A stretch of 64,000 nucleotides of DNA from a virus: the IMG/VR virus record IMGVR_UViG_3300045988_149624. One strand, given 5' to 3'. A program made the translations under genes and the position numbers. The notes beneath the pieces are model-generated. The model made no database searches and was not told where the DNA came from. It saw nothing but the letters and a program-made list of their open reading frames with translations. This document shows positions 1 through 64,000 of this stretch, in pieces. Positions within the stretch are counted from its first letter, which is position 1, and each line of letters starts with the position of its first letter.

Positions 1-2
1 AC

Positions 3-227
3 GATATAATTAATACTATAGAAATCAATGATATGACTTTAAAGCTACAACTAAATGAACCTGTGTCTGTAGATAATAAAATGCTTACAGTCTTAAATGC
101 TAATGGCGAAAATAGGTTATCTTATTGTAATAGAAAATGGATTAAATTATTACCCGGAAGTAATAATTTAAAATTATATGGTTATGGTAAGGTTAAAATA
201 AAAGCAGAATTTCCAGTAATATTATAG
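3..227 (+). CDS. C-terminal end of a tail structural protein whose gene starts upstream of the window (distal-tail-protein-like by position)
   Basis: Frame 3 is open from nt 3 to TAG 225-227, so the listed 64-aa ORF is only the tail of a longer gene. It directly abuts a Tal-like gene, the usual Dit-Tal order in siphophages of Firmicutes. Function is assigned by position only. Confidence 0.4.
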   Translation, partial: DIINTIEINDMTLKLQLNEPVSVDNKMLTVLNANGENRLSYCNRKWIKLLPGSNNLKLYGYGKVKIKAEFPVIL

Positions 228-236
228 GTGATGAAT

Positions 237-1961
237 ATGGGTATAATTTTAAAAGAAATGAAACAAGGATACACTGATTTACTACTGCACAAAACTAATA
301 AAGAGATAATATGTGCTATGCCTATTGATTTTTTATCGAGTGTCACAAGAGGAATTAAAGATATTGATTCAATAACAATTATAGTTAATAAAATTATAGA
401 TAATAATAAAGAATATCCTTTTTATGACGAGTTTAAAATTGAAAGACTTATATCTTTAGATGGAGAATTTTTTATAATTAAAGAATGTACAGAGAATAAA
501 GATGAAAAATCTAAGACAATTAAAGCATATGGATTCCAAAAAAAATTAGAGAAAAATAATATTGTTTTAACTAATATAGGAATAATGCTTAATAATTCAG
601 ACTACTCTGATGGGGATAATATAATTATTAATTTAAATGAATATATGTATCAAGAAACAGGGTGGAAATTTGGTCATATAGACGAAGAAGTTTTGTATTC
701 AAATTACACAAAAGGTAGCACTTATTTAATGGATAAGGCAGGAAATTATATTTTAACAAAAAGTGCAGAATTAATAGAGATAAAACAACACTTTGAACCA
801 CGCATGAGATGGTTAGAAGATATAGATACTGATTGGTTTACTTTTATATCTGAAAATATATCAGAAGAATTTGAATGCGTTCCTGTATTTGATAATACAA
901 AACAAGAGATTAATTTATATTACATAGATAATTTTGGAGACAACCTAGGATTAATATTATCTTATGATAATTATATTAAAAGCTTAGAAGTTACTGATAA
1001 TTCTTCTGACATAGTCACAAGACTTACATTAATAGGGAACGAAGACAAATGTATAGTTAGTGATTATATCCCTACTGGGAAAAATTATATAGAAAATTAT
1101 TCTTATTTTATTAAAAATAAAGAAATGAGTGATGAGCTAATTGCCGCATTACAAAAACATGATTCTATACTTTCTTCCACAAGTCTTCAATTAAGAGATT
1201 TAAGAACAGAAAGAAATGAAGTAGATAGTCAATTAACAGATTATAAAAATCAATGGTTTTTCTATATAGAATACAATAAACAATTAAAAGAAATAGAATC
1301 AAATTATAAAACCGCAGGCAATACAGAAAGAGCAATGGAAGTAGCTCTTCAATTAAACGAGGGCATGGATAAAGAAGCTGTTTATATGGCAAATACAATA
1401 AAATGTGAAAAAAGATTAGAAGAAATAAAAGAAGAGATAAAACAATTAGGACTTCAATGTAATAGAGAAAGTTGTGTAATAGATGGAAAAAGATTATTTA
1501 GCGATAAATTATTAGATGAATTAAAGAACTTTATATATCATGATACATATTCTAATGATGCATTTTATGATGCTCAAGAAATAATATCTTGTGGAAAAAG
1601 AGAACTTGAGATGAGATGTTGTCCTACAAGAGATATATCTATAGATATAGAAAGTTTTTTAGACAGACTTATAGATAATGAATTCAGACAACATTGGAAC
1701 GGAGTTCTAGGGTTAGGAGATATAATTGCAATATATGACAGAGACAAAGAATTAGAGGAATGGTTTTATTTAGTTGGATATGATTATTCTTTGAAAGAAG
1801 GAACATTACAAATTAGGTTATCTAATAAAAAATTAGAAAGTAATACTAAAAAAGTTATTTTAGATGTATTGAAGAATGCAAAACAAAATAATAAACAAAT
1901 GTTAAAAAATAGAAGATTATGGACTCTATTAAAAGAAAATAAAATTAACATTGACGAATAG
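237..1961 (+). CDS. tail-associated (Tal-like) minor structural protein with coiled-coil segment
   Basis: Long ORF. ATG 237 is preferred over GTG 228 because AGGTGA lies 5 nt upstream. Its size, its position after the Dit-like gene and a heptad-rich segment (about aa 300-420) fit a baseplate hub protein. No catalytic motif was recognised. Confidence 0.5.
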   Translation: MGIILKEMKQGYTDLLLHKTNKEIICAMPIDFLSSVTRGIKDIDSITIIVNKIIDNNKEYPFYDEFKIERLISLDGEFFIIKECTENKDEKSKTIKAYGFQKKLEKNNIVLTNIGIMLNNSDYSDGDNIIINLNEYMYQETGWKFGHIDEEVLYSNYTKGSTYLMDKAGNYILTKSAELIEIKQHFEPRMRWLEDIDTDWFTFISENISEEFECVPVFDNTKQEINLYYIDNFGDNLGLILSYDNYIKSLEVTDNSSDIVTRLTLIGNEDKCIVSDYIPTGKNYIENYSYFIKNKEMSDELIAALQKHDSILSSTSLQLRDLRTERNEVDSQLTDYKNQWFFYIEYNKQLKEIESNYKTAGNTERAMEVALQLNEGMDKEAVYMANTIKCEKRLEEIKEEIKQLGLQCNRESCVIDGKRLFSDKLLDELKNFIYHDTYSNDAFYDAQEIISCGKRELEMRCCPTRDISIDIESFLDRLIDNEFRQHWNGVLGLGDIIAIYDRDKELEEWFYLVGYDYSLKEGTLQIRLSNKKLESNTKKVILDVLKNAKQNNKQMLKNRRLWTLLKENKINIDE

Positions 1962-1973
1962 GACGGTGAGTAT

Positions 1974-4900
1974 ATGGCTTGTTTATCTAATACTCCTTCC
2001 TTTACTTATGTAAGTGTTCAAAACATGGTAATAGGATATAGAAATATATATTATAATATTAAAAATATGTATAGTAGTGATAAATATTTTTATTGGGATA
2101 AAAATGAATCCCCTTTTGAACTTATAACATCTAACACTACATTAGAAAGTAAAGAAGGATTATTTTTAATAGTAGTAAATAATAAGGGAACGTTTATACT
2201 CCCAAATCAAACAGAAATAACAATAAATTTTGATAATACTTCCGGAACTGATAGTAGTTCTAATTTACTCAATATGGTTGAAAAAATAAGCGATATAGAG
2301 AAAAAATATACCAACATTACTCAAACAGTAGATGGAATAACTAAAGTGGTAGGAATATTAAGAGATGATTTAAAAGGTAGTGCTGATATATATGCGAAAA
2401 TACAACAAACAGCAAAACAAATAGAATTATTAGTTCAAGAAGTAAATAAAGGATATTCTGACACTAATATAGAAAACGATTTAAGACAAAAAATAATCTC
2501 ATATACTATAAAAATGAATACTATGTTTTCAGATTTCATTACAACAATGAGAAATGTATTTGCTGATAGCTTTGTATCAGGGGAAGAAAATTATCAGTTG
2601 ATTAATGAAATGAATAAATTAGATACAGAAATGAAAGAATATTTTAATTATATAGATGAATTAATAGATGTTATGAGTCAAAAAAAAGAAACAGAAAATG
2701 CTAATTTATTAAAAAGCCAAAAAGAGGCATTAGAAGGTGCTTTTAATAATTTTCAAATGACACTTTGGGATTCTACAGAAGACCGAGCAGTAACTCCTAG
2801 TGAAACTTCTATCCTTATTGGATTTGCAACAACTTGTCAGGCTAGACTAGATGACTTAAAGAAAACTTGTGATGATTTCTTATTTATAGGTATCGGTGGT
2901 GCTATTTATGAAGAAATTGCAAAATTAAATGTAGAAAAAAATAGAATAATAATGTCTTTAAATGCAATAACAACTACAATGAAAAGTTCTTTGAGTTTAG
3001 AAAAATCAGAACTTCAAGCACAATATGATGATATATTGGCTCAATTAAATCTACTTGAAAATTGGATTAAAGAAGCTTCAGAAGACGGAACTATTACAGT
3101 TATAGAAAGAAATATTTTAAAGGAAAGAATGACTAATTTAGAAAATGAAAGTAATGATTTAGTAGAAAAATATGAAGAATATTTAGAAACTTTAAGTTTA
3201 GACGAAGATGAATTTTCTGAAATGAGGTCGCAATTCCTAGAGTATTCTAATAATTATAATTCTCTGGTAGAAAATATTAATCAAGTAACTAAAGACAATT
3301 ATTTTAATGAAGCAGAAAAGGCTCAAGTAATTACTGCCTTAGAAGAATATAGGGTTACAGTAAATAAATTTTTTAAATATTTAGGGTCAAAATTAGCTAA
3401 ATCAGAAGACAACAGATACTCCGAAGAAATAGAAAATGCCAAGGGTGAAGTAGCACTTCAAATACAAAATGTTTCAGATGCATTAGATAATTTAGATGTT
3501 AATATAGACGAAACTTTTAAAAATAATATAATAGATAAAGTAGAAAGAGCAGCTATCGAAACGAATTTAAGCTCATTATCTTTCCAAAAAGAAGAGGTAG
3601 ATAGCCAATATAATAGAATTATATTAAAAGCAAGTATGAGCGATACAACTTTAGCAGAAAGAAAAAATTTAGATGAAAAATATAACGCTTTCGTAAATGC
3701 TTATACTTCTATAGTAAATGAGGTTACCAGAATTTTAAATAAAAAAGATTTAGTGTCTGATGAAGATAAAGCTTCTATGGATTCTTTATACAATGTAGTG
3801 CGAGAAGCTATTAGTAATTATACAACTGCGGCAAATGGTGCTTTAATTTATATTTCTGAAAATGAAGCAAAAGTTATAAACACAACATTAGCTAAAGACA
3901 TTGAAAATTTAAAAACTAGAGTTGACAATATAGAAGTTGGATATGATGATACATTTGCGAATAATGTAATAGATAAAGCAGAGAGAAAAGAAATTAAATC
4001 AAAAAGAAATATATTAGATGTTCAAAATGCGGATATAAAAGCACAATATAATACACTTAGCTCTTCGACATATATTACTCCCGAAGATAAAACAAATTTA
4101 ACTAATTCGTATAATGCATATACAAATAAATATGCAATCTTAAATAAAGCAATAGACGATGCATTAAATAAAACTACTTTACTTGATGACCCAGACGTAG
4201 AAAAAATAGATAATGCTATGAAAGAATTTAGTAATTCCTTATCTGATTTTATTGCGGTTGCAAATAAAGTGATAGAAAATATAGCCAATGAGCAAACAAA
4301 AAAATACACTTCTAGTTTCAATACTAGAATTACAAAATTAGAAGATAGTTTAAATAATATAGATACTGTGATAGATGCAACTCTTTCAGATAGTATAGTC
4401 AGTAAAGCAGAAAGAAAAACTTTAAAAGCAGCTTTAAAAGCTTTAGAAACATCAAAACTCAATGTAGATAACCAATATAAAGAATTATATAAAAATAAAA
4501 AATTATCTGCATCTGTTAAATCAAAATATAAAAAAGCTTATAATAATTATATTACTTCTTATAACGCTTATGTGAAAAGTATAAACAATATTATAAATAC
4601 GAGTGGAACAATAGATAATTCTTTAAAAGAAATATATGAAAGAGCTTATGAAACATATAAAACTAACTTAGATGCTTTTTCAAAACAACATCAACTAGCA
4701 GTAGATGATGTTACTAATAATATATCTAGTGAAATGAAAGCTGATATGACTAAGGAAACAAGAGAAGTTATGGAAGCTCTAAAAACATTAGATAGTAGTA
4801 TGGAAGATATATTTAATGATTCTAGGTTAACAGATGCTGAAAAGGCAACAATAAGAAGTTATTTAAATGCTTTTAAGGCAAAAAAAGAAACCATTGATAC

Positions 4901-7382
4901 AAAATATAATAGCATTTTAAATGATTTAACAACTCAAACTAGTAAAACTCGTTTAACTAATGCATATAATGATTATAACACTGCATATAACTCTTTATAT
5001 AATGCTGTAGATACATTATTAAACAGAACAGATATGCTTAGTGATGATGATAGAAATATTTTAGATGGTTATATATCTGCACATAACAGTGCTTTAGAAA
5101 AATATAGTTTAGTGTATAAAGATATGGTTGATGAAAGCACTAGAAACTTTGTAGAAAAAACAAAAGAAGAATTAGAGAATAGTTTAAATAGTATTAATAA
5201 AACAATATCTGACTTACAAACAAATTTAGATGGCGTTTTTAGAGATGGGATATTAACAGAAGCAGAAAAAAATTCTATTAAACAAGCTCTTCAAATTCTT
5301 CAAAATGAAAAAACAAAAATGAAAGCAGACTATCTTTCTATTTATTCAAATAATGATTTGGTAGATAAAAATTCTAATGACCAACCTAAAACAGACTTAA
5401 AAAACGCTTATGATAGTTATGAATCTGCTCATACTAACTTAGTTAATGTTATAAATGAAATGCTTAATAAAGACGGAATAATAGATAGTAATGATAAACA
5501 AAAATTAGACGATGCGTTTGCTGATTATAGAAGTAGACTACAAAGTCTTAAAATATATATTAACTTTGCGATAGATGCTATATCAGGGAAAAAAGTAGAC
5601 GATGAACGTAGTGAGAGAATAGAACAATATCAAAGAATAGAAGTTTTAGTCGGAGAAATTAAAACTACTGTTGGTAAAACAACGGAAGATTTAAATACTT
5701 TAAAAACGATAACAGGAGAGTCTTTTCAAAGTATAAAACCAGAGGGAATAGTAAATGTCGTTAAAGAATCAACGGAGCAAGATGGGACTAAAACATTTGC
5801 AAGACAATCAGAAGTAACACAAACAGTAAATTCGTTAAAATATGAATTCTCTAGTATGAATAATAAAATAGAAAATAATATTACTGTAATCTCCGAAGAA
5901 GGGGTTACAGTTAAAATGTATGATGATTCTTCTTTTGATGAGAATGGAAAGGTTATAAGTGGTTCTACTCCTGTTGCTACTACAAATATAAATGGACAAG
6001 GAATGTATATATATAAGAATGATGATGGTTCTCCTATAGCTTATTTTACTATGAATGGATGCTATGTGGCTAACTTAAAAACAGACGGCATGACTGGGTC
6101 AGACTTTGTAATGTCAACAGAAAACAAAGGTCTCCCTACAACTTGGTATGTTGCCCCTAATGAGACTGGTGATGGAACAGGAAGAAATTCTAGTAATAAA
6201 GCCAGTACAGTCAATAGGGTTATTAATGAAATTAAAGATAGATATGGAACATATTTTGATGACGAGGATATAACTATAAACGTATCTTATGGAGAATATA
6301 ATGAAGAAATTGCAATTAATGGGTTTTTAGGAAGTGGAAATTTAAATGTAGTGTTTGATACTTCTGCTGTATTATATGGACAAATTCAGGTAGAAAATAA
6401 TACAGTTGATGTTTCTTTAAATGGACAAAAAACAAATTCTTCTACATCAGGTGCGACAATTTATTCTTATCAATCAAAATCACAAGATGCAATAGTGGTA
6501 AAAAATTCATATTGCTCAATAAATGGATTTAAAGCTAAAAATATATCTAGTAGTGGTACAACTTATTACGGGGCTTTTGCTAGATTTACAAGTGGAGCAA
6601 GAGGTGGCGTAGGAAATTGCGATGTTATATATTATGAAACTCCGATTAAAAGTGAGTATGGCTCACAGGTAGGATTTTGGAATGTAAAAGGTAAGACAAA
6701 ATACAGAAGAGCAGTTGAAAATGGTGGAATTATTATATCAGGTGGGACTATACCTGAAACTACTAGCTCACAAGATGATATTAATAGAGGTCTTATTCAT
6801 CAATCCGGAACATTAAAAGAAACTACTACTATGGGATGGTATAGCAGTAGTGGTAGTGGTGGTAGTGGAGGACAAGACGGGTCTTCATCAAATACTCAAA
6901 CTATTACAAAAACATTTAGTTTAATTAATTTAAGAAGTATTCCTGAAGGAAGTGGTAGTGCTACTTCAGGATTTAAAGGAAAAATGGCTCAAGGTAAATA
7001 TGGTTCTTATAAACTTCATAGGGGTAAAGCTGATTTACCTACGTCTGCTTTAAGTTTTATTAAATCTGCATCTTCTATTACATCTGTATCAATAACTTGT
7101 CATAGATTGAATACAAGTCACGGATATGCTGGAGCAATCCCATATCCAAGATTAAGATTTAAAAATACAAGCACAGGGTCTTATTCAAGTTACTATACTG
7201 ATAGTAGTATTAAATTTGCTAGAGGGGACACTAAAACGATTCCTATTAATGATAGTTCTATTAGAACATTCTTACTAAACGGAGGAGACGAATTACAATT
7301 CTATGTTGAAAGTGGTGGAAATCCTACACAACAATATTCTCATTACGATAATGTAAAAATAAAAATAACTATTAAAAAATAA
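1974..7382 (+). CDS. 1802-aa repeat-rich tail fibre/structural protein with C-terminal beta-helix-like domain
   Basis: RBS GACGGTGAG is present. Six tandem ~142-146-aa units begin near nt 3081, 3507, 3945, 4374, 4803 and 5229, each containing D-x-(T/I/V)-(F/L)-x-(D/N)-x3-(D/S/T)-K/E-A/V-E-R/K followed by Y-N/K-x-(I/L). The C-terminal part has WYVAPNETGDGTGRN...INVSYGEYNEEIAING, like the N-cap of right-handed beta-helix proteins. A Gly/Ser linker SGSGGSGGQDGSSS is also present. Confidence 0.65.
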   Translation: MACLSNTPSFTYVSVQNMVIGYRNIYYNIKNMYSSDKYFYWDKNESPFELITSNTTLESKEGLFLIVVNNKGTFILPNQTEITINFDNTSGTDSSSNLLNMVEKISDIEKKYTNITQTVDGITKVVGILRDDLKGSADIYAKIQQTAKQIELLVQEVNKGYSDTNIENDLRQKIISYTIKMNTMFSDFITTMRNVFADSFVSGEENYQLINEMNKLDTEMKEYFNYIDELIDVMSQKKETENANLLKSQKEALEGAFNNFQMTLWDSTEDRAVTPSETSILIGFATTCQARLDDLKKTCDDFLFIGIGGAIYEEIAKLNVEKNRIIMSLNAITTTMKSSLSLEKSELQAQYDDILAQLNLLENWIKEASEDGTITVIERNILKERMTNLENESNDLVEKYEEYLETLSLDEDEFSEMRSQFLEYSNNYNSLVENINQVTKDNYFNEAEKAQVITALEEYRVTVNKFFKYLGSKLAKSEDNRYSEEIENAKGEVALQIQNVSDALDNLDVNIDETFKNNIIDKVERAAIETNLSSLSFQKEEVDSQYNRIILKASMSDTTLAERKNLDEKYNAFVNAYTSIVNEVTRILNKKDLVSDEDKASMDSLYNVVREAISNYTTAANGALIYISENEAKVINTTLAKDIENLKTRVDNIEVGYDDTFANNVIDKAERKEIKSKRNILDVQNADIKAQYNTLSSSTYITPEDKTNLTNSYNAYTNKYAILNKAIDDALNKTTLLDDPDVEKIDNAMKEFSNSLSDFIAVANKVIENIANEQTKKYTSSFNTRITKLEDSLNNIDTVIDATLSDSIVSKAERKTLKAALKALETSKLNVDNQYKELYKNKKLSASVKSKYKKAYNNYITSYNAYVKSINNIINTSGTIDNSLKEIYERAYETYKTNLDAFSKQHQLAVDDVTNNISSEMKADMTKETREVMEALKTLDSSMEDIFNDSRLTDAEKATIRSYLNAFKAKKETIDTKYNSILNDLTTQTSKTRLTNAYNDYNTAYNSLYNAVDTLLNRTDMLSDDDRNILDGYISAHNSALEKYSLVYKDMVDESTRNFVEKTKEELENSLNSINKTISDLQTNLDGVFRDGILTEAEKNSIKQALQILQNEKTKMKADYLSIYSNNDLVDKNSNDQPKTDLKNAYDSYESAHTNLVNVINEMLNKDGIIDSNDKQKLDDAFADYRSRLQSLKIYINFAIDAISGKKVDDERSERIEQYQRIEVLVGEIKTTVGKTTEDLNTLKTITGESFQSIKPEGIVNVVKESTEQDGTKTFARQSEVTQTVNSLKYEFSSMNNKIENNITVISEEGVTVKMYDDSSFDENGKVISGSTPVATTNINGQGMYIYKNDDGSPIAYFTMNGCYVANLKTDGMTGSDFVMSTENKGLPTTWYVAPNETGDGTGRNSSNKASTVNRVINEIKDRYGTYFDDEDITINVSYGEYNEEIAINGFLGSGNLNVVFDTSAVLYGQIQVENNTVDVSLNGQKTNSSTSGATIYSYQSKSQDAIVVKNSYCSINGFKAKNISSSGTTYYGAFARFTSGARGGVGNCDVIYYETPIKSEYGSQVGFWNVKGKTKYRRAVENGGIIISGGTIPETTSSQDDINRGLIHQSGTLKETTTMGWYSSSGSGGSGGQDGSSSNTQTITKTFSLINLRSIPEGSGSATSGFKGKMAQGKYGSYKLHRGKADLPTSALSFIKSASSITSVSITCHRLNTSHGYAGAIPYPRLRFKNTSTGSYSSYYTDSSIKFARGDTKTIPINDSSIRTFLLNGGDELQFYVESGGNPTQQYSHYDNVKIKITIKK

Positions 7383-7396
7383 GGGAGAGGATTTTA

Positions 7397-7570
7397 ATGG
7401 ATAAAAAACAAGTTAAACCAGAATTTGTCTATGTTGTGGCTATGGAAAGAGTTTTGGAATTACAACAAAACATACTTCTAAAAGAAGCATTAATTAGGCA
7501 ACAAGAAAAGGAAATAGAAAAATTAACAACGTTATTAAATAAAGCGTTAAATGATTCGGAGGTGGAATAA
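7397..7570 (+). CDS. small 57-aa coiled-coil protein (below the ORF-track cutoff)
   Basis: The ATG is preceded by AAGGGAGAGG at 7 nt. It translates as MDKKQVKPEFVYVVAMERVLELQQNILLKEALIRQQEKEIEKLTTLLNKALNDSEVE. Its TAA overlaps the next ATG (TAATG), suggesting translational coupling. Confidence 0.5.
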   Translation: MDKKQVKPEFVYVVAMERVLELQQNILLKEALIRQQEKEIEKLTTLLNKALNDSEVE

Positions 7571-10500
7571 TGGCTTTTATTGAAGATTTAACGGAAAAAA
7601 GTATTCCGAGTGATTCTGATTATCTTATAGTTGAAGATAGTGAGAGTACTAAAAAAATACAATTTAGAAATTTGGCTAAAAAAACACCAATTGATATAAA
7701 AGTAAATGGGAACAATAAAATTTACCTTATTTCATCAGATGGTACACAAATCGGAGATGGAGCAGTTTTATCTATCTCCGATGAAAAAGCAAAACAAATA
7801 GAAATGGTTTTTGACGGAGTATGGGTAAAATGGAGATACCAAGGAGATACCTCTTGGAAAAACTTATTTTCAGTGGCAGAAATAGGTGGTTCAGGTGGTG
7901 GAAGTGGCGGTAGTTCAGGTTCAGGTGGCGGAAATACTGATGTTAATTTTACAATAGGCACTGTTACAACTCTACCAACAGGAAGTGACGCTACGGCAGT
8001 TATAGAAGAGCCAACAGATAACAACTTTATTTTAAGCTTAGGATTGCCTAGAGGTGAAGCAGTTACTGTAGATGGAGAAGGAGTAGATATTACAAATCAG
8101 ATTAAAACAAACACCGATAAAACTTCTTCTAAAGTTTCTGTAATAGTTAGAACAAATAATAGATACGTGTATGGAACATTAAATTCGCTTACATTGTTAA
8201 CAAATACGGCAGAAGCCTCTTTGCCTAATTATAATGTTACGGTATCTTTTAGAACTCAAGATAATACTCCTATAAAATTTTCACAATCTAATAATCTTTA
8301 TATGGTTGGAGACGATTGCCTATTTGGAGCATTAATACCTAGAGTATCAACAGATTATAGGATAGAAATTACTTATGGTGGAACAAGACTACTAGGGAAA
8401 GTTTATGGTGCTAATTATGGATATGTAGCTAATTTATCTAACTTTTCTGGTGGGGCAAATATTTCAGCCGTAGCAAAAACATATTTTGATGCATCTTCTG
8501 ATTTTTGTTATGGGTCAACTACAATATTATCTGGTAACGCTACTTCAAAATCAAGCGTAACAGATTCTAGTGGGAAATATTATATTGATTGTTCTACTCT
8601 TACTTCACTAGCTTATAGAGGAATAACTTATTCCGATTCAAAATATAGTGATTGGTCAAAAACTAACTCTGCGAGAACATCTAAATACTCTTACGCTATA
8701 GAATTACCTAGAACCTCAGCAGAACAAGCTAGATATTGTATTGAAAAAGGATGGATTTTACCTAAAGAATATTGGGGAGAAAACTTCTCCAACTTACAAG
8801 CAGGAGATTTAATATTCTATTCTGAAAGACCTGTTAGTAAAGCTAGTACATGGGGAACAAGATTTATGAGAGCAGGGCACGTAGCTTTAGTATCAGGGGT
8901 AGAAGGAGGTACTGTTTATGTATATGAATCAACAAGTAGTTCTTCTGTTGACGGACTAAGAAAAATAAACATACTAGATAATACCCCTGAAAAAATAAGT
9001 ATAATTGCTAGACCGCAGTTAACAGTAGGTTCTTCTGGAGGACAAGACGGTTGGGATATTGAGGATGACCCTTCTGAAAATATGTTAGAAAATGGTGGGA
9101 TATCTACTTCTACAGGAAATAATATAGCTTCTTCTATTTATGTTAGAAATAGAGGATATATTAATTTAGGAAATGTAAAAGGTGTAAAGCTATCTGTCTC
9201 TAATAAAAATATGGTAATAGCTAATGTTTATTATTATAATTCAAACAATAGCTTAGTGTCTTATCAAAATGTGGGTGATACTTCTTATAATGGAACAGTA
9301 CCATCAGGTGCTACTAAGATTAGATTTACTTTTAGAAAAACAGATAATAGTACTATAAATTATTATGAGGTAGATTATGATATTACTTATACTATGAATG
9401 AAAACGTAGATGTTAAACCAACTCCTTCTATTATGGGATTTAGAGATTTTCCAAGAGTAACAGGAAAAATAACTAACCAATATGAACTTGTAGCAAAATT
9501 AAATGAACTAATTGAAGATTACAATACAATGTATGTTTATGGAGCAATAGGACAACATTTAACTGCTTCATTAATTTCTGACAGAGCAAAGGCTTATCCT
9601 AATTTTTATACCTCTTCAAGACTAAGAGTATACGAAAAGGCTATATCAAGCGGAAAATATATTTGGGGATTTGACTGTGTAAACGTTATAAAATCTGTCC
9701 TTTGGGGTTGGAATGGAGATAAAAGTAAGTCTTATGGTGGAGCGGTTTATGGTAGTAACGGAGTTTCTGATGTAAGTGCAGATGGATGTATTAAAATTTG
9801 TAAAAACGTAAAAAGTTATTATGGCTCAAATGACAATGTAGACCCTTGGGATGATATACAAATAGGAGAAGCAGTTTGGACGAATGGACATATAGGAGTC
9901 TATGTAGGAGAAGGTTTAGCAATAGAATGTACTCCTAAATGGGATAATAAACTCCAAATAACAGGCATAGGGAATAAACCTTTTAATAAAGCTTATGATG
10001 GCAAAAAAAGAACATGGAAAAAACATGGTAAATTACCTTGGATTACTTATCTTGATAAATGTCCTTGGGGAGAAACATCAGGAGATAATCAGGTTTCCGA
10101 ATTTAAAAGTAAAACATATAATGCGAGTATATCTACATATTATCCTACTGCAACTTCAACAGATACAACTTCTAAATCAGGGGCAAAAAAAATTCTTACC
10201 GATTTAAACATGGGGAAAGGATTAACTTATTCAAATTATAAAAATGCTATAAAATGGCAGTCTTTAGTTGATGAAATTGCTCCTAAATTTGGAGTAGACC
10301 CTGCTGTAGCAATAATGATAATTGCTGCAGAAAGTGGAGGAGACCCTAATCAAAAAACTGGTTCAAATGGTGGTTATGGGTTAATGCAATGTGAGAGAAG
10401 TGTATATATAAAAGGATTTAAAAACCCAAATACAGGTAAAACAAATTCCGGAGTACATACTATAAAATATTTAGATGGAACAACTAAAAGGGTAACGTTA

Positions 10501-11445
10501 TCTATGACCACAATGGATGGGAACACAGAAAGTGGTAGAAGACTACAGGTAGAATTCGGTTGTCATGAACTTAGAGATAGAGCTAGAAATTATTATTGGA
10601 ATATTATACACTCTTTAGTCGCTTATAATATGGGAGCAGGAGCATTTAATCTTATATGTAGTAAATATATCTGTGAAAAATATGGATACAAATTAGTTCG
10701 TAGTGGTTCTTTATCTAAACAAAGTTCTCAGGTTCAAAAGAAAGTTAAAGAAATGCTTAAACAAGGAGACTTGGGATATTTAAAATATAGAAAATGGTAT
10801 ACAACAACAGGACATAATTATCTTAATGCTGGTCCGGGAACTGCTAATAATATAGAACTTTATTTGCAATATTATAAATCAGTTAATGGGCAATTACCAT
10901 ATTTCTATGACGATGATAATAAAAAATTAAATTTTGAAGATGTAATATCTGTAACTACAAGTTCAACAACTTCTTCAACTACTACTTTAACCGATGCTAT
11001 GGGAAATACTTGTATAGGATATCCTACTGAATTAATTTGTTCTGCTCCTGAAAGTATTCCTTTGGGTAGCAAAGTATTTGTGCAAGGAACAGGGTCAGAT
11101 TTAGATGGCAAAATGTTTACTGTAGTAGACAGATGTGACGAATTAAATGATTCGTTAAATATAAAATTATGTATGGAAAACAAAACTATTGCAGACACCT
11201 ATGATGAAATGACAGGAAATGTTCTAGTTGGAGATATTGTAAATGATGGAAAGATAGTAGTTACAACAGCAGGAGTTAATATAAGAACTGGCACAAGTAG
11301 TTCTTATCAAAAAGTTGGTCATGCAATAAAAGATTGCCACTTTACATGGTTGAAAACATTTAAAAATGGGTGGCATAAAATAGATTTTAAAGGAAAAGAA
11401 TGTTATATGTCAGGAATGTATTCAGAAGTTAAGGATGTGAGCTAA
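7570..11445 (+). CDS. virion-associated multidomain peptidoglycan hydrolase (2x NlpC/P60-like, lytic transglycosylase, 3D-like, SH3b-like)
   Basis: NlpC/P60-type Cys...His pairs occur twice: YIDCSTLTSLAYRG...AGHVALVSG (about nt 8580-8900) and GFDCVNVIKSVLWG...NGHIGVYVG (about nt 9665-9910). The SLT signature AAESGGDPN...GGYGLMQ lies at about nt 10320-10390. A 3D/RlpA-like segment PLGSKVFVQGTGSDLDGKMFTVVDRC lies at about nt 11050-11140. The C-terminus is SH3-like (VNIRTGTSSSYQKVGH...WHKIDFKGKECYM). The N-terminal linker is poly-Gly/Ser. Confidence 0.8.
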   Translation: MAFIEDLTEKSIPSDSDYLIVEDSESTKKIQFRNLAKKTPIDIKVNGNNKIYLISSDGTQIGDGAVLSISDEKAKQIEMVFDGVWVKWRYQGDTSWKNLFSVAEIGGSGGGSGGSSGSGGGNTDVNFTIGTVTTLPTGSDATAVIEEPTDNNFILSLGLPRGEAVTVDGEGVDITNQIKTNTDKTSSKVSVIVRTNNRYVYGTLNSLTLLTNTAEASLPNYNVTVSFRTQDNTPIKFSQSNNLYMVGDDCLFGALIPRVSTDYRIEITYGGTRLLGKVYGANYGYVANLSNFSGGANISAVAKTYFDASSDFCYGSTTILSGNATSKSSVTDSSGKYYIDCSTLTSLAYRGITYSDSKYSDWSKTNSARTSKYSYAIELPRTSAEQARYCIEKGWILPKEYWGENFSNLQAGDLIFYSERPVSKASTWGTRFMRAGHVALVSGVEGGTVYVYESTSSSSVDGLRKINILDNTPEKISIIARPQLTVGSSGGQDGWDIEDDPSENMLENGGISTSTGNNIASSIYVRNRGYINLGNVKGVKLSVSNKNMVIANVYYYNSNNSLVSYQNVGDTSYNGTVPSGATKIRFTFRKTDNSTINYYEVDYDITYTMNENVDVKPTPSIMGFRDFPRVTGKITNQYELVAKLNELIEDYNTMYVYGAIGQHLTASLISDRAKAYPNFYTSSRLRVYEKAISSGKYIWGFDCVNVIKSVLWGWNGDKSKSYGGAVYGSNGVSDVSADGCIKICKNVKSYYGSNDNVDPWDDIQIGEAVWTNGHIGVYVGEGLAIECTPKWDNKLQITGIGNKPFNKAYDGKKRTWKKHGKLPWITYLDKCPWGETSGDNQVSEFKSKTYNASISTYYPTATSTDTTSKSGAKKILTDLNMGKGLTYSNYKNAIKWQSLVDEIAPKFGVDPAVAIMIIAAESGGDPNQKTGSNGGYGLMQCERSVYIKGFKNPNTGKTNSGVHTIKYLDGTTKRVTLSMTTMDGNTESGRRLQVEFGCHELRDRARNYYWNIIHSLVAYNMGAGAFNLICSKYICEKYGYKLVRSGSLSKQSSQVQKKVKEMLKQGDLGYLKYRKWYTTTGHNYLNAGPGTANNIELYLQYYKSVNGQLPYFYDDDNKKLNFEDVISVTTSSTTSSTTTLTDAMGNTCIGYPTELICSAPESIPLGSKVFVQGTGSDLDGKMFTVVDRCDELNDSLNIKLCMENKTIADTYDEMTGNVLVGDIVNDGKIVVTTAGVNIRTGTSSSYQKVGHAIKDCHFTWLKTFKNGWHKIDFKGKECYMSGMYSEVKDVS

Positions 11446-11829
11446 ATGAAAAAATGGCTTAAAAAAGAATTTTTTATTTTTATAATATTTGGTATATCTT
11501 ATTTTACATTAGAAATTCTTTATAGAGGATATTCGCATTGGACTATGATATTTTTAGGTGGAATAGTAAGCGTTCTTATAGGATTAATTAATGAAATAAC
11601 TCCAAATATGAGAATGTGGAAACAAATGCTTTTAGGAACAATACTTATTACTGTTTTTGAATTTATACTTGGATATATTCTGAATATAAAATTAGGATTA
11701 GGGATATGGGATTATTCTAATATCCCTTTTAACATTATGGGACAAATATGTTTGCCGTTTTCTTTTTTATGGTTTGTATTATCTTATTTTATAATTATGT
11801 TAGATGATATATTAAAGGAAACATTTTAA
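11446..11829 (+). CDS. small polytopic membrane protein (about 4 TM)
   Basis: The ATG directly follows the previous stop, with RBS AAGGATGTGAG. There are four hydrophobic segments. The FTLEILYRGYSHW region loosely resembles the small CmpB-type (PF06541) membrane family; this comes from memory and is unverified. Confidence 0.55.
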   Translation: MKKWLKKEFFIFIIFGISYFTLEILYRGYSHWTMIFLGGIVSVLIGLINEITPNMRMWKQMLLGTILITVFEFILGYILNIKLGLGIWDYSNIPFNIMGQICLPFSFLWFVLSYFIIMLDDILKETF

Positions 11830-11886
11830 ACATATCAAATATAATATAAATTAACAAGGTATTTTAAGAAAAAGGAGATGGTCAAG

Positions 11887-12378
11887 ATGGCAATATTTGT
11901 AGGCGTTGGAAGAACAGATGAGTGTTCTAACAGTAAAAAAGAAGAAAAAGAAAAAAAATGGAAACTTTTATCGGAAATTAAATTAACAGCGAATAATCCA
12001 AAAATACTTATAAAACAAGATGCAGAAGGAAATGGATTTAGCTGTGAAAGAATAATAATTATTGGTAAAATTGTTTCTAACACAACAAGTAAACCTATGT
12101 GTAAAATAAATAATACTATGGAATTTTCAGGAGTAAATTCGACTTATGTGAATGGGACTAGATATATTTATGAGACATATGAAGACAAAGGTTTTTTTAT
12201 AGAAAGAGACACCAAATATCTTACTCAAGACATACTTGAAAGTTCAGTCTTATTTGATAATGGATTCTTTAGGGTAGTTAAAGGTCAAGCTAATGGTATA
12301 AAATCTATTGAATTATATGGAGATTCACCTTCTTTTGTATTTAAAGCAGGAACAGAGTTGGAAATTTATGGATTCTAA
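11887..12378 (+). CDS. hypothetical structural-module protein
   Basis: ORF in the late gene array. ATG 11887 is preferred over 11878 because AAGGAG then lies 9 nt upstream, whereas 11878 gives 0 nt spacing. Confidence 0.5.
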   Translation: MAIFVGVGRTDECSNSKKEEKEKKWKLLSEIKLTANNPKILIKQDAEGNGFSCERIIIIGKIVSNTTSKPMCKINNTMEFSGVNSTYVNGTRYIYETYEDKGFFIERDTKYLTQDILESSVLFDNGFFRVVKGQANGIKSIELYGDSPSFVFKAGTELEIYGF

Positions 12379-12694
12379 TACATATACAATATCTTTGGAA
12401 TTAGTATTTTCATGTATAGCCATGATAATAGGAGTTGGGTCATTTTTAGCTTCTAGAAGTAAAGAAAGTGACAAAATTGGAAGAGAACGAGCGACTGTTG
12501 AAGTTAAATTAGATTATATAGCCCAATCATTAGATGATTTAAAAGCTCAAATAAATGAATCAAGAGAAGAAGATGAAAGAAATAAAAACAAAATATCCGA
12601 AATGGAAAAGATAATGCTTAAACATTCAATGAGATTAAATACAATAGAAAATGAATTAAATATTGACTATAAAGAATTTAAAGAAGATGAATAA
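12368..12694 (+). CDS. 108-aa single-pass membrane / coiled-coil protein
   Basis: Internal ATG 12368 (MDSNTYTISLELVFSCIAMIIGVGSFLAS...) overlaps the previous gene by 11 nt. It has one TM segment followed by a charged heptad region, and a strong terminator follows it. Confidence 0.5.
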   Translation: MDSNTYTISLELVFSCIAMIIGVGSFLASRSKESDKIGRERATVEVKLDYIAQSLDDLKAQINESREEDERNKNKISEMEKIMLKHSMRLNTIENELNIDYKEFKEDE

Positions 12695-12698
12695 TATG

Positions 12699-12728
12699 AC
12701 GAGGGGTTTCCCCTCGTTATTTTTTTTA
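12699..12728 (+). terminator. rho-independent terminator
   Basis: ACGAGGGG-TTT-CCCCTCGT is a perfect 8-bp GC-rich stem (12699-12717), followed by a T-run. Confidence 0.8.
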
Positions 12729-12745
12729 TAAGGAGGTGATTTCGT

Positions 12746-13168
12746 ATGGCAATATTTTATGACTATACGATAACCGTAGATGGAGATAAAGCTAAATTAG
12801 ATAAAAATATATATTTATACAAAAATAATAAAAATATAACTTATTATTTTAAGATACAAAATGCTCCCTTTAAATTTATTAATGCAGTAGATATGGTAGA
12901 AAGCTTAAATGCTTCTACGGCAGATATAAAAATATTAAAGCCTAACGGAGTAAAGAAAAGAATAAAAAATATTCCTATTGAAAATGGGAAAGTAAAATTA
13001 GAAATAGATGATAGTTTTATGGATGAGATATCTGAAATAGGCAAATATACTTTTCAAATAGATTTATATGATAACGCTACAAATAAAGGTAGGGTAACAA
13101 TACCTCCTGTTATAGAACAATTTTGTGTACTTGCACCTATCTTTGAAGATAATGAAGCGACAGAATAG
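12746..13168 (+). CDS. 140-aa structural protein, paralogue of the N-terminus of the next gene
   Basis: RBS TAAGGAGGTGA is present. MAIFYDYTITVDGDKAKLDKNIYLYKNNKNITYYFKIQNAPFKF aligns with MAIFYNYTITVNGNKASMDKNIYLYRKNKNVDYYFEIKNACFKF of ORF 13179. Both also share FQIDLYD...ITIPP...F-VL-P-F-ED. Confidence 0.65.
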   Translation: MAIFYDYTITVDGDKAKLDKNIYLYKNNKNITYYFKIQNAPFKFINAVDMVESLNASTADIKILKPNGVKKRIKNIPIENGKVKLEIDDSFMDEISEIGKYTFQIDLYDNATNKGRVTIPPVIEQFCVLAPIFEDNEATE

Positions 13169-13178
13169 GTGATATTGT

Positions 13179-14345
13179 ATGGCTATTTTTTATAATTATA
13201 CAATAACAGTTAATGGTAATAAAGCTAGTATGGATAAAAACATTTATTTATACAGAAAAAATAAAAATGTAGATTATTATTTTGAAATTAAAAATGCTTG
13301 TTTTAAATTTGAAGATGAAATCAATTATATAATTAGTTATAACGCTAAATATGCTAGATTCAGAGTTATAAAACCCGATGGAACAAAATTTTTTACAGAA
13401 AAAAGAGAAGTAGAAAACGGATATGCAAAATTTTCTGTCACAGAAGACTTAATAGATGAAAGAGCAGAGGTTGGTACATACGTTTTTCAAATAGACTTAT
13501 ATGACGGAAGCAATGGATTTATTACTATACCTCCTATCTATAATCAATTTCATGTTTTAGAACCATTATTTGACGAAGACGAATCAGGAGCAGGACAAGT
13601 AGACATATCTAGCGTAGATGTAGCGTACATAGGAGATACACTAGAGAAGGTTACAATTTTTGATGAAAACGGTGTATATGTTAAAACGTTTTGGAAACCA
13701 AAAGAGATAATTTCGTCTGTAAGAATGAATAAAATAGAAGAAGGAATATATTCTTTAAGTCAAAAAGTCGCAGATTTAACATTCAAACCGATATCTATTA
13801 CTTCCTTTAAGAGTAATTTATCTAAAACAGTATATGAAAAAAATATAGAAACTATAAATAGTTGCAAGTTTACATGGAGTACAAGTATGATTCCAAAATC
13901 AATTAGTCTAACCGATTGTACTGTTGAGACTAGCGATACAAGTTATACATACAATAAGACAATTTCAGACACAAAGACCTTTACACTATCGGTGACTGAT
14001 AGTAAAAATAATGTAAGAAGTTCTAGTATTACTTTTACATTTGTTTATCCTTTTTATTATGGAACATTTACCAACTCACTAACAGAAGCAGATATAAAAA
14101 ATGAAGTTAAATTAGTTGAATTAAAAAACAACAAAACATTAACTTTAACATATAATGACATGAAAGTTTTTTATGCTTATCCCAAGGCTTATGGAGAATT
14201 AAAAAGTATAAAAGATGGAAATGGGTTTGAATATTTAAACGACTTTAATAAAGAAGAGATGAATATTAATAGTATTCCTTATTATGTTTATAAAATAAAA
14301 AATAAAGCAAGTGTATCTCAAATAAAATATACATTTAGCTTTTAG
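13179..14345 (+). CDS. 388-aa baseplate/receptor-binding-type protein (N-terminal domain paralogous to ORF 12746)
   Basis: Carries the shared ~140-aa N-domain (see ORF 12746) plus a unique ~250-aa C-terminal extension. A BppU-like role is inferred only from position and architecture. Confidence 0.6.
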   Translation: MAIFYNYTITVNGNKASMDKNIYLYRKNKNVDYYFEIKNACFKFEDEINYIISYNAKYARFRVIKPDGTKFFTEKREVENGYAKFSVTEDLIDERAEVGTYVFQIDLYDGSNGFITIPPIYNQFHVLEPLFDEDESGAGQVDISSVDVAYIGDTLEKVTIFDENGVYVKTFWKPKEIISSVRMNKIEEGIYSLSQKVADLTFKPISITSFKSNLSKTVYEKNIETINSCKFTWSTSMIPKSISLTDCTVETSDTSYTYNKTISDTKTFTLSVTDSKNNVRSSSITFTFVYPFYYGTFTNSLTEADIKNEVKLVELKNNKTLTLTYNDMKVFYAYPKAYGELKSIKDGNGFEYLNDFNKEEMNINSIPYYVYKIKNKASVSQIKYTFSF

Positions 14346-14360
14346 AAAGGAGAGATATAA

Positions 14361-14936
14361 ATGATTATTGGTAGCAATTTTGATTTGTCTTCAAGGTTAT
14401 ATTTAGACTCGAGACAGTTATGTGATAGTTATGCAGACCTTATAGAGAACAAAAATAATATCTTATATCCTCCCGGATTTGAAGTTTATTGTTTTAAGGA
14501 AAAAACAAAGTATTATAATGCTTGTGAAAATATAGAAGATAAACCAGTATGGAAAGAAGCAGCACGAGGTAGTATTGCAGAAGTTTTTATAGAAAGTGAT
14601 ACTATTCCGGAGAATAAAGACCTTTATTGGATTGATACAGGAACAGTAGATACTTTAGGGAATCAATCTGCTCACGAAGGAATAATTAAAGAGCTTTTAG
14701 AAACAGTTAGAAATCTTCAAAAAAGAATATTAGTTTTAGAAGAGAAAGTTGGCTCAGGAATAATTTCTCCAACAACAGGAGACTATTTACAATTAGCAGA
14801 TGGAACAAATTTACAATTAGCAGACGGAACATTTTTAGAACTATCTTCAGGAGATTCTTCGAGTAAAAAATATTTACAATTAGCAGATGGAACATTCTTA
14901 GAATTAGCAAATAATACTTTCTTAGAAATAAATTAG
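14361..14936 (+). CDS. 191-aa protein with C-terminal LQLADGT-F/N-LEL repeats
   Basis: RBS AAAGGAGAG is present. The C-terminus reads YLQLADGTNLQLADGTFLELSSGDSSSKKYLQLADGTFLELANNTFLEIN, encoded by near-identical 24-nt units at about 14784, 14809 and 14871. Confidence 0.65.
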   Translation: MIIGSNFDLSSRLYLDSRQLCDSYADLIENKNNILYPPGFEVYCFKEKTKYYNACENIEDKPVWKEAARGSIAEVFIESDTIPENKDLYWIDTGTVDTLGNQSAHEGIIKELLETVRNLQKRILVLEEKVGSGIISPTTGDYLQLADGTNLQLADGTFLELSSGDSSSKKYLQLADGTFLELANNTFLEIN

Positions 14937-14946
14937 AGGTGATAAG

Positions 14947-16860
14947 ATGACTAAATTTAATGAACTTAATAAAACTATTGTCATTAATGACACAGACTAT
15001 TTATTGTTGGGAACAAATTTAGATAGTGGATTTGAAAATAAAATAGCTAGTATAGAAACTTTAAAAAAAGCATTATTAGGAGATACTTCTAATCAATATT
15101 TAAACTTATTATCTTCTGACGGGAAGAAAGAATTTAGATTAACATTAGATGGAAATGGTAAAATGCATATTTTTCCTATAGAAGCTTATACTAGCACTCC
15201 TTATACAGAAGGACAGAATTTAGAATCCCCTTTAAAAATAGTTCCAAGTAATAAAATAGATTCGGAAAACAATAGTGGCTTAGTTATTCAACAAATATAC
15301 GGCGGTGGTTCATTAACCACAAAAGAAACAGCAGTAAGTCATAATTTTGTTGAGTTATATAATTGTAATACCGTTGATATAAATTTAAATGGTTTATATC
15401 TTTGGTATAAACCTAATGGTGGAAGTTGGAGTTCTTTAGCTTTAAGAGGAATAGTCCCTGCCGGACATTCTTTTTTAATTAGGGGTAATGCACTTTATAA
15501 TATAAATAGTGATATAGTTAGATGTAAAATAACAGAGTATGACCAAGAATGGAATATATCTTTTTCGGAAAATGGATTCACAATATATTTATGTGTAGGA
15601 GAAAAAGAACCCGAGGCAACGCCAGTTAAATATATAAAAAATGAATTAGGAGCAATAACATCTACTGACCAAAGATGGGTTGATATGCTTGGTGGTGGCG
15701 GAGCAGAAGATTCTCACACTATCGCAGTATATGAAGGCGGATATTATAATATGGGAATGAGTAGATATTGTTCTTTAAGAAGAATGAATTTTAATAATGG
15801 TAAAAATAATAGAGACGATGCAAGTATTATAGATTATCAAACTTGTGAAGTTGAAAAATTTAGACCAAGAAGTTTAGCAGACGGATATTGGAACTCAAGT
15901 GCAGAAACAATACAATTTAATAAATATAGTCCTTCAATGGTTAATATGTGTTATGGGGAAAATGGTGATACTTCAAGAACTTTTACTTTTGAAACTCCAG
16001 TAACAGATTATGATGGAATTATTAAATACAGAAAACAAGGAGAAACAAAGTGGATAAAGAAAAAAACAACTAAAGATATTGTAAATCTTTATGACCAAGT
16101 AGTTAATATTCATAGAGTAATTATACATGATTTAACTTATGGAACTTACGAATATCAACTAGGCGTAGAAGGTATGCTTACAGATATAGAAACATTTGAA
16201 ATAAAACAATATAACCAATCTAATAGCTTAAAGATGCTATGGACTACTGATGAACAGGGATTTACAGAATATGAATACAATGCAGTAAGAACAGCCCGTG
16301 ATGCTATTGAGCATTATGAATATTCAAATAGCACTCCTAATTTTGATTGTCATTTAAACACAGGCGATATTTCACAAAATGCAAACAGACCACAGGAATG
16401 GCGATACTATTATAAATATCATGAAAATAATCTTAAAACTATGCCACATATACTTAATTGCGGAAATAACGATTTAATAGATAAAAAATTTGGTACAGCT
16501 TTTGAATATTACGGCACTTTTGAAAATCAACCATTACTAAATACCTATGAACCTCATACAGAAGGAGAAAGAGCAGTTCCAATGGTTTCTAGTTATAGCT
16601 TTGATGTTGGTTTTGTACATTTTGTAGTGATTAATTCTAATACAGAATATATGTACCCAGAAGTAAATACAGATGAATTTTTAAGAAAACAAATAGAATT
16701 CTTAGATGATGATTTAACTAAGGTTGAAGCAAGAGCGACTAAACCTAGATGGGTAGTTGTTACTTGTCATTTAAGTCCTTTTACAATAGTTAGAACTAAG
16801 AGATTACAACAATGGATTCCTTATATAGAAAAACATAAAGTGGATTTTGTATTATGCGGG
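14947..16860 (+). CDS. exon 1 of a tail-module protein with lamin-tail-domain-like and metallophosphoesterase-like domains
   Basis: RBS AGAGGTGA is present. The LTD-like segment is VIQQIYGGGS...VSHNFVELYNCNTVDINLNGLYLWY...IVPAGHSFLIRG (about nt 15260-15520). MPE-like motifs are TGDISQN, CGNND and VTCHLSP. The ORF stops at TAA 16861 right after ...KVDFVLCG, in the middle of the GHxH motif. Confidence 0.75.
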
Positions 16861-18365
16861 TAATGTTGCCCTAGTTATCGAGTAATCGGTTTCAAAAAAT
16901 TACAAATTTAATTGCAGGTAATTCCTAAAGCCTTACACCACAATAACCCTGAAAAGAGGTTATGAAGGTACGAAAGTAGAAAAAACGTAAGGATAAGTAT
17001 ATGGTTAAACCCTAAGTACTTGGATATAATGATAATAAGTAAGTTATATCAAAATGGATGTTCATGCAGGTAAGATTCTAAATTTATTTATTTAAGCTCG
17101 AATAATTTTACGAGGTGAGTAAAATAGGAAAAAAATTAAATTATAATAACGTAAAAGAATATATAAATTCTCATGGTTATATATTATTAGATAATGAATA
17201 TATCAATATACATAAAAAAATGAAAATCAAATGCCCAGAAGGACATATTTTTGAAATGTCTTTTAATAATTTTAAGAAAGGACAAAGATGTTCGATTTGT
17301 TCCTTAAATAAACAATATAAATATACATATTCTCAAATTAAAAATATTTGTAAAAATAACAACTTGATACTTTTAAATGAAAAGAAAAATTTAAATATGC
17401 GAGATATAATTAAATTTAAAAACGAAAAAGGAAATATCGAACAAGTAACACTATACACTTTTGAAAGAAGATACATCAATACAAATAAATCAGCATCAAA
17501 ATCAAAATATTCTAATAAAAAACATTCTCAAGAATATATACAATCTTTGGTAAAAAAAAGAGGGTATAAGTTGTTAGAGCCATATAAAAATAAAAAAACT
17601 AAATTAAAATTGCAATGCCCTAATGGTCACTATCACGAGATTCGTTTAGATAGTTTTATAAAAGGGAGTGGATGCAAACAATGTATGATTGAGAATATGA
17701 CTAACGATGTAAAAGATGTGATTACAAATCTTCAAAAAAAAGGATTTCATTTATTATCTAAATATAAAAATAATCAAGAAAAAATTGTTTTACAATGTGA
17801 AAAAGGACATATATTTAACGCCACCTACGATAATGTAGTTAATAACAATAGTGGATGCCCTGTTTGTAATGAAAGCAAAGGAGAAAAGAATATAAGAAAA
17901 ATATTAAAAAAATATAATATTAAATATATTCCTCAATATAAATTTGATAATTGTAAATTCTATAAATGTTTGCCTTTTGATTTTTATTTGCCTGATTATA
18001 ATTGTTGTATTGAATATGACGGAATACAACATTATAAAATAATAAAGCATTTTGGAGGCTATGAAACATTTATAGATAGAAAAATAAGAGACACAGTTAA
18101 AACCAAATTCTGTGTAGACAACAATATTAAAATAATAAGAATTTCTTATTTGGAATTTAATGATATTGAAAAAATATTAAAAAATGAGCTTAAAATAAAA
18201 GAATAAGAATAAACTTCAAAGACTATCTCGCAAGAGAGTACGACAAAGTATGTCGGATAAGGTTTGCCCCTATATAGGGTGAAGAAATAGTCTAATATCC
18301 TAATGAAAGTTAGGGCGAGAGAAATTCTCGATTTATGAAGTAACGTTCATAAAAACAATATAATG
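16861..18365 (+). mobile_element. group I intron (IA-like) carrying an endonuclease ORF; boundaries +/- a few nt
   Basis: Structured non-coding arms of 254 nt and 159 nt flank an internal ORF. Hairpins with GNRA loops include ATCGA-GTAA-TCGGT, TAC-GAAA-GTA and TCTC-GCAA-GAGA. AGACTAT (18220-18226) pairs with ATAGTCT (18287-18293), resembling the P7 of the Tetrahymena intron. P7.1/P7.2-like hairpins are TCTCGCAAGAGA and CGACAAAGTATGTCG. P9-type hairpins are CCTAATGAAAGTTAGG, CGAGAGAAATTCTCG and TATGAAGTAACGTTCATA. The element ends in G at 18365, and removing it fuses ...VLCG to HNHTYSRS. Confidence 0.75.
17115..18206 (+). CDS. intron-encoded putative homing endonuclease: three zinc-ribbon repeats + PD-(D/E)XK (Vsr/DUF559-like) nuclease domain
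   Basis: Starts at GTG; this is the only start upstream of repeat 1, as the frame opens at 17106. The three repeats are GY-LL-x9-12-K-(I/L)-(K/Q)-CP-x-GH-x-(F/H)-x9-12-C-x2-C. The C-terminus is LPFDFYLPDYNCCIEYDGIQH...DRKIRDTVKTKF, typical of PD-(D/E)XK Vsr-like endonucleases. Confidence 0.7.
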   Translation: MSKIGKKLNYNNVKEYINSHGYILLDNEYINIHKKMKIKCPEGHIFEMSFNNFKKGQRCSICSLNKQYKYTYSQIKNICKNNNLILLNEKKNLNMRDIIKFKNEKGNIEQVTLYTFERRYINTNKSASKSKYSNKKHSQEYIQSLVKKRGYKLLEPYKNKKTKLKLQCPNGHYHEIRLDSFIKGSGCKQCMIENMTNDVKDVITNLQKKGFHLLSKYKNNQEKIVLQCEKGHIFNATYDNVVNNNSGCPVCNESKGEKNIRKILKKYNIKYIPQYKFDNCKFYKCLPFDFYLPDYNCCIEYDGIQHYKIIKHFGGYETFIDRKIRDTVKTKFCVDNNIKIIRISYLEFNDIEKILKNELKIKE

Positions 18366-18902
18366 CACAACCATACATACAGTAGAAGTATTCCACTATA
18401 CACAGGATATAAAGGAGCGACATATGATTCTTCTACTAGAAAGTTCACACTTGCACCATATAACAATTATGTAGATGTTGTATCTACTGGTTCTACTCAA
18501 TTAAAAATAGTAGATGAAAGTATAACAAGAACAGCTAATAAGGCTGATGGAACGTATTATATAATGTGTCAAGCGACAGGCTATAAGCAAAAGGGTAAGG
18601 AAAAAGCTATTAATTTACCTAGTGGACAAAATTTATTAAAAACTGAAAATCCAAGCTCTATACATGACAATGGTAATGGTCAACCTTGGTGGTATGCTTA
18701 TACAGGTACTCTGCCAGTACAACCAACATACATTATGGTGGACTTTGGATATGATAAAGTCACATTTAATATGTATTATATTAAAGATGTACTTACTAAA
18801 GATTTAGAAGAAAAAATTACAGTAAATGATTTTGACCCTACTAAGAATGAAAGAGTTTTATTTGATACACTTACTGTTAATTATTCAGACAGAAATAAAT
18901 AA
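18366..18902 (+). CDS. exon 2 of the LTD/metallophosphoesterase-like tail-module protein
   Basis: The frame opens at 18339 and reads HNHTYSRS from 18366. Joined to exon 1 it gives VDFVLCGHNHTYSRS, which matches purple-acid-phosphatase-type GHVHAYERS. The ATG at 18363 has no RBS. Confidence 0.7.
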   Translation, partial: HNHTYSRSIPLYTGYKGATYDSSTRKFTLAPYNNYVDVVSTGSTQLKIVDESITRTANKADGTYYIMCQATGYKQKGKEKAINLPSGQNLLKTENPSSIHDNGNGQPWWYAYTGTLPVQPTYIMVDFGYDKVTFNMYYIKDVLTKDLEEKITVNDFDPTKNERVLFDTLTVNYSDRNK

Positions 18903-18913
18903 GAGGTGATTAA

Positions 18914-21900
18914 ATGCCTACAATAAGAAAATATAATAAAGAAACAGAGAAATATAAAAGAATAGCTACCTCCGATGCGTTGGAGGTGGCTATTTTAGAC
19001 GCAGAAGGAAATTTTGAATCTGATAATGTAGAAGGTGCTTTAAGAGAATTAGGAGACGCTAAGGGGCAAATAGAAGTTAATAGAGGCATTATAGACGCTG
19101 TTAATTCTACTCTTACTGACCATATTAAAAATCACCCAAGTGGTGGGGGTGGCGGAGGCACAATGCCTACTATAAGCACCGACTGGAACGAAACTTCTAT
19201 TGACGGAGATAAAGACTTTACAATTCCTATTTATTTTACATCTCCCAATTTAGGAGAAGGTACTTTATATGTCTTAATTAATAATGTAGAAACATCTATA
19301 CAGACAATTTCTCAAGGTAACAATACTATTAAAATACCTGCTTTAGGGAGTGGTAAAAAAAGACTTTCTATTTATGTAAGAGATAGAGGACAACTTATGT
19401 CTAATCAATTAACATGGGATATTGTTTGTGGTGGTATCAAACTAACTGTAACGATGAACACAGATATAGATTATACTCTTAAAGATAGAATATTATTAAC
19501 TTACAATATAGACTGTGATTTACAAACTGATATAAATACGATTATTACTATTGACGGAACAGAATATACAGTTAAATCCAATAAAGGGTATAACTCTTAT
19601 GAAATTAAGGGTTTAACAGTAGGGGTTCATAAAGTTGAAATATATGCAACCGCTGATGTTTATTCTACTCCTTCTCAAGTATTTAATGTTATAGTTGTTG
19701 CTACAGAACAATTGTTTATAACCTCAACATTTGACACAACTAAACAATATGAAAAGGGTCAGCCTATGAATATTAATTACAGAGTCTCTATAGCAAACAC
19801 AGATTATTATACTATTAATATGTATGTTGATGATTTTGAAAAACCTATTAAGACATTATCTCAACAACCCGGAAACTACTATTGGACTTTTACTCCTGAA
19901 TTTGAGTTAGGAAAACATACTTTAAGAATAGAAGCTTATAACTCTGATAAGAGTAAAACTGCCACATTAGATTTGCCTTTTGAATTAGTTGCTTCTAGTT
20001 ATCAAGCTATGGAATATGTTAGTACAGGTCTAATAGCTTCTTTCAATGCGAAAAATAGAACTAATTCAGATGTTGACAGAGGGTATTGGGTAGACGATAT
20101 AAATGGATATATAGGAAGATTGTATAATTCAAATTATGGTACTAACGGTTGGATAGACGGAGAATTAGTATTAAATGGTAACACATATGTAGAGATTGAT
20201 ATGACTCCTTTTAGTGATAATGTAACTAGAGGATTCACTTTAGACATGGTATTTAGTGTGGAGGATATAGGTAATCCTTTAGCTAGAGTTATAGACTGCA
20301 CAAGTCTTTCTGCTCCTTATCCGGGGCTATATGTTAATCCTTATAAGGCTAATTTGGCTACTGTATCTCATAAGACAGAATTAGATATAGGGCAAGGAGA
20401 AGATATACAGATTACTTTTATGATTGATAGGGTTTCTAAATTTGGTAAGGTATTCATCAACGGAGTATGTTGTGACCCATTCCAATTATCAGATTCATCT
20501 TCTGGTAGCCAAATAATATATGAGCAAATTAAACACGAAGAAAAAATATATTTAAATAGTGAAAAAGGGACAAGTAATTTTGGCTCTTGCAAAATAAAAA
20601 GAATAATGATGTATGAAAGAGAATTATCAGACGAAGAGGTTCTTCAAAATAGAATAGCAGATATGAAAATAGAAGAGCAAGAAGAAGAATATAACAAAAA
20701 CTATAATGATGCTTATATGCCTTGTATGTACATTTATGGAGATATAAGCAATATGACTTTAACAAATAAAAAAGAAGTTAGAATAAAATATGTTTCACCT
20801 AATGCTGATTTATATGGGTCATCTTTTGAATATCCTAGATGTAAAATGTATTGGCAAGGGACTTCTTCTATTCAATATGCTAATAAGAATTTTAATATAG
20901 AACTAGGAGATAGTGACGGAAATCAAGTATTTTATACTCCTTTTAAGAATGGTATTTTAGAATATTTATTCTGTTTAAAATGTAATCAAATGGAATCTTC
21001 TAATGTTATGAATACAGGGTCTGCTATGTTTGTTAATGACAACTTATATGTAGAAAAGAATCCTGCCCAATTAAAGAATGATAAAGTTAGACAGGCTATT
21101 GAAGGTTTCCCTATACTTTTATATATAAATGATGAATTTGTCGGACTGTATGATTTCAACTTAGATAGATATAGTTATCGTTCTTATGGATATAACTTAT
21201 TTGATAAGTGTTTAGCTTATGAAGTATCAGCCAACTCTGACACAACAGCAGGTGCTTTTAATTCTTGGACTTCTTCTAGTGGTAAGACAGAACAAAATTA
21301 TTATGCTTCTGATTTTGAATGTTTATATCCTCCAAGTAGACAAAATGGTAATGACAACTTTGCAGAATTAAAAACATTAGTTGATTTCGTAAGTGGTGCA
21401 GATGAAGATTTATTTAAAGAACAGTTTGATACTTATTTTGATAGACAGTCTGTATTTAGATATTATTTATTTGTACAAGTATTTGGGGGAATAGATTCTC
21501 TGGGAAAAAATATGAAAATAGTTACATTTGATGGTATAAAATGGTATTTGCAAGTATATGACTTAGATAGTTTAATGGGGTTAGACAATACTGGTGCATT
21601 AACGTTTGATGTTGACATAGAAGTTGAAAGTGGAGTATTTAATACATCTAATTCTAAACTATGGAGTAAAATTAGACTTTATTTTGCTAATGAATTAAAA
21701 CAAGAATATATTAATATGAGAAATGGTGTATTCACACTTGAAAATATGTATAAATATTTTTACGATAATCAGATGGATAAAATACCTGTAAGATACTATA
21801 ATAAATCTACTGAATATAAATATTTAAGATTTGGTGCAAAATATTTATATGCCTGTCATGGTAATAGATATTTCCAAATAAAAAGATGGTTAAAAGAAAG

Positions 21901-24900
21901 ATTGTTATATTGTGATACTTTATTCGGATATGAACCTTCTACTTCTAATTTTGTTACTGTTCGTTGTAATAAACAAGGTAAGGTTTCGATGAACATATCG
22001 ACTTATAGTCCTATGTATTTATCTGTAAAATGGAGAGACGAAGCAGATGGCAGCGGAACACAAACATTAAAAATACCTAGAAATAAATCAGTTAAATTTA
22101 GTTATACGATTCCTACTGCTACAGATCAGGAAGTTATTATATATGGGGCAGAATACATCAAGTCTTTAGGAGATTTAAGTACCTGCAATCCAACTCACTT
22201 ACTTTTATCAAATGCTACGAGAATAAATGAGGTAATATGTAGAAACAGTTCAAAATTAGTAAATGCAGAAATAAATGGTTGCAGCTATTTACAAAAAATA
22301 GATTTTAACGGCTGTTCTAATTTAGGTAGTTTAACCAGTTATCAGGTTATGGAATTAGCTACCTGTCAAAACTTGAAATATTTAGATATAAGAGGAACAA
22401 AAATGACAGGGGTAAACTTTGATAATAATGGTGGTAACTTAGAGGAAATATATCTTCCTAAAACAATAACATCATTATACTTGAGAAACCAATATGCTTT
22501 AAAAATTGTAGGTTTGACAAGTGTTAGTTGGTATTCTCCATTTCATACAGAAGCTTTAAGTGGAGCAAGTGATATAACATCATTTACATTAATTAATTGT
22601 CCTTTAGTAGAAAGACTTACTACCCGTTCAGATATAAGTATGAGTGGATGGAATCAAACATTTTATGATTTTAATGGGAATGCAAGGAATGTGGATACAT
22701 TAGGAGATTATGAAGACGCTACTAAGTTTAGAAAGATGGCTCTTTTTGGACTAGGATTATGTAATGCAACTTCTATTCATATAGAAAACAGTATGTTATC
22801 TACTAGATATATGTCTTTTAGATTTAATTATAGACTAGAAGAATTAACATTAAAATACCTACCTAATCTTCAAGAGTTGACTATTGGAGAAACTCAAACA
22901 GGACATAGATGGAATGTAACAGATGATATGTGTGGTTCTTTTGATTTTAATAATATTAATATCACAGAATGTCCTAATATAAAAACATTTAGAATACATC
23001 AATATGATGAGAGACAACCTAAATGGTTTAATAGTGGAACTAATGTAATAGATTTAACTAAGTTTGAAAATCTTGAAACATTTACTTGTAATATTACTAC
23101 TCAAGATTTAAACACGATAATTCTTCCTTCTACATTAAAGATGATATGGATTAAGCCGATGTGTGGATTCTCTAGTACTAATTATCCTAATAATTGTTTA
23201 AAATCAAAATGCACTCTAAAGAATATATATTTTAAGGAAGACCATCCAAACGGATATGAAGGAATAGACTTTGGAAATAGGGAATTAACAGAATTATGTT
23301 TATCTGGGGTAATACAGTCAACAGGAACAATAACTGGGGTAAATACTAAAAATACTTATGTTAGTCCTGTATTTAATAATATGAATGAAAAAGAAAGAGG
23401 TTCTGAATCTTATCCTGAAGTAAAAGTCCAAGGGAAAATAGACTTATCTAATTATGATTGGACGGAAGCATACTGGTGGTTCACAAATGTTAATTTTACT
23501 TCTGATAATTTAGAATTTATTATGCCTAATGACTGGGATTATCTAATAGATACTCGCTTGAAAAGAGTAAGAGGGGTATTCTTTGATTGTACAAACCCAA
23601 ATTTTACTTGGGAATTTGCAGGTAGATTTTTTAAATTATTACAAGACAGAGATGATTTAGGAAAAACATATAAATATGCAACACTTCAAGAACAATCTTC
23701 TTATGAAGAACAGGCAGTTACAATAGAAAATAATTATGATATAGCAGATTATAACTATGGAGACACACCTTTTGTTGGTTCTAATCTTAAATACATTAGA
23801 GAATGTAATTTTAAAGGAAATGCTATAGCATATGGTACTTTCAGAAATTCAAATCTTGTAAAAGTTGGAACAATTACTTGTAGTGGCTCAAATGTATGGT
23901 GGAGTTCCGAAAGTTTATTCCAAAACAGTAAAAACTTAGAAGAAGTAGAGTGTATCAATATGACTGGAGCTAATAGTACTACAAACTGGTTTGCTAGTTG
24001 TCCTAAATTAAAAAGAGTTGGAACAGTAAATGTAAATGCTAAGAATATAAATCAAATGTATGCTTATTGTCCTCAGCTAACAGAATTAGCATTACCTACT
24101 TTAACTAATTTAGAGAGAATGAGTGGGTTTGTTAGAGGGTGCACTTCTTTAACTGAATTACATCTTAATGAAATAACAGAAAACACTCCTTTAGAATATA
24201 TGGACTGGGCATTTAGAGATTGCCCTAATTTAACTTCTGTAACTATTGGAGGAACTACTCTACCCCCAACATTGGTAACAATGGAGGGAGCGTATTATGG
24301 AGATAAAAAGCTTACAAAAGTAATTCCTTTACCTAATGATTTTAGTAATAAATGTAGTATGCGTTCTTGTTGTTATGGTTGTTCTTCATTAACAGATGAT
24401 AATATATATAAAACTCTTCCATATAATGTAAGTAATATGGATTATATTTATTATGCTTGTCATGGATTGACAAATCCGTCTATAGTAGTCAATTCTGACA
24501 GAACAAGTTCTCAATCTTGTTTTGAGGGGTGTGCAAACATAAAATCTGTTAGAGCAGAATTTAATGGTACATATTCTTATGGATTTAATAATTTCTGTAA
24601 TAACTGTGGAGAACTCACAGATGCTTATATTAAATTCCCTTATTCTCTATATTTTAATGATGATGCACAGACTTGCTCTGAAAATGGGAATATATTTGCT
24701 TATTGTAAAAAGCTTATAAACGTAGAGTTGAATATGACTAGATTAGAAAGTAAATCAGATTTTAGAGCAATGTTTAGACAGGATAAATATATAGAATCTA
24801 TAAAAGGATTTGATTTAAGCAATCTTCATAGAGATGATAGAAGACCAAATGATAACGCTTGGTATTTTACTTATGATACATCTTTTGAATTTATGAAGGA

Positions 24901-25120
24901 TTGGGTATTTGCGACAGACGAAAATGGTAATACTAAAAAATTAACAAATTCATATAAGATGTATAATTTAGAATTAACTCCTGCTGCTACTATAGAATCT
25001 CTTATGAATGGGTTAGGAACAGTACAAGCAGAAACATTAACATTAGGTCAAGCAACCTTAAATAGGCTATCGGAAGAACAAAAAGCTAATGCAGTAGCAA
25101 ATGGTTGGACTTTAGCGTAG
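18914..25120 (+). CDS. 2068-aa host-interaction protein: LamG-like + CotH-like + two leucine-rich-repeat regions
   Basis: RBS AAGAGGTGA is present, and PSGGGGGGT forms an N-terminal linker. A LamG-like block (LVLNGNTYVEIDM...GFTLDMVFSV...GKVFINGV...IMMYERELSDEEV) spans about nt 20100-20640. CotH-like motifs (KNFNIEL, FPILLYINDEFVGLYDFNLDR, FRYYLFVQVFGGIDSLGKNMKIVTFDGIKWYLQVYDLDSLMG) span about nt 20700-21630. LRR and BspA-type repeats (CxNLxxLxL, CPxLxxV, CTSLTELHL) span about nt 22030-24600. Confidence 0.8.
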   Translation: MPTIRKYNKETEKYKRIATSDALEVAILDAEGNFESDNVEGALRELGDAKGQIEVNRGIIDAVNSTLTDHIKNHPSGGGGGGTMPTISTDWNETSIDGDKDFTIPIYFTSPNLGEGTLYVLINNVETSIQTISQGNNTIKIPALGSGKKRLSIYVRDRGQLMSNQLTWDIVCGGIKLTVTMNTDIDYTLKDRILLTYNIDCDLQTDINTIITIDGTEYTVKSNKGYNSYEIKGLTVGVHKVEIYATADVYSTPSQVFNVIVVATEQLFITSTFDTTKQYEKGQPMNINYRVSIANTDYYTINMYVDDFEKPIKTLSQQPGNYYWTFTPEFELGKHTLRIEAYNSDKSKTATLDLPFELVASSYQAMEYVSTGLIASFNAKNRTNSDVDRGYWVDDINGYIGRLYNSNYGTNGWIDGELVLNGNTYVEIDMTPFSDNVTRGFTLDMVFSVEDIGNPLARVIDCTSLSAPYPGLYVNPYKANLATVSHKTELDIGQGEDIQITFMIDRVSKFGKVFINGVCCDPFQLSDSSSGSQIIYEQIKHEEKIYLNSEKGTSNFGSCKIKRIMMYERELSDEEVLQNRIADMKIEEQEEEYNKNYNDAYMPCMYIYGDISNMTLTNKKEVRIKYVSPNADLYGSSFEYPRCKMYWQGTSSIQYANKNFNIELGDSDGNQVFYTPFKNGILEYLFCLKCNQMESSNVMNTGSAMFVNDNLYVEKNPAQLKNDKVRQAIEGFPILLYINDEFVGLYDFNLDRYSYRSYGYNLFDKCLAYEVSANSDTTAGAFNSWTSSSGKTEQNYYASDFECLYPPSRQNGNDNFAELKTLVDFVSGADEDLFKEQFDTYFDRQSVFRYYLFVQVFGGIDSLGKNMKIVTFDGIKWYLQVYDLDSLMGLDNTGALTFDVDIEVESGVFNTSNSKLWSKIRLYFANELKQEYINMRNGVFTLENMYKYFYDNQMDKIPVRYYNKSTEYKYLRFGAKYLYACHGNRYFQIKRWLKERLLYCDTLFGYEPSTSNFVTVRCNKQGKVSMNISTYSPMYLSVKWRDEADGSGTQTLKIPRNKSVKFSYTIPTATDQEVIIYGAEYIKSLGDLSTCNPTHLLLSNATRINEVICRNSSKLVNAEINGCSYLQKIDFNGCSNLGSLTSYQVMELATCQNLKYLDIRGTKMTGVNFDNNGGNLEEIYLPKTITSLYLRNQYALKIVGLTSVSWYSPFHTEALSGASDITSFTLINCPLVERLTTRSDISMSGWNQTFYDFNGNARNVDTLGDYEDATKFRKMALFGLGLCNATSIHIENSMLSTRYMSFRFNYRLEELTLKYLPNLQELTIGETQTGHRWNVTDDMCGSFDFNNINITECPNIKTFRIHQYDERQPKWFNSGTNVIDLTKFENLETFTCNITTQDLNTIILPSTLKMIWIKPMCGFSSTNYPNNCLKSKCTLKNIYFKEDHPNGYEGIDFGNRELTELCLSGVIQSTGTITGVNTKNTYVSPVFNNMNEKERGSESYPEVKVQGKIDLSNYDWTEAYWWFTNVNFTSDNLEFIMPNDWDYLIDTRLKRVRGVFFDCTNPNFTWEFAGRFFKLLQDRDDLGKTYKYATLQEQSSYEEQAVTIENNYDIADYNYGDTPFVGSNLKYIRECNFKGNAIAYGTFRNSNLVKVGTITCSGSNVWWSSESLFQNSKNLEEVECINMTGANSTTNWFASCPKLKRVGTVNVNAKNINQMYAYCPQLTELALPTLTNLERMSGFVRGCTSLTELHLNEITENTPLEYMDWAFRDCPNLTSVTIGGTTLPPTLVTMEGAYYGDKKLTKVIPLPNDFSNKCSMRSCCYGCSSLTDDNIYKTLPYNVSNMDYIYYACHGLTNPSIVVNSDRTSSQSCFEGCANIKSVRAEFNGTYSYGFNNFCNNCGELTDAYIKFPYSLYFNDDAQTCSENGNIFAYCKKLINVELNMTRLESKSDFRAMFRQDKYIESIKGFDLSNLHRDDRRPNDNAWYFTYDTSFEFMKDWVFATDENGNTKKLTNSYKMYNLELTPAATIESLMNGLGTVQAETLTLGQATLNRLSEEQKANAVANGWTLA

Positions 25121-25128
25121 GTGATTAT

Positions 25129-25710
25129 ATGAATAATATAGAAATAATAGAAAAAAAAGGTTATAGAATATTAAGACCAAAAGAGGGTTATATCCTTTAT
25201 AAAGATGGAGAAATCTTTGAAGGAGATGTGATACTAGGAGTCAATGCGACTCCTAGTGCTTATTCTACTATAGAGGATGTAAATTATAAAGAAATACAAA
25301 AGAAAATTGAAGAATTAGACCCTCTTAAAGAATTAAAAGAACAGAGAATTGAGTTGAGCAAAAATAATTTAGCACAATATCTTAAAGATAATCCATTATT
25401 TTCTACTGTTAAGTATGAAGAAGGAAGATATTATAATGTGACAATGGAGAAACAACAGTTGTTAACAAGTACTTTGCTTTCATATCAGTTAGATAATATC
25501 TTTGGAACAGAATCAAACTTGAAATGGAATGACACCAAAAATGTATGCGAACCTTATTCTTTTGAACAGTTAGGGAGATTGTCTAAAGAAATAAAATTAT
25601 ATGTTGAGCCATTAGTAGAAAAACAACAACAAATGGAAGTTAATATTAGAAATTGCAAAACAGAAGAAGAAGTGTTTAGTATTAAATTAGATTTTGAAGG
25701 AGTTGATTAG
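25129..25710 (+). CDS. tail-fibre accessory/assembly-type protein (DUF4376/XkdW-like pattern)
   Basis: ATG 25129 is preferred, with AGGTGA 4 nt upstream. The C-terminal half (NLAQYLKDNPLF...LKWNDTKNVCEPYSFEQLGRLSKEIKLYVEPLVEKQQQMEVNIRNCKTEEEVFSI) follows the pattern I recall for DUF4376 fibre-associated proteins. Confidence 0.45.
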   Translation: MNNIEIIEKKGYRILRPKEGYILYKDGEIFEGDVILGVNATPSAYSTIEDVNYKEIQKKIEELDPLKELKEQRIELSKNNLAQYLKDNPLFSTVKYEEGRYYNVTMEKQQLLTSTLLSYQLDNIFGTESNLKWNDTKNVCEPYSFEQLGRLSKEIKLYVEPLVEKQQQMEVNIRNCKTEEEVFSIKLDFEGVD

Positions 25711-26508
25711 ATGAAAGAGTTAATTGATTATTTTAATGAAAAATATACTAAAAAGAAAGAGTATATTTGTAAAGATTTAAACCCTATTAAATTATTAAAT
25801 AGCGATGAATACGATAATTTTAGGGGTGAAGCTGGTTTAATAATCCTACAAAAACTTCAATATTATCCATTATTTAAAGTGCCGAAGATAAAAAATAATA
25901 GACCAGCATCTATTGGTTATATTTTAAAAACGGATAATGAAGAATATAAAGGGAGCATGAAACAAGTTGTAAGAAACGGGCATAAACTAAATGCATATAG
26001 CAATCCTTATATTAGAATTGCAATAAACGGAGACGAGGTTGCTTTAGATAAAAATAATATATCTATAAACGTAAATAACTGTTCTTTAACATTATATATA
26101 GATTCTCCTGAGCTACCTAAATTAGAATATCCTAAAAATAAAATGGATATGTATAGAGCGTTAAATTTTATAGAGGCAGTATGCTATTCTATTTATGACA
26201 TTAATTTATTTGGGCTTTTTAATGAGGCAATGAATGATATCTTCTCCCCTAATAATATAGATGAAATTGATTTATTTTTAGAAAATTCTCTATTTTGTGT
26301 TGGTTTTAACATTAGAAACAATGCTTATTTTGTAAATCCTGATAAAGATAATTACTATACAATATTAGATGCAATCAAAAAAGGAAAAGCAATATATAAA
26401 GATTTAGAGACACCCCTTGTTAATTGGAAGATAAATAAAGAAGAAAAAGTAATATATTTAGGAGAGCTAATGGCTACCGAAAAAGGTTTAGGACTACCAC
26501 CAAACTAG
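25711..26508 (+). CDS. 265-aa protein, divergent member of the shared-N-terminus family
   Basis: It starts MKELIDYFNEKYTKK, like the family leader (M-N/K-E/K-L-I-x-Y/F-F-N-E-x-Y). The YP-x6-YR-x3-I element is displaced to about aa 140 (EYPKNKMDMYRALNFI). Confidence 0.6.
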   Translation: MKELIDYFNEKYTKKKEYICKDLNPIKLLNSDEYDNFRGEAGLIILQKLQYYPLFKVPKIKNNRPASIGYILKTDNEEYKGSMKQVVRNGHKLNAYSNPYIRIAINGDEVALDKNNISINVNNCSLTLYIDSPELPKLEYPKNKMDMYRALNFIEAVCYSIYDINLFGLFNEAMNDIFSPNNIDEIDLFLENSLFCVGFNIRNNAYFVNPDKDNYYTILDAIKKGKAIYKDLETPLVNWKINKEEKVIYLGELMATEKGLGLPPN

Positions 26509-26521
26509 AAAGGAGTTTAAA

Positions 26522-26869
26522 ATGAACGAATTAATTAAATTATATAACAATAAATATTCTAAAATAGAATATCCAAAAACTAAATTAGATTTTTACTATG
26601 TTTATTTATTTTTACAAAATAAAATAAATGAATATGATGATGGTGAATTAAGAAAATTATTTGAAAAAATAGAAATTCCAAAACCAACAACTCTTAAAGA
26701 ATTGGATATATATAGAGAGTGTGTTGACTTTATTAATGGTATTAGAATTTCTAAAACAGGAAACAAAAGTACTCATTCTCTTAGTGATACTTCCTATAGA
26801 TTGGGGTTTCATGAAGTTTATGAAGAAAATGGATATTTATATTATTATCTTGAAGGGGGAATGGAGTAA
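26522..26869 (+). CDS. 115-aa member of the shared-N-terminus family (short form)
   Basis: MNELIKLYNNKYSKIEYPKTKLDFYYVYLFLQ...LRKLFEKIEIPKPTTLKELDIYRECV aligns over about 70 aa with the N-termini of ORFs 28166, 30824 and 35945. Confidence 0.7.
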   Translation: MNELIKLYNNKYSKIEYPKTKLDFYYVYLFLQNKINEYDDGELRKLFEKIEIPKPTTLKELDIYRECVDFINGIRISKTGNKSTHSLSDTSYRLGFHEVYEENGYLYYYLEGGME

Positions 26870-27285
26870 TGAAAAAAATAATAGATAAATATAATGAAAA
26901 GAATCTTTTACCATTTCCACTGCCATATCCAAAAACAGATTTACAAATATTAAAAACATATAAATTTTTATCTATGATTCAAGATGATGAAATACAAAAA
27001 ATGTTAAAAGATATTAAATTGCCTAAAATAGATTCTTGGAAAGATTATTTTTCTTTAAATGAAGATGGGAACGAATATTATACTATAAGTGTGCCAAAAG
27101 AAACAAATGAGTGGGAAAATGAAATAGACGAGATAGAAGAAGCTATAAGAAAAGGTAAGATTATTCTAGTAGAAAACGATGAGGGTATAATATGTACTGC
27201 TGAAAGTGTGGAAATAAAATTGGAGACCAAAAAGATACAGATTACAACTAAAGATTCTGATTATGGGAATATGGGACCCGTATAA
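26869..27285 (+). CDS. 138-aa member of the shared-N-terminus family (short form)
   Basis: MKKIIDKYNEKNLLPFPLPYPKTDLQILKTYKFL...IQKMLKDIKLPKIDSWKDY matches the family. Its start overlaps the previous stop (TAATG). Confidence 0.7.
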   Translation: MKKIIDKYNEKNLLPFPLPYPKTDLQILKTYKFLSMIQDDEIQKMLKDIKLPKIDSWKDYFSLNEDGNEYYTISVPKETNEWENEIDEIEEAIRKGKIILVENDEGIICTAESVEIKLETKKIQITTKDSDYGNMGPV

Positions 27286-27323
27286 AGAACTAATTAAATT
27301 AATTAAACACTTATAAATAATTT

Positions 27324-27352
27324 AGAGTAGGGGTTGCCCTACTCTTTTTTTA
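27324..27352 (+). terminator. rho-independent terminator (cassette copy 1)
   Basis: AGAGTAGGG-GTTG-CCCTACTCT is followed by T7. The same stem sequence recurs at 30170. Confidence 0.8.
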
Positions 27353-27371
27353 ATATAAAGGAGATGGTTTT

Positions 27372-28157
27372 ATGGTATCAAAACCAAAAATGATAGAAAG
27401 TTTTATTACAAAAAATAAATATAGTAGACCCGGAACAAAACGTTCAAGAACTACTAAAATAGCATGGCATTATACTGGTGCGCATGATGTATCTGCTAAA
27501 GCAACCATGAATTACTTTAAAAACTTAGCAACAACACATACAACTTATGCAAGTTCTCACTTTGTATGTGGACTTGATGGAGAAATATATTATATAGTTC
27601 CTATGAGTGAAATAGCATATACAACTAACAGTGCAAACTATTATTCTATCGGTATAGAATGTGCAACTACTGGAACTGATGACCATTATTCAGATAAAGA
27701 ATACGTGTCTATGGTTAAATTAGGAGCTTGGTTGGCTCAATATTACGGATTAGACCCTAGAAAAGACTTTATAAGACATTATGATGTAACTAGAAAGGTA
27801 TGCCCAAGATACTTTGTTAATCATAAAGATAAATGGAATCAGTTTAAATTAGATTGCTATAATCTTAAAGAAGGTAAAATAAAAGTATCTGATATTGTGA
27901 ATTGTACTAATGGAAAAAAACATACTTCTAAAGTCCCTAGCACTACAACTAAAAAACAATATTTAAGAGTGCTTCAAGATGTTAATGTACATAGCACTCC
28001 TGACTTTAAGTCTAGTTCTGTTTGTGGTAAAGCAGAAAAAGGAGAAGCGCTTACTATTGTTAAAAAGATAGAGAGACCCGGAACAGATATGTATTTAGTG
28101 AAGGCAGGTTATTATATAACTGCTAGTAGTAAATATGTAGAAGTATTTGAGAGATAG
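27372..28157 (+). CDS. endolysin: N-acetylmuramoyl-L-alanine amidase (Amidase_2/PGRP type) + SH3-like wall-binding domain
   Basis: Amidase_2 signatures are IAWHYTGA, SSHFVCGLDGEIYYIVP, SIGIECA and IRHYDVTRKVCPRYF. The C-terminus YLRVLQDVNVHSTPDFKSSSVCGKAEKGEALTIV...YITASSKYVE is SH3b-like. Confidence 0.8.
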   Translation: MVSKPKMIESFITKNKYSRPGTKRSRTTKIAWHYTGAHDVSAKATMNYFKNLATTHTTYASSHFVCGLDGEIYYIVPMSEIAYTTNSANYYSIGIECATTGTDDHYSDKEYVSMVKLGAWLAQYYGLDPRKDFIRHYDVTRKVCPRYFVNHKDKWNQFKLDCYNLKEGKIKVSDIVNCTNGKKHTSKVPSTTTKKQYLRVLQDVNVHSTPDFKSSSVCGKAEKGEALTIVKKIERPGTDMYLVKAGYYITASSKYVEVFER

Positions 28158-28165
28158 GTGATTAA

Positions 28166-29737
28166 ATGAATAAATTAATCAAATATTTTAATGAAAATTA
28201 TGGGAAAGAATATGGAAAAATCTCTTATCCAAGAACAACAATTCAAATATATAGAGCGTATCAAGCCATAAAGAGTTACGGTATAGATGATGAAAAGTTG
28301 ATAAGTTTATTACACGACATTAAACTTCCTCAGCCTAAAACAATAGAAGAAAAAGAATTATATGCCGATTGTTTATATGATTTAGATGATAGCGAATTAT
28401 TAATGGGAGTCCCTTATACACAAAAGATAAAAATTTTGGAAAATTCAATTCCTGTAGAACAATATAATGGGAATTATGGTTATCGCTCTAATACTTTTGA
28501 TTATAATATAAAAAATTTAAATATTAAAAATCCATCACATATAGAAATAGATATTTATTATGGGGAAAATTTAAATACAGAAATAGAAGAAAGCGATTAT
28601 CATTTCAACGGAGTTTTACTTTTGAAAGAAAGTAACGATAGTACTTATGACTTTTGGTTTCCTGCGTTAGAAATAAAAAATGATGACTATGGGGATTCTT
28701 CAATATATTTAGTATTGTGGATATATAAACATGGAGGGAAAATAGCAGTAAGTCATAGACTTCATGATGATACATATATTTCTATGTTTTTTATTAAAAA
28801 AATATCTTTAAGTTTTTACGAAAATAAAGGAGGCACAATTCAAGCACCTCAAATTGGAAGCGTAGATGCCAGAGCTTTAATTAACAAAGAAGATGGATTG
28901 AGTGATTACGCCACATCTTCTAATCCTGTATTTACAGGAAAAGTAGTTCAATATAAGGATAATGCCCAATCTTATGAGGGAGGGAATGGTAGTGCTAGAT
29001 TTGGATATAGTAGTTCAGGAGAAAACAGTTTCTCAAGTAACTGGGGTTCTGCATCTGAAAAGTATAGTTTTGCAGCAAATACAGCGTGTGCTTTTGGAGA
29101 AGGTTGCTTTGCTATTGGTAAGGGCACTCATGCTTGGGGAGAGAATCAATTTGTATTTGGTTCTAATAATATATATGATAAAAAAAATAAATATATGTGT
29201 ATAGCAGGGAATGGAATAGATGCAGATAATACCAGTAATGCTTATACGTTAGACTGGAATGGTAATGCTTGGTATAAAGGTAATATAAGTATAGATGGCG
29301 CTCCAACTAATGACAAAGATTTAACTACAAAAAAATATGTAGATGATTATTTAAGTCCTTTAGTGAAAAAAGTCGGAGAAGTTACAACTCAAGTAGCACA
29401 AGAACACGTTCCAACTGCAACAACTACATATCTAAATAATATGTTTAATTTAGTTGAAATACCTATAACAAATTCTACTTTAACATTAACTTCTGCTAGA
29501 AATCAAACTCCTACTGGTGGAGTAATGGTTGATGGAACTACTATTGTATTACCTGAAATAGATTATTTTACAGAAATACATTTATTTTTTAAAGCAGATG
29601 CAAATATGAATTTAACATTACCCGATATTAAATATCAAATGACTACGGATATAGTTGGAGGTAAAATATATGAATTTATCTTTACTCATTTGAATGGATT
29701 AAATGAATGGATAGGAGGATATGTAGCTTATGTGTAG
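28166..29737 (+). CDS. 523-aa tail fibre with shared N-terminal module and YadA-head-like (Hep_Hag-type) repeats
   Basis: Family N-terminus is MNKLIKYFNENYGKEYGKISYPRTTIQIYRAYQAIKSYGIDDEKLISLLHDIKLPQPKT. It also has NPVFTGKV, the repeats GENSFSSNWGSASEKYSFAANTACAFGEGCFAIGKGTHAWGENQFVFG, and NAYTLDWNGNAWYKGNISIDGAPTNDKDLTTKKYVDD, which is shared with ORF 35945. Confidence 0.75.
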   Translation: MNKLIKYFNENYGKEYGKISYPRTTIQIYRAYQAIKSYGIDDEKLISLLHDIKLPQPKTIEEKELYADCLYDLDDSELLMGVPYTQKIKILENSIPVEQYNGNYGYRSNTFDYNIKNLNIKNPSHIEIDIYYGENLNTEIEESDYHFNGVLLLKESNDSTYDFWFPALEIKNDDYGDSSIYLVLWIYKHGGKIAVSHRLHDDTYISMFFIKKISLSFYENKGGTIQAPQIGSVDARALINKEDGLSDYATSSNPVFTGKVVQYKDNAQSYEGGNGSARFGYSSSGENSFSSNWGSASEKYSFAANTACAFGEGCFAIGKGTHAWGENQFVFGSNNIYDKKNKYMCIAGNGIDADNTSNAYTLDWNGNAWYKGNISIDGAPTNDKDLTTKKYVDDYLSPLVKKVGEVTTQVAQEHVPTATTTYLNNMFNLVEIPITNSTLTLTSARNQTPTGGVMVDGTTIVLPEIDYFTEIHLFFKADANMNLTLPDIKYQMTTDIVGGKIYEFIFTHLNGLNEWIGGYVAYV

Positions 29738-30146
29738 GCTAAATTTAATGATGTATAACCCTAAAAGAGTTCCTAAAATGAGTGCCAAACTTGAAGCAGA
29801 TGGAAATAAAATATATTTCTATGGTATATTTAATGACTTTAAAAATAAAGATAAATATTATTTTAAAGAAGTTAAGCATGGAATAATTTATATTAATTCT
29901 ACAAGAATCACTGATAAAGGAAGCTTAACTGACGAGACTGAAGGTAGGACAAGAGTAAATTTTGGAACATATAAAGAAGATGGAAGTGTTAAATATAGTA
30001 TGAAACCTTATAATAAATCGTTGAATTATTTGGCAGTTGCTTTTTGTTCTTATGTAGATGAAGATGGTAAAACAAAATATGCCTATTCGGATGTGGTAGA
30101 AGGTAATGCAACAGATGGATTCGTTCAAAGATATCCTCATAAATAA
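29730..30146 (+). CDS. 138-aa hypothetical protein
   Basis: The ORF overlaps the fibre gene end by 8 nt, with GGAGGA 10 nt upstream. No motif was recognised. A terminator follows. Confidence 0.5.
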   Translation: MCRLNLMMYNPKRVPKMSAKLEADGNKIYFYGIFNDFKNKDKYYFKEVKHGIIYINSTRITDKGSLTDETEGRTRVNFGTYKEDGSVKYSMKPYNKSLNYLAVAFCSYVDEDGKTKYAYSDVVEGNATDGFVQRYPHK

Positions 30147-30169
30147 AATTTTATAAAATATAATAATTT

Positions 30170-30197
30170 AGAGTAGGGACTTCCCTACTCTTTTTTA
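30170..30197 (+). terminator. rho-independent terminator (cassette copy 2)
   Basis: AGAGTAGGG-ACTT-CCCTACTCT is followed by T6. Its stem is identical to that at 27324. Confidence 0.8.
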
Positions 30198-30220
30198 TTA
30201 AATACAAGGAGATGTAAAAT

Positions 30221-30484
30221 ATGGATAACAAAAATAAGGTTAAGAAAAAACGTAGTACTAGAAAGTGGGTAATACCTTTAGTAATCACATCTATATTTGC
30301 TTTCACAGGTATTGCGATATGGTTACAATATGCTACTAGCACAGAGTTATCTTCAACTTTAATAACTTGTTTCTACGGATTTTGTGGTGGTGAGCTTTGG
30401 CTATTAGCATCTATCACAAAAACAAAAACAAAGAATAATAATAGTGAAAATATAAATACTGATGATTCAGAAGGAGAGGAATAA
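30221..30484 (+). CDS. putative holin (2 TM, charged C-terminus)
   Basis: An 87-aa protein with a basic N-terminus (KVKKKRSTRK) and two TM segments (WVIPLVITSIFAFTGIAIWLQY and LITCFYGFCGGELWLLASI). The tail is acidic (DDSEGEE). RBS CAAGGAGA is present. Confidence 0.55.
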   Translation: MDNKNKVKKKRSTRKWVIPLVITSIFAFTGIAIWLQYATSTELSSTLITCFYGFCGGELWLLASITKTKTKNNNSENINTDDSEGEE

Positions 30485-30487
30485 AAA

Positions 30488-30823
30488 ATGGATGTTCAAA
30501 CTATTTTAATATCATTTATAATATCTATAGCTGTTATATATACAGTATACAAATTTATTAGTTTAAGTAAAGAAAGACAAGTAGAAAATATCAAACAATG
30601 GCTTATATTTGCCTGTCTTGAAGCTGAAAAAATGTTAGGCAGTAAAACAGGTAAAGTAAAATTAAGATATGTGTATGATTTATTTGTTAGCAAATATAAA
30701 TTTATATCTTGTCTTATCCCATTTGATACTTTTAGTAAATGGGTAGATGACTCATTAATAGATATGAGAAATATGATAAACACTAATAAAGCTATCAAAA
30801 AGATAGTAGAGGGAGTTGATTAA
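30488..30823 (+). CDS. LL-H-family-like holin / lysis accessory protein
   Basis: N-terminal TM segment is ILISFIISIAVIYTVYKFI. It is followed by WLIFACLEAEKMLGSKTGKVKLRYVYDLFVSKY, the pattern I recall for the LL-H holin family (PF09682). Confidence 0.5.
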   Translation: MDVQTILISFIISIAVIYTVYKFISLSKERQVENIKQWLIFACLEAEKMLGSKTGKVKLRYVYDLFVSKYKFISCLIPFDTFSKWVDDSLIDMRNMINTNKAIKKIVEGVD

Positions 30824-33800
30824 ATGAATGAATTAATAAAATATTTTAATGAAGAATATAGTAAAGAATACGGAAAGGTTTCTTATCCTAGAACTACTCT
30901 ACAAATATATAGAGTATATCAAGCTATAAAATCTTATGGAATAAATGATGATAAATTGGTTGAGTTGCTACATAACGTAAAATTACCTAAACCTAAAAAT
31001 ACAGAAGAATGGGAGTTATATGTTTATTGTTTATATAATATGGATGATAGTGAATCAGAAAGAAAGATTAAAGATATTTCGAACAAACTAGAAATACTTC
31101 CTGTAAAAAATACACATCAGGTTATCCGAGATGGAGTACCAGTTTCTCAACAAAATATAACTTTAGATGGAAATAACTATAAAGCATATATATTTAATGA
31201 CGAACAAATAACAATACCAGACAGCTTAGTATTAGAAGATTTTGAAAATAAGTTTTTAGCCATAGCTTCTCACTCTAAAGGAGTGTTAAATGCCGTCATT
31301 TCATATAATGATGGTGTAAATGATATAACAAAAGAAATAGAATTGACACGTGACGAAAATTTTACTTCAAACTATTTTGATTATAGTGACTATACTGAAT
31401 CTAGTATATTGAATATAACATTTGGATTTGACTATGGTATTAACAAATTTTTTATATACGTTTATTATATGAAACAACCTATGAAATCTCCGATTTTTTA
31501 TGAGGTGAAAAAAGTTTCACTTTCATATTCGTATATTACCAACTTACTAGATGACGATTATTTAAAAAGTATTGATTATTCTAAAATTAATAATGTCCCT
31601 TATAAGTTAACTGCTCTTGTAGAGGGTTCAACAAAAACACTAAAGACTGGGGAATATGCATCTTTATTCGATAATTTATTTATTTGGGATGCCAATAAAA
31701 TAAATGAACGATTAGATGATACAAGTGGAGTAAAAAAGAATGAATATTATGAGCATAATATAAAAGTTAAACAAAAAGATAGTGAAGGAATAGGTTACGG
31801 TCAATATATTCCAGCCGAGTCCATGTCTGAATATAAATTATTTATTAAAGCTGGTCCCGATGTTATAGTAAGGGTTTACCAACATAAAACAAAACAATTA
31901 TTAAATAAAATAAAAGATTTCCCTCTTGGAGAATACAAAGAAATTATGGTAAGAGACGGCTTAAATAGAAGTGACGGAATATTTATTGCTTTTACTGTCA
32001 AAGATGATGTAACAGATTTTTATGCTAATACTTATGTTAGTGATTTAGTTTTATGTAAATCAGATGGATTTTTAACTAAACAAGAAGTAGATAATAAAGT
32101 TGATAAAGTAGAAGGCAAAGGATTATCTACAGTAGATTTTACTACTGCTTATGAAACTAAACTTAAAGGATTGTCTAATTATAATGATACAATTATTAAA
32201 AACGATATACAAACAATTAATACACAATTAGGAGATATTGCGAACACAGGTAAATTGACAGATTTAAATACAACTGAAAAATCTAGCATTGTCGGTGCAA
32301 TAAATGAGGTTTTTCAAAATGCCAGTAATGGTAAAACTTTAATTGCTCAAGCTATTACTGGCAAAGGTGTATCAACGAGTAATACAGATACATTTCAAAC
32401 TATGGCAACTAATATAAACAGTATACAGACAGTTTCTGATGCGAGTGGCATTATATTTACTTTAAATAATAAAAAATACAAGCTATCCAAAAACGATAAA
32501 GGAGAATATATTGCCACTTTATTAGCTTATTCCGTAACAAGTAATTTAACTCACTGCACTTTAGATAATACTAATACTTCTATTGATTATGGAAATAAAT
32601 ATACTTGTAATATTTCGGTAAACAAAGGTTTTATTATAGATTCTGTCGTTATTACTATGGGTGGAACAGATGTAACCAGTACTGTTTTAAAAGGTAACAT
32701 TATTACTATAAATTCTGTTACAGGGGATGTTATTATAACTGTGAATTGTGTTGAAGAACCAGCTAACCCTGTTTATGGAAATATAAAGGCAACTCCTAAC
32801 TATACTTTTAAAATAAATGAAATTAAAGGAAAACTTGACCCCGATTTACAGGTTAGCTTAGCAACAGCTCCTAACTTAAACCAAACAATTACTATAACAA
32901 ATAATACTCCCGAATATATTACAATATCTCCTAACACTCTTACTTTTACTCCCGATAATTATTCAGTACCACAAAAAGTTAGTATTTCACCTATAAGAAA
33001 AAATAATGATTATTTAGATAGACGTGGTGAATTAGTATTAAGTAGTAAGGGGGTTACTGATTATACAGCTAAATGTACTATAATTAATACAGATAATTAC
33101 ATCCATCCCTCAAATTGTACTTTAAGTGATAAAGTACTTGATATACACGCTTATGGATTAAATAGTGTTCCTACAACATTGGAATCAAGTGTTAATAATA
33201 TTTCCTGTGCAGTTACACCAATTTCCAATGAAGGTGACGATAATGTTAGTAAAGCTACAGCTAATGGATTACAATATGTAACTATTGATGTTCCTAGTTT
33301 AAAACCATATCTTAATGAGTCTAAAGGCATAACTGCTATTTATGTTAGTATGGGGTATCCTTTTGTAGATAAGAATTTAAACTCTTATCTTAATTTGTTA
33401 GGTATTAATTCTACTAAAATGAATAATTCATCATATCTATTTGGTTATACAAAAAAACCTTCTACAAAAGGGTATGAAGCTTTAAACTCATATTTTTATA
33501 CTTCATTTAATGAAAAGACTACAAGTGCCGATTTACATTTTAATGTATTTATGTTTAATCCTTCTGATGCACCTGTCGGAATTACTTATATGATTGATGA
33601 TACTAATTATACAAGCATAGGAAGTACTGGTTGGTTTGATTATGGTAAGGATTTAACTAGCAAAATTAGTTCTTATAAAAATGTATCTAAAGAATCGAAC
33701 ACAACTTTTGTTGCATATCAAGTATATAACGGAATACTTAGTTTAGATGATATAAATACTATTAAAAATGGGATATTGGAAAATTTAGTTCCTAGTGAGG

Positions 33801-35839
33801 TTACAAATACAATAGACAACATGACTGTAAACGTTGGCGATACTATATTATCTACAGCTACTGTTCTTCCTACTGCATTAGAACCGATGTGTACTAAATC
33901 TATAACATTAAAGGATGATAAACTTATAAAAAATAAAAATGAGGTAATTGCCAAAGCAGAGGGTCAATCTTCTTTTACTACAACTATTTCTAAACCTCTC
34001 GCAGGTGGAAAAACTTATGATTATAATTTTGATACTAATGTAACTATAGCCCCAAGTTATATAAAGGATTTAACTGTTACCAAAGCAGAAGAAGGTGTAG
34101 TTATATCTAATCCTATTAGTGAATTAACTGTAGGGCAAGAATATTTATTGATTGGAACAACACTTCCACCTCGTTTTGATGAAGAAAATATTGTTTATTA
34201 TGAATCATCTAATATAGAAGTTGCTAGAGTTAGATATGGGCTTGTAGAGGCGTTAAAGGAAGGTTCTTGCACTATAACTGCTTATAATCATGATAAGACA
34301 TATAGTTACCAAATGCCTCTTACTATAAAACCTAAAAAAGAACGTATTTTTACAAATATAAAAACTATCAATCCTTCTGATTATTCTTTTAGTGCTACTG
34401 ATTATGAAGGTAATTATAGATTAATGAAACAAATTATAGAAGAGGATAGTGCTGGTTATGATAAAGTTGTTTTTCCTAAAGGTTCTGTTTTTAAATTAAA
34501 AATGCCTCTAGGTACTACATATAATGAAGATGGTAGTGTTAATAGTTATCAAGCAGAAAGTAGTATAATTCCTAACAGTAATACGGTTTATGATTTTAAT
34601 AATTCTCGTATCGAAATGCAATTCTCTGAATATTTATCATTGGATTCAGTTTATAAAGATGGAATAAAAGTTACGCGTGGATATAATTTGTTTAATTTTA
34701 CAACCAAAGATAACCCAGAATCTTCTATTGGACAATATCAAACGGTTCTTGAAGACTCCGAAATACGAAATTTAACTATAGTAGGTGAAAGACAATTATT
34801 CCCCGAACAATATAATGATAGTGATGGTGGTTGGCAAATACGTTATGTGAATTTTGCTACTTGTAAAAGATGTGGTATAGTTAATTGTGACATTGGTTGG
34901 TGTACTGGATTTAATATAGGAAGTGTTCATGGGCAACAATCATGGTCACCTATTATACAGGGAAGTCATATTGAATGGGGAGCAATAAATTATGAAACTG
35001 GTGAAGATGATACTACAACTTATACAGATAGGGTTAGAATTAAAAAGGCTAATATTTGTCAGTTACATAAACGAGTTATAAATAAATATACTAATGACAA
35101 TAGTTATTCTGTCGGCATATGGGCTGGATATTTAGGTTATGATTATATGGGAGCTAGATTTTATGATATATTCTTTTATAAACATGATGAGGCTACTGAT
35201 ACATATGAGTATCTTGGTTGTCATAAATATGAATATTTATATGGTATATATGAATTTCCTAAAGATGCTACTCATTGTAGACTTGTGTTTTATCAAAAAC
35301 GTCTACCCCCTAGTGGTGGATTAAATTATTTAGGTGGTGGAATAATGATGATAACACATCTTCCAACAAGTGTTGATTGTTATATTGAGAATTGTTATAT
35401 ACACGATAATTATGCTAGTGGATTTGCTTGTTGTGGTGGACAGAGATTCTTAGTTAAAAATTGTAAATTTGAACGTAATTATGGAAGAGATGGATTAGGT
35501 TGTCATGTAGATTTTGAAGATGGTAGAGAAGGTGCAAACTGTTGTATAGTTAGTAACTGTACTTTTGACGATAACTATTACGGATTTATAATGCCTTCGG
35601 GATTATACGAAGTATTACATGATAATGAATTTAATGGTTGTGGTGTAAAAACAACAACTGAAAGTATTTTGATGTTTAATAATATTCATAAAAATACGCA
35701 TTTTACTAGACAAGAAATAGGCGAGGCTATTGTAGCAAATAGTATTTTTAGTAATGTTACTATGAATGAAGTTGCTAGAAGTGATTGGGAAAAGGATTAT
35801 AAGTGGAAAATGCACATGATTAATAATCATATGATATAA
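30824..35839 (+). CDS. 1671-aa tailspike/depolymerase-type protein with shared N-terminal module, Big_2-like domains and C-terminal right-handed beta-helix
   Basis: Family N-terminus is MNELIKYFNEEYSKEYGKVSYPRTTLQIYRVYQAIKSYGINDDKLVELLHNVKLPKPKN. Fibre motif KVDKVEGKGLSTVDFTTAYETKLKGL is present. Big_2-like segments (MTVNVGDTILSTATVLP..., LTVGQEYLLIGTTLPP...VEALKEGSCTITAYN) span about nt 33800-34320. Beta-helix repeats (NCYIHDNYASGFACCGGQRFLVKNCKFERNYGRDGLGCHVDFEDGREGANCCIVSNCTFDDNYYGF) span about nt 35380-35600. Confidence 0.8.
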   Translation: MNELIKYFNEEYSKEYGKVSYPRTTLQIYRVYQAIKSYGINDDKLVELLHNVKLPKPKNTEEWELYVYCLYNMDDSESERKIKDISNKLEILPVKNTHQVIRDGVPVSQQNITLDGNNYKAYIFNDEQITIPDSLVLEDFENKFLAIASHSKGVLNAVISYNDGVNDITKEIELTRDENFTSNYFDYSDYTESSILNITFGFDYGINKFFIYVYYMKQPMKSPIFYEVKKVSLSYSYITNLLDDDYLKSIDYSKINNVPYKLTALVEGSTKTLKTGEYASLFDNLFIWDANKINERLDDTSGVKKNEYYEHNIKVKQKDSEGIGYGQYIPAESMSEYKLFIKAGPDVIVRVYQHKTKQLLNKIKDFPLGEYKEIMVRDGLNRSDGIFIAFTVKDDVTDFYANTYVSDLVLCKSDGFLTKQEVDNKVDKVEGKGLSTVDFTTAYETKLKGLSNYNDTIIKNDIQTINTQLGDIANTGKLTDLNTTEKSSIVGAINEVFQNASNGKTLIAQAITGKGVSTSNTDTFQTMATNINSIQTVSDASGIIFTLNNKKYKLSKNDKGEYIATLLAYSVTSNLTHCTLDNTNTSIDYGNKYTCNISVNKGFIIDSVVITMGGTDVTSTVLKGNIITINSVTGDVIITVNCVEEPANPVYGNIKATPNYTFKINEIKGKLDPDLQVSLATAPNLNQTITITNNTPEYITISPNTLTFTPDNYSVPQKVSISPIRKNNDYLDRRGELVLSSKGVTDYTAKCTIINTDNYIHPSNCTLSDKVLDIHAYGLNSVPTTLESSVNNISCAVTPISNEGDDNVSKATANGLQYVTIDVPSLKPYLNESKGITAIYVSMGYPFVDKNLNSYLNLLGINSTKMNNSSYLFGYTKKPSTKGYEALNSYFYTSFNEKTTSADLHFNVFMFNPSDAPVGITYMIDDTNYTSIGSTGWFDYGKDLTSKISSYKNVSKESNTTFVAYQVYNGILSLDDINTIKNGILENLVPSEVTNTIDNMTVNVGDTILSTATVLPTALEPMCTKSITLKDDKLIKNKNEVIAKAEGQSSFTTTISKPLAGGKTYDYNFDTNVTIAPSYIKDLTVTKAEEGVVISNPISELTVGQEYLLIGTTLPPRFDEENIVYYESSNIEVARVRYGLVEALKEGSCTITAYNHDKTYSYQMPLTIKPKKERIFTNIKTINPSDYSFSATDYEGNYRLMKQIIEEDSAGYDKVVFPKGSVFKLKMPLGTTYNEDGSVNSYQAESSIIPNSNTVYDFNNSRIEMQFSEYLSLDSVYKDGIKVTRGYNLFNFTTKDNPESSIGQYQTVLEDSEIRNLTIVGERQLFPEQYNDSDGGWQIRYVNFATCKRCGIVNCDIGWCTGFNIGSVHGQQSWSPIIQGSHIEWGAINYETGEDDTTTYTDRVRIKKANICQLHKRVINKYTNDNSYSVGIWAGYLGYDYMGARFYDIFFYKHDEATDTYEYLGCHKYEYLYGIYEFPKDATHCRLVFYQKRLPPSGGLNYLGGGIMMITHLPTSVDCYIENCYIHDNYASGFACCGGQRFLVKNCKFERNYGRDGLGCHVDFEDGREGANCCIVSNCTFDDNYYGFIMPSGLYEVLHDNEFNGCGVKTTTESILMFNNIHKNTHFTRQEIGEAIVANSIFSNVTMNEVARSDWEKDYKWKMHMINNHMI

Positions 35840-35886
35840 ATTCGTAATTTAAAAATATTACGAAATTATTTATCAAACTGAAATTC

Positions 35887-35912
35887 AAGAGTGGTAACAA
35901 ACTGCCACTCTT
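35887..35912 (+). terminator. weak terminator-like hairpin
   Basis: AAGAGTGG-10 nt-CCACTCTT is an 8-bp stem with no clear T-run. A second hairpin, TTCGTAAT-N8-ATTACGAA, lies at 35841-35864. Confidence 0.35.
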
Positions 35913-35944
35913 ATCATACAAAAATCAATAAAGGAGTTGATTAA

Positions 35945-36874
35945 ATGAATAAACTAATTGAGTTTTTCAATGAAAAATACGGAGACAAATATGGGAAGAT
36001 TCCTTATCCAAGAACAACAATGCAGATATATAGAGTATATCAGTCTATAAAAAGTTATGGGATAAAGGATGAAGAGTTAGTTAAATTGTTACATAATATT
36101 AAATTACCTAAACCAAAATCTATAGAAGAAAAAGAGTTATATACAGATTGTTTATACAACAAAGATGATAGTGAGATGGTAATAGATACAAGTAATTTAA
36201 TTTCTAAAGAAAACCCTGTATTTACTGGTAGTATGAGTATGAATAGGAAAGAAGGGGCAACTATAGGAGAATATAGCGTTGCTATCGGGAAAACTGTTGA
36301 AGCGTCAGGAGAATGTTCTTATGCAGAAGGTAAGAATACAACTGCTAGTGGATGGAGTTCTCATGCAGAAGGAGAGGAAACGAAAGCTAAGGGGCAAACT
36401 TCCCACGCAGAAGGAGATAATTCAATCGCTGAAGGCATAAGTTCCCACGCAGAAGGCAGTTATGCAGTTGCCAGTGGAATAACTTCTCATGCAGAAGGAG
36501 AGGGAACAAAAGCTTATGGAAAATCATCTCATGCAGAAGGTAGTTTTACAACTGCCTCTTCAAATTATCAACACGTTCAGGGTAAATATAATATAGAAGA
36601 TAAAAGTAATAAATATGCCCATATAGTTGGTAATGGTAAAAGTGGTATGGAAAGAAGTAATGCACATACATTAGACTGGGAAGGTAATGGTTGGTATGCT
36701 GGTAAATTATCTCAAGAAGGTACGCCTACCGAAGATAAAGATTTAGTTACTAAAAAATATGCAGATGCTTCTTTAGAAAATAAAGTAGATAAATCTCAAT
36801 TATCATTTAATTCTGACGGAGAACTTGTTGTAACTATAGATGGAATTAGTAAAACATTCGTACCTAAAGCCTAA
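35945..36874 (+). CDS. 309-aa tail fibre with shared N-terminal module and Hep_Hag-type heptad repeats
   Basis: Family N-terminus is MNKLIEFFNEKYGDKYGKIPYPRTTMQIYRVYQSIKSYGIKDEELVKLLHNIKLPKPKS. NPVFTGSMS is followed by SSHAEGEETKAKGQTSHAEGDNSIAEGISSHAEGSYAVASGITSHAEGEGTKAYGKSSHAEG. NAHTLDWEGNGWYAGKLSQEGTPTEDKDLVTKKYAD is also present. Confidence 0.8.
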   Translation: MNKLIEFFNEKYGDKYGKIPYPRTTMQIYRVYQSIKSYGIKDEELVKLLHNIKLPKPKSIEEKELYTDCLYNKDDSEMVIDTSNLISKENPVFTGSMSMNRKEGATIGEYSVAIGKTVEASGECSYAEGKNTTASGWSSHAEGEETKAKGQTSHAEGDNSIAEGISSHAEGSYAVASGITSHAEGEGTKAYGKSSHAEGSFTTASSNYQHVQGKYNIEDKSNKYAHIVGNGKSGMERSNAHTLDWEGNGWYAGKLSQEGTPTEDKDLVTKKYADASLENKVDKSQLSFNSDGELVVTIDGISKTFVPKA

Positions 36875-36906
36875 TTTAAATTCACAATTTTAAAAAAAAT
36901 AAACAC

Positions 36907-36935
36907 TTGACAACGTTATTACAAAGTAATATAAT
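36907..36935 (+). promoter_or_regulatory. consensus sigma-A-type promoter
   Basis: TTGACA (36907-36912), an exact 17-nt spacer, then TATAAT (36930-36935). The spacer sequence resembles that of the minus-strand promoter family. Confidence 0.75.
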
Positions 36936-36962
36936 ATTCTTATAAGATTGGAGGATATTAAA

Positions 36963-37016
36963 ATGAATAATAAAAAAATGATAAAAGAAATACTAAAGAA
37001 AATATTGAAGGCATAA
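36963..37016 (+). CDS. 17-codon ORF (MNNKKMIKEILKKILKA) between a consensus promoter and a terminator
   Basis: GGAGGA lies 7 nt upstream of the ATG. The peptide is basic and amphipathic. The unit is closed by the terminator at 37097. It may be coding or may be part of a small RNA. Confidence 0.35.
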   Translation: MNNKKMIKEILKKILKA

Positions 37017-37096
37017 TTTTTAAATATAATAAATATTTTAATATATAAATGCGAATAATATAGATAAGTTATTCTATTTGTATTATTTATGGATTA

Positions 37097-37130
37097 CCCT
37101 CTAGTCTTATGGCTAGGGGGTTGTTTTTAT
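37097..37130 (+). terminator. rho-independent terminator
   Basis: CCCTCTAG-8 nt-CTAGGGGG (one G.U pair) is followed by TTGTTTTTATTT. Confidence 0.65.
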
Positions 37131-37135
37131 TTATA

Positions 37136-37228
37136 GTCCATTTTAAGTGGAAAATTTTTAAAAAGTAGTTGTATTTTTGTAATATTTATCATATAATAAT
37201 ATCAGAAAGGGCAAAAAGTCCACTTTAA
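37136..37228 (+). promoter_or_regulatory. parM promoter flanked by two GTCCAYTTTAA boxes (candidate parC/ParR operator)
   Basis: GTCCATTTTAA (37136-37146) and GTCCACTTTAA (37218-37228) bracket TTGTAT (37169-37174), a 17-nt spacer and TATAAT (37192-37197). Confidence 0.5.
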
Positions 37229-37246
37229 ATGATATGGAGGGTTAAT

Positions 37247-38167
37247 ATGAATAATGTAAGTATATGCAGTGCTGACATAGGCAATATCACAAGTATCTTC
37301 ATGGGAGATAAAAGTAGTGACATTTTAATAATTGAAAGTAGAATAGAAAAATATTCTACGATTAAAGAACTTGGAGATAATGAAATATTTGAAACAGATG
37401 AAAAATGGATAGTAAATCAAGGAGAATTTAAAAACGAACATTTAAAATTTAAAAAAGATAACTTCTTTAATTTACTTTATTATGGATTGGCTAAAGTAAG
37501 TAAAAATAATAGAATCAAACTTGTATTAGGAATTCCCGCAGGACAATATAATGAATACAGTCAGGAATTAAAAGCATTAATAAAACAAAATAATATGAAA
37601 AAGATAACTCTTGGATCAGGTAAAGATAGAGGAACTAGAACAATTTATATTGAAGATGTGATAATTCGTCCTGAAAGCTATGGAATTAAAAATTTAAAGT
37701 CCGTAAATAAGGCACAAGTAGAAGCAAAAACTCTTATCGTAGATATAGGTGGAGGAACAACAGATATAGCTATATTTAATGAGAAGAATAAATTTATAGA
37801 CGGAGAATCTTTAGACATAGGACTATTAGAGTTATATCATAATGTAAAGAAGTATATCTCTATGAAATATTGTAAGATTAGTCTTGAAGATGCTAAAAAA
37901 GTATTTGACGGAGAAATTAAAATGATTAATATACAAGATTATTCTTTTCTTAAAGAGTTCCAAGATGACTTTATGAATAAATTATTAAATGAATTTAAGG
38001 GGAGTTTCCCAAGTGCTATTTCATGTAATTTAATTCTTGCAGGGGGTGGGGGAGAAATAGGTATCGACTACTTTAAGGAAGAATATCCTCAAACTATTTT
38101 AGTAAATGATATTGGAGTAAATGCAAAAGCCTTTCGTTTAATGGGGTTAAAGAAATGGCAAAAATAA
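37247..38167 (+). CDS. parM: actin-like segregation ATPase (ParM/Alp family)
   Basis: ATG 37247 has GGAGGG 5 nt upstream. Phosphate-1-like motif is CSADIGNITS, phosphate-2 motif is LIVDIGGGTTDIAIF, and the adenosine-type motif is LILAGGGGEIG. Its size and its pairing with a small RHH gene fit a type II partition locus. Confidence 0.75.
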   Translation: MNNVSICSADIGNITSIFMGDKSSDILIIESRIEKYSTIKELGDNEIFETDEKWIVNQGEFKNEHLKFKKDNFFNLLYYGLAKVSKNNRIKLVLGIPAGQYNEYSQELKALIKQNNMKKITLGSGKDRGTRTIYIEDVIIRPESYGIKNLKSVNKAQVEAKTLIVDIGGGTTDIAIFNEKNKFIDGESLDIGLLELYHNVKKYISMKYCKISLEDAKKVFDGEIKMINIQDYSFLKEFQDDFMNKLLNEFKGSFPSAISCNLILAGGGGEIGIDYFKEEYPQTILVNDIGVNAKAFRLMGLKKWQK

Positions 38168-38445
38168 AAGAGATTAGAATTAGATTTTATGAAAATGAAA
38201 TAGCACTATATGACTATGTAATCTCTAAAAGAAGTGCATCAGGGTTTCTTAAAGATTTAGCAGAAGTAGAAAGGAAACGTGAACAAAATTATGTAAACAA
38301 CAATATAAATATAGATATGTTATTGGGGAAAATAGCAGGATTAAATACTTCTAATAGTATACAAAAATCTTCTCAAATAGAAAATGAAGTAGAGAATAAT
38401 TTAGACGATTTTATAGATAATTTTGATGATGAGTTTGATGATTGA
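38155..38445 (+). CDS. parR: ParR-like ribbon-helix-helix adaptor with acidic C-terminus
   Basis: It overlaps the parM end by 13 nt. The N-terminus KEIRIRFYENEIALYDYVISK has a beta-strand-helix pattern. The C-terminal tail DDFIDNFDDEFDD is acidic, as in ParM-interacting adaptors. Confidence 0.55.
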   Translation: MAKIKEIRIRFYENEIALYDYVISKRSASGFLKDLAEVERKREQNYVNNNINIDMLLGKIAGLNTSNSIQKSSQIENEVENNLDDFIDNFDDEFDD

Positions 38446-38470
38446 CAAACTGTTTACAATATTGTATAAT
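38442..38470 (+). promoter_or_regulatory. consensus sigma-A-type promoter with extended -10
   Basis: TTGACA (38442-38447), a 17-nt spacer, then TATAAT (38465-38470) preceded by TG. The -35 box overlaps the parR stop codon. Confidence 0.75.
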
Positions 38471-38577
38471 ATAAATATAGTTCGATATTTTTATATATAT
38501 GACCACCGTAACCCTAATTATAAGCTCAACTTAATAGTCTTATTACGGTGGTTATTTTATTAAAGGAGGAAATACAA

Positions 38578-38859
38578 ATGGAGGAAAGAAATCCTTATGA
38601 ACTCCCTATTGTTCCTCGACAACATCAGATTAAAGTAGAGGAAGCTAGAGAATTAAGGCTTATTGATTTATTTATTGATGAAGGGAATCACGAGAAGCAA
38701 CTAAGTAGAGCAGACCTTATACTTATTTATTCCCTATATGAAGATGGATTAAAGGAATTTTTAGATGATTATTTGGACTATGTAGAGAGAGAAGTAGACA
38801 CAAAGGGATATAAAGTTGTTAATAAACCTCACTTCTATCTCAAATCAACAGTAGGATAA
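38578..38859 (+). CDS. 93-aa acidic hypothetical protein (monocistronic unit)
   Basis: ATG 38578 has AAAGGAGGA 7 nt upstream. The gene sits between a consensus promoter plus long 5' hairpin and a strong terminator. No motif was recognised. Confidence 0.6.
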   Translation: MEERNPYELPIVPRQHQIKVEEARELRLIDLFIDEGNHEKQLSRADLILIYSLYEDGLKEFLDDYLDYVEREVDTKGYKVVNKPHFYLKSTVG

Positions 38860-38890
38860 TCACTCTTAGTAGGGTGATTATTTTTTTTTA
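38857..38890 (+). terminator. rho-independent terminator
   Basis: TAATCACTC-TTAGTA-GGGTGATTA forms a 9-bp stem followed by T9. Confidence 0.8.
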
Positions 38891-38960
38891 TATATTTTTA
38901 ATAAAAAGTGTAATATTTTCCATACTTTTTCATATAATGAAGTAAAAGGAGGGAAAAATA

Positions 38961-39140
38961 ATGAAAGGAAATAAAACAGTTATACCTGTAAGTTTTAAAA
39001 ATAATATGGAGGATAAATTACTATTCTCTTGGTTAGAAGATAAATTCGAAGAATATGGTAATAAAAGTAATTATATAAAATATATTTTAAGAAAACAAAT
39101 GTTATCTGAATCAAATCAATTTACTCAAAAGGTCAAATAA
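38961..39140 (+). CDS. 59-aa ribbon-helix-helix-like protein (below the ORF-track cutoff)
   Basis: AAAAGGAGGG lies 8 nt upstream. MKGNKTVIPVSFKNNMEDKLLFSWLEDKFEEYGNKSNYIKYILRKQM has the beta-strand plus two-helix pattern of CopG/Arc-type proteins. Confidence 0.55.
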   Translation: MKGNKTVIPVSFKNNMEDKLLFSWLEDKFEEYGNKSNYIKYILRKQMLSESNQFTQKVK

Positions 39141-39178
39141 CATTGCAAGTCCAAACCAAAATAAAGCTTCATTCATTT

Positions 39179-39207
39179 TTGTCACCTCGGTTATTCATAA
39201 TTATATT
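39179..39207 (+). promoter_or_regulatory. possible promoter for the membrane-protein/ATPase genes
   Basis: TTGTCA (39179-39184), a 17-nt spacer, then TATATT (39202-39207). Confidence 0.35.
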
Positions 39208-39238
39208 ATTAGTGTTAACTAAAAGGAGGATATTATAC

Positions 39239-39619
39239 ATGAAATCTTATACTTTCAAGGAATATAGACAAATGACAGAGAATAAATGTACAGTTGTAGA
39301 AAAATGCTTAAATGTTTTAAAGAAAAATAAAAAAGAATATAAAAAGATGGTTATACTAATAGCAATACTAATGCACAAAGGATTATTTTGTTATGCAGCT
39401 ACTACGGAAGCAGAAATATCTAATGTAGCAACACAAATCTTAAACCTGCTAATGATATTTGCACGATATGGATGTATGTGTATGGGCATAAAAAGTATTA
39501 TAGAAAATGCATTACAAGGAGCGAACTTCCGTCAAGCTACTAATTCAGGTGTTCAATATTTTTTAATCTATATACTTTTAACATTCTACCCAAAATTATT
39601 CACAATGATTAAATTATAG
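39239..39619 (+). CDS. 126-aa secreted/membrane protein (signal-like segment + two hydrophobic helices; VirB2/TrbC-like topology)
   Basis: ATG 39239 has AAAAGGAGGA upstream. MVILIAILMHKGLFCYAATTEAE looks like a signal peptide with an A-A-T site. Hydrophobic stretches ILNLLMIFARYGCMCMGI and VQYFLIYILLTFYPKLF follow. Confidence 0.55.
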   Translation: MKSYTFKEYRQMTENKCTVVEKCLNVLKKNKKEYKKMVILIAILMHKGLFCYAATTEAEISNVATQILNLLMIFARYGCMCMGIKSIIENALQGANFRQATNSGVQYFLIYILLTFYPKLFTMIKL

Positions 39620-39630
39620 GAGGGTTTATT

Positions 39631-39903
39631 ATGGAAGAGAAAATAGATAAATTAATAGGTGTCATGGATAAACTGACAGATATAGGAGATAATCTTTTAC
39701 ATCCGATAGAATTTCTACAAGAAGCTGGTTATAAACTATTAGTAGCCATACAAGATTATTCATTTAATATATGTCTAGTCGCAGGATTTATTGCTCTTAT
39801 ATTATATGTGTTCGGTTATGACAAAGGAAAACGTTGGGCGTTTGTTATACCTTGCATATATTTAATTTTAAATATTATAGTAGGAGTCCTTACAAATGCT
39901 TAA
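39631..39903 (+). CDS. 90-aa membrane protein (two C-terminal TM helices)
   Basis: RBS TAGGAGGG is present. TM segments are FNICLVAGFIALILYVFGY and WAFVIPCIYLILNIIVGVL. Its stop overlaps the next ATG by 8 nt, suggesting coupling. Confidence 0.6.
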   Translation: MEEKIDKLIGVMDKLTDIGDNLLHPIEFLQEAGYKLLVAIQDYSFNICLVAGFIALILYVFGYDKGKRWAFVIPCIYLILNIIVGVLTNA

Positions 39904-42148
39904 AAGTATACCTATCTCAAAGTATTTTGAGATTAAAAATCAAGAATATATATATTTAAAATTAATCCCAACAAAATCTATCAGAAATAATCGAACATTT
40001 TCAATTCTATATCTTGTGAATAAGATGTTTGTAAACTTAAATAACCTTATACAAATCGAAAATAAAAAAGTTATTCTAAAAACACAATTCAAAGCAAGTT
40101 ATTATATACACATCACAAATGATAAAATTAATTTTTATTTTATCGTACCTAAATTATTCTATTCTAAATTCAAAGTTAAATTCAAAGAAATATGGAAGTC
40201 TGTAGAGATAAAAGAAGTTGATAATATTCCTTTAATAGAAGGCGGATCTAAATATCAACTTGTCTATAAAAATAGAGACTTTTTATCTAGCGATACAGAT
40301 ATGAGAAATAATGATTTATTAAATGCAAATATGAATGTAATTGAATTACTTCAAGATGAAGAAGAGGCAGGGATATTTTATAACTTCATTCCTGTATCAG
40401 AAAAGCAATCAAATTATTTTAGAGCATCTTGTCAAAAGTTTATAAAAGAATACAGAAACACTTCTGTCAAATATACTTCAAATAAAATGATGAATATTGT
40501 TATTAAGATATTAGATTTTACTGTGGATTTTTTTAATTCAACTTTAGACTTAATGTTTGGAGTTAAACAAAATAAATCAGAAAAAGTTGTTAATTTTGAT
40601 TCTTTAAGTAACAATACTTTAAAAAAGGGAATGAGTGATTTATGCAAAACCCAAATCCTAATTTCTACAAAAGGAGAAAATAAGAGAAGAGATAAGATTA
40701 TAGCAGATGCTATTGTTGGTTCTTATGGAGAAATAAAAGATGATAATGAATTTATATGTAGGAGAGTGAAAAAAGAAATGGATATTTTGAAACCTGTGTT
40801 AAGCAATATTAATCAATTAAATACATCTGTACTTGAATGTAGTAATTTTATTGCACTTCCGGGAGAAGAATTAATTCAACAATTCCCTAATATAGAACAT
40901 AATAGTGTATATAATAAAAAATTCCCTAGATGTTTGGCTAATGGTGATATACTTATAGGAACATCTTTAAAGAATGAACCTATCTATTATTCTACAGATA
41001 AAGAATTAAGCCGTCTAGGAAGGATTCTAATGGGTGGTATGGGTTGTGGTAAAACTTACTACATGACAAACCTTGCTAAATCTATAATAGCTAAAGGAGA
41101 TGGATTAGTAGTATTAGATATTATTAGAGATTGTAGTCTGTCAGAAACCATAAAAAGGGTAATTCCTAAAGATAGGCTTATAGAAATTGATTGCAGTAAT
41201 TATAATCAACTACAAGGATTCTGTTTTAATGAATTAACTTGTGATGATAGTGAGGATAAATATAAGAAATTAGCTAAATGTATGGAAAAGGCTACACAAT
41301 TACACATCTTATTAAACACTATTAATGCAGATACTAAATTAACTCCTAGAATGCTAAGATATTTTTATTCTGCTTGTACGGTAGCCTTTTATAAAAATTT
41401 TAATGCCAGTTTTAAAGATATAATAGGTATACTTATGTATCCTAATGCAAGAAGAAAAGCCTTAGAATGGCTTACAGAAGGTCAAAAAAAATTACTTGAA
41501 GATGAAATAAACGATTTAAGTGAGTTAGATAAAGAAAATAAAGATGGGGAAGTGGAAAATTACGATAGCAAGATAGATGGCATAATAGATAGAGTGAGCT
41601 TATTAAAAACTAATTTATATACTAAACTAGCCTTCAATAAGTCAGCAGAAGAGAATATAAATTTTGTGAAAGCATTAGATGAAAATAAAGTTATATTAAT
41701 AAAGGCTAGAGAAGAGGATTTTACTAACAGAAATATAAGAGACTTAATTGCTACATTTTATTTAAGTAAAGTTTGGTTGTCAAAACAAATCAGTTCAAAT
41801 ACTAGAACAGAAATATTCTTTGATGAAATCAATCTATTTCCAACGGCACAGACAATTCTTCAAGATATATTAACTGAATGTAGAAAGTATTCTTTTATAC
41901 CTACGATATCTTTACACTTCTTAAATCAATGTAATAAAAAATGCAAAGACGCAATTTTGAGCAGCGGTTGCAGTTTTATCCTCCTTGCAGGAGCTGATGT
42001 AAAGTGTTTTGAAGAACTAAGGGGATTATTCTATAAAGAAGGGTATACAGAGACGGATATGCTTAATTTGAAGCGATTTCATGCATTGTGTTTAATCAGA
42101 AATGAAGAGAAAGGATATTCGGCATTTATTGTAAAGTTGCCAAAATAA
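39896..42148 (+). CDS. 750-aa P-loop ATPase of the VirB4/VirD4/HerA/FtsK superfamily
   Basis: Walker A is GGMGCGKTYYM, followed by GLVVLDIIRD. Walker B is EIFFDEINLF, about 255 aa downstream. The C-terminus CRKYSFIPTISLHFLNQ...SSGCSFILLAG has the R-K...Q pattern of T4SS/HerA-type ATPases. I could not assign the N-terminal ~370 aa. Confidence 0.6.
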   Translation: MLKSIPISKYFEIKNQEYIYLKLIPTKSIRNNRTFSILYLVNKMFVNLNNLIQIENKKVILKTQFKASYYIHITNDKINFYFIVPKLFYSKFKVKFKEIWKSVEIKEVDNIPLIEGGSKYQLVYKNRDFLSSDTDMRNNDLLNANMNVIELLQDEEEAGIFYNFIPVSEKQSNYFRASCQKFIKEYRNTSVKYTSNKMMNIVIKILDFTVDFFNSTLDLMFGVKQNKSEKVVNFDSLSNNTLKKGMSDLCKTQILISTKGENKRRDKIIADAIVGSYGEIKDDNEFICRRVKKEMDILKPVLSNINQLNTSVLECSNFIALPGEELIQQFPNIEHNSVYNKKFPRCLANGDILIGTSLKNEPIYYSTDKELSRLGRILMGGMGCGKTYYMTNLAKSIIAKGDGLVVLDIIRDCSLSETIKRVIPKDRLIEIDCSNYNQLQGFCFNELTCDDSEDKYKKLAKCMEKATQLHILLNTINADTKLTPRMLRYFYSACTVAFYKNFNASFKDIIGILMYPNARRKALEWLTEGQKKLLEDEINDLSELDKENKDGEVENYDSKIDGIIDRVSLLKTNLYTKLAFNKSAEENINFVKALDENKVILIKAREEDFTNRNIRDLIATFYLSKVWLSKQISSNTRTEIFFDEINLFPTAQTILQDILTECRKYSFIPTISLHFLNQCNKKCKDAILSSGCSFILLAGADVKCFEELRGLFYKEGYTETDMLNLKRFHALCLIRNEEKGYSAFIVKLPK

Positions 42149-42151
42149 CTA

Positions 42152-42180
42152 TTGACAAAATATGTAATTTATTATATCAT
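42152..42180 (+). promoter_or_regulatory. sigma-A-type promoter
   Basis: TTGACA (42152-42157), a 17-nt spacer, then TATCAT (42175-42180), starting 4 nt after the ATPase stop codon. Confidence 0.6.
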
Positions 42181-42186
42181 ATAATT

Positions 42187-42280
42187 GCAATGGACATTTA
42201 TATGTGCCTATATGAATAATTCGTATAGGTTAATTAACCCAAAATAAGAGTTGAAATATCTCCAACTCTTATTTTTTTTT
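42187..42280 (+). ncRNA. candidate ~95-nt small RNA (promoter-to-terminator unit with no credible ORF)
   Basis: It lies downstream of the promoter at 42152. It contains the hairpin CCTATA-N11-TATAGG (42207-42229) and the palindrome GGTTAATTAACC (42228-42239). The terminator AAGAGTTG-N9-CAACTCTT plus T9 spans 42242-42280. The only ORF has 9 codons and no RBS. Confidence 0.35.
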
Positions 42281-42491
42281 ATACATTTTTATGTAATTTT
42301 ATTTATTTTTATATACTTTTAAAAAAGGGGCGTATTTCACCTAAATTGCTATAACCGATATGAACATTCCGCATATATTTCAGTTAGCTATTTTATAGCT
42401 ATTACATATATGCTACATATATCATAGCATATGCAAATTGGTATTAAAAATATTCCAATTTAACAAAGTTTTAATAATTTTAATAATGTTG

Positions 42492-42716
42492 TTAACTGTT
42501 TTGCTTTTCATATTCTAGTATTTTATTGAGTATATCTATCTGCATTTCTTGAGAAATATCTAATCTAATTTTTAACTTCTCTATTTCTTTATTTAAACAT
42601 TCTCTTAATTCACTCGATATACTATAACCTAAAAGATTCTCCATAGCCCTTATTTTGTTTTCTATTGGACTGTGTTTCCTCTCAAATAAACTACTCATTT
42701 CGTTATATAAATTCAT
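42492..42716 (-). CDS. 74-aa hypothetical early protein
   Basis: ATG 42716 has AGGTGA 5 nt upstream. The GTG at 42725 was rejected because it lies inside the RBS. Confidence 0.5.
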   Translation of the reverse strand: MNLYNEMSSLFERKHSPIENKIRAMENLLGYSISSELRECLNKEIEKLKIRLDISQEMQIDILNKILEYEKQNS

Positions 42717-42725
42717 ATTATTCAC

Positions 42726-42923
42726 CTATCCATTATACTGTTGTTCCAGTATTTCTTTTATTTTTAATAATTCATTATATAAATCTTGATTTAATTTCAT
42801 TCTAAATTCCTCTGCATCAGATACAAGAGAGCCAGTAGAAGTAATCAAATGTTCTTCTGCTTTAATTGAACGTAACTCGCTAACTACTAGCTCAATCAAT
42901 ATAAGAAGCTGTTCTTTATTCAT
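42726..42923 (-). CDS. 65-aa hypothetical early protein
   Basis: RBS AGGAGA is present. The protein is helical and charged. Confidence 0.5.
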   Translation of the reverse strand: MNKEQLLILIELVVSELRSIKAEEHLITSTGSLVSDAEEFRMKLNQDLYNELLKIKEILEQQYNG

Positions 42924-42932
42924 ATTATTCTC

Positions 42933-43505
42933 CTATCTAGTACCAGTACTACCAAAGCCGCCTCTGTCTTCATTTTCTAAAGAATCTACTTCTATAAATG
43001 TTGGCATTTTCATAGCATCTACAATTTCAAATTGTGCTATTTTATCACCTTTTCTTATCCAAGTGCCAAATACAGTTTCAGAACATAATTCATCAACAGG
43101 CATTGATTCACTATTTTTAGGGTTAATACATACAAGAGGTGCTAACCATTCATCATTATCTCCACAATATGTATCATCTATAATACCAACGGAATTAGTT
43201 AACATACAACCCCAAGTTTTAAATGTACTACTTCTAGGATATAATTTAGCTATTTTACCTTTGGGTAACTCCATAGCAAATCCTAAATGTACTAATCCCA
43301 TTTCAAATTGAGGTATAAATATATCTTCTCTCGAATAAACATCAATTAAATTTCCTTTTGGGTTTATTTTTAATTTAGTTGCTCCTTCAAAATATTTAAT
43401 CTTTATATCCATACTACCACTCCATTCTATTTTATTCATATATTTTAAAAATTTATTTTTATATTTTGTTATATAATCATAATTTTCAAATTCAAATTTA
43501 CTCAT
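42933..43505 (-). CDS. dut: dUTP diphosphatase (trimeric dUTPase) with ~30-aa N-terminal extension
   Basis: Motifs are LYPRSS, GIIDDTYCGDNDEW and the C-terminal DRGGFGSTG (motif V). The ATG overlaps the upstream stop. Confidence 0.85.
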   Translation of the reverse strand: MSKFEFENYDYITKYKNKFLKYMNKIEWSGSMDIKIKYFEGATKLKINPKGNLIDVYSREDIFIPQFEMGLVHLGFAMELPKGKIAKLYPRSSTFKTWGCMLTNSVGIIDDTYCGDNDEWLAPLVCINPKNSESMPVDELCSETVFGTWIRKGDKIAQFEIVDAMKMPTFIEVDSLENEDRGGFGSTGTR

Positions 43506-43725
43506 ATTTATTCACTCCAACTACTGCATCTGCATACCAATAATATCTACCCATATCTAAATCTATTTTAAACTTTACTATAGGATTAGAACTACACATT
43601 TTTGTTATAGTAGCAGTTTTACCTGCATACTGAAACATACCTTCTGTTAAATCAGTATATCTACCATAATCTAAATTACAGGCTATTCTAATCTTGTCTC
43701 CTACTTTAAGTCTTCTTATTTTCAT
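43498..43725 (-). CDS. 75-aa hypothetical protein
   Basis: ATG 43725 has AAGGGTGA 5 nt upstream. Confidence 0.5.
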   Translation of the reverse strand: MKIRRLKVGDKIRIACNLDYGRYTDLTEGMFQYAGKTATITKMCSSNPIVKFKIDLDMGRYYWYADAVVGVNKYE

Positions 43726-43730
43726 ATTTA

Positions 43731-44153
43731 TCACCCTTTCCTTTCAATATTATCAAACCCTTCAATTATACAAGGTGGTTCAATATTTTCAGATTCATTT
43801 AGTAACCAATGTGAAGATACAAATTTCTTCTTAAAATAAACACAATCAATTTCTACATCTTTTACATCTTCCTTAACATAAGAAATTATATTTTTCCTTC
43901 CTTCTCTAGTAAGATTACGCCCATCATATATAACAGAGCAACCTTTCTTTAAGTTATCAACTATTTCTTGTTTTGCTTTATCTATTATAACACTAGATTT
44001 GCCATCAGTAAGTCTTTTTAAATAACCAAATTCTTTTACTTCTAAAACATCATAAGAAACAATTACCGTATCTTTATTTCCAAATACATATTGTTTAGCA
44101 TAAGTAGTTTTACCAGTGTTCGGTAATCCTACTAACATTATAAATTTATTCAA
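43731..44153 (-). CDS. P-loop kinase (AAA_33 / polynucleotide-kinase-like)
   Basis: Walker A is MLVGLPNTGKTT, followed by IVSYD and VIYDGRNLTREGRKNI. The TTG start at 44153 has GGAGGGG upstream; ATG 44138 is an alternative start. Confidence 0.6.
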   Translation of the reverse strand: MNKFIMLVGLPNTGKTTYAKQYVFGNKDTVIVSYDVLEVKEFGYLKRLTDGKSSVIIDKAKQEIVDNLKKGCSVIYDGRNLTREGRKNIISYVKEDVKDVEIDCVYFKKKFVSSHWLLNESENIEPPCIIEGFDNIERKG

Positions 44154-44154
44154 A

Positions 44155-44394
44155 TTATCCCCTCCTATAGAAATTGCAAGAGACTGAATGAAAACTTCTA
44201 TTTTTACCTTTAGTGCATATCTGCCCTGAAGGCTTAGAGAAATCATAATATTCACAAAATCCACAACATTTAGTATTTATATTCCATTCTTTAGCCTTCA
44301 AGCAGATACCTAAAGCATCTATTATTTCGCAATCATTACACTTTCTTCTCTCACAATATTCTTTAATTTCTGAAAGTGATTGATAAATGCTCAT
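44155..44394 (-). CDS. 79-aa Cys-rich protein
   Basis: Contains EYCERRKCNDCEIIDALGICLKAKEW...CCGFCEYY. It shares the EYC-x4-C-x2-C...C...W pattern with the C-terminus of ORF 60208. Confidence 0.5.
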   Translation of the reverse strand: MSIYQSLSEIKEYCERRKCNDCEIIDALGICLKAKEWNINTKCCGFCEYYDFSKPSGQICTKGKNRSFHSVSCNFYRRG

Positions 44395-44397
44395 ATT

Positions 44398-44556
44398 TTA
44401 ATCCATATCCTCACAATGTTCACAATCATTACAGTTTAAATATCTCCCATGAGTATCAACAAATATATTTTCGTCACATTTATGGAATATGGTTTCTTCA
44501 TCGTAAATATCAAATAGGTCGTCAATCCAACAGTCAAAGTAGTTACACCATTTCAT
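44398..44556 (-). CDS. 52-aa Cys-rich protein (below the ORF-track cutoff)
   Basis: It translates as MKWCNYFDCWIDDLFDIYDEETIFHKCDENIFVDTHGRYLNCNDCEHCEDMD. AAGGGTGA lies 6 nt upstream, and it is the first gene after the promoter at 44586. Confidence 0.5.
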   Translation of the reverse strand: MKWCNYFDCWIDDLFDIYDEETIFHKCDENIFVDTHGRYLNCNDCEHCEDMD

Positions 44557-44585
44557 ATTCATCACCCTTTCCTTATTATATTTAT

Positions 44586-44614
44586 ATTATATCATATTTT
44601 AATATTGTTGTCAA
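44586..44614 (-). promoter_or_regulatory. early promoter module copy (TTGACA-17-TGnTATAAT)
   Basis: On the minus strand: TTGACA (44614-44609), a 17-nt spacer, then TATAAT (44591-44586) preceded by TGA. Confidence 0.75.
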
Positions 44615-44631
44615 GTAATTTTATAAACTTT

Positions 44632-44904
44632 TTATCTCCTTCTTTCATACTTACGCTGAACATTAACTCCATCTATGAGTGCCCATTGATATATTCTTGC
44701 TAAATATATTTCTTTATATTCATTTAGGTCAATATTATTTTTTTCTATATATTTATCTATTACTTCTTTTTGCTCTGAAATTTTCTTTTCATTTTCTTTC
44801 ATCTTTTTCTTCCTGCCTTGAATACAAAACATCAAACCGTCAGATAATAATTGACATAAATCATCAAGCATAGATGTTATTTCTCCGTAATGTTCCGTTT
44901 TCAT
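44632..44904 (-). CDS. 90-aa hypothetical early protein
   Basis: RBS AAAGGAG is present. It is the first gene after the promoter at 44929. Confidence 0.55.
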   Translation of the reverse strand: MKTEHYGEITSMLDDLCQLLSDGLMFCIQGRKKKMKENEKKISEQKEVIDKYIEKNNIDLNEYKEIYLARIYQWALIDGVNVQRKYERRR

Positions 44905-44928
44905 ATTATTACTCCTTTCTATATTTAT

Positions 44929-44957
44929 ATTATATCATATTTTATTAATGTTGTCAA
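44929..44957 (-). promoter_or_regulatory. early promoter module copy
   Basis: TTGACA (44957-44952), a 17-nt spacer, then TATAAT (44934-44929) with TGA upstream. Confidence 0.75.
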
Positions 44958-44962
44958 CCTTA

Positions 44963-45069
44963 CTACTTAAAAATTTTAAGTAGGCTTATTAAAAGTTTTA
45001 AGTAACTCACTTAATTTTTTTAAAACTATAAATACTTATATAAATACTTATATATAAATACTTATATAC
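44963..45069. repeat. palindromic boxes plus three tandem AAATACTTATAT repeats (operator/iteron-like)
   Basis: CTACTTAAAA-A-TTTTAAGTAG is a palindrome at 44963-44983. A second box, TTAAAAGTTTTAAGTA, lies at 44988-45003. AAATACTTATAT occurs three times in tandem at 45030-45069. Confidence 0.6.
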
Positions 45070-45105
45070 TCACACAAGAAAACTTGTATGAAACTAAATT
45101 TCATT

Positions 45106-45546
45106 TTATTCTTCTTTATTAAAAGTAAACGTATAAATTTTCCCTTCTGTTTCTTTAACTATAGAATCCAAAACTTCTCTTATTTCTTTTTCTTCTTGGT
45201 CTTCCATTTCATCTTGAACTATTATAGGAATAAAAATTTTATAAATATTATTTGTATATTTACTAAGTTTACATTCAAATTTGCTTATTTTTATTAATCC
45301 CAATTCTTCTAAATTTTTAATACATTTTGTAACTGTAGGGATGCTCATATTAATATTTTTAGAAATAGTATTAAGACTAGGAAAGGCATATCCCAGTTCT
45401 CTGTTGTAATTACTACATAGATAACAGTAAACCTTAAATTCGTTTCCGTTGGTTAATTTAAAAATATCATTACTTATTTGTGTAAAATTTCCATCTAACC
45501 TATCGTACCTTCTTAAAGAATATTTAATGCAACCTGCCCTTTTCAT
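45106..45546 (-). CDS. winged-helix DNA-binding protein (replication-initiator/DnaD-like HTH_36 type)
   Basis: ATG 45546 has AAAGGAG 8 nt upstream. FTQISNDIFKL...FKVYCYLCSNYNRELGYAFPSLNTISKNINMSIPTVTKCIKNLEELGLIKISK is the pattern of wHTH replication/regulator proteins of Firmicute phages and plasmids. Confidence 0.6.
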   Translation of the reverse strand: MKRAGCIKYSLRRYDRLDGNFTQISNDIFKLTNGNEFKVYCYLCSNYNRELGYAFPSLNTISKNINMSIPTVTKCIKNLEELGLIKISKFECKLSKYTNNIYKIFIPIIVQDEMEDQEEKEIREVLDSIVKETEGKIYTFTFNKEE

Positions 45547-45571
45547 ATCTATCACTCCTTTCTATACACTT

Positions 45572-45600
45572 ATTATATCATATTTTACTAATGTTGTCAA
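45572..45600 (-). promoter_or_regulatory. early promoter module copy
   Basis: TTGACA (45600-45595), a 17-nt spacer, then TATAAT (45577-45572) with TGA upstream. Confidence 0.75.
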
Positions 45601-45606
45601 GTATTT

Positions 45607-45843
45607 TTATAAAATTTCTTCAAATTCAAATTTATTAAGTGTATTGCTTATAACAGTAAAATATTTATAATCTTCTTCTCCAGTAGCAAGATTTTTTACC
45701 TTTAGCATCTTTTGATAACCTGCATAGTTATCAAGGGTAGAAGATAAAAGAATTTCATCTCCTACTTTTAAGTCTTTAAAAACTTTTGCTTGTGTTCTTT
45801 TCTTAATTTTTGTAACTCTTAATTTTAATTTTAATTCAAGCAT
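45607..45843 (-). CDS. 78-aa hypothetical protein
   Basis: RBS AAAGGAG is present, and it is tightly packed after recU. Confidence 0.5.
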   Translation of the reverse strand: MLELKLKLRVTKIKKRTQAKVFKDLKVGDEILLSSTLDNYAGYQKMLKVKNLATGEEDYKYFTVISNTLNKFEFEEIL

Positions 45844-45846
45844 ACC

Positions 45847-46338
45847 TTACTCCTTTATATATTTTAAAATATCCAAGTCATTAACCTTAATACAGTTATC
45901 TTGTAACCATTTTAAAGGAATACTCTTTCTGTTATAGACTTCTTCAAAATTTAAAAGCAATTTAGCATTAAATAAAAAGATTTCGTTCGTTTGTCTCATT
46001 TCTACAATCATATAAACTCTATCTGTATAGTTTAGATATTCCTCTATTAATTCAAATTGATAAGGTTTTATATTGGATAGAGGGAAAGAGGTGCTATTAT
46101 TACAACTTTTAGCTTCAATAAATACTACTTCTCCATTCTTTAAGCAACCACAATAATCAAGGAAATGAGACTTATCCTTAGGATAAGCCGTAACTATTTT
46201 TCCTTTTGCCCCTCTAATAACTACCCAATCAGTAGGTACTTTAGATATAAAAGCTAATTTATTTTTTCTATATTCATTAAATTTATCTGATAATCTTATT
46301 TCAAAATTTTTACCTATTTTATTACTATTTTTTGCCAT
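45847..46338 (-). CDS. recU: RecU-type Holliday junction resolvase
   Basis: GKNFEIRLSDKFNEYR...ISKVPTDW...FLDYCGCLKNGEVVFIEAKSC...FPLSNIKPYQFELI matches the RecU pattern (DY-G...FEAK...F.l.ni..hQ). Confidence 0.7.
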   Translation of the reverse strand: MAKNSNKIGKNFEIRLSDKFNEYRKNKLAFISKVPTDWVVIRGAKGKIVTAYPKDKSHFLDYCGCLKNGEVVFIEAKSCNNSTSFPLSNIKPYQFELIEEYLNYTDRVYMIVEMRQTNEIFLFNAKLLLNFEEVYNRKSIPLKWLQDNCIKVNDLDILKYIKE

Positions 46339-46651
46339 TAAAATTCTCCGTTTCTTTTAATTCTTTTGATATTTCTTTTATCACTTCAGGGTTTTTCTTT
46401 TCATATATAATACAAAGAATCATCATTACTGCTAAATAACAATGATATATAGGTATAAAGCATTTTAGAATTTCTTTTAAACATGGATTTGCCATCTCTT
46501 TTACGGCTTCCTTTGCTAATTCTTCTGTCATATAAAGTGAAAAAATATCTTTAGAATAAATATTTTTAGATAACTTTACAGTGAATATTTTCAACAAAAC
46601 TAAAGCTATTAACGATACTAAAAGATAAATTAAAAATATTGTTCTTATCAT
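46325..46651 (-). CDS. 108-aa membrane protein
   Basis: ATG 46651 has AAAGGAGAG upstream. The N-terminal TM segment is IRTIFLIYLLVSLIALVLL and a second hydrophobic helix is present. Confidence 0.5.
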   Translation of the reverse strand: MIRTIFLIYLLVSLIALVLLKIFTVKLSKNIYSKDIFSLYMTEELAKEAVKEMANPCLKEILKCFIPIYHCYLAVMMILCIIYEKKNPEVIKEISKELKETENFNGKK

Positions 46652-46652
46652 A

Positions 46653-46964
46653 TTACTCTCCTTTCGCAGCACTTAAAATACAAGTTTTATAATAACCATA
46701 ATCCTTTTTCATCATTATGAACCCCCATGTAAAACCAACTAAGGGAACAAAATGAACAAGAGGTATCATACAAGTAAGGGCTATACTAAAAGTATTCCCA
46801 AAAGATAAGATTAAATCTTTACCTCTTTCTGTTTTTATTAATTCCTCTATAAAGTCTCTATCACTGGCAGTTTTTCTTATAACATATTCTCCTATAAAGA
46901 AACTAACAATACTTATTATTATCCATACAGCTACAAGTACTTTAATTATCACCATTTTTATCAT
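46653..46964 (-). CDS. 103-aa membrane protein
   Basis: An ATGA overlap with the upstream stop suggests coupling. There are 2-3 hydrophobic helices. ATG 46955 is an alternative start. Confidence 0.5.
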   Translation of the reverse strand: MIKMVIIKVLVAVWIIISIVSFFIGEYVIRKTASDRDFIEELIKTERGKDLILSFGNTFSIALTCMIPLVHFVPLVGFTWGFIMMKKDYGYYKTCILSAAKGE

Positions 46965-47536
46965 TCTCCTTTTAAAATATTTTCTATTACTTTATCTATA
47001 TTATTAAAAACCTCTTCTAAAGGTTTATTAGTATCTATTTCATAATCTGTTTTAGGTCTTCTTTCTATAAAATCGAGTTCATCTCTAATTTCTCTATCCA
47101 AAACCTCTTTTACATTGACATTTTCGTCCCTATTTAAGCTTCTAATTAATCTAACTCTAGCATCGCAATTAAGCATAATTGATACTAAATTATCTTTATA
47201 TTGAGATTTATTAAATTGATATAACCCATGAGGATTTAATATTGTCAGTATATAGTCGCCTTTTTCAAACTCTCCTACAACATTTGCATATGTATAAGAT
47301 ACATCTTCTGATTGAATATAATAAGAAGTATATTCAATAACTTCTCCGTTTTTAAATTTTTCGTGCATTTCATCATCAGATATAAAAAAATACTCTACCC
47401 CTTGGGTTTCGTTTGACCTCATAGGTCTTGTAGTATAAGATATTGCTATTGGTATATTATATTTTTCAGATATGTGTTTGGCTACTGTATCTTTTCCAGT
47501 AGCAGATGCTCCTAATAAAACTATTATTTTTTTCAT
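46961..47536 (-). CDS. guanylate-kinase-family nucleotide kinase
   Basis: The P-loop is LLGASATGKDT, followed by SYTTRPMRSNETQGVEYFFISDDEM, which matches the Gmk signature s.TTR.pR.gE.dG.dY.Fvs. Confidence 0.7.
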   Translation of the reverse strand: MKKIIVLLGASATGKDTVAKHISEKYNIPIAISYTTRPMRSNETQGVEYFFISDDEMHEKFKNGEVIEYTSYYIQSEDVSYTYANVVGEFEKGDYILTILNPHGLYQFNKSQYKDNLVSIMLNCDARVRLIRSLNRDENVNVKEVLDREIRDELDFIERRPKTDYEIDTNKPLEEVFNNIDKVIENILKGE

Positions 47537-47550
47537 ATCATCACCCTTTC

Positions 47551-47727
47551 TTAATCATCAACGGTTAATGTATATAATATAAAAGCCAACATTGTGCAAG
47601 TTATTGAAATTATTAGTATATTATCGGAATAAGGAAGTATAGTTGGGAAAAAGATTAATCCCAACGTATAGATTCCTAATAAAATTGCAATTATTAAATA
47701 TATACTTGATAATTTTATTTTCTTCAT
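47551..47727 (-). CDS. 58-aa membrane protein
   Basis: ATG 47727 (MKKIKLSSIYLIIAILLGIY...) has AAAGGA upstream. It has two TM helices. Confidence 0.45.
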   Translation of the reverse strand: MKKIKLSSIYLIIAILLGIYTLGLIFFPTILPYSDNILIISITCTMLAFILYTLTVDD

Positions 47728-47731
47728 ATCT

Positions 47732-48070
47732 TTATCCTTTCTTAACAAATTCATACAACATACATATTAATTCTTCTCCAAGTTCCCAAGAAACATTTAT
47801 TGCAATATAATTTTCTACCTCTTTATTGATTCTACAATTTATACCATCATTTGCTAATAATCTTCTTGCGACTCTACCTAACTCGCCACATATTGCAGTT
47901 TTACTCTCTGTTGCAAAAGGGTGTGACCATAAGCTCATTTCTGTTATAGAAAGAGGCAAAGAGGTATGAGTACTTTTAACTTTTCTAACTTCAATTTTTG
48001 TGACTAAAGTCCACTCGTTTAAATCTATTCCTACGGCTTCGTTAAATACATTTCTTATGCCATAAAACAT
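47732..48070 (-). CDS. 112-aa hypothetical protein
   Basis: RBS AAAGGAGAG is present. No motif was recognised. Confidence 0.5.
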   Translation of the reverse strand: MFYGIRNVFNEAVGIDLNEWTLVTKIEVRKVKSTHTSLPLSITEMSLWSHPFATESKTAICGELGRVARRLLANDGINCRINKEVENYIAINVSWELGEELICMLYEFVKKG

Positions 48071-48072
48071 AT

Positions 48073-48312
48073 TTACTCTCCTTTTAAATTATTGTTATTC
48101 ATATCTTTAAGAATAAATATACTATCTTCGTCTCTTAAAACCGCATATTCTCCTGTATACACTAAGTCTCCACTCTTTTTTAATTTGATATATTTTTCAC
48201 TTCTAAAGAAATGTAGCAATATTCTCCCGTCTTTATCAAAATTAAAGAAACAGCGTTCTCCTATCAATTCTTTAAAGTATTCATGTTTGCTATCTACAAA
48301 TAATAAAACCAT
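48073..48312 (-). CDS. 79-aa hypothetical protein
   Basis: RBS AAAGGAGTGA is present. Confidence 0.5.
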   Translation of the reverse strand: MVLLFVDSKHEYFKELIGERCFFNFDKDGRILLHFFRSEKYIKLKKSGDLVYTGEYAVLRDEDSIFILKDMNNNNLKGE

Positions 48313-48324
48313 AAAATCACTCCT

Positions 48325-48828
48325 TTATATATCTAATAAAACAACCTTATGTTCTTTTAAGGTTTTTGGTACATCTATAATTCTTTGATTAGACGACCCT
48401 CTTAATTTTAAGGTTACATCTTTCTCTTTCATTTCAAATCTTCCATCTATTAATACATCTATATTCTTAAATATTTTTTCTCCATATTTTTTTAATAAGT
48501 CTTCATATAAATATCCAGTCCATACATATATCTTTATAGAATTGTCAAATGTTTTAATCTCATTTATTATAGTTGTTACTTCTTTTATATTATTAGAATG
48601 TAACGGCTCTCCACCTAAAATACTGAAATTTCTTTTTATTCCATTAGCAGTTAATGAACGTTTAATATATTGTAATTCTCTACCACCAAAAGGCTTTCCA
48701 CCATTAAAATTCCAAGCTTCTTTATTAAAGCAATCTGGACATTTCCCCTCACATCCTTGAACAAATAATGAAACACAAACTCCTTCTCCATTTATTGAGT
48801 CATTAGGTTTAATACTTGAATATCTCAT
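48325..48828 (-). CDS. nrdG: anaerobic ribonucleotide reductase activating protein (radical SAM)
   Basis: GEGVCVSLFVQGCEGKCPDCFNKEAW carries the NrdG Cys cluster, and GGEPL is present. It lies immediately downstream of nrdD. Confidence 0.85.
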   Translation of the reverse strand: MRYSSIKPNDSINGEGVCVSLFVQGCEGKCPDCFNKEAWNFNGGKPFGGRELQYIKRSLTANGIKRNFSILGGEPLHSNNIKEVTTIINEIKTFDNSIKIYVWTGYLYEDLLKKYGEKIFKNIDVLIDGRFEMKEKDVTLKLRGSSNQRIIDVPKTLKEHKVVLLDI

Positions 48829-48865
48829 TTTATCACCTCCTTAGAAGGGACGAATCCCTTCTAAT

Positions 48866-51052
48866 TTATAAATGTTTAACTCTATTTAATATATCCAATA
48901 CTCTTCCCTTAGTCCATTGATTTTCTCCAAGATAGCCACAAGTTCTTCTTACAACAGAAAGTTTATTTTGATTGCTATTATGACATTGAGGACACACCCA
49001 TATATCGTTATCTAAATCATACTCCATAACTCCCCTATAATGGCACTCTCCACAAACATCAGATTCAAAATTTACTTCTGCATATATATTATGAAGATAC
49101 ATAAAATCAACTAATTGCTCTAATGCTTTTGGATTTTTGCTCATATTATAAGTTTCTACATATGACACAACTCCACCTAATGAATGGTCTTGTAGAGTTC
49201 CTTCTAATTCTAGTTTGCTAAAGGCATCAATTTCTTCCCTAACATCTACATGATAAGAATTTGTAATAAAACCTTTATCTGTTATATCTTTTATTTCTCC
49301 GAACTGTTGTTTAATTTTATTAGCGAATAATCCACCTGTTGATTCTTGAGGACTTCCATATAAAGCAAATAATAAGCCTGTTTCCTCTTTCCATTCTTTT
49401 ACTTTGTTTTCTAAATGTTTCATTATTTCTAATGCTAATACATATCCTTTATATGTTGTATGTGATTCCCCTGTAAGATATTTAACTGTTTCATATATTC
49501 CACTATATCCTAAAGATACTGTAAAATTTTTCTTTATAGTTGGAAGAACTTCATCTTCAGGATTTAATCTTGCAAATACTCCATGTTGCCACAAGATAGG
49601 AGCGACACTTGCTTTAACCCCTTTAAACTTATCATATCTTAATATACCCATTCTTTTACATAAGTCTAATTTTTCATCTAATATTTTCCAAAATTCATCT
49701 ATATCTCCATTGGAAAGTATAGCTATATAAGGTAAATTTATTGTTTGGACTCCAACATTACCTCTACCATAAAAGAAAGGTTTTCCTTTTTCATCAAATA
49801 TAGGAGATAAGAAGGAGCGACATCCCATGCATGGAAAGGCATATCCGTATTTTTCTTTCATTTTTTTTACAGAAATATAATCCGGAGCCATTCTTAAAGA
49901 TGTAGATTTAATTGCTAATTGTTTTAAATAATAATATTCAGAAGTAGGGTACATATTATCTTCATCTAAAAAGAATAATAATTTAGGGAAAGTGGGTGTG
50001 CTTTTAACCCCAAATTCATTTTCCATTCCTTCTATTCTTTGATTTAAAAATTCTTCAATTAACATAGCAGTTTCTTTTTTATATTCAGGGTTTTCATCTA
50101 AATACATACAAAGAGATATAAATGGAGACTGTCCATTAGTGGAATTCATTGTAGATATTTGATAATTAAATGTCTGTACGCTATCTTTGATTTCTTTTTT
50201 TAATCTTTTTTCTACTATTTTATTAATTTCATCATCAGATAAAACTTTATGTATTAAATTCATTTCTTCTAAAAGTTCTTCTTTTATTTTTTTTTCACTT
50301 ACTCTAACATAAGGTGCTAAATGGGATAAACTCATTGTTTGCCCTCCATAAGTGAAAGAACTTATCTGTGTAGCTATTTGTGTTGCTAACGTACTAGCAG
50401 TTCTTAGAGATTTCGGAGTTCTTATTAGCTTTTTATTTATTACTGTTCCTTCTTCAAACATCTTATCTAATGGTACAAGTTCGCAATTTGAGATATTTTG
50501 TACATAATAATCCAAATCATGTATATGAATGACACCTTCATCATGTGCCTTTACTATATCTTGAGGTATCATTTGTGTTTTTGCTATATACTTACTTATT
50601 TCACCTGCAATTAAATCTCTTTGAGTACTAACTATTTGCCCTTGTTTATTAGAGTTTTCTGTTAAAACCTCTTTATTAGAATAATCTATTAAACCTAAAA
50701 CACTTTTATCTAATGGATGTTGATTTCTAATTCTGTTTCTCTCTGCTCTGTAAAGTATATAGGCTTTTGCAGTATTCTTTAATCCTCTTTCCATAAGTTT
50801 AAATTCAACTAAATCCTGTATATCTTCTATTCCTATATATTCATCATCAATTTCTTCACAAACATCATCTGCTACCAATTTTGATAAAGCCACTATTTGT
50901 GAGTTTTTACATTCCTTTGTCTCAACTAATGCTTTTCTTATAGCTACCTCAATTTTTTCTTTATCAAATTCTTCAATAGAACCATTTCTTTTAATCACAA
51001 ACATTGATAATTTCATTTCCTTTCTACTTATTTTATTTATTTTAGCCTTCAT
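48866..51052 (-). CDS. nrdD: anaerobic ribonucleoside-triphosphate reductase (class III)
   Basis: An ATP-cone (VIKRNGSIEEFDKEKIEVAIRKAL) is present. The C-terminal Zn motif is CGECHY...CPQCHN and the glycyl-radical motif is RRTCGYLG. ATG 51052 is preferred because GGTGGAG lies upstream; 51070 is possible. Confidence 0.9.
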   Translation of the reverse strand: MKAKINKISRKEMKLSMFVIKRNGSIEEFDKEKIEVAIRKALVETKECKNSQIVALSKLVADDVCEEIDDEYIGIEDIQDLVEFKLMERGLKNTAKAYILYRAERNRIRNQHPLDKSVLGLIDYSNKEVLTENSNKQGQIVSTQRDLIAGEISKYIAKTQMIPQDIVKAHDEGVIHIHDLDYYVQNISNCELVPLDKMFEEGTVINKKLIRTPKSLRTASTLATQIATQISSFTYGGQTMSLSHLAPYVRVSEKKIKEELLEEMNLIHKVLSDDEINKIVEKRLKKEIKDSVQTFNYQISTMNSTNGQSPFISLCMYLDENPEYKKETAMLIEEFLNQRIEGMENEFGVKSTPTFPKLLFFLDEDNMYPTSEYYYLKQLAIKSTSLRMAPDYISVKKMKEKYGYAFPCMGCRSFLSPIFDEKGKPFFYGRGNVGVQTINLPYIAILSNGDIDEFWKILDEKLDLCKRMGILRYDKFKGVKASVAPILWQHGVFARLNPEDEVLPTIKKNFTVSLGYSGIYETVKYLTGESHTTYKGYVLALEIMKHLENKVKEWKEETGLLFALYGSPQESTGGLFANKIKQQFGEIKDITDKGFITNSYHVDVREEIDAFSKLELEGTLQDHSLGGVVSYVETYNMSKNPKALEQLVDFMYLHNIYAEVNFESDVCGECHYRGVMEYDLDNDIWVCPQCHNSNQNKLSVVRRTCGYLGENQWTKGRVLDILNRVKHL

Positions 51053-51308
51053 ATTTCTCCACCAATTCATCGAAGTCCCTCTCTAAAATGTCATAATTTC
51101 CTTTTAACTCGTCATAATCTTCTTTCAGTCTATCATAATTCCATTTTAAGTCATCATACCTTTCCTCCAATTCACCATGTACTTCTTCTAAAGATTGCAT
51201 TTCATAACTTAAATCTATATAGTCTTTCTCCATCTCTTTGTATTCGTCTAATTCAATATATAGCTCATTAAGTTTTTCTAATAGCTGCTCTCTTGATAAT
51301 CCGTTCAT
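51042..51308 (-). CDS. 88-aa acidic coiled-coil protein
   Basis: Heptad-like ERYDDLKWNYDRLKEDYDELKGNYDILERDFDELVEKY is present. It is the first gene after the promoter at 51332. Confidence 0.55.
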   Translation of the reverse strand: MNGLSREQLLEKLNELYIELDEYKEMEKDYIDLSYEMQSLEEVHGELEERYDDLKWNYDRLKEDYDELKGNYDILERDFDELVEKYEG

Positions 51309-51331
51309 ATCATCACCCTTTCTATATTTAT

Positions 51332-51360
51332 ATTATACCATATTTTAATAATGTTGTCAA
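51332..51360 (-). promoter_or_regulatory. early promoter module copy
   Basis: TTGACA (51360-51355), a 17-nt spacer, then TATAAT (51337-51332) with TGG upstream. The -35 box overlaps the methyltransferase stop codon (51357-51359). Confidence 0.75.
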
Positions 51361-52220
51361 CTATTTTTTATATTTGTTATTAATACTTCTTTGATACTTT
51401 TAACGCCTTTTCTATTTTGACCTGTCCCTGTTGTGTTAGATAATTCTATTACTTGATAATCATTCTTATTGATTATATCATTTAGCTCTTTATACATAAC
51501 ACCATCTCTTTCAAGATAATTAAAATATATAAAATCACATTTATTTTCATCTAATAGAGTTAGTAAATAATCATTATGTTTTTTGCTAAAGTCCATATTA
51601 TACATTTCATCCATTAAAATATATGGCGGATCTAATATAAATAAATCTTTCTCATTAGGAGAAATATTTAATATGTCTTCTGTAAAAAATTCATAATTAT
51701 TTTTATTTAATTCTATATTCAAATCATTTAATCCATTTACTATTATTTTCTTCATAGTATCTGTAAAAAATTCAGTCTTTTTACCCAATCCTCTAAATCC
51801 TTGGTTAAATTCTCCTTTAGAATTAAATCTAACCATAGAATTACTACACATTTTTAATAATAAGGCTGTTTCATATATAAAAGCATCATCAAACCTGTTA
51901 TTTTTATATTTTTTATTCCAGTATTCTCTAAAGTTATAATAATCCTCTTTGCTACTAAATCTATTCCATTGATTCAATGTAATTTCAATTTGATGTATAT
52001 TAAAATTATCTATAACTCTAATACGTTCATATATATATGGTAATAACCTATTTTTATCATTTCCAATAAATCTATTAGCAGTACATTCTAAATTTAAAAG
52101 TATATTCCCTGACCCCATAAAACAATCTACAACATCATTATACTTTTTATCTCTTACTAAATCATTTATTGTCCCTATATATTTATATTTATTCCCTACC
52201 CAATTAAACGGTGATTTCAT
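51357..52220 (-). CDS. N6-adenine DNA methyltransferase (D12/Dam class)
   Basis: ATG 52220 has AGGAGGA upstream. FNWVGNKYKY matches the D12-class N-terminal motif. FMGSGN is the SAM-binding motif and LDPPY the catalytic motif. Target specificity cannot be read from the sequence. Confidence 0.8.
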   Translation of the reverse strand: MKSPFNWVGNKYKYIGTINDLVRDKKYNDVVDCFMGSGNILLNLECTANRFIGNDKNRLLPYIYERIRVIDNFNIHQIEITLNQWNRFSSKEDYYNFREYWNKKYKNNRFDDAFIYETALLLKMCSNSMVRFNSKGEFNQGFRGLGKKTEFFTDTMKKIIVNGLNDLNIELNKNNYEFFTEDILNISPNEKDLFILDPPYILMDEMYNMDFSKKHNDYLLTLLDENKCDFIYFNYLERDGVMYKELNDIINKNDYQVIELSNTTGTGQNRKGVKSIKEVLITNIKNS

Positions 52221-52287
52221 AGTAAGTCCTCCTATTAACATTATATTTATTTTTATAATATAATTTATCACCTCCTTTCTTATTTAT

Positions 52288-52316
52288 ATTATATCATAAA
52301 TTAATACTATTGTCAA
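52288..52316 (-). promoter_or_regulatory. early promoter module copy
   Basis: TTGACA (52316-52311), a 17-nt spacer, then TATAAT (52293-52288) with TGA upstream. Confidence 0.75.
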
Positions 52317-52318
52317 CC

Positions 52319-54199
52319 CTAAATAACAAAACAATTATTTTTCTTATTTATGATTCCTATTTTTTTACTTATCCCACTAAATAAGAAATCCTCTTCTGCC
52401 GTAAATTTTAGTTGAGCCTTTGCATCCTCTGAGCCGTGATGAACGAATATTCTACTACAATTCATACCTTTCATATAAGAAATTAATTCTTTTCTTTGTA
52501 TATGTCCCGTAAAGCTATTATATACATTAACTTCACATCTTATAGGAACGCTCTTATTCTCTATTGTTACAGATTTAGCACCTCTTTGAATTTTGCCACC
52601 TAGAGTCCTGTCAGAACAATATCCTATAAAACATATGCAATCTTGTTTTCTAGGAAGAATATGTTTAGCATATGCAACAGAATGCCCACCTGCCAACATA
52701 CCTGAAGAAGATATTATAACACAAGGATTCTTCGTTTGTCTTGCCATCAATTCTGTTTTCTTATATTCATCAATAAATATGAAATTATCCCAAGACACTA
52801 CTTCTTTCCAACGGTTTAATAATTCTCCTTGTAGCGTCTTTTCGTATACTTTATTAATCTCATTTGTTAACCTTGAATCTACTATAACTTTAATATTTTT
52901 AAATTCTTCTTCATCTTTAAAAGTATGATACAATAAATCCATTATAGACTGACTTCTGTCAAAGCTAAAACAAGGTATAAGTATTCTATTTCCTTTATAA
53001 GTAACTTCTCTAATCTTATTAAGCAACCCTTCTACATCTTTTTCTACATCCTTTTTTGAAAACCCTCTATCTCCATAAGTACTTTCAAAGATTGCGATAT
53101 TTGCCTTAGAAACATTTCTTCTTTCATCACAATAAGGTTTATACTGTTGATTATAGCTAGAACCTAAATCAGATGAATAAAATATTTTTACTATTCGACC
53201 ACTTGGCTTTTTAATAAATATCTCTAAGGAAGTGCTACCAAAACAATGGTTATTAGAAACAAACCTAAAAGATAAATTAGAATTAATTTTATGCATTACT
53301 TCCTTATCATATATTTTAATTTTATCTAAAATTCTAAATACATCAGATTCGTCATATAACATTTCGTATTTTTTACCTTTGTTATTCATACTTATTATGT
53401 TTCTTTTTTGTATAAAAGCCGAGTCAAGCAACATAGGACTTAATAGTTGAGCAGTTTCATAAGTAGTAACAACATTTCCGTCAAACCCTCTTGTAATCCC
53501 ACTAGGTATATTGGCAACATGATCAGCATGACAATGACATACAAATATATTACTTGCTAGATTAAAAGGTATGTTATCTACCATTTTTTTATTGGCATTA
53601 AAATCTTCTACCATTCTATTTGTTTGTATACTTCCACACTCTAACAGAATTAGGTCTCTTCCTCCGTTATCTAATGGATATTCTATGGCAAAACATGAAC
53701 CTGTAACATCTTCTGTTGAGCCACCTAAAGAAGTAATAATTATTTTATTTTTATATTTTTTGTTATTAGCAAAATGATGCTTGAATTTTTTCTTTTCAAC
53801 TATCATTAAATTTTCTTTTCTATTGTCCAATATATTTCCGTTTACATATTCAATTTTATTATCTGTATCCATTAAAAGGCTAGGCAAATCAAATGTATAT
53901 CTATCTGTAGAACCAACTATATGTTTGCCTACCTTTTTCCAAACCACATTCTTTACTATATCTATATCTTCAATATCTATTAAGATTTTTTCTTCTATCT
54001 CTTCTTGATAAATATCGTATAGAACAATTTCTGCATAATCATTGTGGATTCTAATTTCATTAGGTTCATTTTCTGTTCTATCACTTGTTGTTATACAGAA
54101 CCCAAATTCATTATATTCATTTAAATGTTTGGCGCATAACATCTTTTTATTTTTATGTTTTAACTCTCTTCCACAAACTTTACATACTAATTTGTTCAT
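52319..54199 (-). CDS. fusion of a degenerate HNH_3-like module with a metallo-beta-lactamase / beta-CASP nuclease
   Basis: The N-terminus has CKVCGRE...CAKH and IEYVNGNILDNRKENLMIV, which is HNH_3-like but has Y where the catalytic H is expected. The MBL motif is VCHCHADH (about nt 53520-53545). The beta-CASP end motifs are FTGHIQRKELISY and FVHHGSEDA. Confidence 0.7.
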   Translation of the reverse strand: MNKLVCKVCGRELKHKNKKMLCAKHLNEYNEFGFCITTSDRTENEPNEIRIHNDYAEIVLYDIYQEEIEEKILIDIEDIDIVKNVVWKKVGKHIVGSTDRYTFDLPSLLMDTDNKIEYVNGNILDNRKENLMIVEKKKFKHHFANNKKYKNKIIITSLGGSTEDVTGSCFAIEYPLDNGGRDLILLECGSIQTNRMVEDFNANKKMVDNIPFNLASNIFVCHCHADHVANIPSGITRGFDGNVVTTYETAQLLSPMLLDSAFIQKRNIISMNNKGKKYEMLYDESDVFRILDKIKIYDKEVMHKINSNLSFRFVSNNHCFGSTSLEIFIKKPSGRIVKIFYSSDLGSSYNQQYKPYCDERRNVSKANIAIFESTYGDRGFSKKDVEKDVEGLLNKIREVTYKGNRILIPCFSFDRSQSIMDLLYHTFKDEEEFKNIKVIVDSRLTNEINKVYEKTLQGELLNRWKEVVSWDNFIFIDEYKKTELMARQTKNPCVIISSSGMLAGGHSVAYAKHILPRKQDCICFIGYCSDRTLGGKIQRGAKSVTIENKSVPIRCEVNVYNSFTGHIQRKELISYMKGMNCSRIFVHHGSEDAKAQLKFTAEEDFLFSGISKKIGIINKKNNCFVI

Positions 54200-54227
54200 A
54201 TAATTATCAACTCTTTCTTATTTATAT

Positions 54228-57200
54228 TTATGCTACTTCAAAATCTGTAATATAATAATCAACAATATTGTTTTTCTTTCTTTTCTTAGGGATAAACCCA
54301 TATAAATATAACACCTCTCCCATTACAAATGGGCATTGGTTATATAATTGCTTATCCATTTTAAATATTTTTGCATTTCCACTATAGAAACAAAACAATT
54401 CAACTTCAATATTATATTTAAAGATTTTTAAATCAGATATAAAACAAGCATTTTTATCCATTTGTTTATAAGCTACTTTGTTAAATCCACCTGTATATTC
54501 TATTTCGTTTTTTATTAATTCTATAACATCATCTTCTACATCTTCTAAAGATAATTCTACATCTCTTATGAATGAATGATAGTCCATATTTAAGACTTTG
54601 GCAGTCTCTTTAGTTGCATTTCTTTCTGCTAATTCCTTATAAGTCATATATAATTCAATATCTTTAGTTTTAGACATTGTTTTTTTATTACCTTTATCTT
54701 TATATAATTCAAATACTTTAAGAAGTTTGCTTATACAACCAAATTCAGAAAAATATCCTAATTTAATTAAAATTTCAAGACATCTATTACCTATTTCTTT
54801 AGTATCAAATAATACATCTGTAAAGGTTTCGTATTTTTTACTTTGACTTAATTCATATAATATATTAGCTTTTTGTCCATTTAGATATTTAATAGAGCCG
54901 ACACCTTTATATATTGTATTAGTTTCTTTATTGAAGAAATATTCTGCTTTAGAATACCCAAATTTAGGAGATTGTAATTTAATACCAAGTAACTTTGCTA
55001 ATTTTTCTCCATTAACAAAGTCTTCATTATTGGCTGCATTATTTAAGTAGGCACAAGTAAACTCTAGTGGATAATAATATCTTAAATAAGCACAGTAATA
55101 TCCTATCATAGAATACCCTGTAGCATGATTTTTACCAAATTGATAGTTGGCTGAATCTTCTATTATTTGTAAAAATTCTTGTGCTTCTTTTTCAGCTACA
55201 TCTCTTGGTTTATTTGATTTAGAACAATATCCTTCTAATATTTGTGGCATAGCTTTTTCTAGTCTATCTCTTTGTTTTCTTCCTATCGCCCTTCTTATAT
55301 TATCTGCATCTGACCCACTTAAACCACATATATCTTGAAGAAACGCTATGGTGTCTTCTTGAAAAACAAGATATCCATTATTTTGTTTTAATAAATTATC
55401 TATGATTTCAGATGGGTTTTTGTTAGGAATTCCTGCAATTAAATTATCTCTATAACTTTCACCACTAGGACGAAGACTTGCATTAACTAGATTCATGTCA
55501 TTTATTCTATGAGGATTAAATTGTCTTAATAATTTATTAGCATAATCACTTTCAAATTGAAATATACCATAGGGATATTTAACCATGTCTTCCCATACAT
55601 TATCATCATTAAAATCTATATTATATGACTTAGGATATGGAATATTTGCATATTCACAGCAATCTTTTATTATTCCAATATTTTTTAATCCTAAAATATC
55701 ATATTTTACTAAAGATACTTCATGAACTTCTTCCATGTCAATTTGTAATATCTTCATTCCGTCCTTCCAAAACGTACCATAATTATCTGTCAAGGTTACT
55801 GGACTTGCTACAATACCCGCAGGATGAACTGATTGAGATACAACTGAATTTAAAATTCCATCAAAGTAATAAAATAACTCACTATATTTCAACCTTGTTT
55901 CTTCGGGATTTTCTTCATATTCTTCTTTTATTATCTTTACTTGGTCTAAAGAATATGGAGATTCTAAACCCTTGTCTTTATATTTTTTATCTAAGGCTCT
56001 GCCTATATCATCTATTGTCCCTTTATCTGATACAGTTCCTATAGATAATATATATGCCGTTTTCTCTTGTCCAAATCTGTTAATTATATAATTATAAACA
56101 AGCTCCCTTTGATCAGGTGAGAAATCTACATCTATATCCCCAATTTCTAACCTATCTTCATTTGCAAATCTTGAGAATATAGTTCCCCATCTAATTGGGT
56201 CAACATCTGTAATACCTATTATATAAGCTAATGTACTTCCTCCGACCGACCCTCTGCAAGGGCAAGTCGGGATATTATTTTTTTCACACCACTCCATCAT
56301 TTCGCTCATAAACAACATAAATGATATCATATTAAGTTTTTTAAATACTCTTAATTCTTCTTTTAAATTTTCCTTATACTTTTCATTGTTTCCATCAATT
56401 ATTCCTCTATCTACTTTATCTTTATACATTTTTTCAATTCTATCTATCAAAGTTTTTTCATCATCTTTACTAAGTATAGGATATTTAAAAGATGTATCTA
56501 GCTTAATTTCTTCACACATATCTGCTATTTTATTAGTATTTTCTATCGCTTCTAATACTACATCCATAGGTAAACAATTTTGTTCTTTAAACATTTTTAC
56601 TAATTCTTCATAGCTTTTAAATGTTAAATCAAAAGTGTCTTCATTAGAAAATGTTATATTTTTAGATAATTGTCTAATATATCTGCATTCAGCTTTATAT
56701 TCATTTATACTATGTGTATCTGTTCCTACTATAAGAGGCTTGTTGTATTTTTTTGATAATTTATATAGTTTTCTATTAAATTCTTTTTGTTCTTCACAAT
56801 TATGATATTGTATTTCAAAAAAGTCATAATGTTTTGCTAACTTATCATAATATGGGTTACCTTCGTCAAGTTTCTGTAAAGGACTCGCCAAACAGGCTGA
56901 TGTTTTTATTATATTATCAGATATATTTAAAAATTCATCAAATGAGATTCTATTTTTATAATATACATGAGAAGGATGAGTTGATAAGTCTAATAAAGTA
57001 TGCAATTCTTTTAATCCTTCTTGATTTTTTGCTAATAATACAGTGTGGTAATTATCTCTTATTTTTTCATCTAGCGTTTCAGTTAAATATACTTCGCACC
57101 CATGAATATATTTAATTCCTTTTTCTTTACAATATAAAAACCTTTCTATCCATTTATAAACATTTCCGTGATTAGTACAAGCAATAGCCTTCATATTATA

Positions 57201-57293
57201 TTCAACTGCCTTATCAACATATTCTTTAAAGTCTGTTACGCTATCTAATAAAGATAATTGGTCGTGTATATGATATGGAACATAATTATTCAT
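54228..57293 (-). CDS. dnaE: DNA polymerase III alpha subunit (DnaE-type, PHP domain)
   Basis: PHP motifs are YVPYHIHDQLSLLDS, CTNHGNVY and GTDTHS. The palm motif is IGDIDVDFSPDQRELV. At 1021 aa it has a size typical of phage-encoded DnaE. Confidence 0.85.
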   Translation of the reverse strand: MNNYVPYHIHDQLSLLDSVTDFKEYVDKAVEYNMKAIACTNHGNVYKWIERFLYCKEKGIKYIHGCEVYLTETLDEKIRDNYHTVLLAKNQEGLKELHTLLDLSTHPSHVYYKNRISFDEFLNISDNIIKTSACLASPLQKLDEGNPYYDKLAKHYDFFEIQYHNCEEQKEFNRKLYKLSKKYNKPLIVGTDTHSINEYKAECRYIRQLSKNITFSNEDTFDLTFKSYEELVKMFKEQNCLPMDVVLEAIENTNKIADMCEEIKLDTSFKYPILSKDDEKTLIDRIEKMYKDKVDRGIIDGNNEKYKENLKEELRVFKKLNMISFMLFMSEMMEWCEKNNIPTCPCRGSVGGSTLAYIIGITDVDPIRWGTIFSRFANEDRLEIGDIDVDFSPDQRELVYNYIINRFGQEKTAYILSIGTVSDKGTIDDIGRALDKKYKDKGLESPYSLDQVKIIKEEYEENPEETRLKYSELFYYFDGILNSVVSQSVHPAGIVASPVTLTDNYGTFWKDGMKILQIDMEEVHEVSLVKYDILGLKNIGIIKDCCEYANIPYPKSYNIDFNDDNVWEDMVKYPYGIFQFESDYANKLLRQFNPHRINDMNLVNASLRPSGESYRDNLIAGIPNKNPSEIIDNLLKQNNGYLVFQEDTIAFLQDICGLSGSDADNIRRAIGRKQRDRLEKAMPQILEGYCSKSNKPRDVAEKEAQEFLQIIEDSANYQFGKNHATGYSMIGYYCAYLRYYYPLEFTCAYLNNAANNEDFVNGEKLAKLLGIKLQSPKFGYSKAEYFFNKETNTIYKGVGSIKYLNGQKANILYELSQSKKYETFTDVLFDTKEIGNRCLEILIKLGYFSEFGCISKLLKVFELYKDKGNKKTMSKTKDIELYMTYKELAERNATKETAKVLNMDYHSFIRDVELSLEDVEDDVIELIKNEIEYTGGFNKVAYKQMDKNACFISDLKIFKYNIEVELFCFYSGNAKIFKMDKQLYNQCPFVMGEVLYLYGFIPKKRKKNNIVDYYITDFEVA

Positions 57294-57308
57294 GTAACCA
57301 CTCCTATC

Positions 57309-57902
57309 TTATTTCTCTAATGCTTTTATCTCTGTTCCTAAAGACATTAAAAGTTGCATTGTTTTTATTAAATCATCTGCTTCTTCAAAACTATAAATTC
57401 TTCTTTCATCTTGAATCCCTTTATTATGTTGTGCCGTCATTAATAAATCCATTCCATATGGGTTATGTAAACTCCATTTTTCGAGATTGTCTAAATTATC
57501 ATCAATTAAAACATCTCCACTTATAACATATTTTTCTTTGCAAGGTATAAAATGAGATAAATCAAATTTTGGAATATAAGTTTTTAACCATTTAAGCTTA
57601 TCTCTGTAGGACTGATAACGATTACAACAATCTGATACTATAAATACATCATATCCCTCATCAATCCATTTATTTATATACTCTATACTATCTAACTTGG
57701 GGGTAATCATAGTTAAAATATTTGTTAATTCAAGTACTGAAAATAATCCATATTCAAAACTACTAGGTATAACCCATTCAGTAACTTCATCTATTGAATG
57801 ACTTGTTCCGTATGTTTTATTATATTCATTAATGACTTCTTCTAAGAAATTAGTTATTGTATCATCCATATCAATTAAAATTCTAAATTTTTTATTTTCC
57901 AT
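57309..57902 (-). CDS. HAD-family 5'(3')-deoxyribonucleotidase-like protein
   Basis: Contains the DxDxT motif ILIDMDDTITNF and a later LIDDN motif. Its size fits the NT5C family. Confidence 0.65.
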   Translation of the reverse strand: MENKKFRILIDMDDTITNFLEEVINEYNKTYGTSHSIDEVTEWVIPSSFEYGLFSVLELTNILTMITPKLDSIEYINKWIDEGYDVFIVSDCCNRYQSYRDKLKWLKTYIPKFDLSHFIPCKEKYVISGDVLIDDNLDNLEKWSLHNPYGMDLLMTAQHNKGIQDERRIYSFEEADDLIKTMQLLMSLGTEIKALEK

Positions 57903-57933
57903 ATTTTTTCTCCTCTCCTGTTTCTATATTTAT

Positions 57934-57962
57934 ATTATACCATATTATAACAATGTTGTCAA
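57934..57962 (-). promoter_or_regulatory. early promoter module copy
   Basis: TTGACA (57962-57957), a 17-nt spacer, then TATAAT (57939-57934) with TGG upstream. Confidence 0.75.
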
Positions 57963-57967
57963 GTACT

Positions 57968-59662
57968 TTATTTAATTTTTTCCCAATCTTTAATAATAAT
58001 TTTTCTTCCAAATTTATATCTAAATTCTACTAAAGCATCTAAAGTAACATAATCATTATCTTGTTTTTCTTCTACTAATTCCTCAAATGCTTTTTTGCTA
58101 CAGAAATATTTAGTTATTTTTATATCTTTATTTTCAAACTCATAAGTACTATTACCTATCTTTTTAATATCTCCTACTTTAAACATAGCATTTTTAATTA
58201 GGTATAGAGGTGGCTTAATATCATGACTCCATAAGTTTTCATAACTAACTATCTTTTTAACATCATCTTTAGGAACAAATTCATCATAAATTTTTTCCAC
58301 ATTGATACTTTTTTCTTTTATGGTAATATTGTCATTAACATATTTTAAAAATTCTTCTACTTTTCCTTCCTCAATACTAAAACCAAAACTATTATCATGA
58401 CCTTTTGTATATTCAAATAATCCTGTTCTTTCACATATATCCTTGAAATCCATTTCTCCATATCCTCTAGCACTACCACTTATAAATCCATTCTTATCAA
58501 TACTTCCAAGCAATATAGGTCTTTCATAATAATCTAATAATTGATTACAGGTTAATCCTCTTAAAGATTTATCTATCTTTTTCTCTCTGTCTATATATAT
58601 GATAACAGTGTTATTTTGAGAACCTTCTTCCTCAATTTCTTTTTTAATCATTTCTGCTATTTTAACTTTTCCTTCTTTTTGTTTCTTTTGAAGGTTAGCA
58701 CCAATTAATCTAGCTTTAGAGGGATAAGATATTGCCTTCCCTCTATGTGCTATTAAATCATTAACACCTATTAAGGCGTTAAACAGATTTTCTTTATCTT
58801 CTTTTTTTCCTATTCTAATAGTAGCATTTATAATGGGAGCTATAGAAAACCCAAAATCTTCAATAGAAAACCTATCTTTTTTACTTTTCTTCATGCTTCT
58901 AGCCATTTCTGTTAAAAAAGGATTGGTTATATTATCTATTTTAGAACCAATATTTAAATAATATCTATTCTCATAAGAATATTTCATATCGCACATATCA
59001 GATATTAATGAAGCCGCTACCAAATCTAAATATTTATTTCCTATTGCCCCTTCACAACATTCTACGAGTTCCTTGCAGAATTTATAACTAACTCCACAAC
59101 CACTTAAATAAATATTTTCAACACTTCCATCTTGATTGTTAATAAGTGCTACGTTTTCTTCTATCTCTTTTAGCTCTTCCCCTATTTCTATAATATGGTG
59201 GTCTAAGATTAATACTTTGATACCTTTATCCGTAACCTGTTTTAAAGGTTCAAACTCAACACTTCCGCCATCAGGAATTATTAACAATTTAATATCATTT
59301 TCAATTAAAGTATCTAAATTTTTAAGTTGAAAGCCATGCTCTCTTCCTTCGTTTAAAATAAATGTTACGTTTTCATATTCAAAGTCATCATATATAACCT
59401 GATATACTAATGAACCCGAGAAATAACCGTCAGCATCCGAATCTACTTGTATTGATATATTTTCATCATTAGCCATAGCATTTAATAAGAAGTCAATACC
59501 TTTGTTTAAATTCTTATAATGCTCTACACTCTCTTCAAATTCTCCACTCGCTAAAAGTAAACTAAGGGCTTCTTTTTTAGTTAAATCTCTTATTTCTAAC
59601 ATATTCTTTTCTACATCTTCTGAAAAACTGTTTAAAAATACCTTATTTCTTATATTTTTCAT
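57968..59662 (-). CDS. DHH/DHHA1 phosphoesterase (RecJ-like exonuclease)
   Basis: Motifs are VDSDADGYFSG, IIPDGGS, LILDHHI, and DHHA1-like GHDNSFGFSI. Confidence 0.75.
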   Translation of the reverse strand: MKNIRNKVFLNSFSEDVEKNMLEIRDLTKKEALSLLLASGEFEESVEHYKNLNKGIDFLLNAMANDENISIQVDSDADGYFSGSLVYQVIYDDFEYENVTFILNEGREHGFQLKNLDTLIENDIKLLIIPDGGSVEFEPLKQVTDKGIKVLILDHHIIEIGEELKEIEENVALINNQDGSVENIYLSGCGVSYKFCKELVECCEGAIGNKYLDLVAASLISDMCDMKYSYENRYYLNIGSKIDNITNPFLTEMARSMKKSKKDRFSIEDFGFSIAPIINATIRIGKKEDKENLFNALIGVNDLIAHRGKAISYPSKARLIGANLQKKQKEGKVKIAEMIKKEIEEEGSQNNTVIIYIDREKKIDKSLRGLTCNQLLDYYERPILLGSIDKNGFISGSARGYGEMDFKDICERTGLFEYTKGHDNSFGFSIEEGKVEEFLKYVNDNITIKEKSINVEKIYDEFVPKDDVKKIVSYENLWSHDIKPPLYLIKNAMFKVGDIKKIGNSTYEFENKDIKITKYFCSKKAFEELVEEKQDNDYVTLDALVEFRYKFGRKIIIKDWEKIK

Positions 59663-59666
59663 TTAA

Positions 59667-59942
59667 TCACTCTCCATAATTTATCCCACGATGTTTTTTT
59701 CTTAAATGATTTGCCCAACAAACATAACAAGATGCAACTTCTTCTTCATTTATTTCACACTCACATTCGGGGTTTTCTCCATTAAATTTATATGCAGATA
59801 TACAATAGCAACTATCTGCTATTAGTAAATATAATAAATCATCTAATTCATAAATTTTATGTTTATAATGACTAATTATTACCTTAAAGTATTCATTTTC
59901 TTCCATTAATTGTCTGACATTTTTATCAATTATATTTTTCAT
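59667..59942 (-). CDS. 91-aa Cys-rich hypothetical protein
   Basis: RBS AGGAGTGA is present. Cys-rich stretches are CYCISAYKFNGENPECECE and SCYVCWANH. Confidence 0.5.
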   Translation of the reverse strand: MKNIIDKNVRQLMEENEYFKVIISHYKHKIYELDDLLYLLIADSCYCISAYKFNGENPECECEINEEEVASCYVCWANHLRKKHRGINYGE

Positions 59943-59965
59943 TTAATCACTCCTAAAATAGTTTT

Positions 59966-60205
59966 TTATTTCTTCTTTAAACTTATTTCTAAATCTCTAT
60001 TTTTATAATGGTTTAAAATATTTCTCTTTTCTAACAACTCTTCTATAGAACTATAATAAGATGTTGTAGTCTGACCTTCCATATTTATTAAATAATAGTG
60101 ATTATTACTATTATTTTTTATTATCATTCTAAATCCAAATCCACTAATTTCTAATAAATCTCCAACCTCATAAGGTTCTCTTTTACTATTTATATTAACT
60201 TCCAT
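59966..60205 (-). CDS. 79-aa hypothetical protein
   Basis: RBS CAGGAGG is present. Confidence 0.5.
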   Translation of the reverse strand: MEVNINSKREPYEVGDLLEISGFGFRMIIKNNSNNHYYLINMEGQTTTSYYSSIEELLEKRNILNHYKNRDLEISLKKK

Positions 60206-60207
60206 AT

Positions 60208-60804
60208 TTATACCTCCTGTTTAGGCGAAACATTATAATTATCTAATACCCACGCCAATATACAAGATAAACTTCCATAGTAACCACATTCAGTCGCACA
60301 TCTTTTACCCTTACAGTATTCTGCAAATTGGTTCTCTATATCTTCTATGTTTTCGTTTTTTACTTTTTTATTTTCTACTAATTTAGCATATTTCCAAGAG
60401 ACTAAAATAGGATTATTTGAACGAGAAGTACTCCAAGAAGTCATTCCATTTGAAAAGGTTGTAACTTCTCCATTTATGAATCCAGCAAAGTATCTTCTAT
60501 TCCATTCTCCATTTTCGCCATTCTTTACTAAAACTTTTGTATCGACTGGTATTTTACTCCAATCTATTTCTTCTCTTTTCCATATTAATTTATTATCACA
60601 ATCATATATCTCCATAATATCCCATTTTTTATTGCTACTCCATTTAAAATCTTCATCATAATATTCTAACTCTTGATATAATTCTCTATGGTAACGTAAT
60701 GTAATTATATCTGCTTTAACAAATACTTTATCATTTATTATATAAAATATTTCATCATCCCTGTTTTTATAACTCATACCATTTTTTAAATCTTCAAGTC
60801 TCAT
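60208..60804 (-). CDS. 198-aa hypothetical protein with C-terminal Cys-rich module
   Basis: RBS TGGAGG is present. The C-terminus is EYCKGKRCATECGYYGSLSCILAWVLDN. Confidence 0.55.
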   Translation of the reverse strand: MRLEDLKNGMSYKNRDDEIFYIINDKVFVKADIITLRYHRELYQELEYYDEDFKWSSNKKWDIMEIYDCDNKLIWKREEIDWSKIPVDTKVLVKNGENGEWNRRYFAGFINGEVTTFSNGMTSWSTSRSNNPILVSWKYAKLVENKKVKNENIEDIENQFAEYCKGKRCATECGYYGSLSCILAWVLDNYNVSPKQEV

Positions 60805-60861
60805 ATTTATACCTCCATTCCATTCTTATTTATATGATTTAATTTATTTTTATTCATATTA

Positions 60862-61317
60862 TCATTCTCCTTTTATATCATCTATATGGATTATGTGTAT
60901 ATTTGTGGGATTTTCTATACTTATATATCTAGCGTAACCATAATACCATTCTGTATCAAAATCATATAATTCTATATTTTCTCCATCTTTAAAATCCAAT
61001 ATAGTATAAATTCTATTTTCATTTCTTTTATATTTTCCGATAACAGGAAATTCATCTTTAATATACATTTTTCTCTCTTTAGGCTTGTACTCTAAAGCCT
61101 TTTCCCAACATTTTTTACAATCTGAATCACAATAATCATCTTTACTTATAATAGGACAATTATTCCCTACATTCTCTATAAGTTTTTTAAAAGATATTTT
61201 ACCTTCAAAATAAAGTTTTAAATTTATATATTGATTAATTACATCAGATATATATTCTAAATCATCTTTAACCGTAAAAACTATGTTTTCATATTCCTCT
61301 AATAAAATTTTATTCAT
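60862..61317 (-). CDS. 151-aa hypothetical protein with internal Cys-rich module
   Basis: The start overlaps the primase stop. Contains NCPIISKDDYCDSDCKKCWEKALEY. Confidence 0.55.
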   Translation of the reverse strand: MNKILLEEYENIVFTVKDDLEYISDVINQYINLKLYFEGKISFKKLIENVGNNCPIISKDDYCDSDCKKCWEKALEYKPKERKMYIKDEFPVIGKYKRNENRIYTILDFKDGENIELYDFDTEWYYGYARYISIENPTNIHIIHIDDIKGE

Positions 61318-62387
61318 ATTACTACCTCAAAGTCCTTAAAATCTATTCTATCATTAAACAATTCTAAATATATTTCTTTACCTTTATCGGTAGGAGAATC
61401 TTTATAGTCTAATAATCCATTCTCTAAAGAATCCCATATAACCGATACTTTTACACTAGGGGGAATTCTATAAGCTAATTTCATTATTTTAGCTCTCCAC
61501 TGCAACTCTTCTTGTTTATTCTCATATTGCTTATCGAATGCAAATACTATTTCTTCAACTCCTAAAGATATAAGCATTTTAATTTGTTCATAACTTAAAT
61601 TAGAACCACATACTGCAACAGAATTATTATCTTTAAGATAACTATTAAGTTGCATAGTCCCCTTTTCTCCTTCGAAAAGTACTGCCACTTTCATTTTTTT
61701 TATTGATTCTTTATTCTGCCAATAACCATACAAATTATACTTCAAGCTATGAGAATACATTTGTCCTTTAAAATAAAATGGAACGTATTTACCAAATTTT
61801 TCTGCAACTTCTTTATCTAAATTCCTAACTCTTACCCCTACAATTTCTCCTGTGTCCCAAGCAAAATGAGGAATAATAATTTTTTCTCCTATTTCGTCAT
61901 ACCTTATATCATATTTTTTTAATGTTCTGAAAGTTATTCCTTCATCCTCCCACATAGGCAATCTTTTAATAGGAAATCTTCTATAAGCAAACGGCTTCTT
62001 TTGTTTAGGTAAGGACGGAACTTCAAGTTTATCTATATCTATTTCTCTTCTTTGTGGTCGATTTCTTGATTTTCTACCAACTCCATGTCTGTGATACTTA
62101 CCATTAACACCAAAGTAAGAATTTATTATATTCATAGCCTCTTTAAAGTCGCATTCTTTAATTTTCATAGTTAAATCAGCTAAACTATTAATTGCACCAC
62201 AGTGAGAGAAGCAATAAAAATTATGAGTATCTTCGTTATAATATAATTTAGGGGAAGTGCTACCATGACAAAATGATTCAAATATAGCGTTATTATTATA
62301 ACCTTCACGAGTTACACATTTACCTTGAAGAATTTCCTCCACAAAATTTATTACTTGGTCTTTATTTAAATCTTGTAAGATACTCAT
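61314..62387 (-). CDS. dnaG: DNA primase (zinc-finger + Toprim)
   Basis: The CHC2-like finger is FCHGSTSPKLYYNEDTHNFYCFSHCGA. The Toprim Glu lies in VLFEGEKGTMQL, and the DxD-like motif is FAFDKQYEN. Confidence 0.7.
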   Translation of the reverse strand: MSILQDLNKDQVINFVEEILQGKCVTREGYNNNAIFESFCHGSTSPKLYYNEDTHNFYCFSHCGAINSLADLTMKIKECDFKEAMNIINSYFGVNGKYHRHGVGRKSRNRPQRREIDIDKLEVPSLPKQKKPFAYRRFPIKRLPMWEDEGITFRTLKKYDIRYDEIGEKIIIPHFAWDTGEIVGVRVRNLDKEVAEKFGKYVPFYFKGQMYSHSLKYNLYGYWQNKESIKKMKVAVLFEGEKGTMQLNSYLKDNNSVAVCGSNLSYEQIKMLISLGVEEIVFAFDKQYENKQEELQWRAKIMKLAYRIPPSVKVSVIWDSLENGLLDYKDSPTDKGKEIYLELFNDRIDFKDFEVVI

Positions 62388-62401
62388 AACTTTCTCCTTT
62401 C

Positions 62402-62611
62402 TTATACTATTTCTTCAACCAATCTTTTGAGTTCATTAAAATTTTTTTCTATACAGTCTATATCCATTTGTATAATACATTCTTCATTTATCTCGTTTAA
62501 GCAATAATCACAAGAGTAGAATACTCTCATATAACAATTTTCAATGTCTACAAGTTTAATAGTTTCTTTTTTTAACTTCTCAAGATTGTCTAATATTTCA
62601 TTTTTATTCAT
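62402..62611 (-). CDS. 69-aa hypothetical protein
   Basis: RBS TGGAGGG is present. Contains the Cys-rich stretch SCDYCLNEINEECIIQMDIDC. Confidence 0.5.
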   Translation of the reverse strand: MNKNEILDNLEKLKKETIKLVDIENCYMRVFYSCDYCLNEINEECIIQMDIDCIEKNFNELKRLVEEIV

Positions 62612-62625
62612 ATTATCCCTCCATT

Positions 62626-62709
62626 TTAAGAATCACCTTTAAAAATGATTTTCTCAATTATAAATAATATTAAATAGACCACTAATAAAATGCATATTAA
62701 ACCTATCAC
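62626..62709 (-). CDS. possible 27-aa hydrophobic peptide (GTG start)
   Basis: (M)IGLICILLVVYLILFIIEKIIFKGDS is the first reading frame after the promoter at 62738. AAGGTGA lies 4 nt upstream of the GTG. It is very short, so coding is uncertain. Confidence 0.25.
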   Translation of the reverse strand: MIGLICILLVVYLILFIIEKIIFKGDS

Positions 62710-62737
62710 ATCATCACCTTTTCTTTATTATACTTAT

Positions 62738-62766
62738 ATTATATCACACTTTAATAATGTTGTCAA
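62738..62766 (-). promoter_or_regulatory. early promoter module copy
   Basis: TTGACA (62766-62761), a 17-nt spacer, then TATAAT (62743-62738) with TGA upstream. Confidence 0.75.
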
Positions 62767-62772
62767 GTACTT

Positions 62773-63990
62773 TTAGTAAAATAATCCTGTATAAACGTTA
62801 TCTACATATGCAACATCTTTAATTCTACCATAGTCTCCGTTGAATTCTTGCAAAATAATTATATTTGAATCACTGGCTTCCCTACACTTATCTAAGAAAG
62901 CCAATATATAATGTTTATTTTTATCTAGTGTAAGTTCATCATCAAAATCTCCTTCTAATCTTCTTCTAGTAGGAGCAGTTTTATCTACTATCTTAAAATA
63001 TTTTTTCTTAAAGTTGCCATTCCTATCTTTTCTCCAAACATACGGCTTTAAAAACATTCTATCATCTTCTTCGTCTAATTCTTTTGGATTTACTTTCCTA
63101 GTTAATAAAAGAAGTCCTGCAACATCTTTAACGTGTTTTGACCCTGCTAGTAAACTAGATGTTAAGAAACTTGCTTTGCCAGTCATAGAACCCATAAGTT
63201 GCATAGGTAATAATATTTTACAATTCATTTCTTTTCCAAATTTATCTAAGGCAACTGAATTAGCCATTAATTCTTTAACACTATCCTCTTGTGATTCGGC
63301 TTTAAACGTTTCTACAATTAATGTTGAGAAACCTTCTGCTAGAATTAACTTCTTAGCCTCTCTCATTATTTTATCAACAGAAAACTCACTAACACTATAA
63401 AATGCAATAGTATCTTTATATCTTTCTTTAATAAATTTATTGGCTTTTAAAAAAACTTTCTTTTCTTCATCGTTAAAATTAAAATGTTTAATCTTTGTTC
63501 TATTTAATGTGAAACAACCAAATACATATGCAGAAATATAAGATAATAACATTGTTCTAAAATATTTAATCTGTTGTTCATTACTTACTAGAATTACTTT
63601 TTCTCCATTCTCTACAAGGGACATAGCGATATTTGTTATAAGCGTAGTTTTTCCGACTCCACTAAAAGCTCCAAATATAGCTACACCATTTCCGCTACTT
63701 AATCCATCAGTACTTTTACTAAGAAGTGGAAAATTCTTATGATATTTAAACTCTCCATTTTCTGTCTCCCAAGTTAAAGTAGTATCATAATAAGTTGTGT
63801 CATCATCTACTTCTCCTTCTTCAATTTGCTCAAGTTCTTCATCAGAATAAAATAAATATTCTCTTATCATATCTGTTGCAACACTTCTTACATTTACACT
63901 TGATAACTGCATATCAAAGAAATCTAAAACTTGTTGACTGCTCATAGAAGTAAATTTATCGGCAGGTACAATTTTCTTATCTCCTACCAA
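62773..63990 (-). CDS. RecA-fold replicative helicase-like ATPase (DnaB/AAA_25 type)
   Basis: Walker A is GAFSGVGKTTLITNIA and the Walker-B-like strand is STLIVETFKAE. The TTG start at 63990 is preceded by AAGGAG. The frame stays open to the window edge, so the true start could lie beyond nt 64000. Confidence 0.6.
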   Translation of the reverse strand: MVGDKKIVPADKFTSMSSQQVLDFFDMQLSSVNVRSVATDMIREYLFYSDEELEQIEEGEVDDDTTYYDTTLTWETENGEFKYHKNFPLLSKSTDGLSSGNGVAIFGAFSGVGKTTLITNIAMSLVENGEKVILVSNEQQIKYFRTMLLSYISAYVFGCFTLNRTKIKHFNFNDEEKKVFLKANKFIKERYKDTIAFYSVSEFSVDKIMREAKKLILAEGFSTLIVETFKAESQEDSVKELMANSVALDKFGKEMNCKILLPMQLMGSMTGKASFLTSSLLAGSKHVKDVAGLLLLTRKVNPKELDEEDDRMFLKPYVWRKDRNGNFKKKYFKIVDKTAPTRRRLEGDFDDELTLDKNKHYILAFLDKCREASDSNIIILQEFNGDYGRIKDVAYVDNVYTGLFY

Positions 63991-64000
63991 TATCTCCTTA

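Follow-up and report, generated by a model that had tools for sequence, protein, structure and literature searches.

A four-gene cassette of the kind analysed here has been described in silico in phage SPP1 (gp31-gp32), where the authors likewise proposed a trans-membrane translocon (Godinho et al. 2018, PMC6316719). Its ATPase, its pilin-like protein and its ParM-like neighbour have also been described, within the 'DNA translocation operon' that 0305phi8-36, SPO1 and other phages carry (Pathria 2012, PMC3357382). The homologous genes are dispensable for lytic growth in SPP1 (PMC6316719) and 0305phi8-36 (PMC3357382), their deletion or disruption having no phenotype. The cassette, first noticed in 2012 and 2018, was noted without explanation in model Bacillus phages; the operon studied here, in a 64,000-nt stretch of viral DNA (the window), is a clostridial member of the same group. 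The cassette occurs in SPP1, SPO1 and CP-51, in plasmids of C. botulinum and C. tetani, and in abundant Peptostreptococcaceae gut phage-plasmids.

The cassette occupies positions 38961-42148 as one transcription unit between two intrinsic terminators, with all four ORFs, g1 to g4, on the + strand. The g2-g3 gap is 11 nt and the g3 and g4 reading frames share 8 nt, which bears out the tight linkage and terminal overlap reported in an earlier, sequence-only reading of this DNA. The unit and its surroundings are as follows.

37229-38167, + strand: ParM-like gene, upstream, context outside the unit
38155-38445, + strand: ParR-like gene, upstream, context outside the unit
38578-38859, + strand: g0, in its own upstream unit, context outside the unit
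38853..38893, + strand: intrinsic terminator at the 5' edge of the cassette, 14-bp stem and U-run, closing the upstream g0 unit
38911..38938, + strand: candidate sigmaE-like promoter, TAATATT (38911-38917), 13 nt, CATATAAT (38931-38938)
38961..39140, + strand: g1, 59 aa, basic, RHH-like strand-helix-GxS-helix pattern
39239..39619, + strand: g2, 126 aa, starting at ATG 39239, predicted membrane protein with propilin-like layout
39631..39903, + strand: g3, 90 aa, acidic N-tail and C-terminal hairpin of two predicted TM segments
39896-42148, + strand: g4, 750 aa, two-domain ATPase by ORF and predicted fold
39896..40990, + strand: g4 N-terminal domain (aa 1-365), VirB4-N-domain-like, with K244 and E314 conserved in the family
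40991..42148, + strand: g4 C-terminal RecA-type ATPase domain, with helical insertion and Walker A and B motifs
41048-41053, + strand: g4 Walker A G385/K386, invariant or nearly so in the family
41822-41827, + strand: g4 Walker B D643/E644, invariant or nearly so in the family
42241..42284, + strand: intrinsic terminator at the 3' edge of the cassette, 13-bp perfect stem, 9-nt loop and U-run

The strong terminator hairpins with U-runs that flank both ends mark g1-g4 as a discrete unit. The 5' hairpin (38853-38884) has a folding energy of -14.5 kcal/mol (z -5.4), which none of 200 shuffles equalled; the 3' hairpin (42241-42275; -14.8 kcal/mol, z -6.2) sits at the strand-switch point, where GC skew also reverses. 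The four genes are real, and dN/dS values of 0.04-0.18 place each of them under purifying selection. The cassette does lie between partition and replication modules, as first read, preceded by the ParM- and ParR-like genes and followed by a replication module on the minus strand, and a relative (L019) retains g1-g4 without the ParM/ParR/g0 context. The window yielded no relaxase, no coupling protein and no polytopic protein of VirB6 type; three phage relaxases used as tblastn queries had no match lower than E=0.36, the neighbouring genes carry other annotations, and no VirB6-like polytopic protein or T4SS family match turned up in this window or, in the close relative L007, within 10 kb of the cassette. 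The window's sole wall hydrolase is the phage endolysin, encoded some 11 kb upstream; the reported lack of these four components near the cassette held.

The identity of the cassette as a homologue of SPP1 gp31-gp31.1-gp31.2-gp32 and of the core of the 0305phi8-36 operon is well supported, which removes the earlier suggestion that it had no described counterpart. The g4 protein matched phrog_5156 over residues 6-748 (E=2.4e-78), and a profile built without orf201 matched 0305phi8-36 orf201 over its full length (E=2e-59). By blastp, g4 matched SPP1-type gp32 (8e-11), CP-51 (1e-20) and Tsamsa (2e-18) proteins, as well as an LY5 protein at a value within 8e-11 to 1e-20. A survey of gene neighbourhoods, proposed with the first reading, showed that the cassette keeps together in widely diverged elements: one gene order recurs in >15 divergent loci, among them SPP1-like phages, LY5, phiCp-D, TPDSL_ph2, C. 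botulinum plasmids and metagenomic loci. In that order, a small basic protein is followed by a ~120-aa protein with multiple hydrophobic segments, a ~100-aa 2-TM protein and a TM-less ATPase of ~750-930 aa; the ATPases of the elements that keep it share just 20-30% identity. Relatives also have links to DNA handling, namely Replic_Relax relaxase, M23 peptidase, and ParM or TubZ partition genes.

To judge from its modelled structure, g4 is a soluble ATPase with two VirB4-like domains; no TM segment was found in it. The AF2 model of the full-length protein had a pLDDT of 91.5, and its best PDB matches were full-length TrwK/VirB4 (E=1.6e-14). The N-terminal ~370 residues had been thought to resemble nothing recognizable, but aa 1-365 match the VirB4 N-terminal domain at the fold level: modelled alone (pLDDT 89.4), this domain gave R388 TrwK/VirB4 chains as all of its top 13 Foldseek PDB matches (E 1.1e-4 to 2e-2), at low TM-scores of 0.31-0.35. 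The C-terminal domain, in which R519 and R566 are also conserved, matched the VirB4 CTD (4ag5/4ag6, TMt 0.66-0.67), TrwB (E=6e-12) and HerA (E=1e-10). The T4SS resemblance proposed earlier is real: the best fold match of g4 is full-length VirB4, and its N-domain matches VirB4 exclusively. Profile matches were weak (TrwB, DotL, HerA, DptH), with TrwB_AAD_bind at 16.7 bits, under its cut-off of 20.5. The Pfam CagE_TrbE_VirB and AAA_10 models and the NCBIfam VirB4 families matched neither g4 nor 49 family members, the g4 family profile did not match pCW3 TcpF, and none of the curated VirB4, VirB3 or pilin models matched the window's own proteins.

The g2 ORF was listed from TTG 39143; its true start is ATG 39239, which has the ribosome-binding site AAAGGAGGA, and L007 likewise has a 126-aa g2 gene. 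The predicted protein begins with a long, basic leader and a signal-peptide-like segment that ends CYA/ATTE; two hydrophobic helices follow, with a short polar loop between them. VirB2/TrbC-type pilins were taken as proteins of 50-150 aa with a leader or signal peptide followed by out-TM-in-TM-out topology, and the hydropathy and charge pattern of g2 fits this topology, with the middle helix below the hydropathy threshold used. By its sequence features, the g2 layout resembles that of a T4SS propilin of the VirB2/TrbC/TcpD type, and pilins of this kind are used by Gram-positive T4SSs (bioRxiv 10.64898/2025.12.18.695078). The window g2 had no Pfam match, including to TrbC (PF04956) and T4SS_pilin (PF18895), and its homologues in phiCp-D and TPDSL_ph2 were found at E about 1e-5. 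The pilin-like character first ascribed to g2 gains from its relatives, whose proteins at this position were consistently sub-threshold matches to TrbC/VirB2 or T4SS_pilin: to TrbC in pCLJ (1.5e-5, 25.5 bits vs GA 27.9) and an SPP1-like phage (0.086), and to T4SS_pilin in CP-51 (1.2e-3) and 0305phi8-36 (orf204, 9.7e-4). Alignment with TcpD of pCW3 (A5) showed conserved Gly and Pro in common.

The g3 protein has the two TM segments claimed for it, at its C-terminal end, and is translationally coupled to g4 through the 8-nt overlap; we propose that it serves as a membrane anchor or partner of the g4 ATPase. The acidic N-tail and the basic loop of the hairpin (GYDKGKRW) predict an N-out topology, unlike VirB3/PrgI/TcpE, whose termini are cytoplasmic, and no VirB3/PrgI/TcpE match was obtained among 10 g3-position proteins. 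Identification of g3 as the VirB3 of the proposed VirB2-VirB3-VirB4 order is not demonstrable, the likeness being limited to gene position and ATPase coupling. The g3 hairpin motif also ends gp259 of Tsamsa, an M23 peptidase protein.

The g1 protein (dN/dS 0.08-0.14) appears RHH-like by its pattern and is likely an operon regulator or DNA adaptor. Strand-helix-GxS/T-helix is kept in 18 sequences of the family alignment (A6), and g1 resembles the ParR-like protein encoded at 38155-38445, phrog_4223 matching both weakly. The RHH call of the first reading stands as to pattern and not as to profile support: the g1 profile gave nothing significant against PDB and Pfam, and hhalign comparisons with CopG and Arc were not significant.

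Four phage-database searches returned 65, 104, 107 and 70 records matching the family, with hosts in Bacillus, Geobacillus, Lysinibacillus, Brevibacillus, Alicyclobacillus, Clostridium and Terrisporobacter, plus one Microcystis record. A plasmid search gave 36 full-length matches, in Clostridium and Bacillus. The family appears almost confined to elements of endospore-forming Bacillota, a pattern that is new here.

The clostridial cassettes also seem to carry a mother-cell-type (sigmaE/sigmaK-like) promoter motif, likewise new here. In the window, the candidate promoter stops 22 nt short of the g1 start and lacks a sigmaA-type -35; the upstream context units (36907..38859), unlike the cassette, have perfect sigmaA-type promoters (36907-36935 and 38442-38470). 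The TAATATT and CATATAAT boxes are conserved in L019, L021 and L025, in which the spacer and flanks differ, and the exact pattern occurs twice in the window vs 0.05 expected. The mother-cell motif (-10 CATAnnnT, with ATA or AC as -35 at 15-17 nt; consensus from PMC3789822), a pattern partly set after seeing the data, was present upstream in 7 of 11 clostridial lineages against a shuffle mean of 0.62, and none of 5000 shuffles reached 7. Just two lineages had the strict B. subtilis sigmaK consensus, and the Bacillus loci showed no consistent promoter motif. The promoter type and the restriction to spore-forming hosts suggest that the cassette works during sporulation. Sporulation-specific expression is not universal, since SPP1 is virulent and has these genes in its early PE5 unit.

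The cassette is probably a T4SS-derived translocon used in sporulating cells. We consider the chances about even that it is a self-contained minimal machine whose likeliest use is in the sporulating mother cell, as a conduit moving DNA or protein across a membrane; mother-cell use is most likely because the family occurs almost only in endospore formers and most clostridial copies have mother-cell-type promoters. We infer complex formation, substrate, timing of expression and direction of transport as follows. The g4 ATPase, a hexamer by analogy, would be tethered to the membrane by g3, with which it is co-made, and g2 would be the VirB2/TcpD-like propilin; VirB4 ATPases pull substrates of this type out of the membrane to assemble a tube or channel. 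The g1 protein might bind DNA, regulating the operon or marking DNA. ATP-driven assembly in the mother cell would then give a small conduit through which the element's DNA (or protein) crosses a membrane, ensuring that the element enters the forespore or gets out of the doomed mother cell. A more specific version, an 'intracellular conjugation' device in which VirB2-like pilin, 2-TM anchor, VirB4-like ATPase and RHH adaptor, switched on by mother-cell sigma factors, carry the genome through the sporulation septum or the engulfment membranes into the forespore, or else out of the mother cell, we regard as unlikely; if true, it would explain how elements secure carriage in spores (virospores). 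With the VirB4-like ATPase domains, the spore-former restriction and the mother-cell-type promoters, a module that had been an orphan now leads to a testable hypothesis on entry of phage and plasmid genomes into spores or their exit from sporulating cells, and B. subtilis with SPP1 or SPO1 offers genetically tractable systems for it.

Pathria et al. (PMC3357382) originally had in mind a conjugation-like device, which would spread the phage-plasmid genome directly from cell to cell among vegetative or biofilm cells. The T4SS-like components and the relaxase genes adjoining the ATPase in 0305phi8-36, CP-51 and Tsamsa speak for this, but it is distinctly unlikely here: the window lacks a relaxase, coupling protein, VirB6 and dedicated wall hydrolase, 37 of 38 plasmids with a homologue are typed non-mobilizable, pCLJ has a separate bona fide T4SS, and the spore-former restriction and promoter type are left unexplained. 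If the locus were instead a non-functional remnant of conjugation, as was once suggested, the many missing T4SS components would be accounted for; however, the dN/dS values, the invariant catalytic residues with intact Walker motifs, and retention of the unit across elements with such divergent ATPases indicate that it is not decaying, and this reading is scarcely credible.

Another early suggestion was a superinfection-exclusion or defence module, in which a membrane ATPase complex would keep rival phages or plasmids from entering or replicating. It would suit accessory positions such as that between the lysis genes and integrase in TPDSL_ph2, dispensability for lytic growth, early expression in SPP1, and the occurrence of HerA/FtsK-type ATPases in defence systems, HerA structures being among the fold matches. 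PADLOC-DB 2.0, however, gave no convincing defence model, the best match being mad8 (E=4.9e-5, 21 bits), with only noise from the small proteins. Known HerA defence systems lack the VirB4-type N-domain and pilin-like partner, strictly virulent phages have the cassette too, and neither the mother-cell-type promoter nor the linkage to relaxase and partition genes is explained, making a defence role quite improbable. Segregation of the plasmid-prophage, with g4 as an FtsK-like pump that, together with ParMR or TubZR, clears or positions copies when the cell divides, would fit the ParR-like g1 and the adjoining ParM/ParR genes in the window, CP-51, Tsamsa, 0305phi8-36 and L037 (TubZ in L030). Since L019, SPP1-like phages, LY5 and TPDSL_ph2 have no partition genes with the cassette, the g4 fold is nearer VirB4 than FtsK, and the pilin-like protein has no role in it, such an accessory is very improbable.

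Compared with described systems, SPP1 has the same gene order and sizes as the window (a basic protein of small size, a ~120-aa protein with three hydrophobic segments, a ~105-aa 2-TM protein), and its gp32, a TM-less ~800-aa ATPase overlapping the preceding gene, is homologous to g4 over its full length, at an identity of about 20%. Unlike the copy in virulent SPP1, that in the window sits in a phage-plasmid beside ParMR, as its own unit with a sigmaE-like motif. The 0305phi8-36 operon has the order of the window (orf201 ATPase, pilin-like orf204, RHH-like orf206, ParM-like orf207). Operons of its type (SPO1 gp27.3-27.9, CP-51, Tsamsa) add a Replic_Relax relaxase, a multi-TM orf203 or an M23 peptidase, none of which is present in the window; as SPP1 also lacks a relaxase, the Replic_Relax (MobC-like) enzyme is not required for the core cassette.

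Gene order and sizes also follow VirB2-VirB3-VirB4 (R388 TrwL/TrwM/TrwK; PrgF/PrgI/PrgJ; pCW3 TcpD/TcpE/TcpF), whereas g4 has no sequence-level match to VirB4, TcpF or AAA_10 models and the VirB6, VirB8, hydrolase, coupling protein and relaxase of T4SSs do not accompany the cassette. The DNA-coupling ATPase of classical T4SSs is not VirB4. Coupling proteins (VirD4/TrwB/TcpA) have an N-terminal TM anchor and an adjacent relaxase, both lacking here. TrwB/VirD4 and HerA/FtsK share the C-terminal domain fold of g4, but the HerA HAS barrel and FtsK domains are unlike its N-domain, which matches VirB4 only. With the SpoIIIE pump and the SpoIIIA-SpoIIQ channel the likeness is one of function alone, that is, ATP-driven transport between mother cell and forespore, and we claim no homology. 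The SpoIIIA-SpoIIQ mother-cell-to-forespore channel combines secretion-system-like parts with a LytM/M23 domain, which may be compared with Tsamsa gp259.

The four genes lie on the plus strand, the last two overlapping by 8 nt, and a terminator hairpin with a U-run stands on either side, so that g1–g4 form a discrete transcription unit:

38853–38884 (+): terminator hairpin, 14 bp plus U-run (z −5.4), ending the upstream unit
38911–38938 (+): candidate promoter TAATATT-N13-CATATAAT, upstream of g1
38961–39140 (+): g1, small RHH-like protein (59 aa, ORF listing)
start ATG 39239 (+): g2, pilin-like protein (126 aa)
39631–39903 (+): g3, 2-TM hairpin protein (90 aa, ORF listing)
39896–42148 (+): g4, VirB4-like ATPase (750 aa, ORF listing)
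42241–42275 (+): terminator hairpin, 13-bp perfect stem plus U-run (z −6.2), 3' of g4

The ATG assigned to g2 has a strong ribosome-binding site, AAAGGAGGA, and the gene encodes 126 aa in a 99%-identical relative; the ORF lister's choice, TTG 39143, has no such site and was rejected. Upstream of g1 are a ParM-like gene (ALP_N, phrog_691), a ParR-like gene and a 93-aa ORF (g0), with a perfect TTGACA-17-TATAAT promoter for each upstream unit. GC skew and coding strand both flip at the 42241–42275 hairpin, beyond which the minus strand encodes dUTPase, RecU, NrdD/G, Dam methylase, a beta-CASP nuclease, Pol III alpha, primase and DnaB. The 64-kb window was found to encode neither a relaxase nor a coupling protein, nor any polytopic protein of VirB6 type; this lack, like the ORFs and flanks, bears out the sequence-only description of the locus. 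An Rfam scan of the window gave no match, nor did a nucleotide search of the phage database. Further upstream, a perfect sigmaA promoter (36907–36935, +) is followed ~160 nt on by a strong terminator-like hairpin (37096–37121, 6 GC pairs; no Rfam match) that precedes the parM start at 37229; the 36907–37130 region could be a short transcript, a leader or a centromere region. The 309-aa protein encoded at 35945–36874 (+) has YadA-head repeats of the trimeric-adhesin type, and is probably a fibre or adhesin closing the structural module.

The cassette had been put forward as a candidate for a system with no described counterpart, which fails because homologous cassettes were described in phages 0305phi8-36 (2012) and SPP1 (2018). 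A family profile built without 0305phi8-36 matched its orf201 full length at E=2e-59. That phage's orf200–207, named a 'DNA translocation operon' (Pathria et al. 2012, PMC3357382), encode a relaxase, a TM-less coupling-type ATPase, membrane proteins and a ParM/MreB-like protein; deleting the operon left plaque growth unaffected, and similar operons were found in SPO1, GBSV1 and others (PMC3357382). The SPP1 cassette comprises gp31, gp31.1 (3 TM), gp31.2 (2 TM) and gp32 (836 aa), the last being non-essential and TrwB/VirB4/FtsK-like at its C-terminus by HHpred; gp31–gp32 were proposed to be a trans-membrane translocon of unknown role (Godinho et al. 2018, PMC6316719). The SPP1-like phage 049ML003 shares this four-gene layout; gp40, its ATPase, is 98.9% identical to gp32 and directly matches g4 (8e-11). 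With g4 as tblastn query, full-length homologues came up in many Bacillus phages as well as in phiCp-D (Clostridium) and TPDSL_ph2 (Terrisporobacter), the latter two at ~30% identity. Literature searches turned up no functional work on gp32 of SPP1 or related proteins published after 2018, and it is well supported that this phage and plasmid family had been noticed before and never characterised.

Sequence comparison placed g4 in phrog_5156 ('unknown function'; PHROGs, whole protein, E=2e-78), and gave only sub-threshold matches in curated libraries (AAA_14, TrwB_AAD_bind at the P-loop, SXT_TraD and PADLOC mad8). No family exceeded threshold when the window proteins were scanned with Pfam, NCBIfam and PADLOC, and for 49 members of the ATPase family Pfam gave only sub-threshold TrwB_AAD_bind and generic AAA matches. 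Against PDB sequences, phmmer of g4 returned noise and the family profile weak, P-loop-level matches only. The profile did not match TcpF, TcpA or TcpB of pCW3, so that at sequence level the family could not be connected to the VirB4 or coupling proteins of Gram-positive systems. A distant family member, the ATPase P0199 of loci L030/L031, has a faint precomputed match to Pfam DUF8128 (PF26449), which g4 itself does not match; DUF8128 is possibly a recent model connected with the g4 family.

The full-length AlphaFold2 model of g4, made with 102 diverse homologues as input, was confident (pLDDT 91.5), and its first Foldseek matches in PDB were full-length R388 TrwK/VirB4 chains (E=1.6e-14, ~900 aligned columns), followed by TrwB (C-domain only, E=6e-12) and HerA; the best TM-score, 0.66–0.67, was to the Thermoanaerobacter VirB4 C-domain. 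When residues 1–365 were modelled separately (pLDDT 89.4), the top 13 matches were all TrwK/VirB4 chains, at E 1e-4 to 2e-2 and low TM-scores (0.31–0.35), and the rest were unrelated. On these fold matches both predicted domains of g4 are VirB4-like, with low TM-scores for the N-domain and no match to a curated VirB4 sequence model.

The g2 protein opens with a basic leader of ~36 aa, followed by a signal-peptide-like segment ending CYA/ATTE. The rest contains two hydrophobic helices; a short polar loop after a conserved Gly separates them, and the second contains a conserved Pro. This arrangement fits the layout of VirB2/TrbC propilins and of pCW3 TcpD. The window g2 had no Pfam match; proteins in the g2 position elsewhere consistently gave sub-threshold matches to TrbC (pCLJ, E 1.5e-5; an SPP1-like phage, E 0.086) and to T4SS_pilin (0305phi8-36, E 9.7e-4; CP-51, E 1.2e-3; pCLJ, E 0.018). 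Pilins of this kind are used by Gram-positive T4SSs, according to a 2025 preprint (bioRxiv 10.64898/2025.12.18.695078); there they are assembled on VirB6, which the window cassette lacks. The pCLJ copy (8594–12178 of that locus) pairs the pilin-like protein having the best TrbC match with the ATPase, and other 150–270-kb C. botulinum/C. sporogenes toxin (BoNT) plasmids likewise carry a copy. In the pCLJ-type copy a 199-aa ORF follows the ATPase; it looks winged-helix Replic_Relax-like by eye and has no Pfam match.

The g3 protein begins with an acidic N-tail and ends in a 2-TM hairpin whose basic loop, G(F/Y)(K/D)KGxK, is kept from Clostridium to SPP1 and also occurs at the end of the Tsamsa M23 peptidase protein. 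By the positive-inside rule g3 is predicted to be N-out, unlike VirB3; VirB3, PrgI and TcpE models did not match proteins in the g3 position, and the likeness to VirB3 lies solely in position and coupling to the ATPase. g1 and its relatives share the pattern (I/V)x(V/L)SFK..D..LY.F(L/V)...G.S.YIK.LI..D, to which the window's ParR-like ORF can be aligned. Its strand-helix-GxS-helix arrangement resembles RHH proteins, although profile tests of g1 as an RHH protein were not significant.

Each of the four genes is under purifying constraint, with dN/dS of 0.04–0.18 against relatives 88–99% identical. Across 102 ATPase homologues, Walker A G385/K386, Walker B D643/E644, R519 and R566 are invariant or nearly so, as are K244 and E314 of the N-domain. 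The dN/dS values and retained catalytic motifs exclude a decaying conjugation remnant, one of the options offered earlier. The cassette is real, conserved and functional, and it is conserved as a unit, with a gene order (small basic protein, ~130-aa pilin-like protein, ~65–140-aa 2-TM protein, ATPase) that recurs in phiCp-D, TPDSL_ph2, ~57-kb C. botulinum phage-plasmids, LY5, SPP1-like phages and ten metagenomic lineages. In large Bacillus phages the operon also includes a Replic_Relax relaxase and an M23 peptidase. In phiCp-D the ATPase homologue (6974–9389 of that locus) is annotated as two CDS (179 + 631 aa) overlapping at 7494–7513, reflecting either a frameshift or sequencing error or a truly split gene.

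We queried 50,697 phage records by tblastn with four different members of the family, which matched 65 (window g4), 104 (0305phi8-36 orf201), 107 (049ML003 gp40, SPP1-type gp32) and 70 (Tsamsa gp257) records. All four sets came from phages of Bacillus, Geobacillus, Lysinibacillus, Brevibacillus, Alicyclobacillus, Clostridium and Terrisporobacter, plus one Microcystis record. Phages of Staphylococcus, Streptococcus, Lactococcus, Listeria and Enterococcus, which we take to be well sampled and numerous among the records searched, were absent from the four result sets. The distribution of the ATPase family therefore follows endospore formation and not just phylogeny. In BFVD, structural matches over the full length were confined to Bacillus phages, and the 36 full-length matches in PLSDB to Clostridium and Bacillus plasmids. 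A single-protein genome scan found only two MAG contigs. A 91%-identical relative lies on an 81.6-kb contig (CALEJY010000250.1) in a MAG that is labelled Candidatus Melainabacteria; the contig most likely comes from a phage and was mis-binned.

No sigmaA-type −35 precedes g1. Both boxes of the candidate promoter are kept in three related loci (L019, L021, L025), with varying spacer and flanks, and the window contains two exact instances of the pattern where 0.05 are expected. The sole other copy, AATATT-N13-CATATAAT at 55620–55646 (−), lies inside the Pol III alpha gene, where it may have arisen by chance or serve as an internal sporulation-type promoter. The mother-cell sigma factors of C. 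difficile have CATATAAT and CATATTAT as canonical −10 boxes, with −35 elements ATA for sigmaE and AC for sigmaK (PMC3789822). For each of 11 independent clostridial lineages, we scanned the 100 nt that precede the cassette's first gene for AC-N15-17 or ATA-N15-16 followed by CATANNNT. With spacer ranges fixed after inspection of the data, the motif was present in 7 of 11 lineages against 0.62 expected from dinucleotide-preserving shuffles, none of 5000 shuffles reaching 7 (maximum 5); control ORF upstream regions had it in 5.8% of cases. The strict B. subtilis sigmaK consensus fitted two lineages only, the motif was not consistently found upstream of Bacillus operons, and the SPP1 cassette genes are early genes. 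Tsamsa (~10176 onward of its locus) and CP-51 (8965–9609 of its locus) have a phage-encoded sigma-factor gene ~2–4 kb downstream of the homologous operon. A second sporulation-flavoured feature of the phage is the 2068-aa protein of the structural module (18914–25120, +), whose version in a close relative (99% identical) has a precomputed CotH (spore-coat kinase-like) Pfam domain.

Four features together lead us to infer that the cassette acts in sporulating cells, where it would move the element's DNA or a protein: its spore-former-only distribution (the Microcystis record aside), its mother-cell-type promoters, its relaxase and partition neighbours, and the fact that lytic growth does not need it. 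The ATPase g4 would dock on g3 and act on g2, building a small conduit by which the element's DNA (or protein) could enter the forespore or leave the mother cell. Three other roles, less well supported, are possible. Vegetative cell-to-cell spread would suit a translocation apparatus; 37 of 38 matched PLSDB plasmids were typed non-mobilizable. Exclusion or defence, also raised by the sequence-only reading, has in its favour the sub-threshold PADLOC match to mad8, and no defence model matched convincingly. An accessory role in segregation would fit the partition genes that often adjoin the cassette (ParM, or TubZ in one metagenomic lineage, where a Tubulin/TubZ-type pair at 2340–3741 of locus L030, ~2 kb upstream, replaces ParMR); ParMR lies outside the unit, since a 66%-identical relative (L019) has g1–g4 with different upstream genes. 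What is new is a testable link between the cassette and sporulation.

The cassette is thus well supported as a T4SS-derived minimal module, composed of a VirB4-like ATPase, a pilin-like protein, a 2-TM partner and a small DNA-binding-like protein. The proposed analogy to VirB2-VirB3-VirB4 does not demonstrably extend to g3, which is predicted to be N-out; it probably holds for g2, with its propilin-like layout, and it holds for g4, whose predicted fold resembles VirB4 in both domains.
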